Shown here in pieces: positions 1-64,000 of a stretch of 64,000 bases of DNA. The stretch is from Candidatus Shapirobacteria bacterium (GTDB lineage: Bacteria > Patescibacteriota > Microgenomatia > UBA12405). Position 1 is the first letter of the stretch, and each line of letters starts with the position of its first letter. Under the pieces are notes generated by a model. The model searched no databases, was not told the DNA's origin, and was given only the letters and a program-made list of their open reading frames with translations. Position numbers and translations under genes: made by a program. The stretch spans positions 651,203 to 715,202 of the forward strand of contig JAQWEN010000001.1 of assembly GCA_028704885.1 (NCBI GenBank), written 5' to 3'.

Positions 1-1475
1 TTAATATACAACACGTCAGCTTCACTATTGTGAAAATTACGAAAAGCATCTTCTATTGAATCAACAATAGGTTCCCCTGCAATATTTAAAGAACTATTCA
101 TAAGTATTGGAACTCCAGTGATCTTACCAATCTCAACGAGAAGCTCATGAAGTACCGGATTGTCTGATTTGCTAATTGTTTGTATTCTTGATGTGTCATC
201 ATAATGAACAATTGCTGGGGCTATTTTTTTTAAAACCTGATTTATTTTTGGCGAAAAAGTCATAAAAGGTGATGGGTGATTGATTTTGAAAAATTTTGAT
301 AAATTTTCTTCGGTTGTTATTGGTGATATTGGACGATAAGGTTCTCTTTTTTTTATATCTATACTAAGTTTATCTTTTAATTTAATAGTTGATGGAAGAC
401 CTAAAAAACTTCTATGACCTAACGCTCTCGGACCAATTTCACTTTTTCCTTGATACCAAGCAATAATTTTTTTATCAACTAAATCTTGAATTAGTCTATT
501 TGGAATCTTTTTAATATCATCACCAAAATGTCTACCTAAAAATGGATACTTGCAAATAGTGTTTGGATATCTATACATAATTGCACCTAATGATTGTCCA
601 CAATCACTAGCTATCGGAGTTGTAATTATTTTTTTAAAAATTTTTAAATCATCTAAGGCTGATATTAAAGAAACATTTAAAGCACAACCTCCGACTAAGG
701 CTATATTTTTACTAATATTGCTATGTTTTAATATTTTTTCTATAAAATTATTTTGCCAGTACAGCTGAGCTGTAAATGCTAAATCACATCTTTTTTCATC
801 TCGCCATGGTTTTGAATAATCATTGGATAAACCGAATATTTTATTAAGATTTTCAACACCATCATTATGAAGTTTATTTATCTCTTTGCCATTTTTTTCT
901 AATAAATTATTATAATTTACTGAATATTTACCTAATCCAGCAAGACCCATGGTTTTTCCTGGATAAGTATCGTGTGCTCGACCAACGTTTGGATCAATAA
1001 CCATCTGTGTTATAGTTCCATAGAATTTTCCAGTAATAACTTCACTATCATAATCTGCTATTAAAGAAATATTGTTGTTATTGTCTTTATAATAAAATTT
1101 AGTGGTTCCATCTTCTGACCCACCATCGGCACAAACAATTAAACAATCAGATTTGTGAATAGGAAAAATTGTACCAATATGATTATTGTGATGTCCTGTT
1201 TCTATTAGATTAAAATTCTTACCATTTATTGTTTCGTTTGAATTAAATTGATTGTTCCACTTTGCTACCAAAACTTCTTTTACTTGTTTTATATCTATAT
1301 TTAAATAGTGAAGTGAATAATTTATTAACTCGAACATTTGTTCTTTGTTTAAATGAATGTGTTTTTTTCTAAAATATCTTTCTGCTTCTAAATGAAGAAT
1401 TATTTCTTTGTCGTCGGCGAAGGTAATAGATGAATCATGGTAACCAAAATATACTGAAAGTATGTAATTTTTCAT
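1..1475 (-). CDS. NodU/CmcH/TobZ-family carbamoyltransferase (3'-partial; C-terminus runs off the window start)
   Basis: Not in the ORF track because no stop lies in the window. Start ATG = revcomp of cat at 1473-1475. The N-terminus MKNYILSVYFGYHDSSITFADDKEIILHLEAERYFRKKH matches the carbamoyltransferase N-terminal signature (YHDS...EERF.R.KH). The Kae1-like core has LVGGCALNVSL (GGVALN motif) and SDCGQSLGA. The C-terminal YrdC-like carbamoyltransferase domain has RSFLG...REPYRPISP...PAIVHYDDTSRIQT...PILMNSSLNIAGEPIV. It lies 9 nt downstream of the viperin-like gene. Confidence 0.85.
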   Translation of the reverse strand, partial: MKNYILSVYFGYHDSSITFADDKEIILHLEAERYFRKKHIHLNKEQMFELINYSLHYLNIDIKQVKEVLVAKWNNQFNSNETINGKNFNLIETGHHNNHIGTIFPIHKSDCLIVCADGGSEDGTTKFYYKDNNNNISLIADYDSEVITGKFYGTITQMVIDPNVGRAHDTYPGKTMGLAGLGKYSVNYNNLLEKNGKEINKLHNDGVENLNKIFGLSNDYSKPWRDEKRCDLAFTAQLYWQNNFIEKILKHSNISKNIALVGGCALNVSLISALDDLKIFKKIITTPIASDCGQSLGAIMYRYPNTICKYPFLGRHFGDDIKKIPNRLIQDLVDKKIIAWYQGKSEIGPRALGHRSFLGLPSTIKLKDKLSIDIKKREPYRPISPITTEENLSKFFKINHPSPFMTFSPKINQVLKKIAPAIVHYDDTSRIQTISKSDNPVLHELLVEIGKITGVPILMNSSLNIAGEPIVDSIEDAFRNFHNSEADVLYI

Positions 1476-1484
1476 ATTTTTTAA

Positions 1485-2456
1485 TTACTTTATTGTCCAC
1501 TCTCTATTATTGATTGTTTTTTTAATTGTTTTTTGAAATTTGGTTATCGTTTCATATATATCTTCTTTGTTTGCATTGTTAGTATCTAAAATACTTCTAT
1601 GTTTATTATCTACCAACTGAAGCATTCCATCTGGAGAAACAAAAAAATAAGCATTATTGTGATCTGAGTTTGCACGAGGAGCTATATTTGCCTGAGGAAA
1701 TCTTTTTTTTAGATGATTAATAACTGACCAAAATTTTTGATCGTCAATTTCGTATCGTTTAGCATTATTTTCTCCCCTTTCTATTTTTTCAAATTGATAA
1801 ATTCGCCAAATGTCGGGATGAGATATCCCTGGTGTTTCATATAATAAGACTCCTATATTTTCAATATCATCAATATTTATTTTTGAAACTATTGTCCCAA
1901 TTTTAATTTTATGGTCTGGTTTTTCTTTATCTAAATAAACAAGTATAGATTTTACATTATCAATCATATAAGAAGCCCTTCCCATCAAATTGTTCATTTT
2001 TTTATTTGATCCATCAAGAGGTAACCCTAAAACTTTGATATTATCTTTAATTTCTTTATATCTTGTAGAGAGATATGTACCATTTGTCGATAAATATACT
2101 GAAATATCTAAATTATTTGCAATTTTTATAATTTCTGGAGTATCTTTTCTAAGAAGCGGTTCCCCACCACCAATATTAATCTTTTTTAATCCTAACTCAG
2201 CAAATGTTATTAATAATTTTGTAATTTGATCAAATGTTAATTCAGGTCTAGATTCATTTAATCCAGTTATATTTATAGTTTCAATACTAGGTTTGTATAA
2301 AAAGACCTCTTGTGAATTTATCTCTTTAATATTTTGATTATCTATTGGATTATCAGCACCATAACAAAAAGGACATTTCATATCACACCTACCAGTTATA
2401 AAAAAATCGATTATAAGATCTGGACTTAATTTATTATTTTTATTTTTTTTTATCAT
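1485..2456 (-). CDS. radical SAM enzyme, viperin-like (prokaryotic viperin/pVip candidate; predicted ddhNTP synthase)
   Basis: CxxxCxxC motif in ITGRCDMKCPFCYG. The SAM-binding motif INIGGGEPLL is present. Blocks resemble animal viperin: KINIGGGEPLL vs KINFSGGEPFL; YLSTNGTYL vs SIVSNGSLI; PLDGSNKKMNNLMGRAS vs SCDSFDEEVNVLIGRGQG; and the viperin-specific C-terminal block DIWRIYQFEKIERGENN vs VRWKVFQCLLIEGENCG. Its 323 aa matches the viperin core length. It is adjacent to a P-loop nucleotide kinase, as for described pVips. Confidence 0.65.
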   Translation of the reverse strand: MIKKNKNNKLSPDLIIDFFITGRCDMKCPFCYGADNPIDNQNIKEINSQEVFLYKPSIETINITGLNESRPELTFDQITKLLITFAELGLKKINIGGGEPLLRKDTPEIIKIANNLDISVYLSTNGTYLSTRYKEIKDNIKVLGLPLDGSNKKMNNLMGRASYMIDNVKSILVYLDKEKPDHKIKIGTIVSKINIDDIENIGVLLYETPGISHPDIWRIYQFEKIERGENNAKRYEIDDQKFWSVINHLKKRFPQANIAPRANSDHNNAYFFVSPDGMLQLVDNKHRSILDTNNANKEDIYETITKFQKTIKKTINNREWTIK

Positions 2457-2465
2457 TTTAAATGA

Positions 2466-3296
2466 TTAAATTATGTGTGATTTGATTATTGAAACAATAT
2501 CATCTATTGGCTTGTCTGTTTCTATCACAATATATTCAAGACCAATTTCTTGTTTGGCTATTTCCAAGGCTTGATGAAAACCTCTTGATTCATTTACAAT
2601 TACATTATAACTACTATAATCCCAGAGACTAATTTCTTTTTTAAGTAAATTGGGATTTTTTTCAATAATTTTTTTTGTATTTAAAATGATTTTTTCTCTT
2701 ACATCTGAAGGAGGCTGGATAATATCTAATGCATTATTTATCATTGAATCTTGATTTTCGACGCCAATAGTAGATCTTGCTAATTGTCTAGATATAGAAA
2801 TAACAGGATCAATATCAAGTAAAAATATTTTCTTAATATTAAGAAGTTTTGTGAGCTTTAAGGCTTCTTCTTTAATTTCATCTATATAGGGATTATTAGG
2901 ATCTTCAGAAAGACAAAAGGCTAAAGTCATTAGTGGAGTGCGATCTAAAAGATGATAGGTATTTTCATTATATGAATCAAGACTTTTTAAAAATAAATTT
3001 GTTTGATATTTTGTGGCAAGTCTAAACAATTTTTGTTTTTTATGATCTTCAAGTTGGCGTTCGGTTTGATTACCTTGTTTTCTTTGTTCTTCTCTGGCAT
3101 ATAAAATTTTTTTTAATGTACCTACTCTTTCGGAATTTCCCATTCCAGCAATTTTAGAAATTACAACCTCATTTTCATTAGATTTAAGAGATTCACTAAG
3201 TTTTATTAACGAATGGCTTTTTCCAGAACCGCCTATACCATCAATAGCGTATATTTTTCTATTAAATATTTCCCTATGTTCACATTCAATATTCAC
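2466..3296 (-). CDS. thymidylate-kinase-family P-loop nucleoside-monophosphate kinase (Tmk-like, divergent)
   Basis: P-loop IYAIDGIGGSGKSHS matches Tmk G-x-DG-xGKST. A DR motif is present (LLDRTPLMTLAF). An insertion rich in charged residues is present. The start is GTG. It ends 10 nt upstream of the viperin-like gene. Confidence 0.65.
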   Translation of the reverse strand: MNIECEHREIFNRKIYAIDGIGGSGKSHSLIKLSESLKSNENEVVISKIAGMGNSERVGTLKKILYAREEQRKQGNQTERQLEDHKKQKLFRLATKYQTNLFLKSLDSYNENTYHLLDRTPLMTLAFCLSEDPNNPYIDEIKEEALKLTKLLNIKKIFLLDIDPVISISRQLARSTIGVENQDSMINNALDIIQPPSDVREKIILNTKKIIEKNPNLLKKEISLWDYSSYNVIVNESRGFHQALEIAKQEIGLEYIVIETDKPIDDIVSIIKSHII

Positions 3297-3357
3297 ATTT
3301 TGTATTATATCAGGTAATTTTTTTTATTGTTTATTTGATAATAAACCGCAAATAAAA

Positions 3358-3864
3358 TTAAAATTCCTTATTCGGTTGAGAGATATCTATTAATTTAATT
3401 TTTGTTTTGTTCATCATTGTTTCGTCACCAGGTTTCAATTTATTTAATCTACTAATAATGGGTGCTTGAAAAGATATTGTTTCTGAATTATTTTCTACTT
3501 CTGTTGAGATTGTTGCATCCCATGGAGTACCGATTTTAAGAATTGTATTTTTATCTTCATTTTCAAATCTAATAACTAATTTTCTGCCAATAATAAAACC
3601 TTCTACAGATTCACCTTCTCTAATTATCACTGCATTATTCAATGCTTTTGTTCTTCTCGAGATTTCATCTTCAATACTATTCCAACCACCTAAAGCATCT
3701 AAAACTGTAGCTGATTGTCTAAAAGTACCGAGATCATAAGATTCATTAACAGTTGTTAGTTCTGCTTCTCTTTTTTTTTCTAGAGTTTCAATGCTGACTT
3801 TTAATAAATCTCTAGTTTTTTGTGTCATATAATCAGATATTTTTTCCATATGGTATTTTATCAT
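3358..3864 (-). CDS. greA: GreA/GreB-family transcription elongation factor
   Basis: N-terminal coiled-coil region. The C-terminal FKBP-like block IIGRKLVIRFE...ISFQAPIISRLNKLKPGDE matches the GreA ISxxSPxGxALxGKxVGD region. Size is 168 aa. Confidence 0.65.
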   Translation of the reverse strand: MIKYHMEKISDYMTQKTRDLLKVSIETLEKKREAELTTVNESYDLGTFRQSATVLDALGGWNSIEDEISRRTKALNNAVIIREGESVEGFIIGRKLVIRFENEDKNTILKIGTPWDATISTEVENNSETISFQAPIISRLNKLKPGDETMMNKTKIKLIDISQPNKEF

Positions 3865-3912
3865 TTAAAATTATTACTTTAAAAGTAAATAAATCTTGAT
3901 TATTAAGATAAT

Positions 3913-3949
3913 TTGTAACCAAAAACCCTCCGATGTTTTTCGGAGGGTT
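3913..3949 (-). terminator. rho-independent terminator downstream of pnp
   Basis: Hairpin aaccctccg-N8-cggagggtt (3924-3949) followed on the minus strand by a T-run (revcomp of ttgtaaccaaaaa). Confidence 0.6.
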
Positions 3950-3971
3950 AAAATTTTAATTTAAATTTTAT

Positions 3972-6179
3972 TTATCTTCGAGGGCGGAAGCCACCAGAGC
4001 GATTATCGTCTCGGCGAGGTGGAGTGAAATTTCGGAAACCACCAGTGCGATTATCTTGACCTTGGCCTTCTTCGCGAGGTTGGCCTGGGTGAGCGGCTTT
4101 AAACTCTGGAGAAGCTAATTTAATTTGATGGTTGTCATTGAATCCGGCAATTTTGACGTTTAGATGATCACCAACTTTAATAATAGAAGATGGATCAGAT
4201 AAAAATCCGCCTGACATTTCAGAGACATGAAGCAAAGCTTCACGACCTGGTAAGAATTCAACAAAAGCACCATAGGCTTCGACTCGGGTAACAATACCTT
4301 CATAGTCTTCACCAATTTCAACTTCTTTAATCATGGATTCAATTTCGTAAGCAGCTTTGTCAATATTTTCCTGATTTTGGGAAGAAATTGAAGCTTTTCC
4401 AAAATCATCAATGTCGATTTGGACATCGTATTTTTCCATGAGAGCTTTGATGGTTTTACCACCGCTGCCGATAACTTCACCGATTTTGTCTTCTGGAAGA
4501 GCAACCATTTTAATTTTTGGAGCAAATTCAGAAAGTTGGGCTCGTGGAGCAGCCAAAACTGATTCCATTTTGTCTAAAATTTGAAGTCTGGCTTTAGTTG
4601 AAGCGACAAAAGTGTCGGTGATCATTTTTAAAGTAAGACCGGCTCTTTTGATGTCTAATTGAATAGCAGTGATGCCATTTCTGGTTCCAGTGATTTTGAA
4701 ATCCATGTCACCATTATGATCTTCGGTTCCAGCAATGTCGGTTAAAAGAACATAGTTATCGTCAGTTTCAGCAACTAGACCGATGGAAATTCCAGCGACT
4801 TTGTCTTTGATGGGAACACCAGCGTCCATAAGGGACATAGTGGATCCACAAGTTGAAGCCATAGAAGATGAACCGTTTTGAGATAAAACTTCAGAGGTTA
4901 AAACAATAGTATAGGGAAATTCTTCTTCAGTAGGAATGACCGGAATTAAGGCTTTTTCAGCAAGAGCACCATGACCGATTTCGCGACGACCTGGACGACC
5001 AACTCGACCGGTTTGACCAGTGGAGAAAGGTTGAGCAGAATAATAATGAAGATATCTTTTGGTGGTTTCACCGCTGGAATCTTCGAGATATTGTTTTTCA
5101 GATAAAGGAGCAAGGGTGGTAACCGTAATAGCTTGAGTTAAACCTCTTTGGAAAAAAGCTGAACCATGAACACAAGGAAGAACACCAACTTCGATAGTCA
5201 AAGGACGGATTTCGTCCATTTTTCGATGATCAAAACGAATGCCTTTTAAAGTTCGAATACGAAGAGTAGTTCTAATAACTGAATCAACAGCCGCAATTAA
5301 ATGATTTTTAGAAATTTCTTCAGATTCAATTTTGGCTTCATAAGCCTCTAAAACTTGATCAACAATTTTTTCTTGACCAGCCATATGAGAACCATCAACA
5401 CCAGCTTCTAAAAAGGCCTCAACATCGGCTTTAATTTTAGATTCGATTTCTTTAATCAAATCAGCGGATGGACCAGCTGATTCATATTTGATCTTTTCCT
5501 TACCGCATTCTTTGGCCCAGGCAGTGATTTCTTTATTAACTTCATCACTAGTAGTTTTAGCTAATTCAATACCTTTTAGGGCAATATCATTGGCAACGAT
5601 ATTAGCGTCACATTCAATCATATTGACGCCAGCAGGGCTAGTACAAACTAAAAGATCCATATTGGATTTTTCTAATTCTTTGGATGAGGGATTTAAAGTT
5701 AATTGATCATTAATATAACCAACACGGACAGCGGAAACTGGACCGTTAAATGGGATATCAGAGATGGCTAAAGCGGCAGCAGCGGCAGTGAAGGCAGGAA
5801 TAACAACATCATTATCTTTATCATTACTTAGAACAGTAGCGATAATTTGAACTTCGTTCATAAAATCACTAGGGAAAAGAGGGCGAAGAGATCGGTCGAT
5901 AATTCGGCCAAAAAGGACAGCACTATCAGAAGGACCACCATCGCGTTTAATCCATTTTCCACCTTTAACGATGCCGCCAGCATAAAGCTTGTCGACAAAT
6001 TCGATAGACAAAGGAAAATAATCCTTAGAATCGTCGGTTTTACCCATAATAACGGTGGCTAAAACAGTAGTATTGCCGTATTGAGCCACGACTGAGGCAT
6101 TGGTTTGAGGAGCGAGTTTACCAGTTTGGAGAGTAATCTTTTTGCCGCCCACTAGAATATCTTTTGTATACATTTCCAT
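3972..6179 (-). CDS. pnp: polynucleotide phosphorylase (PNPase) with Gly/Arg-rich C-terminal tail
   Basis: Two RNase PH-like domains plus KH and S1 domains (IGSGGKTIKAL...; GIVTRVEAYGAFVEF). The C-terminal tail is EEGQGQDNRTGGFRNFTPPRRDDNRSGGFRPRR. Conserved rpsO-pnp pair. Confidence 0.95.
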   Translation of the reverse strand: MEMYTKDILVGGKKITLQTGKLAPQTNASVVAQYGNTTVLATVIMGKTDDSKDYFPLSIEFVDKLYAGGIVKGGKWIKRDGGPSDSAVLFGRIIDRSLRPLFPSDFMNEVQIIATVLSNDKDNDVVIPAFTAAAAALAISDIPFNGPVSAVRVGYINDQLTLNPSSKELEKSNMDLLVCTSPAGVNMIECDANIVANDIALKGIELAKTTSDEVNKEITAWAKECGKEKIKYESAGPSADLIKEIESKIKADVEAFLEAGVDGSHMAGQEKIVDQVLEAYEAKIESEEISKNHLIAAVDSVIRTTLRIRTLKGIRFDHRKMDEIRPLTIEVGVLPCVHGSAFFQRGLTQAITVTTLAPLSEKQYLEDSSGETTKRYLHYYSAQPFSTGQTGRVGRPGRREIGHGALAEKALIPVIPTEEEFPYTIVLTSEVLSQNGSSSMASTCGSTMSLMDAGVPIKDKVAGISIGLVAETDDNYVLLTDIAGTEDHNGDMDFKITGTRNGITAIQLDIKRAGLTLKMITDTFVASTKARLQILDKMESVLAAPRAQLSEFAPKIKMVALPEDKIGEVIGSGGKTIKALMEKYDVQIDIDDFGKASISSQNQENIDKAAYEIESMIKEVEIGEDYEGIVTRVEAYGAFVEFLPGREALLHVSEMSGGFLSDPSSIIKVGDHLNVKIAGFNDNHQIKLASPEFKAAHPGQPREEGQGQDNRTGGFRNFTPPRRDDNRSGGFRPRR

Positions 6180-6201
6180 AATTAATTATAAACGAACAGA
6201 A

Positions 6202-6471
6202 TTATTTTTTAAGACCAAGAGCTTTGGTTATTGCGGTATATCTATCAGCATTGTGAGCCGAGACATAACGAAGTAGACGTCGTCTTTTGGAAATCTTGCT
6301 TAAAATACCGCGTTTAGCAGGAGAATCGTGTTTGTTTTCGGTTAAATGACCTTGAAGCTTGTCGATTTCTTTGGTTAAAATAGCGATTTGAACTTCTGGA
6401 GAACCAGTATCACCCTTATCTTGAGCAAACTTAGTAATAATTTCTTGTTTTTCTTCTTTGGTTAATGCCAT
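6202..6471 (-). CDS. rpsO: 30S ribosomal protein S15
   Basis: 89 aa. MALTKEEKQEII...HLTENKHDSPAKRGIL...RRLLRY is a typical S15. Immediately upstream of pnp. Confidence 0.95.
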   Translation of the reverse strand: MALTKEEKQEIITKFAQDKGDTGSPEVQIAILTKEIDKLQGHLTENKHDSPAKRGILSKISKRRRLLRYVSAHNADRYTAITKALGLKK

Positions 6472-6652
6472 AGAATTATGCGGCTATTATCGGTTAAAAA
6501 TTAATATTTTGGAATGGCTACCAAAAGACCGAATATAGTCAGAAACGATTATAACATGAAGGAAGAAAAAAAGAACAGGTGTGAAGAATGGGGTTGGGTG
6601 GTGCTGAAGAGCAATAAATGCTTTATTTTTTGTTTCAACACCACCCGGATTA

Positions 6653-7006
6653 TCAAGTTTTTTCAAGATCAGACTGAAGCTTTTCATAAAGATGGAGGGA
6701 TTTTTGAATTATTTTGCTATTCGATTTGTTATCAACAAAAAATCTCTTTGTTGCTTCCGTTAACAGATTTACGTCTGTTAATGTAATATTGTTCTCGGAA
6801 GTTAGTATACCGGCAATCCCCCTAAATAACTTATAAGAAATCACGAGAGATTCACGATCAAGATCACTATTGATATAGTAATTCTTGATTTTGTCGGCAA
6901 TTACTGATCGAACTTCTGGATCGAGGATTTCATTTAATTCTTTGACTTTAATTGTAATACTAGTGATGATGTTAAAAATTTTTACGAGATCATTGCCATC
7001 TTTCAC
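6653..7006 (-). CDS. hypothetical protein (weak resemblance to DUF503/YlxP-like proteins found near infB)
   Basis: 117 aa with a GTG start. The block LFRGIAGILTSEN...LLTEATKRFFVDN loosely fits the YlxP pattern (LW..A.LGVAVVSNS...ML.AV.RFVESH). Position is between infB and rpsO. Confidence 0.35.
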   Translation of the reverse strand: MKDGNDLVKIFNIITSITIKVKELNEILDPEVRSVIADKIKNYYINSDLDRESLVISYKLFRGIAGILTSENNITLTDVNLLTEATKRFFVDNKSNSKIIQKSLHLYEKLQSDLEKT

Positions 7007-7082
7007 AAAAACCGCCTCCTTTCCTTATTTTTCACACCTGTTTTTAAAGAACTGGGGAATTTTATCATAAATAGGTTCAAAC

Positions 7083-7108
7083 ATCAAAAAACCCCGCAGC
7101 AGCGGGGT
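7083..7108 (-). terminator. rho-independent terminator downstream of the 7130-7825 gene
   Basis: GC hairpin ccccgc-agca-gcgggg (7092-7107) followed by a T-run on the minus strand. Confidence 0.55.
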
Positions 7109-7129
7109 TTAAAAAGACTTTTTTAAAAA

Positions 7130-7825
7130 TTAGATTTGAGTGGCGCGGAGACAAACAGCACCAGCTTCAAATGTTTCAGGAGAAACATTGACTGAGAAAG
7201 ATTGAGTGGCAACTCGAAGGGCAATTAAAAGGTTTTTAGCTGAATCTGGGGTTAATTCCAAACCAAGCATAGGCAATAAGAAAGTTAAGATTTCAGAAAA
7301 AGGAGCATCTTGATCGATGATATTAGCCTTAGCCCAAGATTTTTCAACATTGGTTGGAGAAATATTAATCCAAGCACCTTTATCAACGATGTTGGAGTGA
7401 GCACCTAAAAGGGTTTCATCACCAAAGACAAAATTAATATCAGCAGTGCTGGCTTGATTACTAATTAAGATTTGATTTTCAGCAACTTTTGGAGAACCAT
7501 CTTTGGTTTGAACAACCAAATTTAATTTTCCGCCGTCTTGATTATAAGTAACTTTTTCAATTTGATCTAAAGGATAATCCAAAGTGACAATTAAGTCGTT
7601 TGGATTATAAATATCGGTTAAAAGTTCAAGTCCACTTAATTTAGTGTAATTGGCATCAGTTTTTTGAGGACAAAAAACTTTGGTAGTAATATTGGATTTT
7701 TTTAAAAGCAAAGCTAAAGCTAGAGCTGAACCGATGGAATCAACATTGAGTTGAGGCACAGCGATTAAAGCTGTTTTAGCGGTAGAAAGTAAATTTTTGA
7801 CTTCAGAAACGTTATAGTTTTTCAT
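7130..7825 (-). CDS. DHH-superfamily-like protein with degenerate catalytic motifs
   Basis: The N-terminus TALIAVPQLNVDSIGSALALALLL fits the DHH motif-I region (H..PDGDAIGS) but lacks the Asp/His residues. Located directly downstream of infB, as DHH phosphoesterases are in Actinobacteria (infB-rbfA-nrnA). Confidence 0.4.
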   Translation of the reverse strand: MKNYNVSEVKNLLSTAKTALIAVPQLNVDSIGSALALALLLKKSNITTKVFCPQKTDANYTKLSGLELLTDIYNPNDLIVTLDYPLDQIEKVTYNQDGGKLNLVVQTKDGSPKVAENQILISNQASTADINFVFGDETLLGAHSNIVDKGAWINISPTNVEKSWAKANIIDQDAPFSEILTFLLPMLGLELTPDSAKNLLIALRVATQSFSVNVSPETFEAGAVCLRATQI

Positions 7826-7842
7826 AAAAATCCTGCTTATTT

Positions 7843-9276
7843 TTAATTCTTATAGGCTATTATAGCATCCCCTACCTTAAAGTCAACATAAGGCTTAAAA
7901 GTCATACCACAATCGTTACCTGACTTTAATTTATCGATGATATTTTTACCTTGGTGAATACCTTCAACTTTAGTATCTTTAATGATTTTGCCATCGCGTT
8001 TGAGATGAATTAAATCACCTTTTGAAATTTCACCTTTAATACATTGCACTCCAGAAATACGAACTTTATCAATTTTAAATTCAGCTTTAATTAGGCCTTC
8101 ACCAACGATGGTTTCATCAATAGTTGGTTCAAGTAAATGAAGAACTTGATTTTGAATATCTTCAATAATTTCGTAAATAATTCGGGATTCAAAAATTCTG
8201 ACTTTCGAAGCTTCAGCAATTTGTTGAATATGTTTAGGAGTAGAGACATTAAAGGCAAAAATTTGAGCTTTGGCGGCTTCGGCCATAAAAACGTCATTAT
8301 CACTAACAGCACCAATGCCACAGGAAATAACAATAACATCATCATTGAAACTGTTCTCTAGAGCTTCTAAAGTGCCCTTAACATCGGCTTTTAAAATCAC
8401 TTTTAATTTTGGATTTTCTTCGGTTGATTCCAATAAAACTTTATGTTCTTTATTGGCAGTAGAGGCGGTTTTAACTGAAGTAACGAGACTGCTAACAGAA
8501 GGCACTTTTTCAAAACCTAAAACTTCAACTGGGGTACTGGGACTAGCTTCTTTTAATTGTTGACCGTTACAATCAATAAGAGCCTTGACTTTACAAGAAA
8601 TATCTTCGGAATAAACAATATCTCCAGGTTTAAGAGTGCCATTAATGACGATCAAAGAAGCAACTGGACCACGACTTTTATCAAGGCGAGATTCAATAAT
8701 AACAGCTTCTAAAGGACCATTAGGATCGGCAGTTAATTCTAAAATTTCAGCATTTAAAAGGATCATTTCCAAAAGATCATCAATACCTTTGCCGGTTTTA
8801 GCCGAAACAGGGATAACGGCCAATTGACCGCCGTATTCTTCTGGAGTAAAACCTAATTCAACCAATTGACCTTTAACTTTATCAGGAGCAGCATTTTCGA
8901 GATCCATTTTATTCAAGGCAACAATGAAAGGTAATTCGCATTTTTTGATATGTTCAAGACATTCTTTGGTTTGAGGCATAACGCCTTCAACAGCCGAGAT
9001 AACTAAAATCACCATATCAGTGGCTTTGGCACCGCAGGCACGCATATTGATAAAGGCAGCATGGCCAGGGGTATCAATGAAGGTGATAAGTTTAGTTTGA
9101 CCATTCTTTTCGGTAACTTTGGCTTGATAAGAAGCAATATGTTGAGTAATGCCACCAGCTTCCTTTTTCAAGACATTAGTAGAACGGATTTTATCTAAAA
9201 GAGAAGTTTTACCGTGATCGATATGACCCATAACAGCCACAATTGGCGGACGAGTTAATTTTATATTAGTAGTCAT
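7843..9276 (-). CDS. infB: translation initiation factor IF-2 (short form lacking N-terminal domains)
   Basis: The G domain starts near the N-terminus with [28 protein letters not shown] and NKMD. Domain II and the C-terminal domains are present. 477 aa. Confidence 0.9.
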
Positions 9277-9327
9277 ATTTGATTTTAAGGAATAAATCCC
9301 TCTAAATCTCCCTTTGATAAGGAAGAT

Positions 9328-10308
9328 TTATTCTTGGGTTAATTTAATTTCGAGACCAACCAATTGACCAGCCAAGCGAACGTTTTCGCCACCGCCACCA
9401 ATAGCCAAAGCTAATTGGGATTCGGGAACTGTAACGTTGGCATAATTCTTACCGACTTCAATAACTTTGACGTTTTGAGCTGGAGAAAGAGCTTGAGCAA
9501 TAAATTGATTTAAATTTTGAGAGAAAGCGACCACATCGACTTTTTCGTCGGTGGGCAATTCGCTTAAAATGGCCTGGATTCGAGAACCTTTTTGGCCAAT
9601 ACAAGAACCGACAGGATCAATACCCGGCTGATTTGAAGAAACGGCAACTTTGCTTCTTTCACCAGCAGTTCGAGCTATTCTTTCAAGGACGACTGAACCG
9701 TTGGCAACTTCTGGAACTTCACGAGAAAATAATTCAGAAATAAAAGCATTGTCGCGTCGAGATAAAATGATTTCACTGCGACCAGTTTCGTCTCGAATAA
9801 TTTCTTTTAATAAAAATAATTTTTTAGCGCCAAGAGGAATAATTTCATTTCGAATTTGTTCATCTTTAGGGCAGATACCTTCGGTTTTACCAACACCAAC
9901 AACCATTTTATAGGGATCATTTTTGAGAACAATACAGGGAATAAGAGTGCCTATTTTTTTGGCAAATTCAGCGACAACAGTTTCTTTTTCGACTTCATGA
10001 ATTCTCTGATCGATAACTTGTTTAGCGGTCTGAGCAGCAATTCGACCAAAACCAGGAGGAGTGACGTCGGTCTTTTTTTCACCATCAATTTTATAGACTT
10101 TAAAAGAACCATTTTCTGGGGCTAATTCGGCAGTAAATTGATCTTCTTCAGAAACTTCAATACCATGTTCTTTTTGGTCACGTTTGTAGGCAGAGATAAG
10201 ACCAAACTCAATTGAGTCCAAGATAGATTGAACTTCAATGTTTCTTTCACCAGCAATTTGAGCCACAGCTGCGGCAAATTCTGTTTTAGGTAGTTTTTTT
10301 AAGTCCAT
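9328..10308 (-). CDS. nusA: transcription termination/antitermination factor NusA
   Basis: N-terminal domain plus S1 and two KH domains (IGQKGSRIQAI..., IGGGGENVRLAGQL). Upstream of infB. Confidence 0.9.
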   Translation of the reverse strand: MDLKKLPKTEFAAAVAQIAGERNIEVQSILDSIEFGLISAYKRDQKEHGIEVSEEDQFTAELAPENGSFKVYKIDGEKKTDVTPPGFGRIAAQTAKQVIDQRIHEVEKETVVAEFAKKIGTLIPCIVLKNDPYKMVVGVGKTEGICPKDEQIRNEIIPLGAKKLFLLKEIIRDETGRSEIILSRRDNAFISELFSREVPEVANGSVVLERIARTAGERSKVAVSSNQPGIDPVGSCIGQKGSRIQAILSELPTDEKVDVVAFSQNLNQFIAQALSPAQNVKVIEVGKNYANVTVPESQLALAIGGGGENVRLAGQLVGLEIKLTQE

Positions 10309-10331
10309 TTTGATCCTTTAAATATGCAGGA

Positions 10332-10356
10332 TTAAAAAAGGGGCTTTGTTAGCCCC
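10332..10356 (-). terminator. rho-independent terminator downstream of the dnaJ-like gene
   Basis: Hairpin ggggc-tttgtta-gcccc followed on the minus strand by tttttt. Confidence 0.55.
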
Positions 10357-10404
10357 AGGGTTTAAACACTGCAAAATTATTATGAGTAGATTATACCAGA
10401 AAAA

Positions 10405-11262
10405 TTACAAATCGAGCTGTTTTAGAAGGTCTTTTTGGTGAGAATTTAGTTTGGTTGGAATTTCGACGAAAAGGCGGATATAGAAATCGCCCTGGCCATA
10501 ACCATTGACATCTTTAATTCCCTGACCTCGCAATCTGACTAAAGTATTGGGTTGAGTGCCTGGTTTAACTCGGACTTTTAAAGGATCTTTTAAGGTTGGA
10601 ACTTCGATAGTATCACCAAAAATGGCTTGAGTTAGACTAATATTGAAATTAATATAAACATCATTGCCTTCGCGTTTAAAAACTTTATCTGGTTGAACAT
10701 CAATATAGAGAACAAATTCAGAAAAACGGATTTTTTGACCATCATCAACACCAGCGGGAATTTTGATGGTTCTTTTGTGGCCATCAATAGAAACTTCTTT
10801 TTGACAACCATTGGCAGCATCTAAAAAAGAAATAGAAATTTTATAGGTTTCGAGACGTTTACTTTGTCTTTGTTGACCGCCAAAAGAGGCACCAAAAAAT
10901 TGTTCAAAAATATCAAAAGGATTAGAAAAACCACCAAAATCAAAATCGGCACCACCAAAAGGATTGCCACCAGTCTGGGTGTAAGTAAAATTGGGACCAT
11001 TTTGCTGAGTGTAAGTATGACCGCCAAAACCGCCTGAAGATGGGTCAAAAGCTGCATGGCCATATTGGTCATAAGCGGCTTTTTTTTGATCATTACTTAA
11101 AACTTCGTAAGCTTCATTAATTTCTTTAAAATGTTCTTCAGCATCAGGGGCCTTATTACGATCGGGATGAAATTTAAGAGCAGACTTTCGATAAGCGCTT
11201 TTTATTTCATCCTTACTGGCATCTTTGGAGACGCCTAATAACTCGTAAAAATCTTTTTTCAT
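10405..11262 (-). CDS. dnaJ: DnaJ-domain co-chaperone (J domain + G/F region + C-terminal substrate domains, no zinc finger; CbpA/class-B-like)
   Basis: J domain DFYELLGVSKDASKDEIKSAYRKSALKFHPDRN with the HPD motif. Gly/Phe-rich linker. No CxxCxGxG repeats. Last gene of the hrcA-grpE-dnaK-dnaJ operon. Confidence 0.85.
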   Translation of the reverse strand: MKKDFYELLGVSKDASKDEIKSAYRKSALKFHPDRNKAPDAEEHFKEINEAYEVLSNDQKKAAYDQYGHAAFDPSSGGFGGHTYTQQNGPNFTYTQTGGNPFGGADFDFGGFSNPFDIFEQFFGASFGGQQRQSKRLETYKISISFLDAANGCQKEVSIDGHKRTIKIPAGVDDGQKIRFSEFVLYIDVQPDKVFKREGNDVYINFNISLTQAIFGDTIEVPTLKDPLKVRVKPGTQPNTLVRLRGQGIKDVNGYGQGDFYIRLFVEIPTKLNSHQKDLLKQLDL

Positions 11263-11318
11263 GACTCTTATTATACACAGACATCCCGCGCCTGCGGGAT
11301 GTCTGAATTAATTAATTT

Positions 11319-13232
11319 TTATTGTACAACTTCCCCTTCTTCGGCTTCTTTTTTAGAGTCGTCGGATTTTTTGGGTTCTTCAGCATTTGGCTGTTCAGTT
11401 TGAGCTTCTGGACCTGGTTGACCAGGTTGTTGCTGTTGATAAATAGCAGCGCCAACAGTTTGAAGAATTTGATTTAAATCTTCAGAGGCTTTATCAAGTT
11501 CATCTTTTTTAACATCAGTTTTAGTCAAAATTTCACGAGCTGTTTTTAATTGAGCTTCAATTTTTTCCTTATCTTCTGGTTTAACTTTATCAGCAAAATC
11601 TTTTAAAGTTTTTTCACCAGAAAAAATGGCACCATCTAATTTATTTCGACTTTCAGCTAAACCTTTCTTTTCTTCGTCTTCACGAGCATGAGCTTCAGCT
11701 TCTTTTTTCATTTGCTCGATTTCTTCTTCTTTAAGGTTGGTAGCATTTTGAATGGTAATCTTTTGTTCTTTATTTGTACCCTTATCTTTGGCAGAAACAG
11801 AAAGAATACCGTTACTGTCGATGTCGAAAGTAACTTCGATTTGAGGAGTGCCACGAGGTGCTGGTGGAATGCCATCTAAAACGAAACGGCCAAGAGATTT
11901 ATTGTCATTAGCCATTGGCCTTTCACCTTGAAGAACATTGATCTCCACTTGAGGCTGACTGTCAGCATAGGTAGTGAAAACTTGAGATTTCTTGGTAGGA
12001 ACGGTAGTATTTCGTTCAATTAAAGGAGTACGAACACCACCAGCGGTTTCAATACCAAGAGTTAATGGAGTGACATCCAAAAGAACGACATCTTTAACTT
12101 CACCGGTTAAAACAGCACCTTGGACAGCAGCACCGATAGCGACGACTTCATCTGGATTGACAGTGTTATTTAATTCTTTGCCAAAAAAGTTTTTGACGAC
12201 TTCTTGAACTTTTGGCATACGAGTCATACCGCCGACCATGATGATTTCTTTAATATCAGCTTTGGTGACTTTAGCGTCTTTAAGAGCTTTTTCGACTGGA
12301 GCAATAGTTTTTTGAATTAAATCATCAACTAATTTTTCCAATTCAGATCGAGTTAACTTTTTGGTTAAATGAAGAGGCTGACCATCTTTTTGGGTAATAA
12401 ATGGCAAATTAATTTCGGTTTCAGCAGCCGAGCTTAATTCAATCTTGGCTTTTTCAGCAGCTTCACGAACACGCTGTAAAGCTTGAGAATCTTTACTGAG
12501 ATCGACACCATTTTGCTTTTGAAAATCGTCAGTGATCCAGTTAATAATCTTTTGATCAAAATCATCGCCACCAAGGAAAGTATCACCGTTGGTAGATTTA
12601 ACTTCGAAAATGCCACCACCGATTTCGAGAATGGAAATATCAAAAGTACCGCCACCTAAATCGTAGACAGCAACTAATTCATTACCTTTTTTATCCAAAC
12701 CATAGGCTAAAGCAGCAGCAGTTGGTTCGTTGACAATTCTTTGAACATTAAGACCAGCGATTTCACCGGCTTGTTTAGTAGCTTGGCGTTGAGCGTCGTC
12801 AAAATATGCAGGAACAGTAACGACGGCATCGGTAACTTTTTCACCTAAATATTTTTCAGCATCGGCTTTACATTTCTGTAAAATCATAGCGGAAATTTCT
12901 TGAGGAGTGTAGGCTTTACCATTAATTTCAACCGAGGCAGTATTATCTTTACCGGCGACAATTTTATAAGCAGCAACACCTTGAGTTTTTTTAACCTCTG
13001 GATCGTCCATGCGTCGACCCATTAAACGTTTGACACTATAGATAGTGTTTTGAGAGTTAAGAACCATTTGACGCTTGGCTAAATCGCCGACCAATTTTTT
13101 GACTGGTTCAACAACTGAAGGAATAGTATTGCGGCCTTCAGCGCTGATGATAACTTTTGGTTTACCACCTTCCATAACAGCAACGCAGGAGTTGGTAGTA
13201 CCTAAATCGATTCCGATTATTTTGTTTGACAT
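11319..13232 (-). CDS. dnaK: molecular chaperone DnaK (Hsp70)
   Basis: [22 protein letters not shown] and the full Hsp70 architecture with an acidic C-terminus. 637 aa. Confidence 0.97.
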
Positions 13233-13285
13233 AATATTTAGTTCGCTAGAGCGTTAGAACGCTAGAGCTTTAGATAAAATAATAA

Positions 13286-13750
13286 TTAATTAGTAATTTG
13301 GTCAGCGGTTTTTCCGACTGTTACTTGGGCCGGTCGGATGACATGACCATTTAATTTGTAACCTAGTTTTTTGACTTCAATAACAAAGTTCTCTTGGCCG
13401 TCGACTGCCTGGATACACTCCATTGATTGAGGATCAAATTCTAAATTAACAGGATTAATTTCTTCGAGTCCTTCGGTTTTTAAAACCGAATTGAATTTAT
13501 CGATGGCCATTTTTAGACCAGGATCATTAAGATGTTTTTGGGCTAAATAAAAATCATCTAAAACTTCGACCATTTTACTTAAAATGGAAGTAGTAGCCAA
13601 GGTGACAAATAATTGACGTTGAGATTCAATTCTTTTTTCTAAATTAGAATAATCAGCTAATGATCGGGCTAATTTATCTTCAAGTGAATTTACTTTATCT
13701 AGTAATTCAGAGGTTTTAATATTGATGTTTTTAGTTTTTTTGTCTGTCAT
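13286..13750 (-). CDS. grpE: nucleotide exchange factor GrpE
   Basis: 154 aa with a coiled-coil N-terminus and the GrpE C-terminal block (GLEEINPVNLEFDPQSMECIQ...). Sits between hrcA and dnaK. Confidence 0.88.
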   Translation of the reverse strand: MTDKKTKNINIKTSELLDKVNSLEDKLARSLADYSNLEKRIESQRQLFVTLATTSILSKMVEVLDDFYLAQKHLNDPGLKMAIDKFNSVLKTEGLEEINPVNLEFDPQSMECIQAVDGQENFVIEVKKLGYKLNGHVIRPAQVTVGKTADQITN

Positions 13751-13758
13751 AATTTTGA

Positions 13759-14496
13759 TTAACGACTAATAGTTGAAAGAAGCTCGGCAAAGTAATCGAC
13801 AACGGGAACGACGTAGGGATAATGACAACGAGCTGGACCGATAACACCAACGATACCTCGATGAGGGCCGGCTTCGTAGTTTTGATAGACAAAACCACAA
13901 GGTTCAAGGTGTTCAAGACCTAAGTCTTCACCAATTAAAAGATGAACAATTTCGGCAGATTCGGGATTAAGATTACCGGCCTTACTGATAATTTCAAACC
14001 AAAAAGTGGCATTATCAATTAAAGAAAGAACGGTTTTAGTAACATCGATGTTGAAAAATTCTGGTTCTTCCAATAAATTGGAAGCACCATAGCTGTAAAT
14101 TGTGCCATGGTCAGTAGTAGCGATGGCCATGGAACGAGTGCGTTGAGCCAATTCTTTAGTAGTTTCACGAAGTAAACGGTCGAATTCATTTCTAAATTCC
14201 CAAATTTTTTCTTTGGCGCCAATTTCGTCACTGACAGATAAATTTTTGGGAGTCATTAAATTACGAACGTAATATTTGAGACCCATGGAAGTTGGAGTGC
14301 GACCAGAAGAAAGATGACCTTTTTTTAAAAATCCAAGCTGAGTAAGAGCCATCATTTCGTTTCTGATAGTGGCGGAAGAAATACCTAAAGAATATTTTTT
14401 TTCGAGGGTTTCTGAACCGACAGCATTGGCGGTTTCAATAAATTCCTCGGCAATACATTTAAGTATTTTTATTTGTCTTTGAGTTAAATCTGACAT
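13759..14496 (-). CDS. hrcA: heat-inducible transcription repressor HrcA (short form)
   Basis: N-terminal winged helix MSDLTQRQIKILKCIAEEF...GSETL...LGISSATIRNEM..L. First gene of the chaperone operon. Confidence 0.85.
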   Translation of the reverse strand: MSDLTQRQIKILKCIAEEFIETANAVGSETLEKKYSLGISSATIRNEMMALTQLGFLKKGHLSSGRTPTSMGLKYYVRNLMTPKNLSVSDEIGAKEKIWEFRNEFDRLLRETTKELAQRTRSMAIATTDHGTIYSYGASNLLEEPEFFNIDVTKTVLSLIDNATFWFEIISKAGNLNPESAEIVHLLIGEDLGLEHLEPCGFVYQNYEAGPHRGIVGVIGPARCHYPYVVPVVDYFAELLSTISR

Positions 14497-14497
14497 A

Positions 14498-14524
14498 TTA
14501 GCAATATAATAGGACGACTGCTAA
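14498..14524. promoter_or_regulatory. degenerate CIRCE-like inverted repeat (TTAGCA-N15-TGCTAA) immediately upstream of hrcA
   Basis: The outer arms match CIRCE (TTAGCACTC-N9-GAGTGCTAA) with the correct 15-nt inner spacing. The inner CTC/GAG arms are not conserved. It abuts the hrcA start codon. Confidence 0.3.
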
Positions 14525-14632
14525 ACAGTGTCAAGGGGTAAAATTGGGGCCGACTAAATATTTGTGCAAAAAGCACTGAATACCTGTCGGCCCTGTTGCT
14601 TGTGCCCATAATGTCATTTGTTTTTCCTTTCT

Positions 14633-14887
14633 TTAATCGTTATGGTAACTCTTGGCCAGTTCTTGGAATTTCTTCTGATATTTCGAAGAGCAGATACCCT
14701 TATTCTTGATACAAGTATCACAATACCCAGAGTTACCTGTGAGAAGGCTATCAACAAGAGTATCGACGATGTTGCTGATTTTGCCTTTTTCTTCTTCGGT
14801 AAACATATCGAGAAACTCTTTTTTAAGTTCTTCTCTGGCCTTTGCGGCTGATTTTGCCTGAGATCCTTTTTTGAAAAATGAAAACAT
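14633..14887 (-). CDS. hypothetical small Cys-containing protein
   Basis: 84-aa ORF with a CDTC...C motif. No recognisable family. Confidence 0.35.
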   Translation of the reverse strand: MFSFFKKGSQAKSAAKAREELKKEFLDMFTEEEKGKISNIVDTLVDSLLTGNSGYCDTCIKNKGICSSKYQKKFQELAKSYHND

Positions 14888-15046
14888 ATTTTTTCTCCCT
14901 TCTTTTGAAATAAGACATAAAATATATAAAACCCTTAAAAAGGGATTATTTTCATGACATTATGGGTGAATTATCAAAGAACAAGATTTAGATATCGCAA
15001 ATTAATATAAATCTTTATCTAGGCCTATTATATACCCCAAAAACAG

Positions 15047-15364
15047 TTAATGACCAAGACGAGTGTCTTTTTTATTTGTCTTAGTTAAAAATATTATAGT
15101 GACTAACAATGCGGTTAAAATAAGGGAATTTAGCCAATTAAACTGATTGAAAAATAATAATAAAATTAAAGAAATTAAATAAATTGAAAGTATTAGATTC
15201 AAAAAATGTTTTTTGGAAAAGATATATAAAACAGAAATTAAAAAACAAAAAATGGTGAAAAAGAAAACAATTTTTGACCAAAGAAATACAGGAGAAACTA
15301 AATTAACAAAAATTAAAAAAACAGAGGCAAGAGTTAATGAATAGTAGAAAAACTTTTTATTCAT
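15047..15364 (-). CDS. hypothetical small membrane protein (3 predicted TM helices)
   Basis: 105 aa, highly hydrophobic. Overlaps the rmuC start by 8 nt. Confidence 0.4.
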   Translation of the reverse strand: MNKKFFYYSLTLASVFLIFVNLVSPVFLWSKIVFFFTIFCFLISVLYIFSKKHFLNLILSIYLISLILLLFFNQFNWLNSLILTALLVTIIFLTKTNKKDTRLGH

Positions 15365-16442
15365 GAAGCTTTAGATCGGAATCTGGTTCTTCGGTTTTAA
15401 TTTTGTTAACAATTTTAACTAATTGGTTGGTACGAGTGGTGTCGACAGCGGTGTATCTCTTTTGAAGAGATTCAATACCAGCTCCAATATCCTTGAAACC
15501 TTTATTATAATTGTCGAATTCTTCGGCAAATTTTTTAATATAACCAATGATAGTGGCAACATTTTTTTGATAACGGAAATTGTCGTAAGCTTGATGGACC
15601 ATTCTTAAAATAGCAGTGAAGCTAAAAGGGCCGGCTAAAATAACTTTTTTAGCCATAGCGTCTTGCCAGATTTCCGGAAAACGATCGTAAATAAAACTGA
15701 AAATCATTTCGTTGGGAATAAAAAGAATGACAAAATCGACAGTATTTTCTTCGGGATTAATATATTCACGACTAGTCACCTCTTTAACTTTAGTTTTAAT
15801 ATCTTGTTCAAATAATTTTTTAAATCTTTCCTTATCTTCTTTGTTGTCGGTTTCGGACATTTTAACTAAATTTTGATAGGGGAATTTGGAGTCAATATTA
15901 ATCTTCATGCGATCGGGCATATAGACAGTAAAATCGGGGCGAGAAGAGTCACCTGATAGTTGTTTATCATAACTGACACCACTGACAAAGCCGGACATTT
16001 TTAATAAATCCTCAGCCACTTGTTCACCAAAAGCTCCACGCATTTGGTTATTACTCAAAACGTTTTTAAGACCTTCGGTGGTGACTCGAAGTTGATGAGT
16101 GAGAGTTTTTTGTTCTTCCATTTTTTCGGTTAAAGCGGAAAAGGAACCAATACGACTTTTCTCAACTTCTTCCATTTTGGCGTTATTTTTGGTTATTTCC
16201 AGTAGAGCTCGGTTGACTAATTCTTCAATCGCCTGCTTTTTATTATTTAAATCGGTGCCGATTTTTTGATCGGCCATGGTGATTAATTGCTGGTTGGCGT
16301 TTTTCAAAACTTCAGGAAAAATTTGATTTAAACTATTGGAAATTTCTTTATTTAAATCTTCGGAACTAGATTTTTTGGATTTGAAAATTAAAAAAAGTAG
16401 AGTGGCGAGAATTAGAAGTAAGAGAACATAAACAAAGGTCAT
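15357..16442 (-). CDS. rmuC: DNA recombination protein RmuC
   Basis: N-terminal TM segment, a long coiled coil and the RmuC signature NNQMRGAFGEQVAEDLLKMSGF. Confidence 0.85.
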   Translation of the reverse strand: MTFVYVLLLLILATLLFLIFKSKKSSSEDLNKEISNSLNQIFPEVLKNANQQLITMADQKIGTDLNNKKQAIEELVNRALLEITKNNAKMEEVEKSRIGSFSALTEKMEEQKTLTHQLRVTTEGLKNVLSNNQMRGAFGEQVAEDLLKMSGFVSGVSYDKQLSGDSSRPDFTVYMPDRMKINIDSKFPYQNLVKMSETDNKEDKERFKKLFEQDIKTKVKEVTSREYINPEENTVDFVILFIPNEMIFSFIYDRFPEIWQDAMAKKVILAGPFSFTAILRMVHQAYDNFRYQKNVATIIGYIKKFAEEFDNYNKGFKDIGAGIESLQKRYTAVDTTRTNQLVKIVNKIKTEEPDSDLKLHE

Positions 16443-16445
16443 GGT

Positions 16446-16871
16446 CTATTTTACTGTTTTTAATGCCTCTTCGTCAAAGCCATCTTTGGCAACATTAAAA
16501 TGAAACTCAATATTGGAGTAATTTTCTTTTATATAATCAACAATTTGGGGAATAACTGCACTATTATTTATTCCAACCCACGATCCATCACCTAGTAATG
16601 AATGAAAGCCTTTTTCTTCTTCCACAAAAGTAGCTAAATTATTTTTAGGAAAATATTGGTCAAATTCAGTATTAATACTCGCAATCATATCTATTAATTG
16701 ATGCTGGAGTTTTTGTCTGTTTTCGGCTGAATATTTTTTTGAGCCTTTAATATCAAATAAAAATAAACAGGCGCCATTTTTTTTGATAAAAGAGTCAGCT
16801 TTTTTAACACATTCTTCAATAGATATTCCTTTTGTTGGTTTATTTTCTATATTTTTTAAATTTTCTTTCAT
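16446..16871 (-). CDS. hypothetical protein
   Basis: 141-aa ORF tightly packed between dut and rmuC. No confident family. Confidence 0.45.
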   Translation of the reverse strand: MKENLKNIENKPTKGISIEECVKKADSFIKKNGACLFLFDIKGSKKYSAENRQKLQHQLIDMIASINTEFDQYFPKNNLATFVEEEKGFHSLLGDGSWVGINNSAVIPQIVDYIKENYSNIEFHFNVAKDGFDEEALKTVK

Positions 16872-16874
16872 AAA

Positions 16875-17306
16875 TTATTTTATCCCAGTAGAACCGAAAC
16901 CGCCGCGACTAACTTCATCCATTTTGTCGACTTCGTCGAATTCAAAATTTTCACACTTAATTAAAACTAGTTGAGAAAGACGAGTGCCTTTTTTAATTGA
17001 AATTGTTTTGTCAGTAAAGTTGTAGGCTGGAAAAAGATATTCATCGTCGTTGCCACAATAATCACGATCAATAATACCAACGCTATTGACAGCAATTACG
17101 CCTAATTTATGAGTGGAACTACGAGGAACTTGCATAATAAAATAAGCATCGGGAATTTTTATGGCCACATTCATGGGAATATAAGCAATTTCTTTGGCTT
17201 TAATTTCAACATCGAGGCGAGAATATAAATCAACGGCGACTGACCCACTGGTTTTATGAACCGGTAAGGGTAAAGTTTTGTCGAAGCGTTTTATTTTTAA
17301 TTTCAC
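16875..17306 (-). CDS. dut: dUTP diphosphatase (dUTPase)
   Basis: Motifs GIIDRDYCG and RGGFGSTG. 143 aa. GTG start. Confidence 0.9.
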   Translation of the reverse strand: MKLKIKRFDKTLPLPVHKTSGSVAVDLYSRLDVEIKAKEIAYIPMNVAIKIPDAYFIMQVPRSSTHKLGVIAVNSVGIIDRDYCGNDDEYLFPAYNFTDKTISIKKGTRLSQLVLIKCENFEFDEVDKMDEVSRGGFGSTGIK

Positions 17307-17309
17307 GCG

Positions 17310-20300
17310 TTATTTTAATAAATAATGTAAATGGTCTTTGTCTTTACAGTCTTTACCGATTTCAAAGAATTCTAAATTCAAGATTTTTTGATAGACATCT
17401 TCAATTTGAGTTTTTAATTTATTTAAATCCTCATCGGCAACACTTATTTCTTTTCTGATAAAACTCTTTTTTAATTTGCTTTTTTCAATAAAATCAATGA
17501 TACCTTGATTAAATTTAAAACGAGAATCGTTTTTAATATCTAGTAATAATTTATAAAAAACAATTTGGCGATAGTAATCTCCATCGGAAGAAAGTTCTTT
17601 ATATTTATTATCAGAATTACCGGTTTTAAAATCGATAACATTGATTTTACCGTTGGCTTCTTTTTCAATTAAATCGATTTTTCCGGTTAAAGGAATATTT
17701 TTGTAAACAATATTTTCAGCGGCGAAATTATATTCAGAAATGTTGTCGTCTTTGACAGAATTCACATATTGATCATAATATTGCGTCAAAATTTTGTGGC
17801 CGTTTTCCAAACACCATTGATAATCTGCCTTGGGTAATCTTTCATTTTTTAAACTTTGTTCAAAAGTTTTTAAAATTTCTTCTTGAGATTTTTTTTGATA
17901 AAAAACGGAAAGAGCGGTATGAATAGCAGTGCCAAAACTACTAAATTTTTCCTTGTTTTGGGGAATTCTTAAAATAGTTTTGTAATAAAAACAGAGCGGA
18001 CAACGAAGGTAGGAATTTAAATGGCTGACATTAAATTTATAATGATTGGTTAAATAATCTTTTAAATATTCTGATAAATCTGGTTTTAGGTCGTGAGAAA
18101 CGTCAGTAAACTGGTAATAAGTTTTGAGAGCAGCGGTTTTGTCATTAAACTTAATATTTTCGATTAATTTAGAATCGATTTCAGAAACAAAGATGGAGGG
18201 ATTTTGATTTTTACCATTTTCTTTATATTGGGAATAAGAAAGATAAATTTGTTTTTTGGCACGAGTAAGAGCCACATAAAAAAGACGACGGTCTTCTTCG
18301 TAATCATCTTCGATACTTTTGGTAATTTCACTTCTTAGAATTCCAAAAGGTAGTTTTAATTTATTAAAATCGCGTTGTTTTTCCCAAGAATCTTCAAGGA
18401 GCCGATAAATAAAAACATGATCAAATTCTAAACCTTTAGCCCCATGGACAGTTAATATTTTTATAGAATCAGAGGAATCATAAGTGATGGATGGAGAAGA
18501 AACGGAAATTTTATTTTCATCATATAAATGAATTCGGTCAATAAATTCTTTTAGAGAGAGATCTTTTTTAGCGACAGTGTCTTTTAAAAGTTTATAAAAA
18601 GAATGAACTTGGTTAAGAGATTCAATATCGTTTTTTGATAAGCAATATTTTAAAATTCTAAATCTTTTTAGAATTTTATTTAAAACTTTTTCTAAAGGAT
18701 AATTTTCCAAATCAACCTTAGTTTTGGCAATTCTTTTACCAAATTTAGAAATTATTTGCTTTGATTTATCTGAGACGTTAAGTTTGTCAATTTCTTTCTC
18801 GTCAAAAATTAAATTACAAAGGATAGTTTTTGATTTTAAAATTTTTACTAAATCAAGAGAATTTAATTTAATAAAAGGGGCAGCCAAAATGTGATAAACC
18901 GATTCATTAAGATTGGGATTATCAACAAATTCTAATAATTTGATTATTTGAATAATGAGAGGATTTTTTAAAAGGTTAGAATCGGAAGGAAGAAAAAATT
19001 TAATATTAAAAGCCGATAACATTTTAGTTAATTCCTCAGCATCACGATTTTTACGAAGTAAAATAGCAATTTCACTCGGGCTTTGACCAGATTTAATTAG
19101 ATCAGAAATTTTTTGAGCGACATAATAATCTTCTTCAATATTTGAATTTAGAGTAATTAAATTAATCGGGTCGGGATCATAATTTTTGTTGGCAATTAGA
19201 GTTTTGTCAATGTCGGTAATTAAGTTGGCAATGCGATTTTTATTATGAGAAATGACACTGTCAGAAGAATCCAAAATAAGTTTATGACTACGATAATTAT
19301 TTTTTAAAACAATTTTTTTAGGATTATATTTTTGATAAAAATTGTAAATATTTTCAATAGAAGCACCTTGAAATCTAAAAATTGATTGGTCGTCATCCCC
19401 AACCACAAAAATATTAGGGTTATCGTAATAACTTCCCAATAAATCGATTATTTGGCTTTGGCTGGAGTTAGTGTCCTGATATTCATCGACGAGAATATAT
19501 TGGTATTTTTCCTGAAAATTGAGTAAAAGATCAGGATTGTCATTGAAAGCTTTGATAACAAATAAAATCATATCTTCGTAATCATAAAGGGCTCTTTTTT
19601 GAAGTTCTTGTTGATATTGATCAAAGATTTTGACAAATTCCTTTTGTTTAGGAATATTTTTTTCGAAATCTTGATAGAACTTGCGAACTTCATTTTTTAC
19701 TTGGCTTAAGTTTTCATTACCGCTTCTAATTATTTGCAGATGACTTTTGAGATTGAGGGAAATAAATTTAGAATTTTCTAATTCATCAAATATTTTATTT
19801 ATTTCTGAATAATTATTTTTAGTCGCCCGAATATTACTAAGTTGATTAATAAAATCGCCTGAATTTTGGAAAAAATTTTCCTCATCTTTAATTAAATCTA
19901 ATAGAGTTTCTTTTGAGATATTTTCTCTTTTGGCTAAATGAAGACAATCGAGAATACTTCTTTGATAACAATAACGATCACCCCAAGTAATTAATGGCGA
20001 AGAATTGTCTAAATGATCGATAATATTTTTAATTATTTCGATGGTTTCAAGGTCATCAATGGCTTTTAAACTAGACGAAGCGAAAGGAAAATATTGAGGA
20101 TTTGAAGAAATAATGTCGTTGCAAAAAGCATGGAAGGTACAAATTTTAACTTTGTAAGCGTCGGGGCCAATCATATCCAGTAAACGATTTCTCATATTGT
20201 TGGCGGCAACATCGGTGTAAGTTAAACATAAAACGGAACTAGGTTTAGTGTCGGTTTTGTCCAAAATATTGGCGATACGAAGGGCAATGGTTTGAGTTTT

Positions 20301-20405
20301 ACCAGTGCCGGCACCAGCAATAACCATAACTGGACCTTCAATGGTATTGACGGCCAGTTTTTGTTCGAGATTTAGTTTTTGGTATTCGTTTTGGAAATTG
20401 GTCAC
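17310..20405 (-). CDS. UvrD/Rep-family ATP-dependent DNA helicase fused to a C-terminal PD-(D/E)xK (RecB/Cas4-like) nuclease domain
   Basis: Walker A AGAGTGKTQT. Helicase motifs VDEYQDTNSSQ and VHGAKGLEFDHVFIY. The C-terminal 250 aa have a CPLCFYY... Cys cluster and a nuclease-like fold. 1031 aa. GTG start. Confidence 0.85.
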   Translation of the reverse strand: MTNFQNEYQKLNLEQKLAVNTIEGPVMVIAGAGTGKTQTIALRIANILDKTDTKPSSVLCLTYTDVAANNMRNRLLDMIGPDAYKVKICTFHAFCNDIISSNPQYFPFASSSLKAIDDLETIEIIKNIIDHLDNSSPLITWGDRYCYQRSILDCLHLAKRENISKETLLDLIKDEENFFQNSGDFINQLSNIRATKNNYSEINKIFDELENSKFISLNLKSHLQIIRSGNENLSQVKNEVRKFYQDFEKNIPKQKEFVKIFDQYQQELQKRALYDYEDMILFVIKAFNDNPDLLLNFQEKYQYILVDEYQDTNSSQSQIIDLLGSYYDNPNIFVVGDDDQSIFRFQGASIENIYNFYQKYNPKKIVLKNNYRSHKLILDSSDSVISHNKNRIANLITDIDKTLIANKNYDPDPINLITLNSNIEEDYYVAQKISDLIKSGQSPSEIAILLRKNRDAEELTKMLSAFNIKFFLPSDSNLLKNPLIIQIIKLLEFVDNPNLNESVYHILAAPFIKLNSLDLVKILKSKTILCNLIFDEKEIDKLNVSDKSKQIISKFGKRIAKTKVDLENYPLEKVLNKILKRFRILKYCLSKNDIESLNQVHSFYKLLKDTVAKKDLSLKEFIDRIHLYDENKISVSSPSITYDSSDSIKILTVHGAKGLEFDHVFIYRLLEDSWEKQRDFNKLKLPFGILRSEITKSIEDDYEEDRRLFYVALTRAKKQIYLSYSQYKENGKNQNPSIFVSEIDSKLIENIKFNDKTAALKTYYQFTDVSHDLKPDLSEYLKDYLTNHYKFNVSHLNSYLRCPLCFYYKTILRIPQNKEKFSSFGTAIHTALSVFYQKKSQEEILKTFEQSLKNERLPKADYQWCLENGHKILTQYYDQYVNSVKDDNISEYNFAAENIVYKNIPLTGKIDLIEKEANGKINVIDFKTGNSDNKYKELSSDGDYYRQIVFYKLLLDIKNDSRFKFNQGIIDFIEKSKLKKSFIRKEISVADEDLNKLKTQIEDVYQKILNLEFFEIGKDCKDKDHLHYLLK

Positions 20406-20479
20406 TAAGCTAGTTTATCAAAGAAAAAGCCCCGAGGTTTGATAATGAATATCAAAAGCCTTGAGGCTTAATCACAGTA

Positions 20480-20824
20480 CTAAAAATCAACCAAATCAGG
20501 TGGAAGTTCAACTATAATCAATTCTGCTTTAGAATCTTTTTTAATTTTAATATTGAACCCCCTCATCACGCTGATAATGTTCCATTCTGTAGTAAACGGA
20601 AGATTGGTAATGTTATTTAATTTCAAAATATCCTTGAAGCGGTAGATCATTTGATTATCCTTCTTGAGGCAATGGAGACAACCATTACAAATATCTTGGA
20701 TAATAAAAAGAGAGATTTTCTGTTCAGTCATTATTAGAGAAACGACATTACTGTGACGTTCGACTTCGTCGTTGATTTTGCCTTGGAAAAAATTATTGAT
20801 GAAAGAATTAAAGTCATAAGACAT
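20480..20824 (-). CDS. hypothetical protein (orphan small gene A)
   Basis: 114 aa. Strong SD (AGAGGGGG) and a strong promoter upstream. Contains CNGCLHC. Confidence 0.5.
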   Translation of the reverse strand: MSYDFNSFINNFFQGKINDEVERHSNVVSLIMTEQKISLFIIQDICNGCLHCLKKDNQMIYRFKDILKLNNITNLPFTTEWNIISVMRGFNIKIKKDSKAELIIVELPPDLVDF

Positions 20825-20914
20825 GATGAAGGACCCCCTCTTATTTAATTTGGATATAGCTGTGATTTAAAAGAACTTTACCGTTACAAACAAGATGTTT
20901 TTTAACGTGGGTGG

Positions 20915-20942
20915 ATTTTACCTAATTTTAGGGAAAAGTCAA
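20915..20942 (-). promoter_or_regulatory. sigma70-like promoter for small gene A (-35 TTGACT, 16-nt spacer, -10 TAAAAT)
   Basis: The minus strand reads TTGACTtttccctaaaattaggTAAAAT. A nearly identical module lies at 21487-21514. Confidence 0.6.
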
Positions 20943-21040
20943 TAAAAAGCCCCGAAAAAAGAAAAATGATAATAAATTATCATTAATCCTCTTTTGAGGC
21001 TTTAATTACATCGCTGCTGACGATTTAGGTGTTCAAGTTG

Positions 21041-21397
21041 TTATTGAGGGTATTTAATTTTGATAGTATGGGTATAGGATTCAAGTAGAGTTGAGACATA
21101 ACTTTTTTCGGCTATGATATTAAAAACTTTCAAATCATCACAAGCATGGCTGGCTTGAAGTGAAAATCTATCCGTATTATCAATATTAATAGCTTTAAAA
21201 AGGTTTTTGTCAAACTTAAATTGAATATGTTCGGCATCGATTTTTTTGCCAAAATTAAGACCATTTTCAATTTCATTAACAATGAAAGAGACAATGGCTT
21301 TGATGGCTTCAAAATCAGAGAACTCGTTATTAAATTTTGATTCGAGTTCGTTTTTCTTGTTAGTGTAGTATTTATTGACAAAATCTTTCATTTCCAT
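21041..21397 (-). CDS. hypothetical protein (orphan small gene B)
   Basis: 118 aa. SD GGAGGA. Preceded by a duplicated promoter and bounded by 15-bp perfect inverted repeats. Confidence 0.5.
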   Translation of the reverse strand: MEMKDFVNKYYTNKKNELESKFNNEFSDFEAIKAIVSFIVNEIENGLNFGKKIDAEHIQFKFDKNLFKAINIDNTDRFSLQASHACDDLKVFNIIAEKSYVSTLLESYTHTIKIKYPQ

Positions 21398-21486
21398 TTA
21401 TTATTTCCTCCAATATTGGGAATGTCAGCAGCGATGTAAAGGTGCTTTTTTTATGTTACAAAACGCGACGTTTTGAACATGGGTAT

Positions 21487-21514
21487 ATTTTACCTAATTA
21501 TAGGTGAAAGTCAA
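21487..21514 (-). promoter_or_regulatory. sigma70-like promoter for small gene B (-35 TTGACT, 16-nt spacer, -10 TAAAAT)
   Basis: The minus strand reads TTGACTttcacctataattaggTAAAAT. Downstream leader carries the 7-3-7 palindrome caaaacg-tcg-cgttttg. Confidence 0.6.
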
Positions 21515-21543
21515 GAAATGATAAATTGTCGAAATAATTTTTT

Positions 21544-21696
21544 TTAAAGAAACTTAAATAAAAAGGCAAAGGCGATAATAGAACTGGCAAGTAAAATTAC
21601 AAGAAAATTTGGATTTTCGGTGAAACATTTGTGATTTTTGCAGCAAACAGATTTTTTAGAAACTATTTTTTTTGGAGCAGATTTTTTCTTGGTCAT
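21544..21696 (-). CDS. possible small Lys-rich protein with C-terminal TM segment (50 aa)
   Basis: Manual translation gives MTKKKSAPKKIVSKKSVCCKNHKCFTENPNFLVILLASSIIAFAFLFKFL. Below the ORF-track size cutoff. No clear SD. Confidence 0.2.
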   Translation of the reverse strand: MTKKKSAPKKIVSKKSVCCKNHKCFTENPNFLVILLASSIIAFAFLFKFL

Positions 21697-21726
21697 ATTA
21701 ATTAATACTAGCAGATTTTAGAAAAA

Positions 21727-23175
21727 TTAATTTAATAATTTTTCTAAAATTTCTTTGGCGAGTTTGGGATTGGCGGAACCTTTGGAGGCTTGCATTAATT
21801 TGCCAATTAAAAAGCCAATAGAAGCGGGATTTTTGAGATAGTCGGAAACTGCTTTTGAATTAGCGGCGATGACTTCTTTAGCTAATTTTTCAATTTCACC
21901 AGAATCGGAAACTTGAATTAATCCACTATTTTTGGCAATAACAACGGGATCTTGGCCAATATGATAACTTTCAATAATCACCTGCTTGGCCACGGTGGCA
22001 GAAATTTCGGATTTAGTAACTGAGTCAAAAAGATTTTTGAAATATTCAGGATTAATTTTATTAATATCTAAACTTTCTTGAGATTCATTTAGATAAGTTT
22101 TGATGGCACCTAAAAATAAATTAGCGGTAAATTTAGCCATTTCTGGAGTAGGATTTTGACCGATGGCTTTTTCAAATATTTGAGAAAAATTAATATCGGA
22201 AACTAACAAATTGGCATCGTAATCATTTAATCCAAAATCTTTTTGATATCGAGAAAATTTTTGGTCTGGTAATTCAGGAATAGATTTTCTGATCGCTTCA
22301 ATTTCGGCTTTAGTAAATTCAATATGAGGAATATCGGGTTCGGGAAAATAGCGATAATCGGAGGAGCCTTCTTTTTCGCGTTGTAAAAAGGTTTGATTCT
22401 TGTCAGCATCCCAACCAAAAGTATTTTTGTTGTTTTTTGATTTGACTTCACCAGTTTGTTTAAAAGCTTCAGTTTGACGTTTGATTTCAAAATCAATGGC
22501 GGTTTGGACGCCAGTTAATGAAGCCACATTTTTAATTTCGACTAGTGGAGTATAAAAAACCTGATCGTTGTCTTCGATTTTTAAATTGACAGTTGGCTCA
22601 CAACGCATACTGCCTTTTTCAATATCAGCATCAGAAATGCCTATATATCGGATAATTTGCTGCATTTTAAGTAAATAATCTTTGGCCATTTGAGCTGAAG
22701 TGATGTCTGGCTCAGAAACAATTTCGACAAGGGGAACGCCACAGCGGTTGTAATCGATTAGAGTTAATTCTTGACCATTGTCTTTGATATGAACCGATTT
22801 GCCGGTGTCCTCTTCCATATGGGCGCGATTAATTCGGACTTCTTGATCGCCGATTTTGATTTTGCCATTAATGACAAATGGTTTTTCGTATTGAGTAAGC
22901 TGATAACCTTTGGCTAAATCGGGATAAAAATAATTTTTTCTTTCAAAAAAACTGGATTCATTGGGAGTACAGCCAAGAGCAAGACCTAATTTAATACACC
23001 ATTCACAAGCAGTTTTATTTGGCACTGGCAGAGCACCTGGAAGACCCAAACAAGTTGGACAAGTGTGAGTATTTGGATCAACATGAAAATGTTCGGCTGA
23101 ACAAGAACAAAACATTTTTGATTTAGTGTTTAATTCGACGTGAACTTCGAGACCGATAATAGGAGTTATTTTCAT
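21727..23175 (-). CDS. gatB: aspartyl/glutamyl-tRNA(Asn/Gln) amidotransferase subunit B
   Basis: MKITPIIGLEVHVELNTKSKMFCSCS...CPTCLGLPGALP and the full GatB length of 482 aa. Confidence 0.95.
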   Translation of the reverse strand: MKITPIIGLEVHVELNTKSKMFCSCSAEHFHVDPNTHTCPTCLGLPGALPVPNKTACEWCIKLGLALGCTPNESSFFERKNYFYPDLAKGYQLTQYEKPFVINGKIKIGDQEVRINRAHMEEDTGKSVHIKDNGQELTLIDYNRCGVPLVEIVSEPDITSAQMAKDYLLKMQQIIRYIGISDADIEKGSMRCEPTVNLKIEDNDQVFYTPLVEIKNVASLTGVQTAIDFEIKRQTEAFKQTGEVKSKNNKNTFGWDADKNQTFLQREKEGSSDYRYFPEPDIPHIEFTKAEIEAIRKSIPELPDQKFSRYQKDFGLNDYDANLLVSDINFSQIFEKAIGQNPTPEMAKFTANLFLGAIKTYLNESQESLDINKINPEYFKNLFDSVTKSEISATVAKQVIIESYHIGQDPVVIAKNSGLIQVSDSGEIEKLAKEVIAANSKAVSDYLKNPASIGFLIGKLMQASKGSANPKLAKEILEKLLN

Positions 23176-23180
23176 AGAAA

Positions 23181-23222
23181 CCCCTCCGCCCTGCGGGCAC
23201 TTCCCCTTGATGAAAGGGAGGA
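23181..23222 (+). repeat. GC-rich double-hairpin repeat element, copy R1 (gatA-gatB spacer; supplies the gatB SD)
   Basis: Sequence acccctccgccctgcgggcacttccccttgatgaaagggagg, with hairpins gccc-tgc-gggc and tcccctt-gatgaa-agggagg. Related copies lie at 29654, 43359 and 43676. Confidence 0.6.
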
Positions 23223-23253
23223 ATTAATTTTTTTTAAAATATTTTTTTTCATT

Positions 23254-24717
23254 TTATATTTTTGGGGTTTGAAGATGATAATCGGTAAATTGCTGATATT
23301 GATTAGCAATCGAAAGAATCTTTGATTCTTCAAAGAAATTTCCGATTAATTGAAAACCAATGGGAAGATTTTCTTGATTAAAACCACAAGGAAGAGCAAC
23401 TGAGGGAACCCCGGCAACATTGATACAAACAGTAAAAGCATCAACCAAATACATTTGAAGCGGATCATTGGCTTTGGCACCAATATCCCAAGCAACGGTC
23501 GGAGAAACAGGAGCCAAAATAACATCGACTTCTTTTAGGGCATTAGTAAATTCATTTTTAATAAGAGTGCGGACTTTTGAAGCTTTGGTGTAATAGGCAT
23601 CATAATAGCCAGAAGATAGGGCATATGTACCAATTAAAATTCGACGTTTGACTTCGGCTTCCATATATTGACCACGAGTATTCATATAATAAGAAGTGAT
23701 GTCAGGATTATTATCGGTGTTGCGACCAAAACGAATACCATCATAACGAGCCATGTTAGCGGAAATTTCGGAAGGAACCAAAATATAATAAACAGCAATA
23801 CCAAGATTGGTGTTGGGCAAGGAAATATCGACCAAAATGGCACCTTTGCTTTGAAAAAGTTTGGCGGCGGCCATGACTTTTTCTTTAACTTCGGTATTAA
23901 TCGGATCAATAAAATATTCTTTTGGTAAGCCAATTTTTAGGCCTTTTAAATCAACATTATTTAAAATTTCTGAATAATCTGGGACTGGATTATCAATGGT
24001 GGTGGCATCTTTTGGATCAACTCCGGCAGTAATTTTAGTAAGTAAAGCTAAATCGGCGACATTTTTGGCGAAAACACCAGGACAATCGAAAGATGAAGCC
24101 ATGGCGGTGATACCGTAACGAGAATTTAATCCGTAAGTTGGTTTTAAACCACTGATATTGCATAATGAAGCCGGTAAACGAATGGAACCACCAGTGTCAG
24201 TACCGAGGGCAAATTGACAAAGATCGGCCGCTACAGCGGCAGCAGAACCACCAGAAGAACCACCGGGTACCTTAGATAAATTCCAGGGATTTTTGGTGGT
24301 GAAAAAACCAGAATTTTCAGTTGAACCACCGAAAGCAAAAGGATCAGTATTGGTTTTGCCAATAATTATGGCATCTTCGTCAATCAATTTTTGATAAATA
24401 GTAGAAGAATATTGAGGAAGGTAATCTTTTAGAACCTGAGAACTGGCAGTAGTTTGAATATCTTTGGTAAGAAAAATATCTTTAACAGCCATGACAGCAC
24501 CGGCTAACTTACCAACTGATTCCCCCTTTTTAATTTTTGAATCTATAATTTCTGCCTGTTTTAAGGCTTCTTTTTCAGTAATTGTAATAAAGGCTTTGAT
24601 CTGAGGATCGATTTTTTTTATTCTTTGCAAATAAAATTTAACAATATCGACGGCAGAAATTTGCTTTGAAAAAAGCAATTCTTGAATTTGAGAAATAGTT
24701 AAACTTTTTAAATCCAT
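23254..24717 (-). CDS. gatA: glutamyl-tRNA(Gln) amidotransferase subunit A
   Basis: Amidase signature GGSSGGSAAAVAA and conserved K...S. The start is chosen at MDLKSL (24717), which abuts the gatC stop. The 34-aa upstream extension in the ORF track is not conserved-looking. Confidence 0.93.
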   Translation of the reverse strand: MDLKSLTISQIQELLFSKQISAVDIVKFYLQRIKKIDPQIKAFITITEKEALKQAEIIDSKIKKGESVGKLAGAVMAVKDIFLTKDIQTTASSQVLKDYLPQYSSTIYQKLIDEDAIIIGKTNTDPFAFGGSTENSGFFTTKNPWNLSKVPGGSSGGSAAAVAADLCQFALGTDTGGSIRLPASLCNISGLKPTYGLNSRYGITAMASSFDCPGVFAKNVADLALLTKITAGVDPKDATTIDNPVPDYSEILNNVDLKGLKIGLPKEYFIDPINTEVKEKVMAAAKLFQSKGAILVDISLPNTNLGIAVYYILVPSEISANMARYDGIRFGRNTDNNPDITSYYMNTRGQYMEAEVKRRILIGTYALSSGYYDAYYTKASKVRTLIKNEFTNALKEVDVILAPVSPTVAWDIGAKANDPLQMYLVDAFTVCINVAGVPSVALPCGFNQENLPIGFQLIGNFFEESKILSIANQYQQFTDYHLQTPKI

Positions 24718-24718
24718 A

Positions 24719-25018
24719 TTATTTTCGAATAGTCCCAGGAACAACAAAATAACCGTCTTGAGTTTTTGGAGCGGTGGAAAGAGCTGTTTTTTGATCAAAA
24801 GATTCGACAACCTCATCATTTCTTAAGACATTTTTTTGGTCGTTAACGCGATAAGTAGGCTCAATATTATCAACATTGGCCTGATTTAAAACATCGAGAT
24901 ATTCTAAAACAGACTCGAGTTGAGGCAAAAAGGTGGTTTTTTCGGATTCGGATAAGTTGATGCGGGCTAATTTGGCAATATGTTCCAAATCGGCCATAGA
25001 AATCTTTGGTTCAGACAT
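24719..25018 (-). CDS. gatC: aspartyl/glutamyl-tRNA amidotransferase subunit C
   Basis: 99 aa with a GatC-like N-terminus (ISMADLEHIAKLARINLSESE). Confidence 0.85.
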   Translation of the reverse strand: MSEPKISMADLEHIAKLARINLSESEKTTFLPQLESVLEYLDVLNQANVDNIEPTYRVNDQKNVLRNDEVVESFDQKTALSTAPKTQDGYFVVPGTIRK

Positions 25019-25031
25019 AATGTATTTTACC

Positions 25032-26075
25032 TTATTTTCTTAAAATTGAAGCTTTGAGACGAAGAATTTTCCAGCGGATTTTATCAACAGAATTGTAGGC
25101 TTGGTATAAAAGTGGATTGATGACTAAATCATAGGTGCCGACATACTCGACTAACTGACCACCATAACCTTGTTTAAAACGATGGAAACCGTAACCATTT
25201 TCCCCTTCTTTGGCATGAGGGCCAAGGCAACCCCACATATCAAAAGTGGTACATTTTAATTTTTGACCAAGTTTTATTACTTCCCACATTAAAAGAGTTG
25301 GAGCCATGACTTGACGATTAATATCGAGAGAGGCACCATAAGGATAAAATAATTTATCTTTAATATTAAAAATCATAAAAGCGGAAAGAACTTGGTTTTG
25401 ATAAGAAGACAACATAATGTGAATCATGCCGGTATCTTTTAGTTTTTTCCATAAATCACGATGATATTTTTCACTGTGAAGATAAAATCCTTGGCGTTTG
25501 GTGGTATCAAAAAGTAACTCTAAATAAATTTCAAAACCTTTATCGTCGGTTTGTTCTTTAACTTCGACACCATAACGATTGGCAACCCGAATGTTGTAAC
25601 GAGTTTTAGGATGCATTGATTCTAAAAGCTGGTCTTCGGTTTTATTTAAATCAACTAAATAAGTAAAAGGATAAAAGGCAACCTTGGGGGATTTTTTAAG
25701 ATGATTAAACTGTGGCTTTGGATTTAAATTAGTTTCATTACCAAAACTATCAATATTTTTATGAATTATATTGGGTTCGAATTTGACAAAAATAGCATTT
25801 TCTTTTTTGGCAATTTCGGTGATTTTTTCAATCATAAAATCATCAATATTTGGACCCCGAAGTGAAGTACCAATGGAAAATTTGGTTTTAGGAATTTTAT
25901 GAAAACTGACAGAATAGGCAGAAATCATTTTATCGTTATCATCGAAAACACCAAAACGATAAACAGTGTGGCCTTGAGTTATTTGAAAATCGCCCCAATC
26001 CCAAGTCTGAACTGGATGAACAATTAATGAGTCATATTTTTCTTTATCTTTATCGGTAAGAATTCGGGTAATCAT
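25032..26075 (-). CDS. FemAB-family aminoacyl-tRNA-dependent peptidoglycan peptide-bridge transferase
   Basis: 347 aa with FemX/FemA-like blocks (HPKTRYNIR, KLFYPYGASLD, MWG, GYGFHRFKQGYGG). Confidence 0.7.
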   Translation of the reverse strand: MITRILTDKDKEKYDSLIVHPVQTWDWGDFQITQGHTVYRFGVFDDNDKMISAYSVSFHKIPKTKFSIGTSLRGPNIDDFMIEKITEIAKKENAIFVKFEPNIIHKNIDSFGNETNLNPKPQFNHLKKSPKVAFYPFTYLVDLNKTEDQLLESMHPKTRYNIRVANRYGVEVKEQTDDKGFEIYLELLFDTTKRQGFYLHSEKYHRDLWKKLKDTGMIHIMLSSYQNQVLSAFMIFNIKDKLFYPYGASLDINRQVMAPTLLMWEVIKLGQKLKCTTFDMWGCLGPHAKEGENGYGFHRFKQGYGGQLVEYVGTYDLVINPLLYQAYNSVDKIRWKILRLKASILRK

Positions 26076-26084
26076 AATAGTAGT

Positions 26085-27980
26085 TTAGTATATATCAGGA
26101 TCGTAGATGAGATCATCGTCATTTTTGGAATTTTTTCCATGACGATAATCGTGAATAATTTCTAAACTTTCTTCAAATTCAACTAATTCTGGTGGAATAT
26201 CAGCTAAAAATCGACTTGGTTCATTTAAACTGCTTTTGCCAAAAAATAAACGACGAGTGGCATAGGAAATATAAAGATAATCTTTGGCGCGAGTAATGCC
26301 AACATAACAAAGACGACGTTCTTCTTCTATTTCTGATTCATTAATTAAACACCTAGAATGAGGCAAAATTCCCTCTTCAAAACCAACCATAAAAACAACT
26401 TCAAATTCCAAACCTTTAGCACTGTGGAGGGTCATTAATTTTACACCGTCTCTGTTTTCTTTTTTCTTATTTTTTTCCTGGAGGGAATATTCTTGTTGAA
26501 CTAAAGTAATGTTTTCCAAAAATCCAATAAGACTAGGATGAGCGGCGGCAACCGATTTTAATTCCTTAATGTTTTCAATTCTTTTTTGATCCTCTTCATC
26601 TTTGGCATCAAATTTATCAAGATAGCCAGAATTAACAACTAATGATTCTAAAATTTGAAGAGAAGTGAGATTTTCTAAATCCATACTTTTAAGATGTTCA
26701 AGAAGAACGGCTTTTTTGCGTTTACCTAAAGCTTTTTCGATTCTTTCTTCAGAAATATGGTCAGAATCATTACTGGCAAAACGAAGCATAGATAAAATAT
26801 CTTTGATTTCGGCACGTTCATAAAAACGAATACCGCCCAATAAAACATAAGGAATACTAAGACGTAAAAAGGCTTCTTCGAGAACACGGGACTGAGCATT
26901 CATGCGGTAAAGAACGGCTATATTTCGAAGAGGAATTTTTAAATTGTCATTTATAAATTTAACTTTTTGAGCAATAAAATCAGCTTCGGCAACTTCTGAT
27001 TCGGCTTCAAAAATTTTTATTTTATCTTCTGAAATTTTTTTGGTAAATAATTTTAAAATAGGATGAGAATTATTTTTGGAAATAACAGCATTAGCAGCAT
27101 CAAGAATAATTTGAGTAGAGCGATAATTTTCCTCAAGATTAATAACTTTAGTATTTTTAAAATCGGCGGTAAAACTGACAAGGTTTCGGTAATCAGCTCC
27201 GCGCCAGCCATAGATAGCTTGAGAGGCATCACCAACAACAGTGATTTGATTGTATTTTTTGGCGAGAAGTTTAGTGAGAAGATATTGGATTTGGTTAGTA
27301 TCCTGATATTCGTCAACCATAATAAATTTATATATTTCTTGGTATTTAGCCAAAACATCGGGATATCCTAATAATAATTCGGCGGTTTTAAAAAGAAGAT
27401 CATTAAAATCGAGAGCATGAAATTCAAATAATTTTTTTTGATAAAGTGAATAAATTTTGACAGCATAATCTTGCCAAAAACCATGACTTTGGGCACTCAT
27501 TTCTTTTGGAGTTTGAAAAGAATTTTTGGCGGCTTCGATAAAATATAAGACACTAGATGGTTTAAATTCTTTAGTAGTTAAACCTAATTCATGAAGAATA
27601 TTCTTAATTAAATTCTCTTGATCATTGGTGTCATAGATAACAAATTTGGAAGGGATGCCAATATTGTGACCATCGACACGTAAAACCCGACAACAAAAAG
27701 AATGGAAAGTCCCAGCAAAAAAGGAATTAGGTTGGAGATCTTTGATCGTAGATAGGAGTTTGTTAGTACGGGTTTTCATCTCTTCAGCGGCCTTGTTGGT
27801 AAAAGTGAGAAGTAAAATTTCTGATGGTTTAGCGATTTTTTGTTGAATAAAATAAGCAACCCGATGAGTTAGAACCCGAGTTTTACCAGAACCGGCACCG
27901 GCTAATAGAAGAAGCGGCGAGCCAACATGGGTGACGGCTTCTTTTTGAGGTGGATTTAATCCTTCTAAAATATCTTGCAT
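26085..27980 (-). CDS. uvrD: UvrD/PcrA-family ATP-dependent DNA helicase
   Basis: LNPPQKEAV...AGAGSGKTRVLTHRVAYFI, VDEYQDTNQIQ and LMTLHSAKGLEFEVVFMVG. The ATG at 27980 is preferred over the TTG at 27986. Confidence 0.9.
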   Translation of the reverse strand: MQDILEGLNPPQKEAVTHVGSPLLLLAGAGSGKTRVLTHRVAYFIQQKIAKPSEILLLTFTNKAAEEMKTRTNKLLSTIKDLQPNSFFAGTFHSFCCRVLRVDGHNIGIPSKFVIYDTNDQENLIKNILHELGLTTKEFKPSSVLYFIEAAKNSFQTPKEMSAQSHGFWQDYAVKIYSLYQKKLFEFHALDFNDLLFKTAELLLGYPDVLAKYQEIYKFIMVDEYQDTNQIQYLLTKLLAKKYNQITVVGDASQAIYGWRGADYRNLVSFTADFKNTKVINLEENYRSTQIILDAANAVISKNNSHPILKLFTKKISEDKIKIFEAESEVAEADFIAQKVKFINDNLKIPLRNIAVLYRMNAQSRVLEEAFLRLSIPYVLLGGIRFYERAEIKDILSMLRFASNDSDHISEERIEKALGKRKKAVLLEHLKSMDLENLTSLQILESLVVNSGYLDKFDAKDEEDQKRIENIKELKSVAAAHPSLIGFLENITLVQQEYSLQEKNKKKENRDGVKLMTLHSAKGLEFEVVFMVGFEEGILPHSRCLINESEIEEERRLCYVGITRAKDYLYISYATRRLFFGKSSLNEPSRFLADIPPELVEFEESLEIIHDYRHGKNSKNDDDLIYDPDIY

Positions 27981-27992
27981 GGACAAAATTAA

Positions 27993-30335
27993 CTATAGTT
28001 GGTAAATCTTAGTTTTACCAGACTGAAATATAATTTGCCCACCAATTTTTATAAAATTATCTTCATTTAATTCAGGATATTTTTCGTATTCTTTGGTACC
28101 AACAAAAATATATTGAATATTATATTTTTGAATTAATTTTTTTAATCGATTAAGATCTGAACTTGATGATTCGTTTTTAGTTTCTGGAATTTCGGCATAC
28201 AGAATTAATTTTTGATTTGGATGAATTAATGAGGGATTTTCTAAATTATTAAGCGATGCAATTTCTTTCCATAAATATTCATTTTTAAGTTGTTCTTTTG
28301 AAATTTTCCAAAGTGTATCTCCAGAAGAAACAGTATATTCAATATTTTTATTATTTTCTAATGGTTCATTGTTTTTAGTTGATGATTCATAGATGGCTTG
28401 AACGTCGTCTTGGCGTTGTTTTGGTTTATCGTAACCTCCACGCCAAAGCCATTCATGAACTATCCAACCTTCAACAGTTGGAAGGCCGGTAGCGACAGAA
28501 ATTTGATTGAAAGTAGTATAACTATCACCTACTGCTTCAAGCATGACTGGTTGACCGGAAATATTTTTGTTAATCCAATCAATCGCTTTAAAATTATCAG
28601 AATAACCGTCTTTTAAGTAATTTAAACCCCACAATCCTTGATAAGTTTTTGAGCCGTAAAATGATTTAATGGCAAAATAGGGATAAATTAAATGGATTGA
28701 AAAAATTAAAGTAAAAAGAATACCATATAAAATATTTGGAATTTTGGATTTTAATAATAATCTGGTTTTGTAAAAAACATAGCCGGAAACTAGGGCATAC
28801 ATCATGAAGGCCTGATAAACTAATTTGAACATGGTGTTGGCGCGACGGTGTTCGTAAATATAAATATCCTTTAAGTAAACTAATTCGGGAATAATAATCA
28901 AAATAGTGGCGGTAATGATCAGAGCAAAAACAAAAAGATCAGAATTTGAATTATAATTTTTAATTTTTAATTTGAAATTTTTAATAAACGATAATATCAG
29001 GGGTAAAACAATTAACCAAAAACCACCATATAAAATAAACAATTGATAAAAAGCACTGTGACCATCAGAAATTCTGATACCATTAGTCATGGGAACAAAA
29101 TTTGAAGAGAAGGGAATACTAAAAATAAACCAAGCTGCAATTGTTAAGACTCCATTGATTAAAGTTTTTTTAATAGCTGATTTTCGATCATTTTTAAGAT
29201 TCAAAAAGAAAGTAAAAACAGCAAAAAGAAGACCATAAATAGCAAAATCCCAAGCATTGGTCATATAAGCAATTGACAAAACAAAACCGGAAATAATAAT
29301 AACAGGATAGTTAATTAAAGCAGAAGAAAAAAAACTTGAAGCTAATAAAAAAGCCATAAAAAATAAGACAATAGGAATGTCATTCATATGACCATGAAGG
29401 TCAGCAACGACAAAACTATAAAGTGGAAACTCGTGAATAGTTTTATCTTTAATATCAGGGTCGTGACCAATAAAACGAGTGGCGTCTGGATACCAATATT
29501 TATCGGCTGACTCACTAATAGCTTTTTTTGATAAAACTAATTTGCCATTATCTTGAATATCTATTTTGGCAATTTTATAAACTGAATGAAGATTGCCACC
29601 AAAAGTTAGAAGAAGAGCTGAAATTAAACCAGCGATGATAATTTTTGGAACAAACCCACCCGCCCTATGGGCACCCTCCCTTGACAAGGAGGGCTTTATT
29701 GTTAAAAAAACTAGATTTGAAGCAATAGAAAAAGTAAAAGAAAAGGTAAAAGCACAAACAGTGGCTATAGATAAATTGTAAGTAATAGCCGAACTAATGG
29801 TGCTTAATTTAGTTAAAACAGCAAAAATTATATGACCAAAATAATAATAATTAATAATTTCACCAGAAAACCACATGTCTTGGGGAGGTAAAAATTTAGA
29901 ACGTAGGGCTGAATTAATAAAACCCCAATCCATATATTTTTCCAAACCTTCAATATCTGAGGCAAAACCCCTAACAAAAGACCAAACAACTAGAATTGAA
30001 AGAAATAAAATTTCTTGAAAAATGAAAACCTTATAATTTTCTTTAATAATTTTTAAAAATAGAGATAAATTATTTTTGTATCTAAGAAATAAAATATTTA
30101 GTAATAAAATTAGGGCTAAGATTAAAAATAAATTTAAATTACTAAAAACTAAAATTTTAAAAACACCACCGACTAAAATTAGATAAGTTGAAAAAACAAT
30201 ACAAATAATTTTGGAAAAAATATAACCCTTATCCCAAAATTTTTTAAATAGGAAAACAGTTATTGGCAAAGTTAAAAGACCTAAAGAAAAAATCAAAAAC
30301 CACCAAGAAATAATTGGAGTTAGATCGGACAACAT
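27993..30335 (-). CDS. large polytopic membrane protein (about 13+ TM helices) with C-terminal LysM domain
   Basis: Hydrophobic N-terminal 500 aa with the YWYPDATRFIGHDPD...HEFPLYSFVVADLHGH block. The C-terminal LysM is YTVSSGDTLWKISKEQLKNEYLWKEIASLNNLENPSLIHPNQKLIL. Contains the in-frame GC-rich element R2. Confidence 0.6.
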   Translation of the reverse strand: MLSDLTPIISWWFLIFSLGLLTLPITVFLFKKFWDKGYIFSKIICIVFSTYLILVGGVFKILVFSNLNLFLILALILLLNILFLRYKNNLSLFLKIIKENYKVFIFQEILFLSILVVWSFVRGFASDIEGLEKYMDWGFINSALRSKFLPPQDMWFSGEIINYYYFGHIIFAVLTKLSTISSAITYNLSIATVCAFTFSFTFSIASNLVFLTIKPSLSREGAHRAGGFVPKIIIAGLISALLLTFGGNLHSVYKIAKIDIQDNGKLVLSKKAISESADKYWYPDATRFIGHDPDIKDKTIHEFPLYSFVVADLHGHMNDIPIVLFFMAFLLASSFFSSALINYPVIIISGFVLSIAYMTNAWDFAIYGLLFAVFTFFLNLKNDRKSAIKKTLINGVLTIAAWFIFSIPFSSNFVPMTNGIRISDGHSAFYQLFILYGGFWLIVLPLILSFIKNFKLKIKNYNSNSDLFVFALIITATILIIIPELVYLKDIYIYEHRRANTMFKLVYQAFMMYALVSGYVFYKTRLLLKSKIPNILYGILFTLIFSIHLIYPYFAIKSFYGSKTYQGLWGLNYLKDGYSDNFKAIDWINKNISGQPVMLEAVGDSYTTFNQISVATGLPTVEGWIVHEWLWRGGYDKPKQRQDDVQAIYESSTKNNEPLENNKNIEYTVSSGDTLWKISKEQLKNEYLWKEIASLNNLENPSLIHPNQKLILYAEIPETKNESSSSDLNRLKKLIQKYNIQYIFVGTKEYEKYPELNEDNFIKIGGQIIFQSGKTKIYQL
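29654..29693 (+). repeat. GC-rich double-hairpin repeat element, copy R2, located in-frame inside the 27993-30335 CDS
   Basis: Sequence acccacccgccctatgggcaccctcccttgacaaggaggg. It encodes KPSLSREGAHRAGG in a loop between TM helices. Confidence 0.55.
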
Positions 30336-30337
30336 AA

Positions 30338-30910
30338 CTATTTAATAAAGAAAACAAAATTAAAAATCGTTCTGATTATTTCAGTAAGAAAAACTGGTAA
30401 AACAATCCATTTTGAAAGTAGCCAAATAAGGCTACCAGCAATTATTCCACCAAACATATCGATTGGATAATGAAAACCAATAAAAATACGGAAAAACAAA
30501 AGGGGTGAAACTATTGATAAAAATAAAGGAACTGAAAAAACTTGATATTGGATAATAAACAAAAGAAAATAAAGACTTTTAATGGTGTGACCAGAAGGGA
30601 AGGAACCAGTTTTATACCATTTTTTAACTAAACCTGGAGGAAGATTATCATTTTTCTCAAAAAGTGGTCGACGCCAATAAATTTTGCTTTTTAAAAAACG
30701 TTCAAAAAATTCAGCAATAATTGTAGCAATAAGAATCTGCCAAAAAATATTGGCATCTTTTCTGATTAAGAGATAAGAAACATAAAAGAAAAAAAACCAG
30801 ATTATATAATTAAGAATAATTAAGATTTTTTTTCTTAATAAGTTTTGTTCAAACCAGAGTAGCCAATCTTTTTTAGGCTGCCAAAATAAAAGCGATTTTA
30901 AAAAACTCAT
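30338..30910 (-). CDS. PAP2-family lipid phosphate phosphatase
   Basis: Motifs KSKIYWRRP (KxxxxxxRP), FPSGHT (PSGH) and FRIFIGFHYPIDM (SRxxxxxHxxxD-like). Six TM helices. Confidence 0.8.
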   Translation of the reverse strand: MSFLKSLLFWQPKKDWLLWFEQNLLRKKILIILNYIIWFFFFYVSYLLIRKDANIFWQILIATIIAEFFERFLKSKIYWRRPLFEKNDNLPPGLVKKWYKTGSFPSGHTIKSLYFLLFIIQYQVFSVPLFLSIVSPLLFFRIFIGFHYPIDMFGGIIAGSLIWLLSKWIVLPVFLTEIIRTIFNFVFFIK

Positions 30911-30953
30911 TCATTTATTATAAAACCTTTTTGAATATTGTTATAATTCAGTT

Positions 30954-32102
30954 GTGAAAATATTAATTTCAACACCTTATTATTTGCCTAATGTTTCGGG
31001 AATTACAGTTTATATTAATGTATTGGCAGAAGAACTGGTAAAAAGAGGACATAAAGTAACAATTTTAACCAGCAGACATGATTTAACGACAAAAAAGGAA
31101 GAAACTGTAAATGGAGTAAAAATAAGACGGTTAAAAATTGCTTTCAAAATAGGTAAAGGGTCGATTGTTCCCTCTTTTTTATTTGAATCAATAAAAGAAA
31201 TTAAAAAGCATGATGTAATTGACTGCCAACTTCCTCAGCCAGAATCTTTATGGATAGCAATTGTAGGAAAATTTTTAGGTAAAAAAGTATTTTTGACTCA
31301 TCATACTGATTTAAGTTTTTGGAAAGGATTTAAAAATAAAATAATTGACGGGGGAGTTTTTATTTGTCAATATTTAGCGGCATTATTATCAACTAAAATA
31401 ATCCCCTATACTGATGATTATGCTAAGAATTCATATTTCTTAAAAAGATTTTTTGATAAAACAGTGGCGATTTATCCACCAATCAAATTTGAGGAAAAAG
31501 AAGATTTTAATCTAGAAGTAAAGATTAATACATTGGTTAAAAATAAAAAATATGTGATTGGATTTTGCGGTCGAATTGCTAAACAAAAAGGAATTGAATT
31601 ATTAATAAAATCGAGTAAGTTATTGGATAAAAAATTAGGAAAAGATAATTATGTGATTCTGATGGTAGGACCAATAACGGTAATTGGAGAAAATTATTAT
31701 GATTATTTACAAAATAAATATAAATCAATCTTGAAAGAAAGATTTATTTTTATGGACAATATTGAAAGAAAATTTCTTTCTACTTTTTACAAAAAAATTG
31801 ATTTATTGGTTTTACCAAGTGACGACAGATTAGAATCTTTTGGTTGGGTGCAAATTGAAGCAATGAAATGTGGAACGCCATGCGTGGCGACAAATTTACC
31901 AGGAATGAGAATTCCTGTTTTAGAAAGTAAATTTGGGGAATTATTTGAAAATAAAAACGAGATTGATTTGGCTAATAAAATAGAATTGGTTTTGAAAAAT
32001 GGAAAAAAATATTACCAAAATAAATTTATTAAAAATATCGATATTTTTAATTACGAAAAAAGTTTAGATGATTACGAAAAATTATTTTCAGAAAGAGTTT
32101 AA
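30954..32102 (+). CDS. GT4-family glycosyltransferase (GT-B fold)
   Basis: 382 aa with a GTG start. C-terminal EAMKCGTPCVATNLPGM matches the GT4 E-x7-E region. The N-terminus ISTPYYLPNVSGITVY is typical of GT4. Confidence 0.85.
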   Translation: MKILISTPYYLPNVSGITVYINVLAEELVKRGHKVTILTSRHDLTTKKEETVNGVKIRRLKIAFKIGKGSIVPSFLFESIKEIKKHDVIDCQLPQPESLWIAIVGKFLGKKVFLTHHTDLSFWKGFKNKIIDGGVFICQYLAALLSTKIIPYTDDYAKNSYFLKRFFDKTVAIYPPIKFEEKEDFNLEVKINTLVKNKKYVIGFCGRIAKQKGIELLIKSSKLLDKKLGKDNYVILMVGPITVIGENYYDYLQNKYKSILKERFIFMDNIERKFLSTFYKKIDLLVLPSDDRLESFGWVQIEAMKCGTPCVATNLPGMRIPVLESKFGELFENKNEIDLANKIELVLKNGKKYYQNKFIKNIDIFNYEKSLDDYEKLFSERV

Positions 32103-33758
32103 ACTAAAAGCTGAGGTTTTTTGAAATATTAAGACTTTAGGATGATCATAAACAGTAAAAGCTTCTTCGGCAGAAGTGTCATTAAAGACAGGATAAGAAG
32201 TGAATTCGGCAACTTGTTTGAAACCCAAAGAACCATCAAAAAGTGATTGATAATATTTAGCGGTTAAGGGATAAATATTTGAATTTCTGGGAATGGGTAA
32301 ATAAAAACGATTTGAAGAAATAATAATATAATCTGATTTGATTAATTGGTCTTTTATAATAGAAATCTTTTCTTGGCTGTCTGAATCTGCAATAGCAAGA
32401 CTTTGGTATTGGTAATCATAAATAGATTTATTTTTCAAAAACAAAGGCAAGGAATCATCCCAATATTCAGTTGCTAAAGTTGAACCAATTGGAATATTTT
32501 GATAAATCCACTTGGAGGCAGTTACTCGGGTGTGATCTTTTAAATAAATAGAGATAAAACAAATTGGATAAATTAATAAAATTATAAAAAAGAAAATTTT
32601 TACTAATTTTAAATTTAATAGTTTTGTTTGATGAATAAAAAAAGCAGAACTAATACAAAGAAAAGGATAAATTGGTAAAAAGTAACGCATGGTGGTAACG
32701 TGTTGAATTCCCTGATAAAAAAATAGAAGTAATATCCAGAAAATGATAATTAATAATTCATAATTTTTAATTTTTGATTTGAAATTTTTAATGATTGAAT
32801 AAAAAATGGAGAGGATAAAAATAATTCCTAAAGGTAATCCGGCACCCCAAAGGATAATATTTTTAAGAGGAAAAATTAGAGGAATAGTTTTTAACCATTG
32901 AATCCCCGGTGGATAATAAGACATTTGATTGTAGCTTTGAAGTTCTTTTAAATTAGAAATAAATTGAGGATTAAGATTCCAATTTATTAAATTACCTGAA
33001 GAAAAAGCTTGAGGTTGATTAAACCTGAAAATTAATGAAGTAAATAAAACAAAAATTAGACCATAAAAAATTAGTAATTTGGGGTTTTTATAAAAAATAA
33101 ACAAAAAATAAATAAAGATTACCGGCAAAAAATAAATGGCAGAAATTTTGCAAGATAAAGCAATTCCAAAAGATAAAGATAATAAAAAAACTTTTTTAAA
33201 TATATTTTTTTTGTCTTTAATTATGACTAAAAAATAAAAGGAGAGAACTATAAATAAATTTAAAAATGGATCGACAGTATAGAAATGAGATAGCTGAATT
33301 GGCAAAACACAAATGGAATAAAAGAAAGAAGATAGCAGAGCAATTTTTTGATTAAATATTTTTTGAGAAATTAAATAAATTAATAAAACAATTAAAACAT
33401 CAGCTAAGATAGTTAAGCCACGGCCAACAAAATGAATTTGATCGTAAGTTATTTTATTTAAAAATTCGCCTGCTATCTTAACTAAATTTAAAGGAAAAGC
33501 ACCATAAACAAAAAAAGAAAAATTATTATTGTAGGGATTCAATGTTGAAGTTTGAGGATTTAGATATTGACTAAGAGAAGTTGGTATTTTAATAGTAGTT
33601 AAAACCATGGTTAAAAATCTTTCATCTGGATGGAGATGTTGATTTTGATCCCAATTAAAACCAATAGTTCTAAAAAAAAGAGCTATAGATAAAATCGATA
33701 ATAGCAAAAAAATATTTTTTTTAGATTTAATTAGATAGAAGCAATTCTTGATAGTCAT
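32088..33758 (-). CDS. GT-C-fold polyprenyl-phosphate-dependent membrane glycosyltransferase (ArnT/PMT-like), paralog 1
   Basis: N-terminal loop motif HPDERF (the DE motif of GT-C enzymes). About 12 TM helices and a C-terminal soluble domain shared with the neighbouring paralog (YYQSLFDGSLGF...VYDHPKVLIFQK). Confidence 0.6.
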   Translation of the reverse strand: MTIKNCFYLIKSKKNIFLLLSILSIALFFRTIGFNWDQNQHLHPDERFLTMVLTTIKIPTSLSQYLNPQTSTLNPYNNNFSFFVYGAFPLNLVKIAGEFLNKITYDQIHFVGRGLTILADVLIVLLIYLISQKIFNQKIALLSSFFYSICVLPIQLSHFYTVDPFLNLFIVLSFYFLVIIKDKKNIFKKVFLLSLSFGIALSCKISAIYFLPVIFIYFLFIFYKNPKLLIFYGLIFVLFTSLIFRFNQPQAFSSGNLINWNLNPQFISNLKELQSYNQMSYYPPGIQWLKTIPLIFPLKNIILWGAGLPLGIIFILSIFYSIIKNFKSKIKNYELLIIIFWILLLFFYQGIQHVTTMRYFLPIYPFLCISSAFFIHQTKLLNLKLVKIFFFIILLIYPICFISIYLKDHTRVTASKWIYQNIPIGSTLATEYWDDSLPLFLKNKSIYDYQYQSLAIADSDSQEKISIIKDQLIKSDYIIISSNRFYLPIPRNSNIYPLTAKYYQSLFDGSLGFKQVAEFTSYPVFNDTSAEEAFTVYDHPKVLIFQKTSAFSLNSF

Positions 33759-35301
33759 CTGGACTTAGATTATTAACTTTTTTATAAATTCTAATAGTTG
33801 GTTGATCAAAAACAGACCAAGTTTCTTCAGCGTTTTCAGAATTTAAAAATAAATCCTTTTGATTACTAATTTTGATTATTTCCGAAAATCCAAGGTTTTG
33901 AGAAAATAAATTTCGATAATATTTTTGAGATAAGGGATAGTTTTCATTATTTTGATTTTTAAAAACTCGACGAGAAGGAATAAAAATATAATCGGCTGAA
34001 GTTAAAGCATCGGCTAGTTTGTTTAGATTATTTTTATCTGAATCCAATTCATAAAAATTAAAATTATCAACCTGAAGACTAGGGTAAGAAACTGGAAAGT
34101 TAACAACATTCCCCGATTCAGATAAAATAAAGGAATTGGATGGAATGTTGGATTTAACTAAATTTGAGGCATAAATTCTAACGTCAGGTGAAAAATATTT
34201 TTTGAAAAAATAAATACCTGGACTAATCATTAATAAAAGCAAAATAATAGTTAATATTTTATTGTTAATTTTTTTAAAAAGATAAAGACAAAAAAATGGA
34301 CCGATAAAAAAGAGGGGGGACATAAAACGAGTCCATTTTACAAATAGCTGACCAGCGTACAAAAAATAAATTATTGCTGGAACAAAAATTAATAATAATT
34401 CTTTTTTTAATTTGGTTTTTATAAAAAAGAAAAAACCAATAAAAGAGAAAATAAAAATAAATATTCCATTAGCATAGGGAAAAATATTTTTAAGCTGAAA
34501 AATATACGGCAGGGAATTTTCAAATTGACGGGTATAAAAAACTCTTAATTTACCGGTGGCAACTGCTGTTTCGTAAATCATTGATGATTTAAAATCTGAA
34601 AATTTGATTAGGTTAAAAGGAGAAAAAATAATTGCTAGTAATAAAAATATAATAGTAAATATTAAAGAGGTTAAAATAAATTTTGATATTTTTTTGTCTT
34701 TTAGAAAAAGCAAAAAGAAACAAAGATAAGTTGGTAAGACAAAAAAAATGGCGGTTATCTTCGAAGCCAGACCAACAGCACTAATTAAAATTAGAAATAA
34801 TAAATATTTCTTTTTTTGGTGTTGAAAATATTTTAAAGATAGGAGGATGTTGGCCGAAAAAACAAAGGTGAGAATTGATTCAGTGGTGCCAAAATGGGCA
34901 GATTGAATGAGACCAGGAGTAAAAATAAGAAGCAAAATGAATAAATAACTTATTTTTCTTGATTTAAAAATTATTTTGGAAATTAAATAAAAACAATAAA
35001 TCGAGAGACAGGAAAAGGTAGCTGACCAAAAACGCAAAGTCAAAATTATGGTGGAAAAATTATGTAAAGGGGTGGTTAGAAAGGTTAAAAAGAGAGGAAA
35101 TTGGCCGTAAGCAAAAAAATTGGGATTAAGGTTTTTAAAATTCATTTGAGCCACTGATGTGGCCATATTGTTTTCATCGGGATTAAAAAAATAACCATTA
35201 CCCCAATTTAGAAAACAAAAACGAGTAATAAGAGTAATTATCAATAAAAACAGCGGAAACAATATTTTTTTGACTTGATTAAATTGCATAAACAATACCA
35301 A
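33727..35301 (-). CDS. GT-C-fold polyprenyl-phosphate-dependent membrane glycosyltransferase (ArnT/PMT-like), paralog 2
   Basis: N-terminal NPDENN motif. Polytopic. The C-terminal domain YYRNLFSQNLGF...VFDQPTIRIYKK is paralogous to the 32088-33758 protein. Confidence 0.6.
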   Translation of the reverse strand: MVLFMQFNQVKKILFPLFLLIITLITRFCFLNWGNGYFFNPDENNMATSVAQMNFKNLNPNFFAYGQFPLFLTFLTTPLHNFSTIILTLRFWSATFSCLSIYCFYLISKIIFKSRKISYLFILLLIFTPGLIQSAHFGTTESILTFVFSANILLSLKYFQHQKKKYLLFLILISAVGLASKITAIFFVLPTYLCFFLLFLKDKKISKFILTSLIFTIIFLLLAIIFSPFNLIKFSDFKSSMIYETAVATGKLRVFYTRQFENSLPYIFQLKNIFPYANGIFIFIFSFIGFFFFIKTKLKKELLLIFVPAIIYFLYAGQLFVKWTRFMSPLFFIGPFFCLYLFKKINNKILTIILLLLMISPGIYFFKKYFSPDVRIYASNLVKSNIPSNSFILSESGNVVNFPVSYPSLQVDNFNFYELDSDKNNLNKLADALTSADYIFIPSRRVFKNQNNENYPLSQKYYRNLFSQNLGFSEIIKISNQKDLFLNSENAEETWSVFDQPTIRIYKKVNNLSPDDYQELLLSN

Positions 35302-36208
35302 TTATCATCAGTCCCCAAGTTAGAACTGAAATCAAAAGAGGTATATCGGTAGCAATTATTCTCTCTGGTCGCTCGCCTTCCTGCATCTCAAAAATTATTT
35401 GACCATAACGCATCATGCCAAAAATTACCGGTAAAAGAGTGATCATATACCATTTTCGATTTAAAGCATTAGGGATGTTTTCCAAAAGAAAACGATGCAG
35501 AAGACCTGATCCGGTAAAAGCAACTGATTCTTCAAAAAAAGTGAACATGGCGTAAGTAATTAGAGTACAAACGGCAAACATGGTGGTGTAAAAATTTAGT
35601 AAATTTTTGCCGTAACCAGCAAGAGCAGAGCGAGTTTTAATTCCACTATTAACTAATTCACTGCGACGTTTACCACTAGCAATAAATAAAGATAAAAAGA
35701 TTACAGCTAACATAATCCAAATTGGAAGATGATATCCAGTAACAATTTCTCCAGCATAGGCGCGAATTATAAAAAATAAAGCAATACCAACAATATCGAT
35801 GATGGCTTTTTTCTTAAGGAATAAAGAATAAGCATATTGCAGTAAAATAAAAAACAAAGAGATTATAAAAAATCCGTAACTAGTGAAAAGAGCAATTGTT
35901 AAACCTAAAATAAGGAGGATTATAGCGATAAAAGCAGCTAAATATTCAGGAATATCGCCCCTGGCAATTGGTCGATTTTTTTTAACTGGATGAAGACGAT
36001 CTTTATTTACATCAAGAAGGTCATTTATTATGTAAGAAGAAGAAGATAGTAAACAAAAAGTTATAAAAGCAAAAATACTTTTAATAAATAATTCTTTGTT
36101 AAACAATTGGCCATTTAAAATTATGGCAGCAAAGATAGCTAAGTTTTTTATCCATTGAATAGGACGAAGTTCTTCTAATATAGAATTTAATTTGACGGTT
36201 CTTAACAT
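35279..36208 (-). CDS. UbiA-family prenyltransferase, decaprenyl-phosphate phosphoribosyltransferase-like
   Basis: NDLLDVNKD (NDxxDxxxD) and a second Asp-rich region. 8-9 TM helices. The context (PAP2 + GT-C) parallels mycobacterial Rv3806c-Rv3807c. Confidence 0.75.
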   Translation of the reverse strand: MLRTVKLNSILEELRPIQWIKNLAIFAAIILNGQLFNKELFIKSIFAFITFCLLSSSSYIINDLLDVNKDRLHPVKKNRPIARGDIPEYLAAFIAIILLILGLTIALFTSYGFFIISLFFILLQYAYSLFLKKKAIIDIVGIALFFIIRAYAGEIVTGYHLPIWIMLAVIFLSLFIASGKRRSELVNSGIKTRSALAGYGKNLLNFYTTMFAVCTLITYAMFTFFEESVAFTGSGLLHRFLLENIPNALNRKWYMITLLPVIFGMMRYGQIIFEMQEGERPERIIATDIPLLISVLTWGLMIIGIVYAI

Positions 36209-36254
36209 CGATATACTATCATACCACCAAAAATGTTTAGCTCTAAAAACGAAA

Positions 36255-37589
36255 TTATTTTTTTCTAAAAGAAAAAAGAGAGAAAGTAATAAATGATGAA
36301 GAAATTAAAAGTAAAATGATGGTTGGAGCTAAATTACCAGTAGTTGGAATACCTGAACTGGTACTTGGTTTACTAGTACGAACTGTTGGGACGGAAGTAA
36401 TAGTAGCGGTTTTAGCAGGAGTAATGATGGCTGTAGGGATTGCAGTAACAACAGGAGTGGTAGCGACTGTTGGAGCAATGGTGACTATGGGAGTAACAGT
36501 AGAAGATGCTGATGGTGAAGCTGAATAAGAAAGACTATTGTCGGCAGCCAGAATTGTAAATTTTTTAGAAATAATTTTATCAATACCATTATCTTTCACC
36601 GTAACAGTAATTGTATGTTCGCCTGGAGATAAATCTGCTGGAGGAGACCAATTCCAGGAACCGTCATCGTTAACAGTGACTTCACCAGTATAAACAGTTG
36701 GTGAATGAATTTCTATTTTAATAGTGGCTTTACTTGGGCCAGTACCAAAAAAGTCTGGTTTTTGGGTAGAAATTGATTCACTATCTTTTGGATTCAAAAT
36801 ATCTAATTCTTTAGAATTAGGAACTGGGGTAACTGAGGATAATGAACCAGTATTAGTTGCAGCATCAAAAGTAACTGGCAATGACGAAAATTGGTTTTGA
36901 CCTAAAATTATATCCGGAGTAGGATCATTTTGAGAAGTATTGGCATTAATTTGAGTGGTTTGTTTTTCTTGATCAATGACAATAATTTCCTCTGAAGTAT
37001 TATCAGTCGGAGTGAACCTGTTTGTTTTTGATTCATTGAAACTATTAGCTAAAGAAATATTCCAATTACCGGAAGTGGTTACTAAAGCGGATAAAGGTGA
37101 AGCATTAGGGATATTAATAAACACCATAACTTTACTGGCAGCTTTTAATTCTGGAGTAAAAACTCGACCCCAAGCTAAATTAGAAGAAGGTATCGAACCA
37201 TTTGGATTTGAAGCTGTTTCAAATTGATAAGTGGAACTTTTATATGTTTTTCCATCATTAATAAATGAATAATCATATTTGATTGAATTATCTAAGTTAT
37301 TAACATCAAAATAATGAATTTTACTTTTTTGGTCATTACTTAAAACAGCAGAATTACTGATAGTTTGATTATTTATTAATAAAGATGATAAACAAAATGA
37401 CTCGGTAACAAAGGAAATTGAGGCTGAATTGTTAGTAATATTAGTAACCTGAGGATTTATTGGTTGACAATCACCACTAGCCTTGGAAATAAAATTCGTA
37501 TTTTTATTAGTAAAAACAGCACCAGCAAAAATAGCACCAATTAATATAAAAAGCCCTAGAATAGTTGGTATTTTTTTTTCTTTAAGCAT
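36255..37589 (-). CDS. secreted surface protein with Ig-like domains, Thr/Pro/Val-rich stalk and C-terminal sorting-signal-like tail (IPTTG + TM + RKK)
   Basis: N-terminal signal/anchor. FN3/Ig-like blocks (KATIKIEIHSPTVYTGEVTVNDDGSWNWSPPADLSPGEHTITVTV). The C-terminus is PSTSSGIPTTGNLAPTIILLLISSSFITFSLFSFRKK. Confidence 0.55.
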   Translation of the reverse strand: MLKEKKIPTILGLFILIGAIFAGAVFTNKNTNFISKASGDCQPINPQVTNITNNSASISFVTESFCLSSLLINNQTISNSAVLSNDQKSKIHYFDVNNLDNSIKYDYSFINDGKTYKSSTYQFETASNPNGSIPSSNLAWGRVFTPELKAASKVMVFINIPNASPLSALVTTSGNWNISLANSFNESKTNRFTPTDNTSEEIIVIDQEKQTTQINANTSQNDPTPDIILGQNQFSSLPVTFDAATNTGSLSSVTPVPNSKELDILNPKDSESISTQKPDFFGTGPSKATIKIEIHSPTVYTGEVTVNDDGSWNWSPPADLSPGEHTITVTVKDNGIDKIISKKFTILAADNSLSYSASPSASSTVTPIVTIAPTVATTPVVTAIPTAIITPAKTATITSVPTVRTSKPSTSSGIPTTGNLAPTIILLLISSSFITFSLFSFRKK

Positions 37590-37925
37590 TTATGGTGTGG
37601 TTTTGTTTAATGTACCTGCGGATGTACTTGTAGGTGTGATTATTGGCTCAATTTGAATTGGATTTATAGTATCTTCTGTTGGTTTGAAAGATTTAATAAT
37701 TGAAAAATCAAAAGGTTCTTCTGTATTTTTATTTTTTGATTCAATAGTAGAAATAATAGATAAATCTAGTGTTGGATTAATCTCTTTTAATAAAACATTA
37801 TTTTCAACCAATGTCTGTGGTTTTTTAAAAGAAAAATAACTCTTTTGAACAATAGAGAAAAATATAGTTACAAAAGTAAGAAAAGATATAAAAACAAAAT
37901 AGGAAGTAATTCTATTTTTTTTCAT
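37590..37925 (-). CDS. hypothetical small membrane protein with Pro/Thr-rich tail
   Basis: Start chosen at MKKNRITSYFVFISFLTFV, which overlaps the pilO-like gene by 14 nt. The ORF-track start at 37997 would overlap 86 nt. Confidence 0.3.
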   Translation of the reverse strand: MKKNRITSYFVFISFLTFVTIFFSIVQKSYFSFKKPQTLVENNVLLKEINPTLDLSIISTIESKNKNTEEPFDFSIIKSFKPTEDTINPIQIEPIITPTSTSAGTLNKTTP

Positions 37926-38550
37926 TGTTGTTGGGTAAAAAATATAAATCACTGGAAAGACTAATTTTAATATTTTTTGAATTAGCTTGATTGACACTAT
38001 CTGAATTTATTTGATTAATTTTAATATTGACAGTGTTGGCCAAGCGACGATTATTAAATATTTTCTTTACCATTTCTAAAACTGAAGAATATTGACCTTC
38101 ACCATTTATGTTAACTTGATAAGATTTATAAAATTGATTTTTATTATTTTCTTCTTTGTCTAAATTTAGACTAATTTGATTTATGTCTAATGATGATTCT
38201 TTAAAAATGGTAGCTAAATTAGAAGTACCTTTATAATATTGACCAAGAGTAGGAAAACTGTCTTCAATTAGAGAATATTTTTCCTGCACCTTAGCGTATG
38301 ATTCTTGAGCTTTAATAACATTGGCAATTTTTGAATCAACTTTTTCGATAAAAGCCTCTTTAGACTTTATGTCTCCCATCAAAGAAAAAATAGTAGTCAT
38401 AGTCGGCATGATGGCAAAAAAGAGAAAAATAGCGATTAAAGTGAAAGTACCACCAATTTCCAAATATTTTAAGAATTTCTCATTTTCAGCCTGTTTACGA
38501 ATGTAACTATACATTGGTCGAAGCTGAAACCAGTTTTTAGTGTCGATCAT
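37912..38550 (-). CDS. pilO: type IV pilus assembly protein PilO-like
   Basis: N-terminal cytoplasmic segment, one TM helix (GTFTLIAIFLFFAIMP), a coiled coil and a C-terminal periplasmic domain. Follows the PilN-like gene with a 4-nt overlap. Confidence 0.45.
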   Translation of the reverse strand: MIDTKNWFQLRPMYSYIRKQAENEKFLKYLEIGGTFTLIAIFLFFAIMPTMTTIFSLMGDIKSKEAFIEKVDSKIANVIKAQESYAKVQEKYSLIEDSFPTLGQYYKGTSNLATIFKESSLDINQISLNLDKEENNKNQFYKSYQVNINGEGQYSSVLEMVKKIFNNRRLANTVNIKINQINSDSVNQANSKNIKISLSSDLYFLPNNNEKK

Positions 38551-39125
38551 ATTTTAGTAACTGCCTTGGTTGTTTTAAAAAATAAAGTAAGGGAAATGGA
38601 ATATTTATTTTCTTTTTCTTTCTTTTCTATTTTATTAATATCTACCTGATCAATGTCAGGATTTAGCATAAGGTTAGTAATAAAAGAAACTATACTTTCC
38701 TCTTTATATGCGGTTAAGGAAGTATCAATAACAGTTGATTTTATTTTTTCATCCCTGGAAACTGAAAGACTTTCATAAAATAAATCTTCGGGAGTACTTG
38801 TGATTAGTGAATTGATTTGGTTGCTATATTCTGGTTGATTGGAATAAAAATCCTTGATATAGCTTAGTCTTTGCTGTAATTGGACAAATTCTGTCTCAAA
38901 AGGAACAATGCTTTCCAACACTGCTTGTTTTTGACGAGCAATTTCGGAAAGATCAGAATTTTTACGATCTAACCAAAAACGAGAAATAAAAACAGAAATA
39001 ACAATTAGTTCGGTTAAAATTATAGTGACTCTACCGGTAGTAGTAATCCATTTGAAAAAACGAGCCCCAAATGATCTTGGGTTTTCGGATTCAGGTAAAA
39101 GAGAAATCTCTTTTTTTACAGCCAT
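38547..39125 (-). CDS. pilN: type IV pilus assembly protein PilN-like
   Basis: N-terminal ISLLPE (the INLLP-type motif), one TM helix and a coiled coil. 192 aa. Confidence 0.5.
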   Translation of the reverse strand: MAVKKEISLLPESENPRSFGARFFKWITTTGRVTIILTELIVISVFISRFWLDRKNSDLSEIARQKQAVLESIVPFETEFVQLQQRLSYIKDFYSNQPEYSNQINSLITSTPEDLFYESLSVSRDEKIKSTVIDTSLTAYKEESIVSFITNLMLNPDIDQVDINKIEKKEKENKYSISLTLFFKTTKAVTKI

Positions 39126-39142
39126 ATATTCAGTATATACGA

Positions 39143-40756
39143 CTATTTGCGGAAAATAAAATCCTTAAATTTAAAATAGTATTTTTGGTAATCTTTAACT
39201 TCTTCCAACTTTAAGAAGTTAACTGAAAATATGTAGGTAATTAAGCCAATAAATGAAGAAATCAGAGTTAAAGTTAGAACTGGAATAACATGGGTAGTAT
39301 CTAAAATAAAAAGATCTAGAAATTTAATAGATAACCAACTGCTAATCCCCATTAAAACTGCTGATATTGATATTTTGTAAAATTTAGTGAACATAGTAAA
39401 CCAATTAAAACCATCCACAATCTTAATAAACATAGTTAATAAACCAAAAAGCTGAATTAAGTTACCAACAGATGCACTAATAGCCAAACCAACAACACCG
39501 AGACTAGTAAAGTTAACAAAATAATAACTGGTAACAATATTTACAGCCAAGGAGATCATGGAGATAAAAAATGGAACTTTAGTATTATGAAGAGCATAAA
39601 ATGCTCTAATTAAAATTTGAATTACGGCTTGACAAATTATGCCGGGAACTAAAAAGGCTAAAATTTTGGAAGTTAAAATAGTGGCTGTCCAGGGAAACTC
39701 ACGAGATCCATAGAGAAGTCTAATAATAGAGACTCTTTCGACTAAAATTAAAATACTAATAGGAACAGCAATAAATAAACTTTGAATTATAATTCGATGG
39801 ACGGTAGTTCTAAAAGTGTTTAATTCATTTCGGGCGATGTTTTTTGAAAGAATTGGTAATGAAGCTTGACCAACAGTAGTACCAAAGATACGACTAGGCA
39901 AATACATAAATTGGAGAGCTAAATTTAGAAGAGAGATAGATCCAGAAGCTAAGGTACTGGCAAAAAAGAGAGTAACAGTATTTTCAATTTCACCCAAACC
40001 TAGGGATAAAATTCTGGGGATCATGAGACGAAAAATTTCTTTAACTCCACTTAATTTTGTCCTGATTATAGGGTAATAAACAAAACCCTGACGGCGGAGG
40101 ACGGGGACTTGAATGGCAAAATGAAAAAAGGCACCAACAACAGCGCCGATGGCAACTCCATAAATACCAAAAATTGGAGCTAGGGTAAAAATACTGATAA
40201 TAATGAAGAGATTGTAAATAATAGGGGTGAGGGCAGGAACAATAAAAACTTGATTAACTTGAAGAATGGCAGTGGCAAAATTACTAAGAAGAAAAAATAT
40301 TTGAGCAATAAGTAAAATTCGACTAAGACTGGCCATTAAAGATAGTTGATCCGGAGAAAAACCAGCAGCGATAAGGCTAGAGATTGGTTTAATAAAAATA
40401 AAAGCAATTATGGAAATAATTGTGAAGGCAATTAAAAGAAGATTAATAACAGTGGAAGCAATTTCGTCGGCAACTTTCTTATTTTTATGTAAATAATTCG
40501 AAAAAACTGGGATAAAAGAGGCTGACAGAACACCGGTAACTAATAATTTAAAAATTAGGTCGGGAAGGCGAAAAGCGGCATTATAAACATCGAGTTGGGC
40601 TAAACAGCAGGAAAAAAACTTAGCATATAAAAAACGATTTCTTAAAAGACCAAGGATTGAAGAAAGACCAAAAGCTATGGCTAAAACTAAAGAAGCTGAC
40701 AAAATGGTACTTTGTTTTTTTTGACTTATTAGCTGAATCCTCTCTTTAAAGGTCAT
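39143..40756 (-). CDS. murJ: lipid II flippase MurJ (MviN family)
   Basis: 537 aa, 14 TM helices. N-terminal LSASLVLAIAFGLSSILGLLRNRFLYAKF and RLPDLIF blocks typical of MurJ. Confidence 0.85.
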   Translation of the reverse strand: MTFKERIQLISQKKQSTILSASLVLAIAFGLSSILGLLRNRFLYAKFFSCCLAQLDVYNAAFRLPDLIFKLLVTGVLSASFIPVFSNYLHKNKKVADEIASTVINLLLIAFTIISIIAFIFIKPISSLIAAGFSPDQLSLMASLSRILLIAQIFFLLSNFATAILQVNQVFIVPALTPIIYNLFIIISIFTLAPIFGIYGVAIGAVVGAFFHFAIQVPVLRRQGFVYYPIIRTKLSGVKEIFRLMIPRILSLGLGEIENTVTLFFASTLASGSISLLNLALQFMYLPSRIFGTTVGQASLPILSKNIARNELNTFRTTVHRIIIQSLFIAVPISILILVERVSIIRLLYGSREFPWTATILTSKILAFLVPGIICQAVIQILIRAFYALHNTKVPFFISMISLAVNIVTSYYFVNFTSLGVVGLAISASVGNLIQLFGLLTMFIKIVDGFNWFTMFTKFYKISISAVLMGISSWLSIKFLDLFILDTTHVIPVLTLTLISSFIGLITYIFSVNFLKLEEVKDYQKYYFKFKDFIFRK

Positions 40757-40832
40757 AATTTGAATTATATCTGATTATTAACTAGATTATATATGGTTGT
40801 AAATAAGGAAAAGATAAGATAAAATATTGCTC

Positions 40833-41153
40833 ATGCCAATCAGTTTATCTGCAAAAAAATCACTAAGAAAGTCCTTAAAAAATCATAAGGATAATGTTTC
40901 TTTTAAAAATACGCTTAAAACTACTGTTAAAAAGTTTTTAGCTAAGCCAACTGCTGAAGGTTTAAAAGAAGTTTATTCTATTTTAGACAAGGCTGTAAAA
41001 AAGAATCTTTTTCACAAAAATAAAAGCGACAGACTTAAGTCTAACTATTCCAAAAAAGTTGGAACCGAAGGGGTTAAGAAAGTTGTAGTTAAAAAAAGAC
41101 CAGCTAAAAAAGTGGTTAAAAAGACAGGTAAAAAGTCTAATAAAAAAATGTAA
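40833..41153 (+). CDS. rpsT: 30S ribosomal protein S20 with Lys-rich C-terminal extension
   Basis: MPISLSAKKSLRKSLKNHKDN...KNLFHKNKSDRLKS matches S20 (SAKKR...; G.IHKNKAAR.KS). The ATG at 40833 is preferred over the TTG at 40827. Confidence 0.75.
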   Translation: MPISLSAKKSLRKSLKNHKDNVSFKNTLKTTVKKFLAKPTAEGLKEVYSILDKAVKKNLFHKNKSDRLKSNYSKKVGTEGVKKVVVKKRPAKKVVKKTGKKSNKKM

Positions 41154-41197
41154 TAGCCACAGAAGTTTGGATTTATCCAAATAATGTGGCAAAATAG

Positions 41198-41228
41198 GAG
41201 TATCGAAAGATACTCTTTTTTGTTTTTT
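41198..41228 (+). terminator. rho-independent terminator after rpsT
   Basis: Hairpin gagtatc-gaaa-gatactc followed by ttttttgtttttt. Confidence 0.65.
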
Positions 41229-41239
41229 AAAGTTAAACT

Positions 41240-42646
41240 ATGAACAAATTTTTTATAACAACCCCAATTTATTACATTAATGATATTCCTCATATCGGTC
41301 ATACCTGTACAACGGTGGCGGCTGATGTGGTGGCCAGACTTCACCGAGCCAAAGGAGAAGAGGTTTTCTTTTTGACCGGAACTGATGAGCATGGACAAAA
41401 AGTGGCGGAAACAGCCCAAAAAGAAGGCTTGGAAGTTAAAGCATATTGCGATAAAATTTCACCAAGATTTGAAGAAGCTTGGAAAAAGTTGGACATTAGT
41501 TTTGATTTTTTTATCAGAACTACTGATCCTCGACATGAAAAAGTGGTAGCCGAAGTTTTGCAAAAAATTTACGATAAAGGTGATGTTTATAAAGCCAAAT
41601 ATGAAGGCTTATATTGTGTCGGCTGTGAAAAATTTTTAACTGAATCAGAATTAGTTGATAATCATTGTGGACTTCATCCACCAGAAAAAACCGTTTTTAA
41701 AAGTGAAGAAAATTGGTTTTTTAAATTGAGTAAATATGTGCCGGAAATTATTAAACTGATTGAAAATGATAAAACTAATTACATCTACCCTATTGGAAAA
41801 AAACTGGAAATATTGGCAAAACTTAAGTCTGGAGTAAAAGATGTTTCGATATCCCGGGAAAATGTGGAATGGGGAATTCCAACCCCTTGGGACAAAAGCC
41901 AAACAGTTTATGTATGGTTTGACGCTTTAATTAATTATTACAGTGCAACACAGTTTGTCGAAGGTAAAAAAGACTTTTGGCCGGCTGATTTACATTTATT
42001 AGGAAAAGAGATTTTATGGTTTCATACTGTTATCTGGCAAGCAATGTTGTTGTCGGCTGAAATTTCGTTACCTAAAAAAACTTATACTCACAGTTTTTAT
42101 ATGATTGATGGTCAAAAAATGTCCAAATCATTGGGAAATGTAATTTCGCCACAACAATTAGTTGATCTGTTTGGAGTAGAGGAGAGTAAATATTTAATTG
42201 TCAGATCTTTTCCGTCAGAAAATGATTCGGATGTGGGTATTAATCGATTTAAAGAAAAATATAATGCAGATTTAGCCAATAATTTGGGAAATTTAGTTTC
42301 TAGAGTAGCTAAATTAGCTGAAGGACAAAAAACAGAAGAAGAGAAAATTGAGTTTGATAATGAATTTGAAGAATTAATTAATAATCTTAAATTAGACGAA
42401 GCATTTGAATTGGTTTTTAATAAATATGTTGATGCTTCAAATTTAAAACTAAATCAAACTAGTCCATGGAAATTGGAAAAAGAAAATCCAGAAAGAATTG
42501 CTGTCTTAAACGAATGTATCAAAAACATTCGAAAAGCTGCCTTTCATCTCCAAATTTTAATGCCAAAAGTGGCAGAAAAAATCGAAAATTGCTTTAAAAA
42601 TGAAGTAAAACCGCTTTCAGAATCTTTATTTCCGAGGATAAAATAA
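41240..42646 (+). CDS. metG: methionine--tRNA ligase (short form, no C-terminal tRNA-binding domain)
   Basis: HIGH motif (DIPHIGHT), KMSKS (KMSKSLGN), zinc knuckle CVGCEKF...HCGLH and YVWFDALINY. 468 aa. Confidence 0.92.
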   Translation: MNKFFITTPIYYINDIPHIGHTCTTVAADVVARLHRAKGEEVFFLTGTDEHGQKVAETAQKEGLEVKAYCDKISPRFEEAWKKLDISFDFFIRTTDPRHEKVVAEVLQKIYDKGDVYKAKYEGLYCVGCEKFLTESELVDNHCGLHPPEKTVFKSEENWFFKLSKYVPEIIKLIENDKTNYIYPIGKKLEILAKLKSGVKDVSISRENVEWGIPTPWDKSQTVYVWFDALINYYSATQFVEGKKDFWPADLHLLGKEILWFHTVIWQAMLLSAEISLPKKTYTHSFYMIDGQKMSKSLGNVISPQQLVDLFGVEESKYLIVRSFPSENDSDVGINRFKEKYNADLANNLGNLVSRVAKLAEGQKTEEEKIEFDNEFEELINNLKLDEAFELVFNKYVDASNLKLNQTSPWKLEKENPERIAVLNECIKNIRKAAFHLQILMPKVAEKIENCFKNEVKPLSESLFPRIK

Positions 42647-42647
42647 G

Positions 42648-43358
42648 ATGATTGATACCCATGCTCACTTGGAAAGATTGTGCGACATTGATAAGGGGAT
42701 TGATAAAATCATTTTGGCGGCATCAGATGTGACTGATTCAAAAAATAACCTATTATTGGGCGAAATATATCCAGATAAATTATTGGTAAGTGTAGGTATT
42801 CACCCAATGGAAAGCCAAGACTCCCCTGCTAAACTTGAAAAAATAGTTGAGGAAAATTATCAAAAAATTGGGGCAATTGGTGAATGTGGATTAGATTTCT
42901 CGGGTGAATTTGATAAAGAGAAGCAGATTATTGTTTTTAAAAAACAAATAGAATTGGCTCAAAAATATAAATTACCCTTAATCATTCATGCCAGAAAAGC
43001 AGTTGATGAAGTAGTGGAAATTTTAAAAGAATATAAGGATTTATCCGGAGTATTTCATTGTTATGCCGGTGGTAATAAAAGAATTAAAAAAATATTAGAT
43101 CTGGGATTTTATTTTGGAATTGACGGAAATTTGACTTATGAAGCGGGGTTGGAAGAAGTTGTGAAAAATATACCTAAAGATAGGCTGGTTTTAGAAACTG
43201 ATTCCCCTTATTTAACACCAGTACCATTTAGAGGTGAAATTAATAGTCCAAAAAATGTGGAATATATTTATAAAAAAGTGGCGGAAATTTGGGATTTAAG
43301 TTTTGAAGAAACAGAAAAAATAGTTGACGGAAATGCAAAAAGATTATTTGGTTTTTAA
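42648..43358 (+). CDS. tatD: TatD-family metal-dependent DNase/hydrolase
   Basis: MIDTHAHLE, GECGLDF and the conserved His/Asp/Glu pattern of TatD. 236 aa. Directly downstream of metG, as in many bacteria. Confidence 0.9.
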   Translation: MIDTHAHLERLCDIDKGIDKIILAASDVTDSKNNLLLGEIYPDKLLVSVGIHPMESQDSPAKLEKIVEENYQKIGAIGECGLDFSGEFDKEKQIIVFKKQIELAQKYKLPLIIHARKAVDEVVEILKEYKDLSGVFHCYAGGNKRIKKILDLGFYFGIDGNLTYEAGLEEVVKNIPKDRLVLETDSPYLTPVPFRGEINSPKNVEYIYKKVAEIWDLSFEETEKIVDGNAKRLFGF

Positions 43359-43403
43359 ACCCCTCTCTGGATAAACCGGCATCTCCCCTTGATAAAGGGG
43401 AAA
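43359..43403 (+). repeat. GC-rich hairpin repeat element, copy R3 (acts as convergent terminator after tatD)
   Basis: Sequence acccctctctggataaaccggcatctccccttgataaaggggaaa followed by a T-run. Hairpin tcccctt-gataa-aggggaa. Confidence 0.6.
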
Positions 43404-43405
43404 TA

Positions 43406-43648
43406 TTATTTTTGAAAGTCGGAAATGATGACTTCGAGCTCTTTAATTGATGGGTAGCGGTCCATAAAAGCAACTTCACCATCGATTAAAAGAATAGTTT
43501 TGCCTTGTAGACCCATACTGATTACTTTTGACATATCTTTGACATATTCCGGATCGTAATCAATTTGAAGACGCTGACAAGCAAGTTCGAGATTGGTAAA
43601 TAATTGCTTGCCTTGTGGAGTACCACGATCAAAAAGTTGAATTTTCAT
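43406..43648 (-). CDS. thioredoxin-fold small protein related to 'redox-active disulfide protein 2' but lacking the CxxC pair
   Basis: 80 aa. MKIQLFDRGTPQGKQ... aligns to the MKI-v-GtGCpkC family N-terminus with Cys replaced by T/Q. The C-terminus ILLIDGEVAFMDRYPSIKEL is conserved. Confidence 0.5.
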   Translation of the reverse strand: MKIQLFDRGTPQGKQLFTNLELACQRLQIDYDPEYVKDMSKVISMGLQGKTILLIDGEVAFMDRYPSIKELEVIISDFQK

Positions 43649-43675
43649 AATCTATTATAACAAAATCTCTCTCGG

Positions 43676-43717
43676 CTTCGCCGCATCTCCCTTTAATAAA
43701 GGGAGAAATTTTTTATT
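43676..43717 (+). repeat. GC-rich double-hairpin repeat element, copy R4
   Basis: Sequence ctctctcggcttcgccgcatctccctttaataaagggagaaa. Hairpins cggc-ttc-gccg and tcccttt-aataa-agggaga, followed by a T-run. Confidence 0.6.
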
Positions 43718-43718
43718 T

Positions 43719-44240
43719 TTACATAAAAAATGAAAATAAATCTGAAATTGTTTGATTTATCTGATTCATTTCTAATTTAAGTTCATCAAGATTAACTTGT
43801 TTATAAGCCGATAAAAAATCAAAATTTTTCCCTCTTTGAAACGCTTTTTGCATATTAGTTTTAGTCGTAGATGGTGAAATTCCTTCTTTGTTATTTCCAA
43901 ATTCTATACTCCATAAAGAATGAGAAATGTCATTCCTAATTTCGCATGCTTTTTTACATTTTATATAAATTTCTTTAAATTCTTCTGCTTTTTCAATTCC
44001 TTTTCTTTCAATAATTAGGGATCTTAATAATTCTAGTTTTTCAATATATTCTAAATTGACAGTAATTCTTTCTCCTATTAATTGGCTTTTATTAGCGTTA
44101 TCAACTTTTGGATTAATTAATTCCCAAATCATAAACTCAATAAAATGCTCTAAATGATTTAAGCAAACAACTATTCCTCCAATAGAAGCTAAATATTCTT
44201 TTGTTTTGGAATTTTCGAAATTAAATAATATTGCTGCCAT
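43719..44240 (-). CDS. hypothetical alpha-helical protein with Rx4H motif (possible HEPN-like)
   Basis: 173 aa. KKACEIRNDISHSLWS contains R-x4-H. No other recognisable family. Confidence 0.4.
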   Translation of the reverse strand: MAAILFNFENSKTKEYLASIGGIVVCLNHLEHFIEFMIWELINPKVDNANKSQLIGERITVNLEYIEKLELLRSLIIERKGIEKAEEFKEIYIKCKKACEIRNDISHSLWSIEFGNNKEGISPSTTKTNMQKAFQRGKNFDFLSAYKQVNLDELKLEMNQINQTISDLFSFFM

Positions 44241-44252
44241 TTCTGGATTATA

Positions 44253-45083
44253 TTAATTTTTTGCAATTTGGACGGTATTGAAAAGAAGAGAAGCAATAGT
44301 CATGGGACCGACACCGCCGGGAACTGGAGTGATAAAACTAGCAATTTTTGAAACTTGGTCAAAATCAAAATCACCGGAAACTTGGCCATTTGAATCGGTG
44401 CCAAAACCAACATCAATAACAACAGCCCCTTCTCTAATAAAATCTTTGGTTAAAAATTTTGGCTTACCGACTGCGGAAATTAAGATATCAGCCTTTTGAC
44501 AAATTTCTTTTAAATTTTGGGTATGAGAATGACAAATAGTTACGGTAGAATTTTTACCTAATAATAGGGCAAATAATGGAATAGAAACTTCAGAACTACG
44601 ACCAATTATTACCGCGTTTTTACCGCTGATATCAATTTTATATTCTTCTAGAAGTTTGATTATTCCACAAGCAGTGGCCGAGGCGATTCCAGTGGAGCCT
44701 TTTTGAAAAAGAAGACCAAGATTAAAAGGGTTAAGGCCATCGGCATCTTTTTTATGATCAATATTAGCTAAAACTTTTTCAGTGTCAATTTGGGAAGGAA
44801 GAGGAAGTTGAACCATAAAAGCAGTAATTGAATCATCTTTATTTAATTTATTTACCAAAGATAAAAGATCGGCGGTAGTTGAAGATTCGCTAAGTTGATG
44901 AACATTACCACTGATACCAATTGATTGAGCTTTTTGCTGTTTTAGAGCCACATATTTTTGACTGGCAGAATCGGTACCAACAATAATTATGTCTAGAGTT
45001 GGTTTTAATTTGAAATTTGAAATTTTTAATTTTAAATCGTCAAGAATTTTTTGAGAAAGAGTTTTGCCATCAAGAATGATCAT
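44253..45083 (-). CDS. folD: bifunctional methylenetetrahydrofolate dehydrogenase/cyclohydrolase
   Basis: MIILDGK...VQLPLP...GKNAVIIGRSSEVSIPL...PVPGGVGPMTIASLL. 276 aa. Confidence 0.92.
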   Translation of the reverse strand: MIILDGKTLSQKILDDLKLKISNFKLKPTLDIIIVGTDSASQKYVALKQQKAQSIGISGNVHQLSESSTTADLLSLVNKLNKDDSITAFMVQLPLPSQIDTEKVLANIDHKKDADGLNPFNLGLLFQKGSTGIASATACGIIKLLEEYKIDISGKNAVIIGRSSEVSIPLFALLLGKNSTVTICHSHTQNLKEICQKADILISAVGKPKFLTKDFIREGAVVIDVGFGTDSNGQVSGDFDFDQVSKIASFITPVPGGVGPMTIASLLFNTVQIAKN

Positions 45084-45835
45084 ATTGTTAGTATCTCATA
45101 ACCAGTTTTAGTAATTAAAACAGTGTGTTCGAATTGGGCTGATAACGATCCATCTAGAGTACGAATAGTCCAACCATCATGTCGATCGAGAGTAACTCTA
45201 TAATTTGTAGAAGCATTAATCATAGGTTCGATAGTAAAAATCATTCCCTCTTTTAAAATAACTTTTTCTTGGTTGGTGTCGAAATGAAAAATAAAAGGAT
45301 CTTCGTGAAAACTAAGGCCAACCCCATGACCACCAAGTTCACGAACTATACTGTAACCTTTTTTATTGGCGATTGGCTCGATTACTTTACCAACACAATT
45401 ATTTAATAATTTGCCTGGTTTAAGGCATTTTATAGATTGATTTAGGGCATATTTTGTGGTCTCAATTAAATCTTGAGCTTTTTTGGTAATTTTACCGACT
45501 GGAAAAGAAGCAGAAACATCGCCATAATAACCATTTAAAATGGTGGTGACATCAAGATTGATAATATCCCCTTCTTTTAAAATTTCATTAGGAGAAGGAA
45601 TACCATGACAAACAACATTATTAATGGAAGTACAGATGCTTTTGGGAAAACCGCTGTAATTTAGAGGAGCTGGAATGGCATCATGGTCGATAATAAATTT
45701 ATGACCAAGTTCATTTAGCTTTTCAGTAGAAATTCCCGGTTTAACAAATCGGGAAAGATACTTTAAAGTGACCGCCGCTAATTTGGACGATTGACGAATA
45801 CCTTCAATTTGAGTTTGATTTTTAATGATAATCAC
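45080..45835 (-). CDS. map: type I methionine aminopeptidase
   Basis: VVCHGIP, metal ligands D...D...H...E...E (DVSASF, HGVGLSFHE, FTIEP and QFEHTVL). 251 aa. Overlaps folD by 4 nt. Confidence 0.92.
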   Translation of the reverse strand: MIIIKNQTQIEGIRQSSKLAAVTLKYLSRFVKPGISTEKLNELGHKFIIDHDAIPAPLNYSGFPKSICTSINNVVCHGIPSPNEILKEGDIINLDVTTILNGYYGDVSASFPVGKITKKAQDLIETTKYALNQSIKCLKPGKLLNNCVGKVIEPIANKKGYSIVRELGGHGVGLSFHEDPFIFHFDTNQEKVILKEGMIFTIEPMINASTNYRVTLDRHDGWTIRTLDGSLSAQFEHTVLITKTGYEILTI

Positions 45836-45867
45836 TGGCTAATTATACCGCATGTTAAAATTCAGTC

Positions 45868-46623
45868 ATGGGAAATAATAGTTCTTGGCAAAAAGTAAGT
45901 AAATGGTACAACAAAAGCGTCGGTGACGAAGGCAATTATTATCATCAACATGTAATAATGCCAAATTTAAAACGAATTTTAAATTTAAAAGAAAATGAAT
46001 CGCTAATCGATTTAGCCTGTGGACAGGGTGTTTTAGAAAGAAACATGAATGAAAAGATTGAATATGTAGGAGTTGATTTGGCAAGCAGTTTAATTAGAGA
46101 GGCAAATGATAAAAAAATAAATTCAAAACATAAATTTATAATTGCGGATGTGAGCAAAGATTTGCCAGTCAGTAAAACTGATTTTGATAATGGAGCAATA
46201 ATTTTGGCACTACAAAATATTAAAAAGGAATTCGGGGTTATTAGAAATTTTGCTAAACATTTAAAAAAAGAGGGAAAATTGGTAATTGTTTTAAATCATC
46301 CAATTTTTAGAATCCCCCGACATAGCAGCTGGGGTGAAGATATTAGTGGTAATAAAATTCAATATCGTCGAATTGATGATTATATGACACCGCAAGAAAT
46401 TCCAATTGTGGCTAATCCTGGAAAAAATATAAGTGAAGAAACTTGGTCGTATCATTATCCCCTATCGGCTTATAGTGAAATGCTTTTTGACAATGGTTTT
46501 GTAATTGAAAAAATTGAAGAATGGATATCTGACAAAATAAGTACTGGATCTAATGCAAAAGTGGAAGACAGAGCCAGAAAAGAATTTCCCTTATTTATGG
46601 CGATAATTGCAAGAAAAAGCTAA
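45868..46623 (+). CDS. class I SAM-dependent methyltransferase
   Basis: Motif I LIDLACGQGVL, an acidic residue after beta-2 (VGVDLASS) and motif II IIADVSKDL. 251 aa. Confidence 0.75.
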   Translation: MGNNSSWQKVSKWYNKSVGDEGNYYHQHVIMPNLKRILNLKENESLIDLACGQGVLERNMNEKIEYVGVDLASSLIREANDKKINSKHKFIIADVSKDLPVSKTDFDNGAIILALQNIKKEFGVIRNFAKHLKKEGKLVIVLNHPIFRIPRHSSWGEDISGNKIQYRRIDDYMTPQEIPIVANPGKNISEETWSYHYPLSAYSEMLFDNGFVIEKIEEWISDKISTGSNAKVEDRARKEFPLFMAIIARKS

Positions 46624-46626
46624 AGA

Positions 46627-46932
46627 TTACCAAGGCTTGTCGTTTTTGACTTTTTTAAATTCAACTAGTTCTTCATCTCTGTGATCAAAACCAAGTCGTT
46701 TTATCAGATCTCTTTCTTTATCAAAATAACGATGATTACCGTCGTAAATATAAAATTTACGAGATTTATCTTCCCGATAAATTTCGATTGGTTCATCTGT
46801 CATCGAGATTTTACCATCATCAACATCAGTGGGGTGGACTATAGAAATTGGTAATTTGACGAGACCATTAATCGGTAATCGATCAAATTGTTCATCAAAA
46901 GTTAAATTAGGTTCTTGGTCTCTTTTTTCCAT
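46627..46932 (-). CDS. small ParB/sulfiredoxin-fold-like protein (DGxHR motif)
   Basis: 101 aa. FYIYDGNHRY resembles the ParB-like nuclease-domain DGxHR motif. It lies 2 nt downstream of the OFOR beta subunit gene. Confidence 0.35.
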   Translation of the reverse strand: MEKRDQEPNLTFDEQFDRLPINGLVKLPISIVHPTDVDDGKISMTDEPIEIYREDKSRKFYIYDGNHRYFDKERDLIKRLGFDHRDEELVEFKKVKNDKPW

Positions 46933-46933
46933 T

Positions 46934-47554
46934 TTATGATTTTAGTTGTTTGCCGAAGGCGACACATTCTTGAAGAGTTTCGACTAGGGCAAAACCTTTA
47001 AATTCAAGAGCTTCTTTGAAATTTTTGGTAACTTCGGCAATGTTTTTGGCATCGACTGATTTAACAAAAACATGAGGATTTACTGCTTTAAGTAGTTCAA
47101 CTATGTTAACTGGTTCGCTGGGATTGCCTAATGGAGTTGATTTGGTACGAGAACCTTTGGGAGTGGTTGGACTAGTTTGACCGGTGGTTAAACTGTAAAG
47201 AAAATTATTGGAAACAAAAACCGTAATATTGATATTGGCACGAGCAGCGGCAATCAAATGATTCAAACCTTCTCCATAAGTGCCACCATCGCCACCAAAA
47301 ACACAAACAGTTAAATTGGGGTTGATCATCTTTTCTCCCATAGCAACGGCAATAGCTCGACCGTGAAGAGTGTGAACACCATAGGTTTTGAAAAAATCAG
47401 CCATATTACCAACACAACCAATATCATAGTTAATAACTAGATCTGATGGTTTTAACTCGAGAGCATTAAAGGCGGCTTGAACAGCAGAAAAAACTAAAAA
47501 ATTATGACAACCGGGACACCAAGTAGGATTGATTTTGGATCGATAATTTATCAT
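46934..47554 (-). CDS. 2-oxoacid:ferredoxin oxidoreductase beta subunit (TPP-binding)
   Basis: WCPGCHN N-terminal motif and GGDGG TPP-binding motif. 206 aa. Confidence 0.9.
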   Translation of the reverse strand: MINYRSKINPTWCPGCHNFLVFSAVQAAFNALELKPSDLVINYDIGCVGNMADFFKTYGVHTLHGRAIAVAMGEKMINPNLTVCVFGGDGGTYGEGLNHLIAAARANINITVFVSNNFLYSLTTGQTSPTTPKGSRTKSTPLGNPSEPVNIVELLKAVNPHVFVKSVDAKNIAEVTKNFKEALEFKGFALVETLQECVAFGKQLKS

Positions 47555-47556
47555 AA

Positions 47557-49245
47557 TTATTTTTTGGTTAATAAATCAATAATTTCTTCTGGAAAGAAAG
47601 GACGGCCATTATTCTTATTAATAATTTTGGTAGGATGAAAATCAAATTGAGATTTCAGGAGAGTGATAAGTTGATTGGTGCCATTATTTTCAATGACAAT
47701 AGTTTCTTTAAAAGCATCAATGATATTTTTGATTTCTGGATTGATTGGCCAGAGAGTTTTTAATTGCAAAAAAGCAAAATCTTCTTTATTGTCCATTAAT
47801 TTTAAGGCCTCTAGAATAGCACCTTTGGGAGATCCCCAACTGATTATTAGTTTTTTGGCATTTTTTGAGCCAAAAAAGTTGGCTTTAGGAGAAATCTTTA
47901 AAGCAGTTTTGACTTTTAACATTCTTTTATTAAACATTTTTTCAGAAAGATCGGCATCTTCGGTAGCAAAACCGTATTCATCATGCTCATAACTGTTGGC
48001 TAAAAATTCACCACCGACAGTGCCTGGAAGAGAAAGTGGCGAAATGCCATCTTTAGTAAAAGCATATCTTTTAAAATCATCGGAATCGATTTCGTTTAGA
48101 ATTTTACCTTTGTTAATTTTTACTTCAATGTCGGGGAAAAATTTAGTACTGGCACTGGATTCACCAATTAATTTATCACTCAAAACAATGACTGGAGTTT
48201 GAAGTTCAGCAGCTAGATCAAGTGCATTGTGGCTTAATTCAAAAGATTCATCAATATCACCTGGGGCAAGAACAACCTTAGGGAATTCACCGTGGCCAGA
48301 ATAAATGGCATGAAAAAGATCACCTTGACTAGTCCAAGTGGGAAGCCCAGTGGCTGGACCAGGACGGGAAACTAGATAATAAACCATACCTATTTCTGCG
48401 ATGCCACAAAAACTGACAGCTTCGTTCATAAGGGCAAAACCACCACCTGAAGTGCCCGTAGCCGATCTGGCACCAGTGAAAGCAGCTCCAGCAGCCATGT
48501 TGGCTGAAGATATCTCATCTTCGGGATGAACTACGGTTAATCTAAATTCAGCTTGTTTACTGGCCAGAAAATGAAGAGCACCAGTAGCTGGAGTCATGGG
48601 ATAAGCGGAATAAAAAACACCACCACCTTTAATGAATCCCCAACCGAAGGCTTCGTTGCCATCATAAAAACCCATTTTAACAATTTTTTTAGATTTGTTT
48701 ATCTTAATTTGAAATTTGGAAAAATTTTCTTTAGCGTAATTATAGGCAATATTAAAGGCATTTAAGTTTAAATCGGCATATTTAACATAGGCTTCACAAA
48801 TAAGATCTTTGGCTAATTTAGTGTCCAAATTATAAAGATAAGCAGCAACACCTAAACAAAGAGTATTGACGACCAATAAGCTGCCAGCTTGAGTGGCCAT
48901 TTCTTTTAGAGGTAAATTTAGAAAATTAGATTTGCTTTTGACTTCGGAGAAATCTTCATCGGAAAATACTAATGTGTTTTTAGTAAATTCTTTGAGATGT
49001 TGCTGCCAATGACCGGGATAAACTGAAAAAAATAAATCAACATTAAAATGAGTAGAAAAAACTTTTTTATCGGAAAAAGTGATTTGATAAGTGTTGTGCC
49101 CGCCTCTAACCAGAGATGGATATTCACCGTAATCAACTAAATTAAAACCGTGATCAATTAATAATTTAGAAAAAAGCTGACCGGCAGATTTGATACCCGA
49201 ACCAGCTGGACCAGCAATTTTAATAGTGGAAGAATTTAAGATCAT
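47557..49245 (-). CDS. 2-oxoacid:ferredoxin oxidoreductase alpha subunit with fused N-terminal gamma domain
   Basis: N-terminal gamma-like domain (IKIAGPAGSGIKSAGQ). Alpha domain GNEAFGWGFIKGGGVFYSAYPMTPATG. 562 aa. Confidence 0.88.
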   Translation of the reverse strand: MILNSSTIKIAGPAGSGIKSAGQLFSKLLIDHGFNLVDYGEYPSLVRGGHNTYQITFSDKKVFSTHFNVDLFFSVYPGHWQQHLKEFTKNTLVFSDEDFSEVKSKSNFLNLPLKEMATQAGSLLVVNTLCLGVAAYLYNLDTKLAKDLICEAYVKYADLNLNAFNIAYNYAKENFSKFQIKINKSKKIVKMGFYDGNEAFGWGFIKGGGVFYSAYPMTPATGALHFLASKQAEFRLTVVHPEDEISSANMAAGAAFTGARSATGTSGGGFALMNEAVSFCGIAEIGMVYYLVSRPGPATGLPTWTSQGDLFHAIYSGHGEFPKVVLAPGDIDESFELSHNALDLAAELQTPVIVLSDKLIGESSASTKFFPDIEVKINKGKILNEIDSDDFKRYAFTKDGISPLSLPGTVGGEFLANSYEHDEYGFATEDADLSEKMFNKRMLKVKTALKISPKANFFGSKNAKKLIISWGSPKGAILEALKLMDNKEDFAFLQLKTLWPINPEIKNIIDAFKETIVIENNGTNQLITLLKSQFDFHPTKIINKNNGRPFFPEEIIDLLTKK

Positions 49246-49318
49246 TGACTATTTTACTATAGAATTAATTACTTTTCTCGTGACTAGATTTAATTTTTAA
49301 AAACAGATATCTTTAAGT

Positions 49319-50593
49319 GTGATATTAAAAAAAGTTAGGAATTTTTTTAAAAGAATTGGACCGGGATTTATTACTGGAGCGGCTGATGATGATCCATCGG
49401 GAATTGCAACTTATTCGATAGCTGGGGCAAAATATGGCTATAAACTGAATTGGACAATGGTGTTTTTGTGGCCAGCAATGATGTCGATTCAGGAAATGTG
49501 CGGCAGAGTCGGAATGGTAAGTGGTAAAGGTTTAGCAACTATTATTAAAAAATATTATTCAAAAAGAATGTTAGTGTTGGCTACTTCCCTGTTGGCAATT
49601 GCTAATATTATTAATATTGGGGCTGATTTGGGAATAATGGCGGCCTCGATGCAAATGTTGTTTGATTTTAATTATTTTTATTGGTTGGCAATTGCGGCAA
49701 TTTTTATTGTGTGGATGCAAATTGCCGTTCCTTACAGAAAATATGTAAAATATTTGCAATGGCAAAGTATGATTTTGGTAGTTTATTTAATTACGGCTTT
49801 TTTGGTTAAACACGATTTTAATAATTTGGTTTGGGATAGTTTTGTGCCACAAGTAGAGATAAATTTGGAATATTTAATGGTGGTTATAGGACTGGTCGGA
49901 ACAACAATTTCACCTTATTTATTTTTTTGGCAAAGCGCTGAAGAAGTGGAAGAAGAAATTGCTGAGGGTAAATTAAAAGATTTTAATTATCATCCAAAAG
50001 TAGTCAAAAAAGACATAAAAAAAATGGAATTTGATACAAAAGCGGGAATGTTGTTTTCTAATTTAATTGCCTTGGCAATTATGTTAACAACAGCCGGAAC
50101 TTTGCATGCTAACGGTATTTTTTCAATTGACACACCTCAACAAGCAGCTCAAGCATTAAGACCATTAGCCGGAAATTTTGCCTATATATTATTTGCCGTG
50201 GGAATTATTGGAATTGGCTGGCAATCGATTCCAGTTTTGGCTGGATCATTGGCCTACGCAATATCGGAAGCTTTTGGATTAAAAGAAGGATTATCTAAAA
50301 AATTTAGTCAAGCTAAGGTATTTTATATAATTATTGCGGTGGCGACTGGAATTGGCTTTTTAATAAATTTATTGGGGATTAATGTGATGGATGCTTTGTA
50401 TTATGCGGCGATTATTAATGGTGTAGCCTCGGTGCCATTGATTGCTATCATTATTAAAATTGCCGATGATGAAAGAGTGGTGGGAAAATTTAAAAGCAAG
50501 AAAAAACATAAATGGGCAGCCTTAATAACTTTATTTTTTATGACAATTGGAGTCGGGATAATGTTGTGGCAAATCGTGGCGAATAAACTATAA
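49319..50593 (+). CDS. mntH: NRAMP-family divalent metal cation transporter (MntH-like)
   Basis: GPGFITGAADDDPSGIATYSIAGAKYGY matches the NRAMP GPGFL..A..DPGN...QAGA.YGY signature. 11-12 TM helices. GTG start. Confidence 0.85.
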   Translation: MILKKVRNFFKRIGPGFITGAADDDPSGIATYSIAGAKYGYKLNWTMVFLWPAMMSIQEMCGRVGMVSGKGLATIIKKYYSKRMLVLATSLLAIANIINIGADLGIMAASMQMLFDFNYFYWLAIAAIFIVWMQIAVPYRKYVKYLQWQSMILVVYLITAFLVKHDFNNLVWDSFVPQVEINLEYLMVVIGLVGTTISPYLFFWQSAEEVEEEIAEGKLKDFNYHPKVVKKDIKKMEFDTKAGMLFSNLIALAIMLTTAGTLHANGIFSIDTPQQAAQALRPLAGNFAYILFAVGIIGIGWQSIPVLAGSLAYAISEAFGLKEGLSKKFSQAKVFYIIIAVATGIGFLINLLGINVMDALYYAAIINGVASVPLIAIIIKIADDERVVGKFKSKKKHKWAALITLFFMTIGVGIMLWQIVANKL

Positions 50594-50722
50594 ATAAATT
50601 TGCAATTGGAAGTAGTTGTGATAAACTACAGACTGATTTGAGCAATTGGTGCGTTAATACTTTGTGGGCACCGCAAGTTTCTAGGCCACGGCCGAAAAAC
50701 AGGTTTGGGTCAACAAAATATT

Positions 50723-51991
50723 ATGTATCAGAATAAATTCACCAATAACATTGGTGGCAGAACTCAACAAAGACCAAGTTTTGGTCGAAATAATTTTTCC
50801 AGCAGAAACAGCGGCGGTAATGGTGGCGGCAGATTTGGAGGTGGAAATAGAAGTGGAGGTGGAAGAAACCGAAGTTTTGAAAGCCGAATAGATATTTCCA
50901 TGTTCATTAAAAAAGCTGAACCAATGGTGAAAATTGAAGATGTCCAAGTTAAAAACAATTTCCAGGATTTTGATTTTAGCCCAATTTTAATGGATAACAT
51001 TAAAGCTAAGGGTTATTTGAAACCAACTCCAATTCAAGATGAAATAATCCCCCATATTTTAGATGGTCGTGATGTTTTGGGAGTTGCTAACACTGGAACT
51101 GGAAAAACAGCTGCTTTCGCCTTACCTTTAATTAATGAAATTCTATTAGATCCTAACAAGAGAATACTTATTATGGCGCCAACTAGAGAATTGGCTCAAC
51201 AAATTAAACAAGATATTAGATCTTTTACTTTTGGAATGAGAGTTTACGTGGCTTTGGCCATTGGCGGAGCTTATATTAGAGAACAAATTATGGATATTAG
51301 ACGAGATCCACACATAATTGTGGGAACTCCAGGCAGAATTAAAGATTTAGCTGAACGCCGAATAATTAATTTTTCAAAAATAAATACGATAGTTTTGGAT
51401 GAAGTTGATCGAATGTTGGATATGGGATTTGTGGCTGACATTAAAGAAATTATTAGTCAAATTCCCTCCCCTCATCAAACATTATTTTTCTCAGCGACAG
51501 TTGATAAAAAAATTGAACACTTAATTGATTCATTTTTAGTTAATCCAGTTAAAATTTCAGTTAAAACTCAAGAAAGTTCTAAAAATGTGGAACAAAATGT
51601 GGTTCGAGTTCGCCGAGAAGATAAAGAAAATATGCTGCATAAATTATTAGGACAAGAAGAATTTAAAAAAGTCTTAGTTTTTGGAGCAACTAAATCGATG
51701 GTAGAAAAAATCTATGTCGGTTTAAATCAAAAAGGATTTAAAGTTGGATCGCTTCACGGTGATAAAGCTCAATTCCAAAGACAAAGAACTTTGAGAGCTT
51801 TTAAAGAAAACGAAATAAATATTTTAGTTGCAACTGACGTAGCTGCCAGAGGCTTAGATGTGGCCGATATTACCCATGTAATTAATTTTGATAAACCAAA
51901 TAATTACGAGGATTATGTTCACCGAATCGGGAGAACTGGTCGAGCTAATAAAACCGGATTTGCGTTGACGTTTGTGGAAAGCCAATATTAA
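50723..51991 (+). CDS. DEAD-box ATP-dependent RNA helicase (DEVD variant) with N-terminal Gly/Arg/Asn-rich tail
   Basis: Q motif. AQTGTGKT-like GVANTGTGKTAAF, PTRELAQQ, DEVDRMLDMGF, SAT and HRIGRTGRA. The ATG at 50723 is preferred over the TTG at 50705. Confidence 0.92.
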   Translation: MYQNKFTNNIGGRTQQRPSFGRNNFSSRNSGGNGGGRFGGGNRSGGGRNRSFESRIDISMFIKKAEPMVKIEDVQVKNNFQDFDFSPILMDNIKAKGYLKPTPIQDEIIPHILDGRDVLGVANTGTGKTAAFALPLINEILLDPNKRILIMAPTRELAQQIKQDIRSFTFGMRVYVALAIGGAYIREQIMDIRRDPHIIVGTPGRIKDLAERRIINFSKINTIVLDEVDRMLDMGFVADIKEIISQIPSPHQTLFFSATVDKKIEHLIDSFLVNPVKISVKTQESSKNVEQNVVRVRREDKENMLHKLLGQEEFKKVLVFGATKSMVEKIYVGLNQKGFKVGSLHGDKAQFQRQRTLRAFKENEINILVATDVAARGLDVADITHVINFDKPNNYEDYVHRIGRTGRANKTGFALTFVESQY

Positions 51992-52006
51992 ATTTTTTGT
52001 GATATT

Positions 52007-52043
52007 GTAGGGGACAGGCATGCCTGTCCCCTACTTTTGTTTT
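52007..52043 (+). terminator. rho-independent terminator after the DEAD-box helicase gene
   Basis: Perfect 28-nt palindrome gtaggggacaggca|tgcctgtcccctac followed by ttttgtttt. Confidence 0.75.
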
Positions 52044-52809
52044 AAAGATTTATTTTTTGTTTTTTGGAATTGTTGTATTTGCGGCCAGTGAGGGCTTTGG
52101 AAAGAGCTTCACGGTATGCAATTTTGGGTAAAGTGTCTTTATTCTTTTCCAAATAATCTAATAGTTCATCTTGGTGAAAAGCGACTAAAGATCGAAGCAA
52201 CCAAGAAACGGCTTTAGTAATTAAAATTTCTTTTTCTGATTTAAGATTCTCAATATTTTGAAAAGCTAATTTGGATAAACGCGGATCGTCAGATTGACGA
52301 AGTGATTTAGTTAATAAAACTAGAGAAGCACGGCGTTTGTTAATATTGCGGTCTTGATTGAATTGTTTTAATATTTTTTGCCAGTTTGACCAATTATTAA
52401 GAATAATTTCACTGGTAAAATTTGATTGGCATAAAACATCATTTTCTGCCCAACCACAGGTGTAATTTAGCCATAAATCTAGATTTTTGGGATCAAAATC
52501 TTTTAGAGTTTCTGAAGATAATGACAAAATCATAGGACCAATAACAATTTCGGTATAACTGGTATTGTTTTGATAAAGAGAATTGAGTAATTCGATAATC
52601 TGATCTTTTTTTAGATTATTTTCGGTGATTATTTTTTTGGCCAAGTCAGATATCTGTTTAGTGGAAAAGCCGTGATAAGTTTTATTGGTTCCAATATATT
52701 TTTGACCAAAAGCAATATTCAATCTCTCTAAATCTCTCTTTAACAAGAGAGATTTTTCAAGTTCAGAAATATCTTTTAGAATTTGAAGATGGATTGGATT
52801 TTTAATCAT
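52042..52809 (-). CDS. DNA alkylation repair protein (AlkD/AlkC-like HEAT-repeat glycosylase family)
   Basis: C-terminal ILITKAVSWLLRSL...LPKIAYREALSKAL resembles AlkD (FYVRKAIGWVLRELS...LSGLSVREASKYL). The W-x4-W...D.L block LDLWLNYTCGWAENDVLCQ is present. The ATG at 52809 is preferred over the TTG at 52830. Confidence 0.6.
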   Translation of the reverse strand: MIKNPIHLQILKDISELEKSLLLKRDLERLNIAFGQKYIGTNKTYHGFSTKQISDLAKKIITENNLKKDQIIELLNSLYQNNTSYTEIVIGPMILSLSSETLKDFDPKNLDLWLNYTCGWAENDVLCQSNFTSEIILNNWSNWQKILKQFNQDRNINKRRASLVLLTKSLRQSDDPRLSKLAFQNIENLKSEKEILITKAVSWLLRSLVAFHQDELLDYLEKNKDTLPKIAYREALSKALTGRKYNNSKKQKINL

Positions 52810-53407
52810 TTTTGAGAGTACTGATAACAACTAAACGTTTTAAAGTGGTTCCTGGAGGCCAACAAGTCATTAAAGTGAGTTGATTTTGGCCGATTTTACT
52901 TGACATATAATTTAATTCATTGCCATTAATAATTTTTGTTTCATTAACAGTGTAAATATATTTTTGAGATTGATAATAAACAATAATTTCATCCCCTGTT
53001 TCTAATTTATTCAAAAGATAAAAGACGGCATTAAATTGATTGGCTTCATACCAATTACCAGCAGAATGGGCAAAAATAAAAGTGTTGCCGGATTTATCAG
53101 GGGTAGAAGTATCTTTGGCATGAGCAACCCCCTGAGTTAGAGCTCGTTGATAAATTTTAGAATTAAAAGGATCAACATTTTTAATAACTTTAGCATTGGC
53201 GTTAATTTTGGGAATAATAATGGAAAAGTCAAGATTAATTGGGACAATTTCAGTAGGTTTATCGGTTTTTTTATCTAGTTGATAAATTATTTCCGATTTT
53301 AATACTGGAGCAAAAGTAGAGACGGGAATTGTTAAAGAAATAAAAATAAAAAGAATTCCAACTAGAATAAATTTATTTCTTTTTATTCCTAATTTTTTTG
53401 ACAACAT
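52802..53407 (-). CDS. sortase (class A/E-like transpeptidase)
   Basis: N-terminal membrane anchor. Catalytic TLxTC as QLTLMTCWPPG, a His region (TFIFAHSAG) and an Arg (TTLKRLVVI). Immediately downstream of the giant surface protein. Confidence 0.72.
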   Translation of the reverse strand: MLSKKLGIKRNKFILVGILFIFISLTIPVSTFAPVLKSEIIYQLDKKTDKPTEIVPINLDFSIIIPKINANAKVIKNVDPFNSKIYQRALTQGVAHAKDTSTPDKSGNTFIFAHSAGNWYEANQFNAVFYLLNKLETGDEIIVYYQSQKYIYTVNETKIINGNELNYMSSKIGQNQLTLMTCWPPGTTLKRLVVISTLKND

Positions 53408-56400
53408 AACCAATTATAAACAAAACCAGAAGAGCTACTAGAGCCGAAGAGAATTTGTGACGGCTAATGAATGACTGGAATTGAGTGGAAAAACTTTTTG
53501 GATTTGGAGTTTCGGTACCTAAAATTGAGCCTTCTTGGTTTTCATCAGAAATGGCTTCTTGATCGATTTCTGACCCGTCTTTAGGAATATTATCGTCGCC
53601 AATAACCGGAATGGCACCGAGTACACTACCGGTAGTGGTTGTGGTTGTAGAAGTATAGACGGTAATAAAATCACCAGCTAGACCGCTGCCGTTGCCTGCT
53701 TCATCAAAGGCACGTATAACGTAATAATAGGTTTTATTACAGTCGGGAACATTAACGTCGGTAAAACTTCCTTTTTGATCGGGACTTATACCAACTTGAC
53801 CAATCTGGGAACCAGAGTCAGCAATAAATTTAGTGACATCAGCGCGATAAATTCTAATTATATTAGTTTTACCGTCATTGCTAGCCTTGAAACTGATTTT
53901 GTAATTACACCCCTCTCTCTCTTTGGAATAATCATTTGGAGTACCAGGACCAGAACTATCATAATCAACAGCCACAGAATCACTGCGATATTCTTCTCCA
54001 CCAGAGGAAGCGATGGCATAGAAATAATAGGTTTTTTCACTTTCAGTGAGCGGATTATTTTCTAAATTACATTCACCGGAATTACCACCAGCTTTGACAT
54101 CAACCGTGCCAATTTGAATTTCACTGGAATCGGGATTGACCTTAAAACATTTGACAGTTAAAGGTCGATTAAGAATATCAAGAGCGGTAAAGCTAAGAGT
54201 AAATTTGTCTTTATTAGTTGGAGAAATTGGATTTTCAACGCTAATAAAAATATTACTACTTTGAACAGCATTGGCAGCCTTGACGGAGAAAAGTGAAACT
54301 AAACTAATGAGGGTAATAATAATTAGACTTTTCATAATATTTTTTTCTTTTTTTAATCCGTAAATTATAAAACCAATGCCCAACAAGGATAAAATACCGA
54401 AGATAATCATCCAAACGGTCTGAGCACCAGTACCAGGCATTTCGGTGGTGGCACCAAGAACTTGGCCTTCTTCTTTGACAATATTAACGTCTTGGCTGGC
54501 AAAAACTGGATCAATTTTAATTTGAGTGCCAACGAAAGTAGAAGCTAAATAACCTGGAGCAATAGCGCTGGCTAAAAGTTTGTCAGAACTTTCAAGTGTA
54601 CATTCTTGGCTGTCTTGACAACCATAAGCCCAAGCGGCGTCTTTGTAGGTGCCAGGGTCGACAGAATTATCGATGGTGGCAACATATTTAAGAGTAACAA
54701 CATCGTCTTTATTAAGATCACCGATTTGCCATTTACCTGGAGAATGATAGACAGGTTCAGGAATCGATCTTTCAGTTCCATTAATTAAAACTTTCCAACT
54801 ACCGGCTTTATAAGTAAAGCCAAATGGTGGCAAATCTATAACTGAAACTCCTTTTATATTATTTTCTTGGACATTAAGAGTAATTGTATATTCAACTTCG
54901 GAACCATTGGTTTGAGCAGTTGGCCAACGATTGTTGGTTTTAGAAATTGTGAGTTTAGCAGGAACTTTCCAATTGATAAAGTTTACTGATTTGGATTCAC
55001 CGCTAGTGACTGTTATTGTAATATCATTATCTGATTTAAGTTTATAAGCAGAGGGAATATTTATTTCTGACAAAGTGTAAGTTCCTGGATTTAGTTTATA
55101 AACAGCTGGAGATAATTCGGAAAAATTACTATTTTCTTGACCCGTAACAGAAGTAGTAAATACATTATTATCTTCAATCTGTTGTCCAAGATTATCTAGA
55201 ACATCTTTATTAACAGTGACGGTAGCTTTTTGATAATTACCGATGTAACAAGTTTTATTTGCTCCAGCACTAATTATTAATCTATTGCTTGGGGATGATT
55301 GAGCTAATACTTCGCCCACTTTAAATATATCTTTTAAATTAAAAGCAGCTTCTCCTGGTGGAGTTGGAGTGGGAGTAGGATTGCTGGAACGATTAGTACA
55401 TTTAATGTCGGTTACACCACTAACACCACACCAATTACCCCAATCCCAATCGATGCTTCCTCTGTTGTAAAACAAATGGCAATTATTAAATTGCGTACAA
55501 GGTCTGTCTTCTCCATATGAAACTAGACTGTCATATCCATTTACTTCGCAAGCCCAAAGAGCACAGGTGGCGGCATCTCCACAACCATTCCAACCTCCGC
55601 AATTTCCGTGATGTCCATAAGCCTCTCCTGTTTTAGTAATTAAAACACCAGGGCCATTATCTTCGCAATATATATTGGATTGATACCAACCTTCCTGCAT
55701 ATTTTCCCCTAGAACATACTCTCCGGGAATTAAGCTAAAGATTGTTTTTCCAGTTTCGTCAGTTTTTTGAGTGGAACCAGTAGTATTCTGATCCATAGTA
55801 ATATCCCAATTTGGCAAATAAGGTTCATTTTTATCATGTTTTCCATTACCGTTAAGATCGTTAAATTTATAGACAACTACTTCACCTTTTTGTTGATTGC
55901 CGAAATTATATTCGTGACCTTCCACATAATTTAAACTTGAAGGAAATTCATTAGAATTATCATCCGGTAAATTTATGACATGACAATTGTCATTTTGATT
56001 TAGTGGATACGTTTGAATCCAACCATTTTGTAAAACTTCACAGACTTTGTATTGTCCAGGCAAAAGATGTTCAAACCAATACCAACCAAAGTGAAATTGG
56101 GTACTATCGGTGGTTGTTGATTTTAAAGGAATTGACTCAAACCCACCATCATCGTTAGATTCATAAAGATTAATGGTCCAATCGGAAAGCAAAGACTCTC
56201 CAATTCCGACAGTTGGCCCACCACTAGCATTCATATCACTCCATTTGTAACCATGAATAGTACCATTGGGAGTATTATAAAAAGTACAAATCGTATTTGT
56301 GTCTTTATAAACATCTACACTATCAACACTATCTGTGTTGTCAAAAGTACCATTTTCAAGACCGCAATTAGCACTGAATAAATCGTAGCCATTTTGTTTT

Positions 56401-59400
56401 GTTTCAATTACAGTGTATTCACCTGTTTTTAAATTTGAGAATATTTTTGTTCCATTGGCATCGGTTACGTCGGCAGAGGCATCGGTTGTATCAGCTCCTG
56501 TGCCATCGACATCAAACTGCCAATTTCCGGCAGATGTTTGATCATTGGTGGTATAAAGATCACCATCTATATCAATAATTTTATTAACAGTAATCGAGCC
56601 GGTGTCGCGGGTGTTGGTGATAGTACAAGTACCGCCTTCAGTATGAACATTTAAAGTAATAACTTTGGTTGATGGGTCCATTGAACAAACACCAGAAGCT
56701 CCGGTTAAAGTATAATTTGAGGCACCAGATTCAGTGACGGTGTAAGAACCAGTATCGTAAGTTTTAGTATCACCATCTTTGGCGGTTTCTTGACCGGAAA
56801 TAGTAAAAGTCCAATCAGTGTCTTGGGCAGAACCACCAAGAACAACTTTATCGAATTTAATATCGCCTGTTTTACGCGTATTAGTGTAGATACAAATAAT
56901 ATGTTGATCTTTGGCAACTGAAACACTATCATTGGCGCCAATGGAAATTACTGGTTCGGTATCGTTTGTGCCATTGTTATTGACATCGTTAAAACAAGAA
57001 AGTGGAGAAGCGGTGTAATTATCTAATCCATTAGTTTCGGATAAATAATAAGTACCAGTAATAACATTATTTTGGCCAGTTGATAAAGGTATAGCTCCGT
57101 TAATTCCGGTTTGTTGAGAATCAATATCACTTCCACCGGAAACTGTACCAATCTTAAGAGTTGTTTGACCACCATTACCTGACCAAGATTTTATTAATTC
57201 GATGGTTCCAGTGTCACGAGCATTAACAAAAGTACAAACTACATTTGCGTTTTCACCGATACCAACTACATGTCCACTAGCAGAATCAAATTCGTATAAA
57301 TCTCCAGTACATGAAATTGATACTTGGTGAAAATTTGTTTTAGGAGTTTCAGAAATAAAATGATTTCCTGTTACTGCTGTTATGGCAGAATCACCAGTAT
57401 AACCAGAATGAGCATATTCAGGAACTCCTAACCAACTAGTTTGCCATTGCCAATCAGTGGCTCCGGTTTCACCAGCATCGGTATAATCACCATCACCGTT
57501 TAAATCGACATTTTTTAAAACTCTTAAAGTGCCTGTCTTTCGGGTATTTGTAATAGTACAAGATTTGACATCTCCGGGAGCCAGAGTAATAGCGCCATTT
57601 GAGGCACAATCACCAGTAATGGCCTTATTATAGTCAGGGAAATTGGCACCAGTATTGTCATATTCAGAAACGACATAGTTTCCGGCATTAAATCCATTTT
57701 GAACGCCGGTTAAAACAGTAGTTGCTCCAACTTTTAGAGTAAATGAAGAAGCGGGCTTTGAATCCCCAACTACAATTTTGGTGACAGTAAGTTTTGGCTG
57801 AATATCATTATTGGTAATTGAACAAACAGTAGTTTGGCCAAGACCAAGTGTTATTTCACTGTTTCCATTTACAATAATTCCATTTGTACAAGTCCAAGCA
57901 CTGGCACTATAACCTGAAGGGCCGGATTCAGATAAAGTATAAGTACCAACTTTAAAGGATGATCCGCTAATAACATCGGTACTTCCAGATGCACCATGAC
58001 CTGATAAAGTACCAGCTGGTCCACCATTGGCAGTCAAAGTCCATGCTGATTCAAGAGCAGTACTTCCATTATCTTTTATTAAAATTTTATTTAAAGTTAA
58101 AGATGGAGCAATATCATCATTAGTGATAGTACAGGTTTTGCTTTGACCTAAACCAACAACAACATTACCTTGAGTATTGCAATCTCCTCCCCAATTACCA
58201 GCAGAATAACCCAAAAGATTGGTTTCGCCGACGAGGTGAGAGCCAGGATTGACAGCATAAGTAACTTCATCAAAAACAGGATTACTATCCACAGTAAGTT
58301 TAAAATCGTTTGGCTCAGCAATACCACCGTTATTATTAATTACAGTTTTATTAACAATGAGATAGGATTGTTGATCATCATTAGTAATGGTACATTTTTT
58401 AGTTTCACCTAATTTAACAGTAACTTTACCATCTAAACCACAATCCATTCCCCAAGTTCCGGCAGTGTAACCGGAAAGATTAATCTCACCGACAGTGTGT
58501 TCACCTGGGTTAACAGCATAAGCAATTTCGTCTAAGACAGCATTACCATCAACAGTTAGTTTAAAATCATCAGGTTTAGCTGATCCACCATTATCATTAA
58601 CAACTGTTTTGTCGACAATAATATAAGACTGCTGATCATCATTAGTAATAGTACAAGTAATATCTTGCCCTTCGCTTAGAGTTACAGTGTCACCTAAATT
58701 AGCAGGACAACCGGTACCACTAATTGAGACAAAGGAATAACCAACTAAACCAGTTTCATTAATAGCATATGGAATATTAGATTTAATAGAATATTTTTGG
58801 CTAGAATTAACTAAGGTTCCATCAATACTTAGTCCAAAGTCGTTAATACCAGCAGTACCACCATTATTGTTAATAACATTTTTGATTAAAGTAATTGAAG
58901 AAGCAATGTCGTCGTTGGTGATTGTACATGATTTATCGTCACCTAAGGCCAGAGTGATGGAACCATCTGGGGCGCAGGCACCACTGATAGTCGAAGAATA
59001 ACCTGGTTGATTAGTTTCGCTAATTTTATAATTACCAACATTAAATCCATTTTCTTGGCCGCTAGTAACTTGAAGGGAACCGACATATAACGGAAAATCA
59101 GAAACAACTTTGGTGCCGCCATTATCATTAACTACAATTTTAGTGACAGTTAGTTTTGGTTGAATTGGGGTATTGGTAATGGTACAAGTTATACTTTGTC
59201 CTAAAGATAGGGTTAAAATATTTCCAGTTGGAGTGGCGCCGCCAGTACAATCCCAAACTGAAGAATTAGTGCCGGTTGGACCACTTTCAGATAAAGTGTA
59301 AGTACCAGCTAAAACATTGCCAGTAACACTGCCCTGCCCTACTAAAGACGAACCGGTGCCAATAGCTGATAGTGTCCAACTACTGGGAGTATATCCACTA

Positions 59401-62400
59401 TTGTAAGTATCAGTCCAGCTTTTGATTAAAGTTAAGGTTGGAGCGATATCATCGTTAGTAATAGTACAAGTCTTATTTTCACCAGCAGCTAAAGAAACAG
59501 TACCGTCGGCAGCACAGTCTCCTCCCCAATTACCAGCAGAATAACCGGTTAAGGTTGTTTCACTGGCGGTGTGAGAAGTTAAAGAAACTGTTTGAGCAAC
59601 TTCCCAAGGAACATTATTACCATCAATTCTGGCTTGAAAATCATTGATAACTGCAGTTCCACCATTATCATTTACAACAGTTTTTACTAAAGTAAGAGTG
59701 GCGTCTTTAGTATTAGTAAAAGTACAAGTAACAGTTTCGCCTGGGTCTACACGGAAGATTGCTGACCTTGTGGGTAAATCAAATAGACTTGGATTTACCG
59801 ATGAGCCATCGTCGCAAGATATATCAGTCAAATTCCAACCTATTTTTAATGATTCTTGTGATGCGTAATCATAATTGGTCAAAGCATTATTTATCTCTAA
59901 ATTTCCATTGTTGGTACTAATAGTACCTGCAACGTCTCCGGTAAAATCAAAACTGTCGGTTCCGCCGACCATCACTTTTTTAACAATAATTTTTCCAAGT
60001 TTAGTATTGGTGATATTGCAATATTTAGTTTCACCGGCGCCAATAACAACATTCTGACAAGTATCGCCAGTTTTAGACCAACCAGTAGGAACGGTTTCGG
60101 TAACAGAATAGGTACCTGGAGTGACTTCATAATCTTTATCAACTGTATTTGATATTGTCTGTTGGGTTGTATCGATGGTTCCGGTTCCGCTTGCTGTAAT
60201 AAAAAATGATGCAGAATCTGCAGGAATAGTGGTTTTCTGAACAATTAAATGACCTTTTTGTTTAGTATTGGTAAAAGTACAAGTAATATTTTCTCCCGGT
60301 TGCAGAGAAATTGCGGTGATTGGGCTGCCGTCACTACAAACGGCGCTGGTTTGAGTCCAACCGGCAACTGCACCTTCTGAGACAGAGAAGGTTCCCGGCA
60401 TTAAGTTACTAAAGACTTTAGTATTTGATAATGTTGCATCAGAATTGTCGTCGAGTGAAAAATTAGACAAACCACTACCGGTGGTGGTGAAACTGAAATC
60501 TTGAGGATCATTGGGAACAGCGTCTTTAATAATAGTTATTGAGCCTTTATTAGTGGTATTGTAAAAGTTACAAGTAATAATACTGTCGGCAGTTACGGCA
60601 ATATCTTTAACACCCGGATTGGTTGGATCTGTTACACCGCTGGTACAAGTGGCATGATCAAAGGAGTAACCAGAGGGAATAGAAACTTCAGAAATAGAAT
60701 GATTGCCAACACTTAATGTTCCACTGGCTACCTGACCATTGGTGTCAGTAGTTAATGTGGTGGTGCCATCAATTTTAAATGACCAAGTTTGACCGTCACT
60801 TTTTTGAACACCATCAACCCATTTATTGACACTTATTTTTCCTCCACAGGTTTGTTTAGCAAAGGTGGCTAATTGGGCGGCGAGACCGGAAAAATCAGTA
60901 GTAATAACATCGGAAGTTAAAACACTACCAGTATTTACATTATGTCCAGAAATGGCTTTTAAATTTTCAACACTTAATTCATTTCCAATACCTAAAGTAA
61001 GAACTCTTCTTCCAGCTGTTTTAGCAATATTAGCTTTACCTACGGCAGCATTTAGAGCGGTTGATTCATTGGCACCACAGCCTGATCCATTAATAATGGT
61101 ATTTGGATTACCATCGGAAGCAAAAAGAATTAAATCTGGTTTATCAGCTCTACCTCCAAAGGTACCATTGGCTTTAAAAATACTATCGTCCCAATTGGTG
61201 CAGTCTCCGCCTCCAGCAGAATTAATTTTAGTTTTAACGGCGGTAAAATCAGAAGTAAAAGGTTGAAGTATGTCTGCGGTCGTGTCAAATTGAGTAACTG
61301 AAAATTGAGTTGGAGTACCATTGAGAGCATCGACGAAACCGGTAAAAGCAGATTTCATTTGATTTAGCTCAGTATTATTAATACTTCCAGAAACATCGAT
61401 AACAATAGCAATATCAAGACCACAGACTTGGGAAAGAGTTGGATTAGTGACAGGAGCTGGAGTAGTTGATTTGACTTCAAAAGTGGCAATACCTGTTTCG
61501 GTTTTACTGGTTGGGGCATTACAATTTGTAAGGCTATCATATTTTGTAATTTCAGCTTTCCAATTAGTGCCAATCGGAGCGGCGCCGTCGAGAGTATAAG
61601 AACCCTTCAGGGAAGTAACCCCGGTGGTACATGGAGCGGATGAATGTCTGGTTGTCCCATTTTGTTCAATAATATCAACACGATAAAATTTGCTCGCTGT
61701 TAGACTAGTAGAATTTATATAGACAGTATCTCCTTGCAGATAAACTGATTCTGATAGAGTTATTCCTAAATCGGCATAAGTAGCGATAAAGATAGTGAAA
61801 TGGTCAATAGAAACGGCTTTGACGGTGTCGCCGGATTGTTCGATTTTGGAATCTTCAATCTTATTAATATCAAAAAAAGATAAATCAGATTTGGCTTCGT
61901 CAATAGATTTTTCGATGTAGGAAATTTCGGCAGTAGAATCGACTGGTTTTGGAAGAGTAACATCGTATTCAAAATCACCGTCTTTCATACCAGTGGTGAT
62001 GTCAAAAGCATATTCACCGACACTACCCATAGTGTCTGGAAGAACTAAATCGGCGGTTTTAATTTTTTGGATTTTTAGCGAGGTGCGCAAAGATTCATCT
62101 TTGGGAAGACATTTAAAAGTAATTGAAACTTTATTTTTTTGAGGATAAATATATTTAACTCCAAGCTGAACCTTGCCTTTGGTTTCAGAAATTCCGGTGG
62201 TGTCATTAATAATCCATTCTTCATTGGTAGTATCTTTTATTTGTTCATCAGTGAGACAAACTTTTTCAAAAACAGTACCTAAAACTGGGGCTTCGGTTGG
62301 AGTGGATTCTGGAGTTGGAGTGTTCTCTGGAACGGTTATTATTTCTGGAGCTGGAGTGATACTAACATCTAAAACTGGAGCAGTCGGTTCTATTACTATG

Positions 62401-62711
62401 ATTGGACTTGGTTCTGGAGTTATTTCGGGAGTGACTTCAAGAGTAACTTCTGGTGTTATTTCAGGGATAATTTCTGGTGTGACTTCAGGAGTTATTTCTG
62501 GACTTGGAATTATTTCTGGGGTTGGGGTTATTTCAACAATAGCTGGGGCTTCGGGGGCTGGAGTTGGTTCAACAATGACTTCTTCGACAGCAGGCGCTTC
62601 TTGGGCATAAACAGGTTGGACGGCCAGCAAAAAAGGCACGAAGGAATTAAAGAGGAGGGAAACATTTGCAAGAATAGCAACAAACTTTCTTGCGACACCT
62701 AATTTGATCAT
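53373..62711 (-). CDS. giant cell-surface protein: signal peptide, Pro/Glu/Thr-rich spacer, vWA domain, about 15 tandem beta-sandwich repeats, Cys-rich module, DUF11-like domain with sorting-signal-like segment, FN3-like C-terminal module with TM anchor
   Basis: About 3112 aa from the ATG at 62711 (MIKLGVARKF...). The ORF-track TTG at 62738 gives 3121 aa. Spacer repeats PEITPEVTPEIIPEITPEV. vWA MIDAS motif IAIVIDVSGSIN...ASDG. Repeats end in C-T-[IF]-T-N. Internal segment TEMPGTGAQTVWMIIFGILSLLGIGFIIYGLKKEKN. Terminal TM SALVALLVLFIIGYVVKKIRNKKK. Confidence 0.8.
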   Translation of the reverse strand: MIKLGVARKFVAILANVSLLFNSFVPFLLAVQPVYAQEAPAVEEVIVEPTPAPEAPAIVEITPTPEIIPSPEITPEVTPEIIPEITPEVTLEVTPEITPEPSPIIVIEPTAPVLDVSITPAPEIITVPENTPTPESTPTEAPVLGTVFEKVCLTDEQIKDTTNEEWIINDTTGISETKGKVQLGVKYIYPQKNKVSITFKCLPKDESLRTSLKIQKIKTADLVLPDTMGSVGEYAFDITTGMKDGDFEYDVTLPKPVDSTAEISYIEKSIDEAKSDLSFFDINKIEDSKIEQSGDTVKAVSIDHFTIFIATYADLGITLSESVYLQGDTVYINSTSLTASKFYRVDIIEQNGTTRHSSAPCTTGVTSLKGSYTLDGAAPIGTNWKAEITKYDSLTNCNAPTSKTETGIATFEVKSTTPAPVTNPTLSQVCGLDIAIVIDVSGSINNTELNQMKSAFTGFVDALNGTPTQFSVTQFDTTADILQPFTSDFTAVKTKINSAGGGDCTNWDDSIFKANGTFGGRADKPDLILFASDGNPNTIINGSGCGANESTALNAAVGKANIAKTAGRRVLTLGIGNELSVENLKAISGHNVNTGSVLTSDVITTDFSGLAAQLATFAKQTCGGKISVNKWVDGVQKSDGQTWSFKIDGTTTLTTDTNGQVASGTLSVGNHSISEVSIPSGYSFDHATCTSGVTDPTNPGVKDIAVTADSIITCNFYNTTNKGSITIIKDAVPNDPQDFSFTTTGSGLSNFSLDDNSDATLSNTKVFSNLMPGTFSVSEGAVAGWTQTSAVCSDGSPITAISLQPGENITCTFTNTKQKGHLIVQKTTIPADSASFFITASGTGTIDTTQQTISNTVDKDYEVTPGTYSVTETVPTGWSKTGDTCQNVVIGAGETKYCNITNTKLGKIIVKKVMVGGTDSFDFTGDVAGTISTNNGNLEINNALTNYDYASQESLKIGWNLTDISCDDGSSVNPSLFDLPTRSAIFRVDPGETVTCTFTNTKDATLTLVKTVVNDNGGTAVINDFQARIDGNNVPWEVAQTVSLTSHTASETTLTGYSAGNWGGDCAADGTVSLAAGENKTCTITNDDIAPTLTLIKSWTDTYNSGYTPSSWTLSAIGTGSSLVGQGSVTGNVLAGTYTLSESGPTGTNSSVWDCTGGATPTGNILTLSLGQSITCTITNTPIQPKLTVTKIVVNDNGGTKVVSDFPLYVGSLQVTSGQENGFNVGNYKISETNQPGYSSTISGACAPDGSITLALGDDKSCTITNDDIASSITLIKNVINNNGGTAGINDFGLSIDGTLVNSSQKYSIKSNIPYAINETGLVGYSFVSISGTGCPANLGDTVTLSEGQDITCTITNDDQQSYIIVDKTVVNDNGGSAKPDDFKLTVDGNAVLDEIAYAVNPGEHTVGEINLSGYTAGTWGMDCGLDGKVTVKLGETKKCTITNDDQQSYLIVNKTVINNNGGIAEPNDFKLTVDSNPVFDEVTYAVNPGSHLVGETNLLGYSAGNWGGDCNTQGNVVVGLGQSKTCTITNDDIAPSLTLNKILIKDNGSTALESAWTLTANGGPAGTLSGHGASGSTDVISGSSFKVGTYTLSESGPSGYSASAWTCTNGIIVNGNSEITLGLGQTTVCSITNNDIQPKLTVTKIVVGDSKPASSFTLKVGATTVLTGVQNGFNAGNYVVSEYDNTGANFPDYNKAITGDCASNGAITLAPGDVKSCTITNTRKTGTLRVLKNVDLNGDGDYTDAGETGATDWQWQTSWLGVPEYAHSGYTGDSAITAVTGNHFISETPKTNFHQVSISCTGDLYEFDSASGHVVGIGENANVVCTFVNARDTGTIELIKSWSGNGGQTTLKIGTVSGGSDIDSQQTGINGAIPLSTGQNNVITGTYYLSETNGLDNYTASPLSCFNDVNNNGTNDTEPVISIGANDSVSVAKDQHIICIYTNTRKTGDIKFDKVVLGGSAQDTDWTFTISGQETAKDGDTKTYDTGSYTVTESGASNYTLTGASGVCSMDPSTKVITLNVHTEGGTCTITNTRDTGSITVNKIIDIDGDLYTTNDQTSAGNWQFDVDGTGADTTDASADVTDANGTKIFSNLKTGEYTVIETKQNGYDLFSANCGLENGTFDNTDSVDSVDVYKDTNTICTFYNTPNGTIHGYKWSDMNASGGPTVGIGESLLSDWTINLYESNDDGGFESIPLKSTTTDSTQFHFGWYWFEHLLPGQYKVCEVLQNGWIQTYPLNQNDNCHVINLPDDNSNEFPSSLNYVEGHEYNFGNQQKGEVVVYKFNDLNGNGKHDKNEPYLPNWDITMDQNTTGSTQKTDETGKTIFSLIPGEYVLGENMQEGWYQSNIYCEDNGPGVLITKTGEAYGHHGNCGGWNGCGDAATCALWACEVNGYDSLVSYGEDRPCTQFNNCHLFYNRGSIDWDWGNWCGVSGVTDIKCTNRSSNPTPTPTPPGEAAFNLKDIFKVGEVLAQSSPSNRLIISAGANKTCYIGNYQKATVTVNKDVLDNLGQQIEDNNVFTTSVTGQENSNFSELSPAVYKLNPGTYTLSEINIPSAYKLKSDNDITITVTSGESKSVNFINWKVPAKLTISKTNNRWPTAQTNGSEVEYTITLNVQENNIKGVSVIDLPPFGFTYKAGSWKVLINGTERSIPEPVYHSPGKWQIGDLNKDDVVTLKYVATIDNSVDPGTYKDAAWAYGCQDSQECTLESSDKLLASAIAPGYLASTFVGTQIKIDPVFASQDVNIVKEEGQVLGATTEMPGTGAQTVWMIIFGILSLLGIGFIIYGLKKEKNIMKSLIIITLISLVSLFSVKAANAVQSSNIFISVENPISPTNKDKFTLSFTALDILNRPLTVKCFKVNPDSSEIQIGTVDVKAGGNSGECNLENNPLTESEKTYYFYAIASSGGEEYRSDSVAVDYDSSGPGTPNDYSKEREGCNYKISFKASNDGKTNIIRIYRADVTKFIADSGSQIGQVGISPDQKGSFTDVNVPDCNKTYYYVIRAFDEAGNGSGLAGDFITVYTSTTTTTTGSVLGAIPVIGDDNIPKDGSEIDQEAISDENQEGSILGTETPNPKSFSTQFQSFISRHKFSSALVALLVLFIIGYVVKKIRNKKK
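56600..60650 (-). repeat. about 15 tandem ~265-bp (about 88-aa) domain repeats inside the giant surface-protein gene
   Basis: Periodic recurrence every 260-275 bp of the antisense motif ...atcatcattagtaatNgtaca... (encoding C-T-I-T-N-D-D). Adjacent units are near-identical, e.g. QSYIIVDKTVVNDNGGSAKPDDFKLTVDGNAV vs QSYLIVNKTVINNNGGIAEPNDFKLTVDSNPV. Confidence 0.7.
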
Positions 62712-62823
62712 ATATAAGATTAATCTTGGGCAGACCAAATTTATAATAGTATCTACAAAGAGTATATTACTTTTTTATAGGAATTCAAGTCGAGCTGAAG
62801 ATAAACTTAATATGTTTTTATTA

Positions 62824-64000
62824 TTAAGCTTTTTTAGATTTTATTTTTATTAATATAGGAATTAATCCAGATAAAATATTACCAATCCAAAAATAATTAC
62901 ATAACCAGCTAGGACCAAAACAGCAGTGAGATTTTAATAAACGACTATCAATAAAATATGTTGTTAAAGAAATTATTATGGGAATTAAAATATCTTTAGT
63001 TGGAAGTCTGAAATAAATTAAATTAATTAAAAAAGCGACAATAAATAAAAGAGGTAACCAATGTTTAGTACAAGAGGAATCTTGAGAACCTAATATTTTT
63101 GGTTCTTCAATTGAATTGTTTTCAGTGGTATCTCCTAAAACATTTGGTTGAAAACCGGTGGGAATGATATTGGTTGGAGTTACAGTGGCACCGGGATTAA
63201 TACAATATTCGGGAGTGCGACCGCCGGGCATACAACCATTTAAACTACGAACATAAAAACAATATTGAGCCCCTGGAGTTAAACTGCCAACGGTGTAAAA
63301 ATCTTCATTACCAACATTAGGATTACCGTAAATATAGTTGTTGGGATTTGGTCCATAAGCAATCAAATAACCAGTATGCGGGGAAGTTGAATGAGTCCAA
63401 TGGAGGGTAATTGACCCAGAAGAATTCGCGACAGCATAAAATCTAGTTGGAGCAGTGGGGACCGAATTAGTACACTCAGCAGTGCCTTGATTTGAAGATG
63501 GATTATCAGAAATACTTGATAAAACATCCCCTGTTTCTTCATCGCATTCGAAATTAAAATTAATGCCAAAATTAGTATTGAGATTTTGATAAACATTAGT
63601 GGCCTCTGAATCGAAAGTTACTGACCATAAATAACTATTTTTTTTATCTTTATTGACATGACCAAGCGAGACTACTGGTTTATTTGGATCTAATAAATCG
63701 CTTAAAGAATAATTTACTAAACTATAATCGTTTTCATTATTAGTGGCTAAAATATTGATAAGAATTTTTTGAGATAAAACATCTGGAATCTGACTACTGG
63801 AAACAGCTTTAAATTTTAATTGACAGGGAGCATTACGATTATTGTCAATATAAAAATTCTGAGATTTAGTAAAGCCTGGATAAATATTGGTTTCGTCAAA
63901 AAGGGGTAATTCTGAACTTTTAGTACATTCTGAACCAGAATTACAAGTAATGGTTATGTCGTTTCCGGCAAAAATTGGTTTAGATAAAAAAAGAGAGAGA
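62824..64000 (-). CDS. FN3-domain-containing membrane-anchored protein (5'-partial; N-terminus lies beyond the window end)
   Basis: The frame is open from 64000 down to the stop at 62824. The ORF track starts it at an internal TTG (63366). The upstream in-frame translation gives a textbook FN3 block ...VPTAPTRFYAVANSSGSITLHWTHSTSPHTGYLIAYGPNP...YTVGSLTPGAQYCFYVRSLNG. The C-terminus has 3 hydrophobic segments. Confidence 0.55.
   Translation of the reverse strand, partial: LSLFLSKPIFAGNDITITCNSGSECTKSSELPLFDETNIYPGFTKSQNFYIDNNRNAPCQLKFKAVSSSQIPDVLSQKILINILATNNENDYSLVNYSLSDLLDPNKPVVSLGHVNKDKKNSYLWSVTFDSEATNVYQNLNTNFGINFNFECDEETGDVLSSISDNPSSNQGTAECTNSVPTAPTRFYAVANSSGSITLHWTHSTSPHTGYLIAYGPNPNNYIYGNPNVGNEDFYTVGSLTPGAQYCFYVRSLNGCMPGGRTPEYCINPGATVTPTNIIPTGFQPNVLGDTTENNSIEEPKILGSQDSSCTKHWLPLLFIVAFLINLIYFRLPTKDILIPIIISLTTYFIDSRLLKSHCCFGPSWLCNYFWIGNILSGLIPILIKIKSKKA

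Follow-up and report, generated by a model that had tools for sequence, protein, structure and literature searches.

A single open reading frame in the window analysed here, a stretch of 64,000 nucleotides from Candidatus Shapirobacteria, joins a giant adhesin to a C-terminal membrane module on the minus strand, with no stop codon between the two segments. We consider it probable, at roughly three chances in four, that the junction is authentic and inherited, the first and second cistrons of a conserved three-gene Microgenomates cassette having fused in frame, and that the product is processed by a sortase and by signal peptidase I. The cassette occurs in the Microgenomates (Patescibacteria/CPR) in the order giant LPxTG adhesin, tandem beta-sandwich membrane protein of ~320 aa, and sortase. 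That the joined gene has this architecture, is homologous to a two-gene form, is conserved among relatives and is linked to a sortase gene is directly observed in the genomes compared.

Organization of the fused gene and the adjoining sortase gene

The features of the locus are collected in Table 1, where residues are numbered from the TTG start of the mechanical ORF, the NCBI protein number being that number minus 9. NCBI holds the fused protein, with its start at ATG 62711, as MDD2482786.1/MDD4410805.1, a "VWA domain-containing protein" of Candidatus Shapirobacteria. The N-terminal signal peptide of the adhesin is also kept in a relative (P0104), and the stalk is matched in Pfam by SpaA_2 (1.6e-93, nine stretches), SpaA_4 (3.6e-33), SpaA (6.5e-20) and SdrD_B (6.4e-9). 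In a hydropathy scan of the 3121 aa, no more than four segments stand out as hydrophobic: the N-terminal signal peptide, TM1, the internal signal peptide and TM3, the third one after the leader, which spans aa 3097-3113 and is followed by KKIRNKKK and the stop codon. A POR-alpha gene neighbours the fused gene, and a scan of the 64-kb window for Rfam families and tRNAs found no RNA or tRNA.

Table 1. Coordinates of the fused gene, its parts and the sortase gene within the window
Feature	Position	Strand	Details
Sortase gene	52802..53407	minus	201 aa, ATG 53407; NCBI MDD2482787.1
Fused gene: VWA/SpaA-repeat adhesin and C-terminal module	53373..62711	minus	3112 aa, ATG 62711
Mechanical ORF of fused gene	53373..62738	minus	First TTG 62738, 3121 aa
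Adhesin N-terminal Sec signal peptide, MIKLGVARKFVAILANVSLLFNSFVPFLLAVQPVYA/QE	62604..62711	minus	Sequence and hydropathy
VWA domain of adhesin	60936..61415	minus	Pfam VWA / VWA_2, E about 1e-9, aa 442-601
Adhesin stalk, array of SpaA/SpaA_2/SpaA_4/SdrD_B prealbumin-like fold repeats	55677..60800	minus	Pfam
Sequence stretch at sortase-motif region, ...GATTEMPGTGAQ			
MPGTG, LPXTG-variant sortase motif	54426..54440	minus	aa 2767-2771
TM1, sorting-signal hydrophobic segment, TVWMIIFGILSLLGIGFIIYGL	54354..54419	minus	aa 2774-2795, hydropathy
Basic loop KKEKNI, predicted cytoplasmic	54336..54353	minus	DNA is A7-G-A7
Internal signal peptide, MKSLIIITLISLVSLFSVKAANA/VQ	54267..54335	minus	aa 2802-2824
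Internal ATG	54335..54333	minus	Start of the MKSLIIITLISLVSLFSVKAANA segment
Module domain 1, beta-sandwich	53961..54254	minus	Invariant Cys pair C2864/C2890; AF2 pLDDT >90 over most of domain
Module domain 2, FN3/Ig-like beta-sandwich	53673..53936	minus	Cys pair C2944/C3000; AF2, conservation
Disordered Thr-rich/acidic stalk with GAIPV and G-x-[VI]LG motifs	53466..53660	minus	pLDDT <50, module residues 226-289
TM3, SSALVALLVLFIIGYVV, and tail KKIRNKKK, predicted cytoplasmic	53376..53450	minus	Module's own membrane anchor

A preliminary description of this DNA had noted a sorting signal leading into a signal peptide without any intervening stop, and the segments EMPGTG, TM1, KKEKNI and MKSLIIITLISLVSLFSVKAANA/VQ are indeed read in one frame. 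The layout of the sorting signal is complete (MPGTG, 22 hydrophobic residues, KKEK), and the segment is matched by the NCBIfam LPXTG_anchor model TIGR01167 at 18.7 bits against a cutoff of 15.9, the match spanning residues 322-353 of a 355-aa query that ends at the loop. With 350 residues following MPGTG, the signal does not lie at the extreme C-terminus. When the window was scanned in six frames for the motif followed by 15 or more hydrophobic residues and a basic pair, only two sites were recovered, namely this one and an IPTTG at the C-terminus of the ORF at 36255..37589. The second segment, described earlier as a signal peptide with an AXA site, likewise has Sec-type n-, h- and c-regions (KKEKNIMK, SLIIITLISLVSLF and ANA/V, respectively), and the residues at -3 and -1 are small. 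In an alignment it is matched by residues 1-23 of the stand-alone proteins P0011, P0012 and P0014, which are 59-64% identical over the module. The internal ATG is present, although at 54335..54333 instead of the 54334 first given.

The 297 aa that follow the internal signal peptide end in a TM helix and basic tail of their own. Of the preliminary account of this part as an FN3-like module of 330 aa with its own anchor, the C-terminal TM helix and the beta-sandwich fold hold, but the length is 320 aa including the signal peptide, and the module of the window matches no Pfam family, fn3 included, and no NCBIfam family. Its AF2 model consists of two beta-sandwiches (mean pLDDT 82.8), for which Foldseek against the PDB returns only generic tandem Ig/FN3 folds (cytokine receptors, the FN3 domains of Tie2, the C-terminal barrels of transglutaminases), at query-normalised TM-scores of just about 0.25, too generic a set of matches to suggest a function.

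The last 35 nt of the fused gene are shared with the sortase gene, whose product carries an N-terminal TM segment and the active-site motif TLMTC (TLXTC), and is recognised by Pfam Sortase (PF04203; 3.4e-23, 82.2 bits against a cutoff of 26.6) and by NCBIfam sortase_fam (TIGR01076; 58.1 bits against 39.35). Among the sortase classes the best match is class C (NF033745), which at 63.6 bits falls short of its cutoff of 160, and the scores for classes D, E, F and GN are likewise under their curated cutoffs.

The module family and its two arrangements

The module belongs to a large unannotated family for which there is no Pfam or NCBIfam model. A search with a profile of the module returned 961 cluster representatives, of which 509 lie at E<1e-30, and weak Pfam Big_3_2 matches occur in 9 of 76 module homologues. 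Among 232 members retrieved, 117 stand alone, as proteins of ~320 aa that begin with a signal peptide alignable to the internal segment of the fused protein, and 112 are fused behind [LMF]PxTG, in agreement with the initial suspicion that two surface-protein genes had been joined in frame. The best 150 of the 961 representatives comprise 108 fused proteins (up to 3090 aa) and 42 split ones, a ratio that varies with the search behind the sample. The 112 diverged fused relatives share the layout LPxTG, TM, basic loop, signal peptide and module. At the place equivalent to MPGTG the relatives carry LPATG (63), LPSTG (20), LPGTG (14) or MPxTG (4); the first K/R lies a median of 24 aa beyond the end of the motif in the 112 fused relatives, and the net charge of their loop is at least +2 without exception (112/112).

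The comparison of orthologous loci proposed at the outset, one gene versus two, reveals both forms: L004 and L005 are split, L006 and L007 are fused. In the split loci (L004, L005, L008, from Candidatus Daviesbacteria, and L009) the order is adhesin, ending in LPxTG, TM, basic tail and stop, then module and then sortase. The C-terminus of the adhesin is homologous to that of the window, the gene order is the same and the module is ~40-64% identical; however, the two genes are in different frames, the adhesin stop overlapping the module start by 4 or 8 nt, whereas in the window the frames coincide. In the fused loci (L001-L003, L006 and L007) there is invariably a sortase gene that overlaps the fused gene at its 3' end. 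The closest split loci, L004 and L005, have the synteny of the window, and there the adhesin TGA overlaps the module ATG. The adhesin of L005 ends in ...EMPSTG...GLKKGKKI, its TGA lying within ATGA, and the stretch preceding the module ATG measures 23 nt in L005 against 24 nt in the window; a length difference of 1 nt in the A-rich lysine tail sets the window apart from its closest split relative.

When the two states are mapped on a neighbour-joining tree of 228 modules, Fitch parsimony requires 25 changes, as opposed to 62-87 with shuffled tips; the count comes from a quick distance tree, and tree error would inflate it. Lineages have thus moved repeatedly, many times over, between the fused and the split state.

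Proposed processing of the fused protein

The sequence features of the junction suggest how such a protein might mature. The basic tail of the sorting signal would at the same time supply the internal signal peptide with its positively charged n-region. As this predicted cytoplasmic tail runs on as the n-region, TM1 would pass inward across the membrane and the internal signal peptide would pass outward again, re-exporting the module. Fusion would be tolerated because membrane topology is unchanged. Signal peptidase would first take off the N-terminal leader; the adjoining sortase would then cut MPGT/G and move the adhesin to the cell envelope; lastly, signal peptidase I would cut after ANA (A2824), giving the module a new N-terminus at V2825, VQSSNIFISVENPISPTNK. 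The module would from then on be held solely by its own C-terminal TM helix, in line with the separately anchored C-terminal module foreseen in the preliminary description, and a two-helix hairpin of ~54 residues (G2771-A2824) would be left as waste. The end products would equal those of the two-gene form, and the repeated passage of lineages from one state to the other would find its explanation here; for such a change, short indels among the A-rich lysine codons of the tail would suffice.

Site conservation and gene context would fit the two cleavages. Ala occupies position -1 in 98 of 103 fused and 102 of 108 split members, and V or A position -3 in 82 of 103 and 95 of 108, respectively; this equal conservation in fused and split proteins points to cleavage of the internal signal peptide after A2824. 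Sortase cleavage between T2770 and G2771, with linkage of the adhesin to the envelope, is in turn suggested by the adjoining sortase gene with its TLMTC motif. As for the module, our guess is that the adhesin uses it as a membrane-anchored partner or base.

The module may also be translated separately, from the internal ATG that has been retained. If ATG 54335 were in use, most of the module would be produced on its own, with the read-through fusion as a minor or neutral by-product. This idea is compatible with the processed fusion that we favour, and we hold it tentatively, at less than even odds. A Met is found at the boundary of loop and h-region in 69 of 112 fused proteins, where chance alone would put it in about 8%; L006 has AAGGAG 9 nt upstream of its internal Met, and in the split loci L008 and L009 the Shine-Dalgarno of the module sits within codons of the adhesin tail. 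The internal ATG of the window lies in an A/T-rich stretch and has no Shine-Dalgarno before it, but the latter is uninformative, since such sequences are rare in this genome (6 of 45 ORFs). On the other hand, 43 of the 112 fused proteins have no Met at this place, recent fusions could alone account for its retention where it is found, and ribosomes translating the adhesin, meeting no stop codon, would read through in any event.

It is also conceivable, but in our view unlikely, that the module is the sortase nucleophile. The adhesin Thr would then be joined to K2939, yielding a membrane-anchored conjugate resembling a pilus base, and fusion would ensure a 1:1 supply of the two parts. K2939 (in YSK) is conserved in 94% of 228 members, the module gene always lies between adhesin and sortase, the module has a long stalk and a TM anchor of its own, and the best score of the sortase is with the class C (pilin polymerase) model. 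That score is nevertheless far below its cutoff, the lysine is not invariant, no pilin motif is matched, the module falls in no Pfam or NCBIfam family and its fold is that of generic tandem Ig/FN3 proteins. The more elaborate version, in which the module is a dedicated sortase acceptor, the polypeptide is cut and rejoined through K2939 as a branched, membrane-anchored adhesin on a stalk and the A-tract acts as a mutational switch between fused 1:1 supply and a two-gene supply that can be tuned for each part, seems to us just as improbable. That the module might be a second sortase substrate was considered as well, and was rejected because no LPXTG lies next to its own TM. Across 219 family tails a canonical LPXTG motif beside the C-terminal TM helix is absent, the only motif-like matches being of the GAIPVTG type, about 50 residues upstream of the TM; a VLG-type motif occurs in 202 of the 219.

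A real fusion might, alternatively, go unprocessed, with a vestigial LPxTG and with TM1 and the "signal peptide" forming a permanent hairpin in a single three-TM protein. Two fused members, P0211 and P0222, fit such a description, having lost the LP of the motif while keeping hairpin and module, and at least some fused proteins may hence stay uncleaved. As a general account it is quite unlikely: 112 of 114 fused members have preserved [LMF]PxTG, the preferred residues at -1 and -3 are as frequent as in stand-alone proteins, where cleavage is expected, and a sortase gene with intact TLXTC overlaps the end of the gene in every locus examined.

Authenticity of the junction

The preliminary description had also raised the prospect of a missing stop or an assembly artefact, which the genomes compared contradict. 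Two independent assemblies preserve the reading frame through the junction KKEK[N/P]IMK. In L007, the sole locus returned by a genome scan with a narrower module alignment, it reads CTA AAA AAA GAA AAA AAT ATT ATG, with DNA identical to the A7GA7 of the window; in L006 it reads GGC CTC AAA AAG GAG AAA CCT ATT ATG, and thus has no long homopolymer. The synteny of L006 is that of the window (fused gene, sortase, DNA_alkylation, Nramp). The L007 record is titled "uncultured Gammaproteobacteria" and is probably a mis-binned contig. In the sorting-signal segment dN is 0.22-0.24, with a dS of 1.67 against L007 and saturated (not computable) against L006, and in the internal signal peptide dN is 0.32-0.41 and dS 0.67-1.55 against the two.

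A one-base error in A7-G-A7 could falsely join two genes overlapping by ATGA, given that the +1 frame would end the upstream gene in ...GLKKKKIL-TGA over the ATG, as in L004 and L005, and that the spacing is 1 nt off that of L005, but this is very improbable in view of the same in-frame DNA in L007, an independent MAG, the same amino acids encoded with no long homopolymer in L006, synonymous saturation among the three genomes, the identical 3112-aa protein deposited from two NCBI assemblies and the unrelated junction sequences of the 112 diverged fused relatives. With more than 100 relatives of the same layout, the fusion is no assembly error; length heterogeneity in the A7GA7 tract of the window may still exist.

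Implications and comparison with known systems

The fused gene indicates that a sorting signal and a signal peptide can be placed head to tail in nature, presumably without disrupting topology, and uncultivated members of the CPR (Microgenomates) carry giant adhesins of this build in their hundreds. Because an attached life on host cells is assumed for CPR bacteria, the machinery displaying their largest adhesins is of direct interest. The fusion constitutes Rosetta-stone evidence that adhesin and module work together, and the module family, with its 961 representatives, would be an obligatory partner of adhesin and sortase. For annotation, it follows that such ORFs should not be "repaired" as frameshifts, and sortase-substrate searches limited to the C-terminus will miss the fused proteins.

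The window protein shares with the canonical sorting signal (TIGR01167 / PF00746) an LPXTG-type motif, ~20-24 hydrophobic residues, a basic tail and an adjoining sortase gene, but its signal is internal; the IPTTG...RKK-stop of the ORF at 36255..37589 offers the canonical contrast within the same window. Gram-positive sortase pilus and adhesin operons, with SpaA-type pilins, VWA tip adhesins and a class C sortase, are similar in combining a VWA domain and SpaA-fold repeats with an LPXTG signal and a sortase next door. The locus of the window differs in that no separate major or basal pilin gene lies by the cassette, the sortase is under all class cutoffs, and the TM of the partner module is not accompanied by an LPXTG. 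In flavivirus polyproteins, a TM anchor, an internal signal sequence and a signal-peptidase site part two mature ectodomain proteins that come from one ORF; these, however, are viral and processed in the eukaryotic ER, whereas here the system is bacterial and a sortase is the proposed agent of its first cut.

The literature consulted on sortases in CPR/Patescibacteria and on internal LPXTG motifs contained nothing describing this architecture. The closest known analogue appears to be the region of the streptococcal IgA1/Zmp proteases in which a non-C-terminal LPXTG is accompanied by two TM segments and a proposed second signal-peptidase site (PMC3518915, citing Bender & Weiser 2006). In Zmps the second hydrophobic segment has been proposed to be a second signal peptide, after which the extracellular protein follows (PMC3518915), and the window protein has this same layout of internal LPXTG, two TM segments and predicted second site. 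Family and structure searches found no homology to Zmp proteins, and no peptidase domain was found in Pfam. In Zmp only a short leader precedes the LPXTG, which is close to the N-terminus, and the large functional protein comes behind it; unlike Zmp, the window protein has ~2750 adhesin residues ahead of the motif (residue 2767/3121) and after it a small, unrelated tandem beta-sandwich module that carries a C-terminal TM anchor of its own. Our analysis would thus extend to an unrelated lineage a design of the IgA1/Zmp type so far described in streptococci, and would point to a route by which it may arise, namely two overlapping cistrons and an indel of 1-2 nt. As opposed to Zmp, the origin by fusion of two cistrons is here still visible, and both forms coexist.

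The fused reading frame and its junction

The giant reading frame runs, in order and free of stop codons, through ...EGQVLGATTE-MPGTG-AQ-TVWMIIFGILSLLGIGFIIYGL-KKEKNI-MKSLIIITLISLVSLFSVKAANA-VQSSNIFISVENP.... The preliminary description had pointed to a segment resembling a sortase sorting signal followed, without a stop, by one resembling a signal peptide, and this arrangement is borne out by the ORF itself. Hydropathy scanning of the entire giant protein finds no more than four hydrophobic segments, the N-terminal leader and three at or after the junction; the internal segment scores 18.7 bits against the NCBIfam LPXTG_anchor model (curated cutoff 15.9); and the composite pattern occurs at two sites only in a six-frame scan of the window, the junction and the ordinary C-terminal IPTTG of the ORF at 36255..37589. 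The pattern thus exceeds chance expectation, and the junction is a real feature. The deposited protein (3112 aa from ATG 62711) appears in two identical NCBI entries, MDD2482786.1 and MDD4410805.1, under the name 'VWA domain-containing protein' and assigned to Candidatus Shapirobacteria (Microgenomates, Patescibacteria/CPR); residue numbers used here count from the TTG of the 3121-codon ORF.

Features of the fused gene, its junction and the adjoining sortase gene
Feature	Position	Strand	Remark
Giant ORF	53373..62738	minus	3121 codons from first TTG
MPGTG motif	54426..54440	minus	
TM1 (hydrophobic part of the sorting signal)	54354..54419	minus	
Internal ATG	54335..54333	minus	
Internal signal-peptide-like segment	54267..54335	minus	
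Last hydrophobic segment (TM3) and KKIRNKKK tail	53376..53450	minus	
Sortase gene	52802..53407	minus	Next gene; 35-nt overlap with 3' end of fused gene

We regard the N-terminal ~2750 residues, from their sequence, as a fibrillar adhesin, with a signal peptide, a region rich in Pro, Thr and Glu, a VWA domain and numerous SpaA/SpaA_2/SpaA_4/SdrD_B repeats. A conserved Cys-rich segment without a Pfam match, GEAYGHHGNCGGWNGCGDAATCALWACEVNGY...PCTQFNNCHLF (55404..55676, minus strand; aa 2355-2445), separates the repeat array from the last domains and is common to the relatives P0002, P0007, P0104 and L007. A G-x-VLG motif precedes the adhesin LPxTG by about 6 residues throughout the family (54456..54467 in the window), and a similar VLG-type motif, at times doubled, is present in the stalk of the downstream module (202 of 219 tails; window stalk 53466..53660); it may serve both proteins as an element that spans the wall or docks the sortase. 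Directly upstream of the giant gene, a 180-aa ORF (62824..63366, minus strand) has no Pfam or NCBIfam match.

The sortase encoded next to the fused gene has a TM segment at its N-terminus as well as a TLMTC motif, scores 82 bits with Pfam and passes TIGR01076; it is nearest to class C, yet falls under the cutoff for every sortase class. A second likely substrate is the 444-aa 'Ig-like domain-containing protein' at 36255..37589 (minus strand), with a canonical C-terminal IPTTG (at about 36350), TM and RKK, located about 16 kb from the sole sortase gene identified in the window.

A missed base or a maintained frame

The preliminary description had also considered a missing stop or an assembly artefact. 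The junction DNA, GGA TTA AAA AAA GAA AAA AAT ATT ATG AAA, is an A7-G-A7 tract, and one A fewer would yield ...GLKKKKIL-TGA, with a stop inside ATGA and two genes. Precisely such a 4-nt overlap is found in the closest split relatives, L004 and L005, whose modules are 62-64% identical to that of the window and which share the synteny module-sortase-DNA_alkylation; the spacing is 23 nt in L005 and 24 nt in the window. The artefact reading thus carried real weight. However, the junction is also in frame in L007, an independent MAG contig with identical DNA at this point (CTA AAA AAA GAA AAA AAT ATT ATG AAA), and in L006, an independent metagenome contig in which GLKKEKPIMKSLII (GGC CTC AAA AAG GAG AAA CCT ATT ATG) holds no long homopolymer and the giant gene, sortase, DNA_alkylation and Nramp genes follow one another as in the window. 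Moreover, between the window and these genomes dN is low and synonymous sites are saturated over both elements of the junction (sorting signal, dN 0.22-0.24, dS 1.67 or uncomputable; internal signal peptide, dN 0.32-0.41, dS 0.67-1.55). Given the in-frame relatives and this substitution pattern, the fused frame has been long maintained, and we reject the artefact. The L007 contig, CAZSCX010000004.1, carries a Microgenomates-type cassette filed as 'uncultured Gammaproteobacteria bacterium', probably through a binning or labelling error.

A family of fused and stand-alone modules

A first homology search with a junction-spanning query returned six proteins (33-50% identity), all with the in-frame layout and with unrelated junction sequences. 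A profile of the module alone was then run on a word-indexed database, yielding 93 proteins, most of them stand-alone (~312-335 aa) with an N-terminal signal peptide and from sources including Candidatus Daviesbacteria, Gottesmanbacteria and 'Patescibacteria group', and on an exhaustive set of 1.84 billion representatives, yielding 961 matches (682 at E<1e-10, 509 at E<1e-30). The best 150 of these 961 comprise 108 fused (median 1618 aa, maximum 3090) and 42 split proteins. Retrieved members number 232: 117 stand-alone, 112 fused after [LMF]PxTG (LPATG 63, LPSTG 20, LPGTG 14, LPKTG 6, MPxTG 4), two fused without LP and one radical-SAM chimera. The internal MKSL...ANA segment of the window aligns with the signal peptides at the N-termini of the stand-alone proteins.

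The module matches no family in Pfam or NCBIfam. Its AlphaFold2 model (76 sequences; mean pLDDT 82.8) contains beta-sandwich domains at module residues 28-125 and 134-221, each with an invariant Cys pair, followed by a ~65-residue disordered Thr-rich/acidic stalk and a C-terminal TM helix; Foldseek returns generic tandem Ig/FN3 matches only. Lys138 (K2939) is kept in 94% of members. None of 219 member tails has an LPXTG adjoining the TM helix, which rules out the module as a second sortase substrate and makes it a stably membrane-anchored protein. Its obligatory position, its fusion partner, the stalk and the conserved lysine suggest that it serves the adhesin as a membrane-anchored partner, and a candidate role, which it might fill, is that of the sortase's acceptor.

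Some members depart from this layout. P0004 (432 aa, on a 2.8 kb JGI contig) joins a radical-SAM N-terminal part to the module from mid-domain 1 onward and probably arose by recombination or from a chimeric contig. The fused relatives P0211 and P0222 read ...VLGAATGTNTTW..., having lost the Leu-Pro of the sortase motif while keeping the TM hairpin and module, and may be uncleaved variants.

Switching between one gene and two

The order adhesin, module, sortase holds in all loci examined, both fused (window, L001, L002, L003, L006, L007) and split (L004, L005, L009 and L008, a 744-kb Daviesbacteria contig). Split adhesins end in ...VLGAxxxLPxTG-TM-basic tail-stop, with the stop 4 or 8 nt past the module ATG. 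In L008 and L009, which are Shine-Dalgarno-using relatives, the module's AAGGAG(G) is contained in the Arg, Lys and Glu codons for the basic cytoplasmic tail of the adhesin (around 8975..9003). The idea that two surface-protein genes have been fused in frame is thus supported, the two forms coexisting among the loci compared. On a neighbour-joining tree of 228 modules, Fitch parsimony requires at least 25 fused/split changes, a number that tree error would inflate, against 62-87 for shuffled tip states; therefore, the state is heritable, yet repeatedly switched. In the clade of the window itself synteny makes the switch clear: the window, L006 and L007 are fused, and L004 and L005 are split. 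In L001 (4673..10502), L002 (2945..11240) and L003 (3695..10217) the adhesin part occupies two large ORFs, the second bearing the sorting signal and module; these could be real splits, frameshifts or repeat assembly problems.

Probable topology and processing, and a possible internal start

The loop between TM1 and the internal signal peptide has a median length of 8 aa, its net charge is +2 or higher in 112/112 fused proteins, and the module tail is likewise basic. LPxTG is retained in 112/114 fused members, and the signal-peptidase site is kept as in stand-alone proteins, with Ala at -1 in 98/103 fused and 102/108 stand-alone, and V/A at -3 in 82/103 and 95/108, respectively. On the basis of the positive-inside rule and of what is established for sortase and signal peptidase I, we infer that, once exported via Sec, TM1 would span the membrane from outside to inside, the loop KKEKNI would remain cytoplasmic, and the internal signal peptide would re-insert and export the module, with TM3 as its membrane anchor. 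Sortase would cleave MPGTG between Thr and Gly and hand the adhesin over to the envelope; the cut past A2824 would be made by signal peptidase I, and a ~54-residue hairpin would be left over as waste. The mature products would be those of the two-gene form and, hence, gain or loss of 1-2 nt in the A-rich lysine codons could flip the state without penalty.

The internal Met is kept in 69/112 fused proteins (expected, about 8%), and the fused L006 retains AAGGAG 9 nt upstream of the internal ATG; translation of the module may thus still start independently. Only 6 of 45 window ORFs have a Shine-Dalgarno-like motif, so that its presence says little on starts here. For many of these 45 ORFs (e.g. 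10405..11262, 39143..40756, 45080..45835) a TATAAT-like hexamer lies 6-12 nt before the start codon; together with the few Shine-Dalgarno motifs, this suggests that mRNAs with no leader or a very short one are widespread in this Shapirobacteria genome.

Comparison with known systems

For the sortase cassettes of CPR bacteria, the analysis brings out a large partner family that lacks annotation; it also provides a natural case in which a sorting signal is spliced onto a signal peptide, and reveals that a simple indel can lead from the two-gene to the one-gene form or back. Literature searches on CPR bacteria and under 'internal LPXTG' turned up no account of such an architecture. Nearest to it among described designs is that of the streptococcal zinc metalloproteases (IgA1 protease, ZmpB/C/D), in which an LPXTG motif away from the C-terminus precedes two hydrophobic membrane-spanning segments, the second of them proposed to be a second signal peptide (PMC3518915). 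The Shapirobacteria fusion resembles these proteins in its presumed working, by analogy of processing, and is not a member of their family: it lacks homology to them and a peptidase domain, ~2750 residues precede its motif, which in theirs is close to the N-terminus, and its downstream protein bears its own TM anchor. As opposed to the Zmp case, its origin by fusion is documented directly by the coexisting two-gene form.
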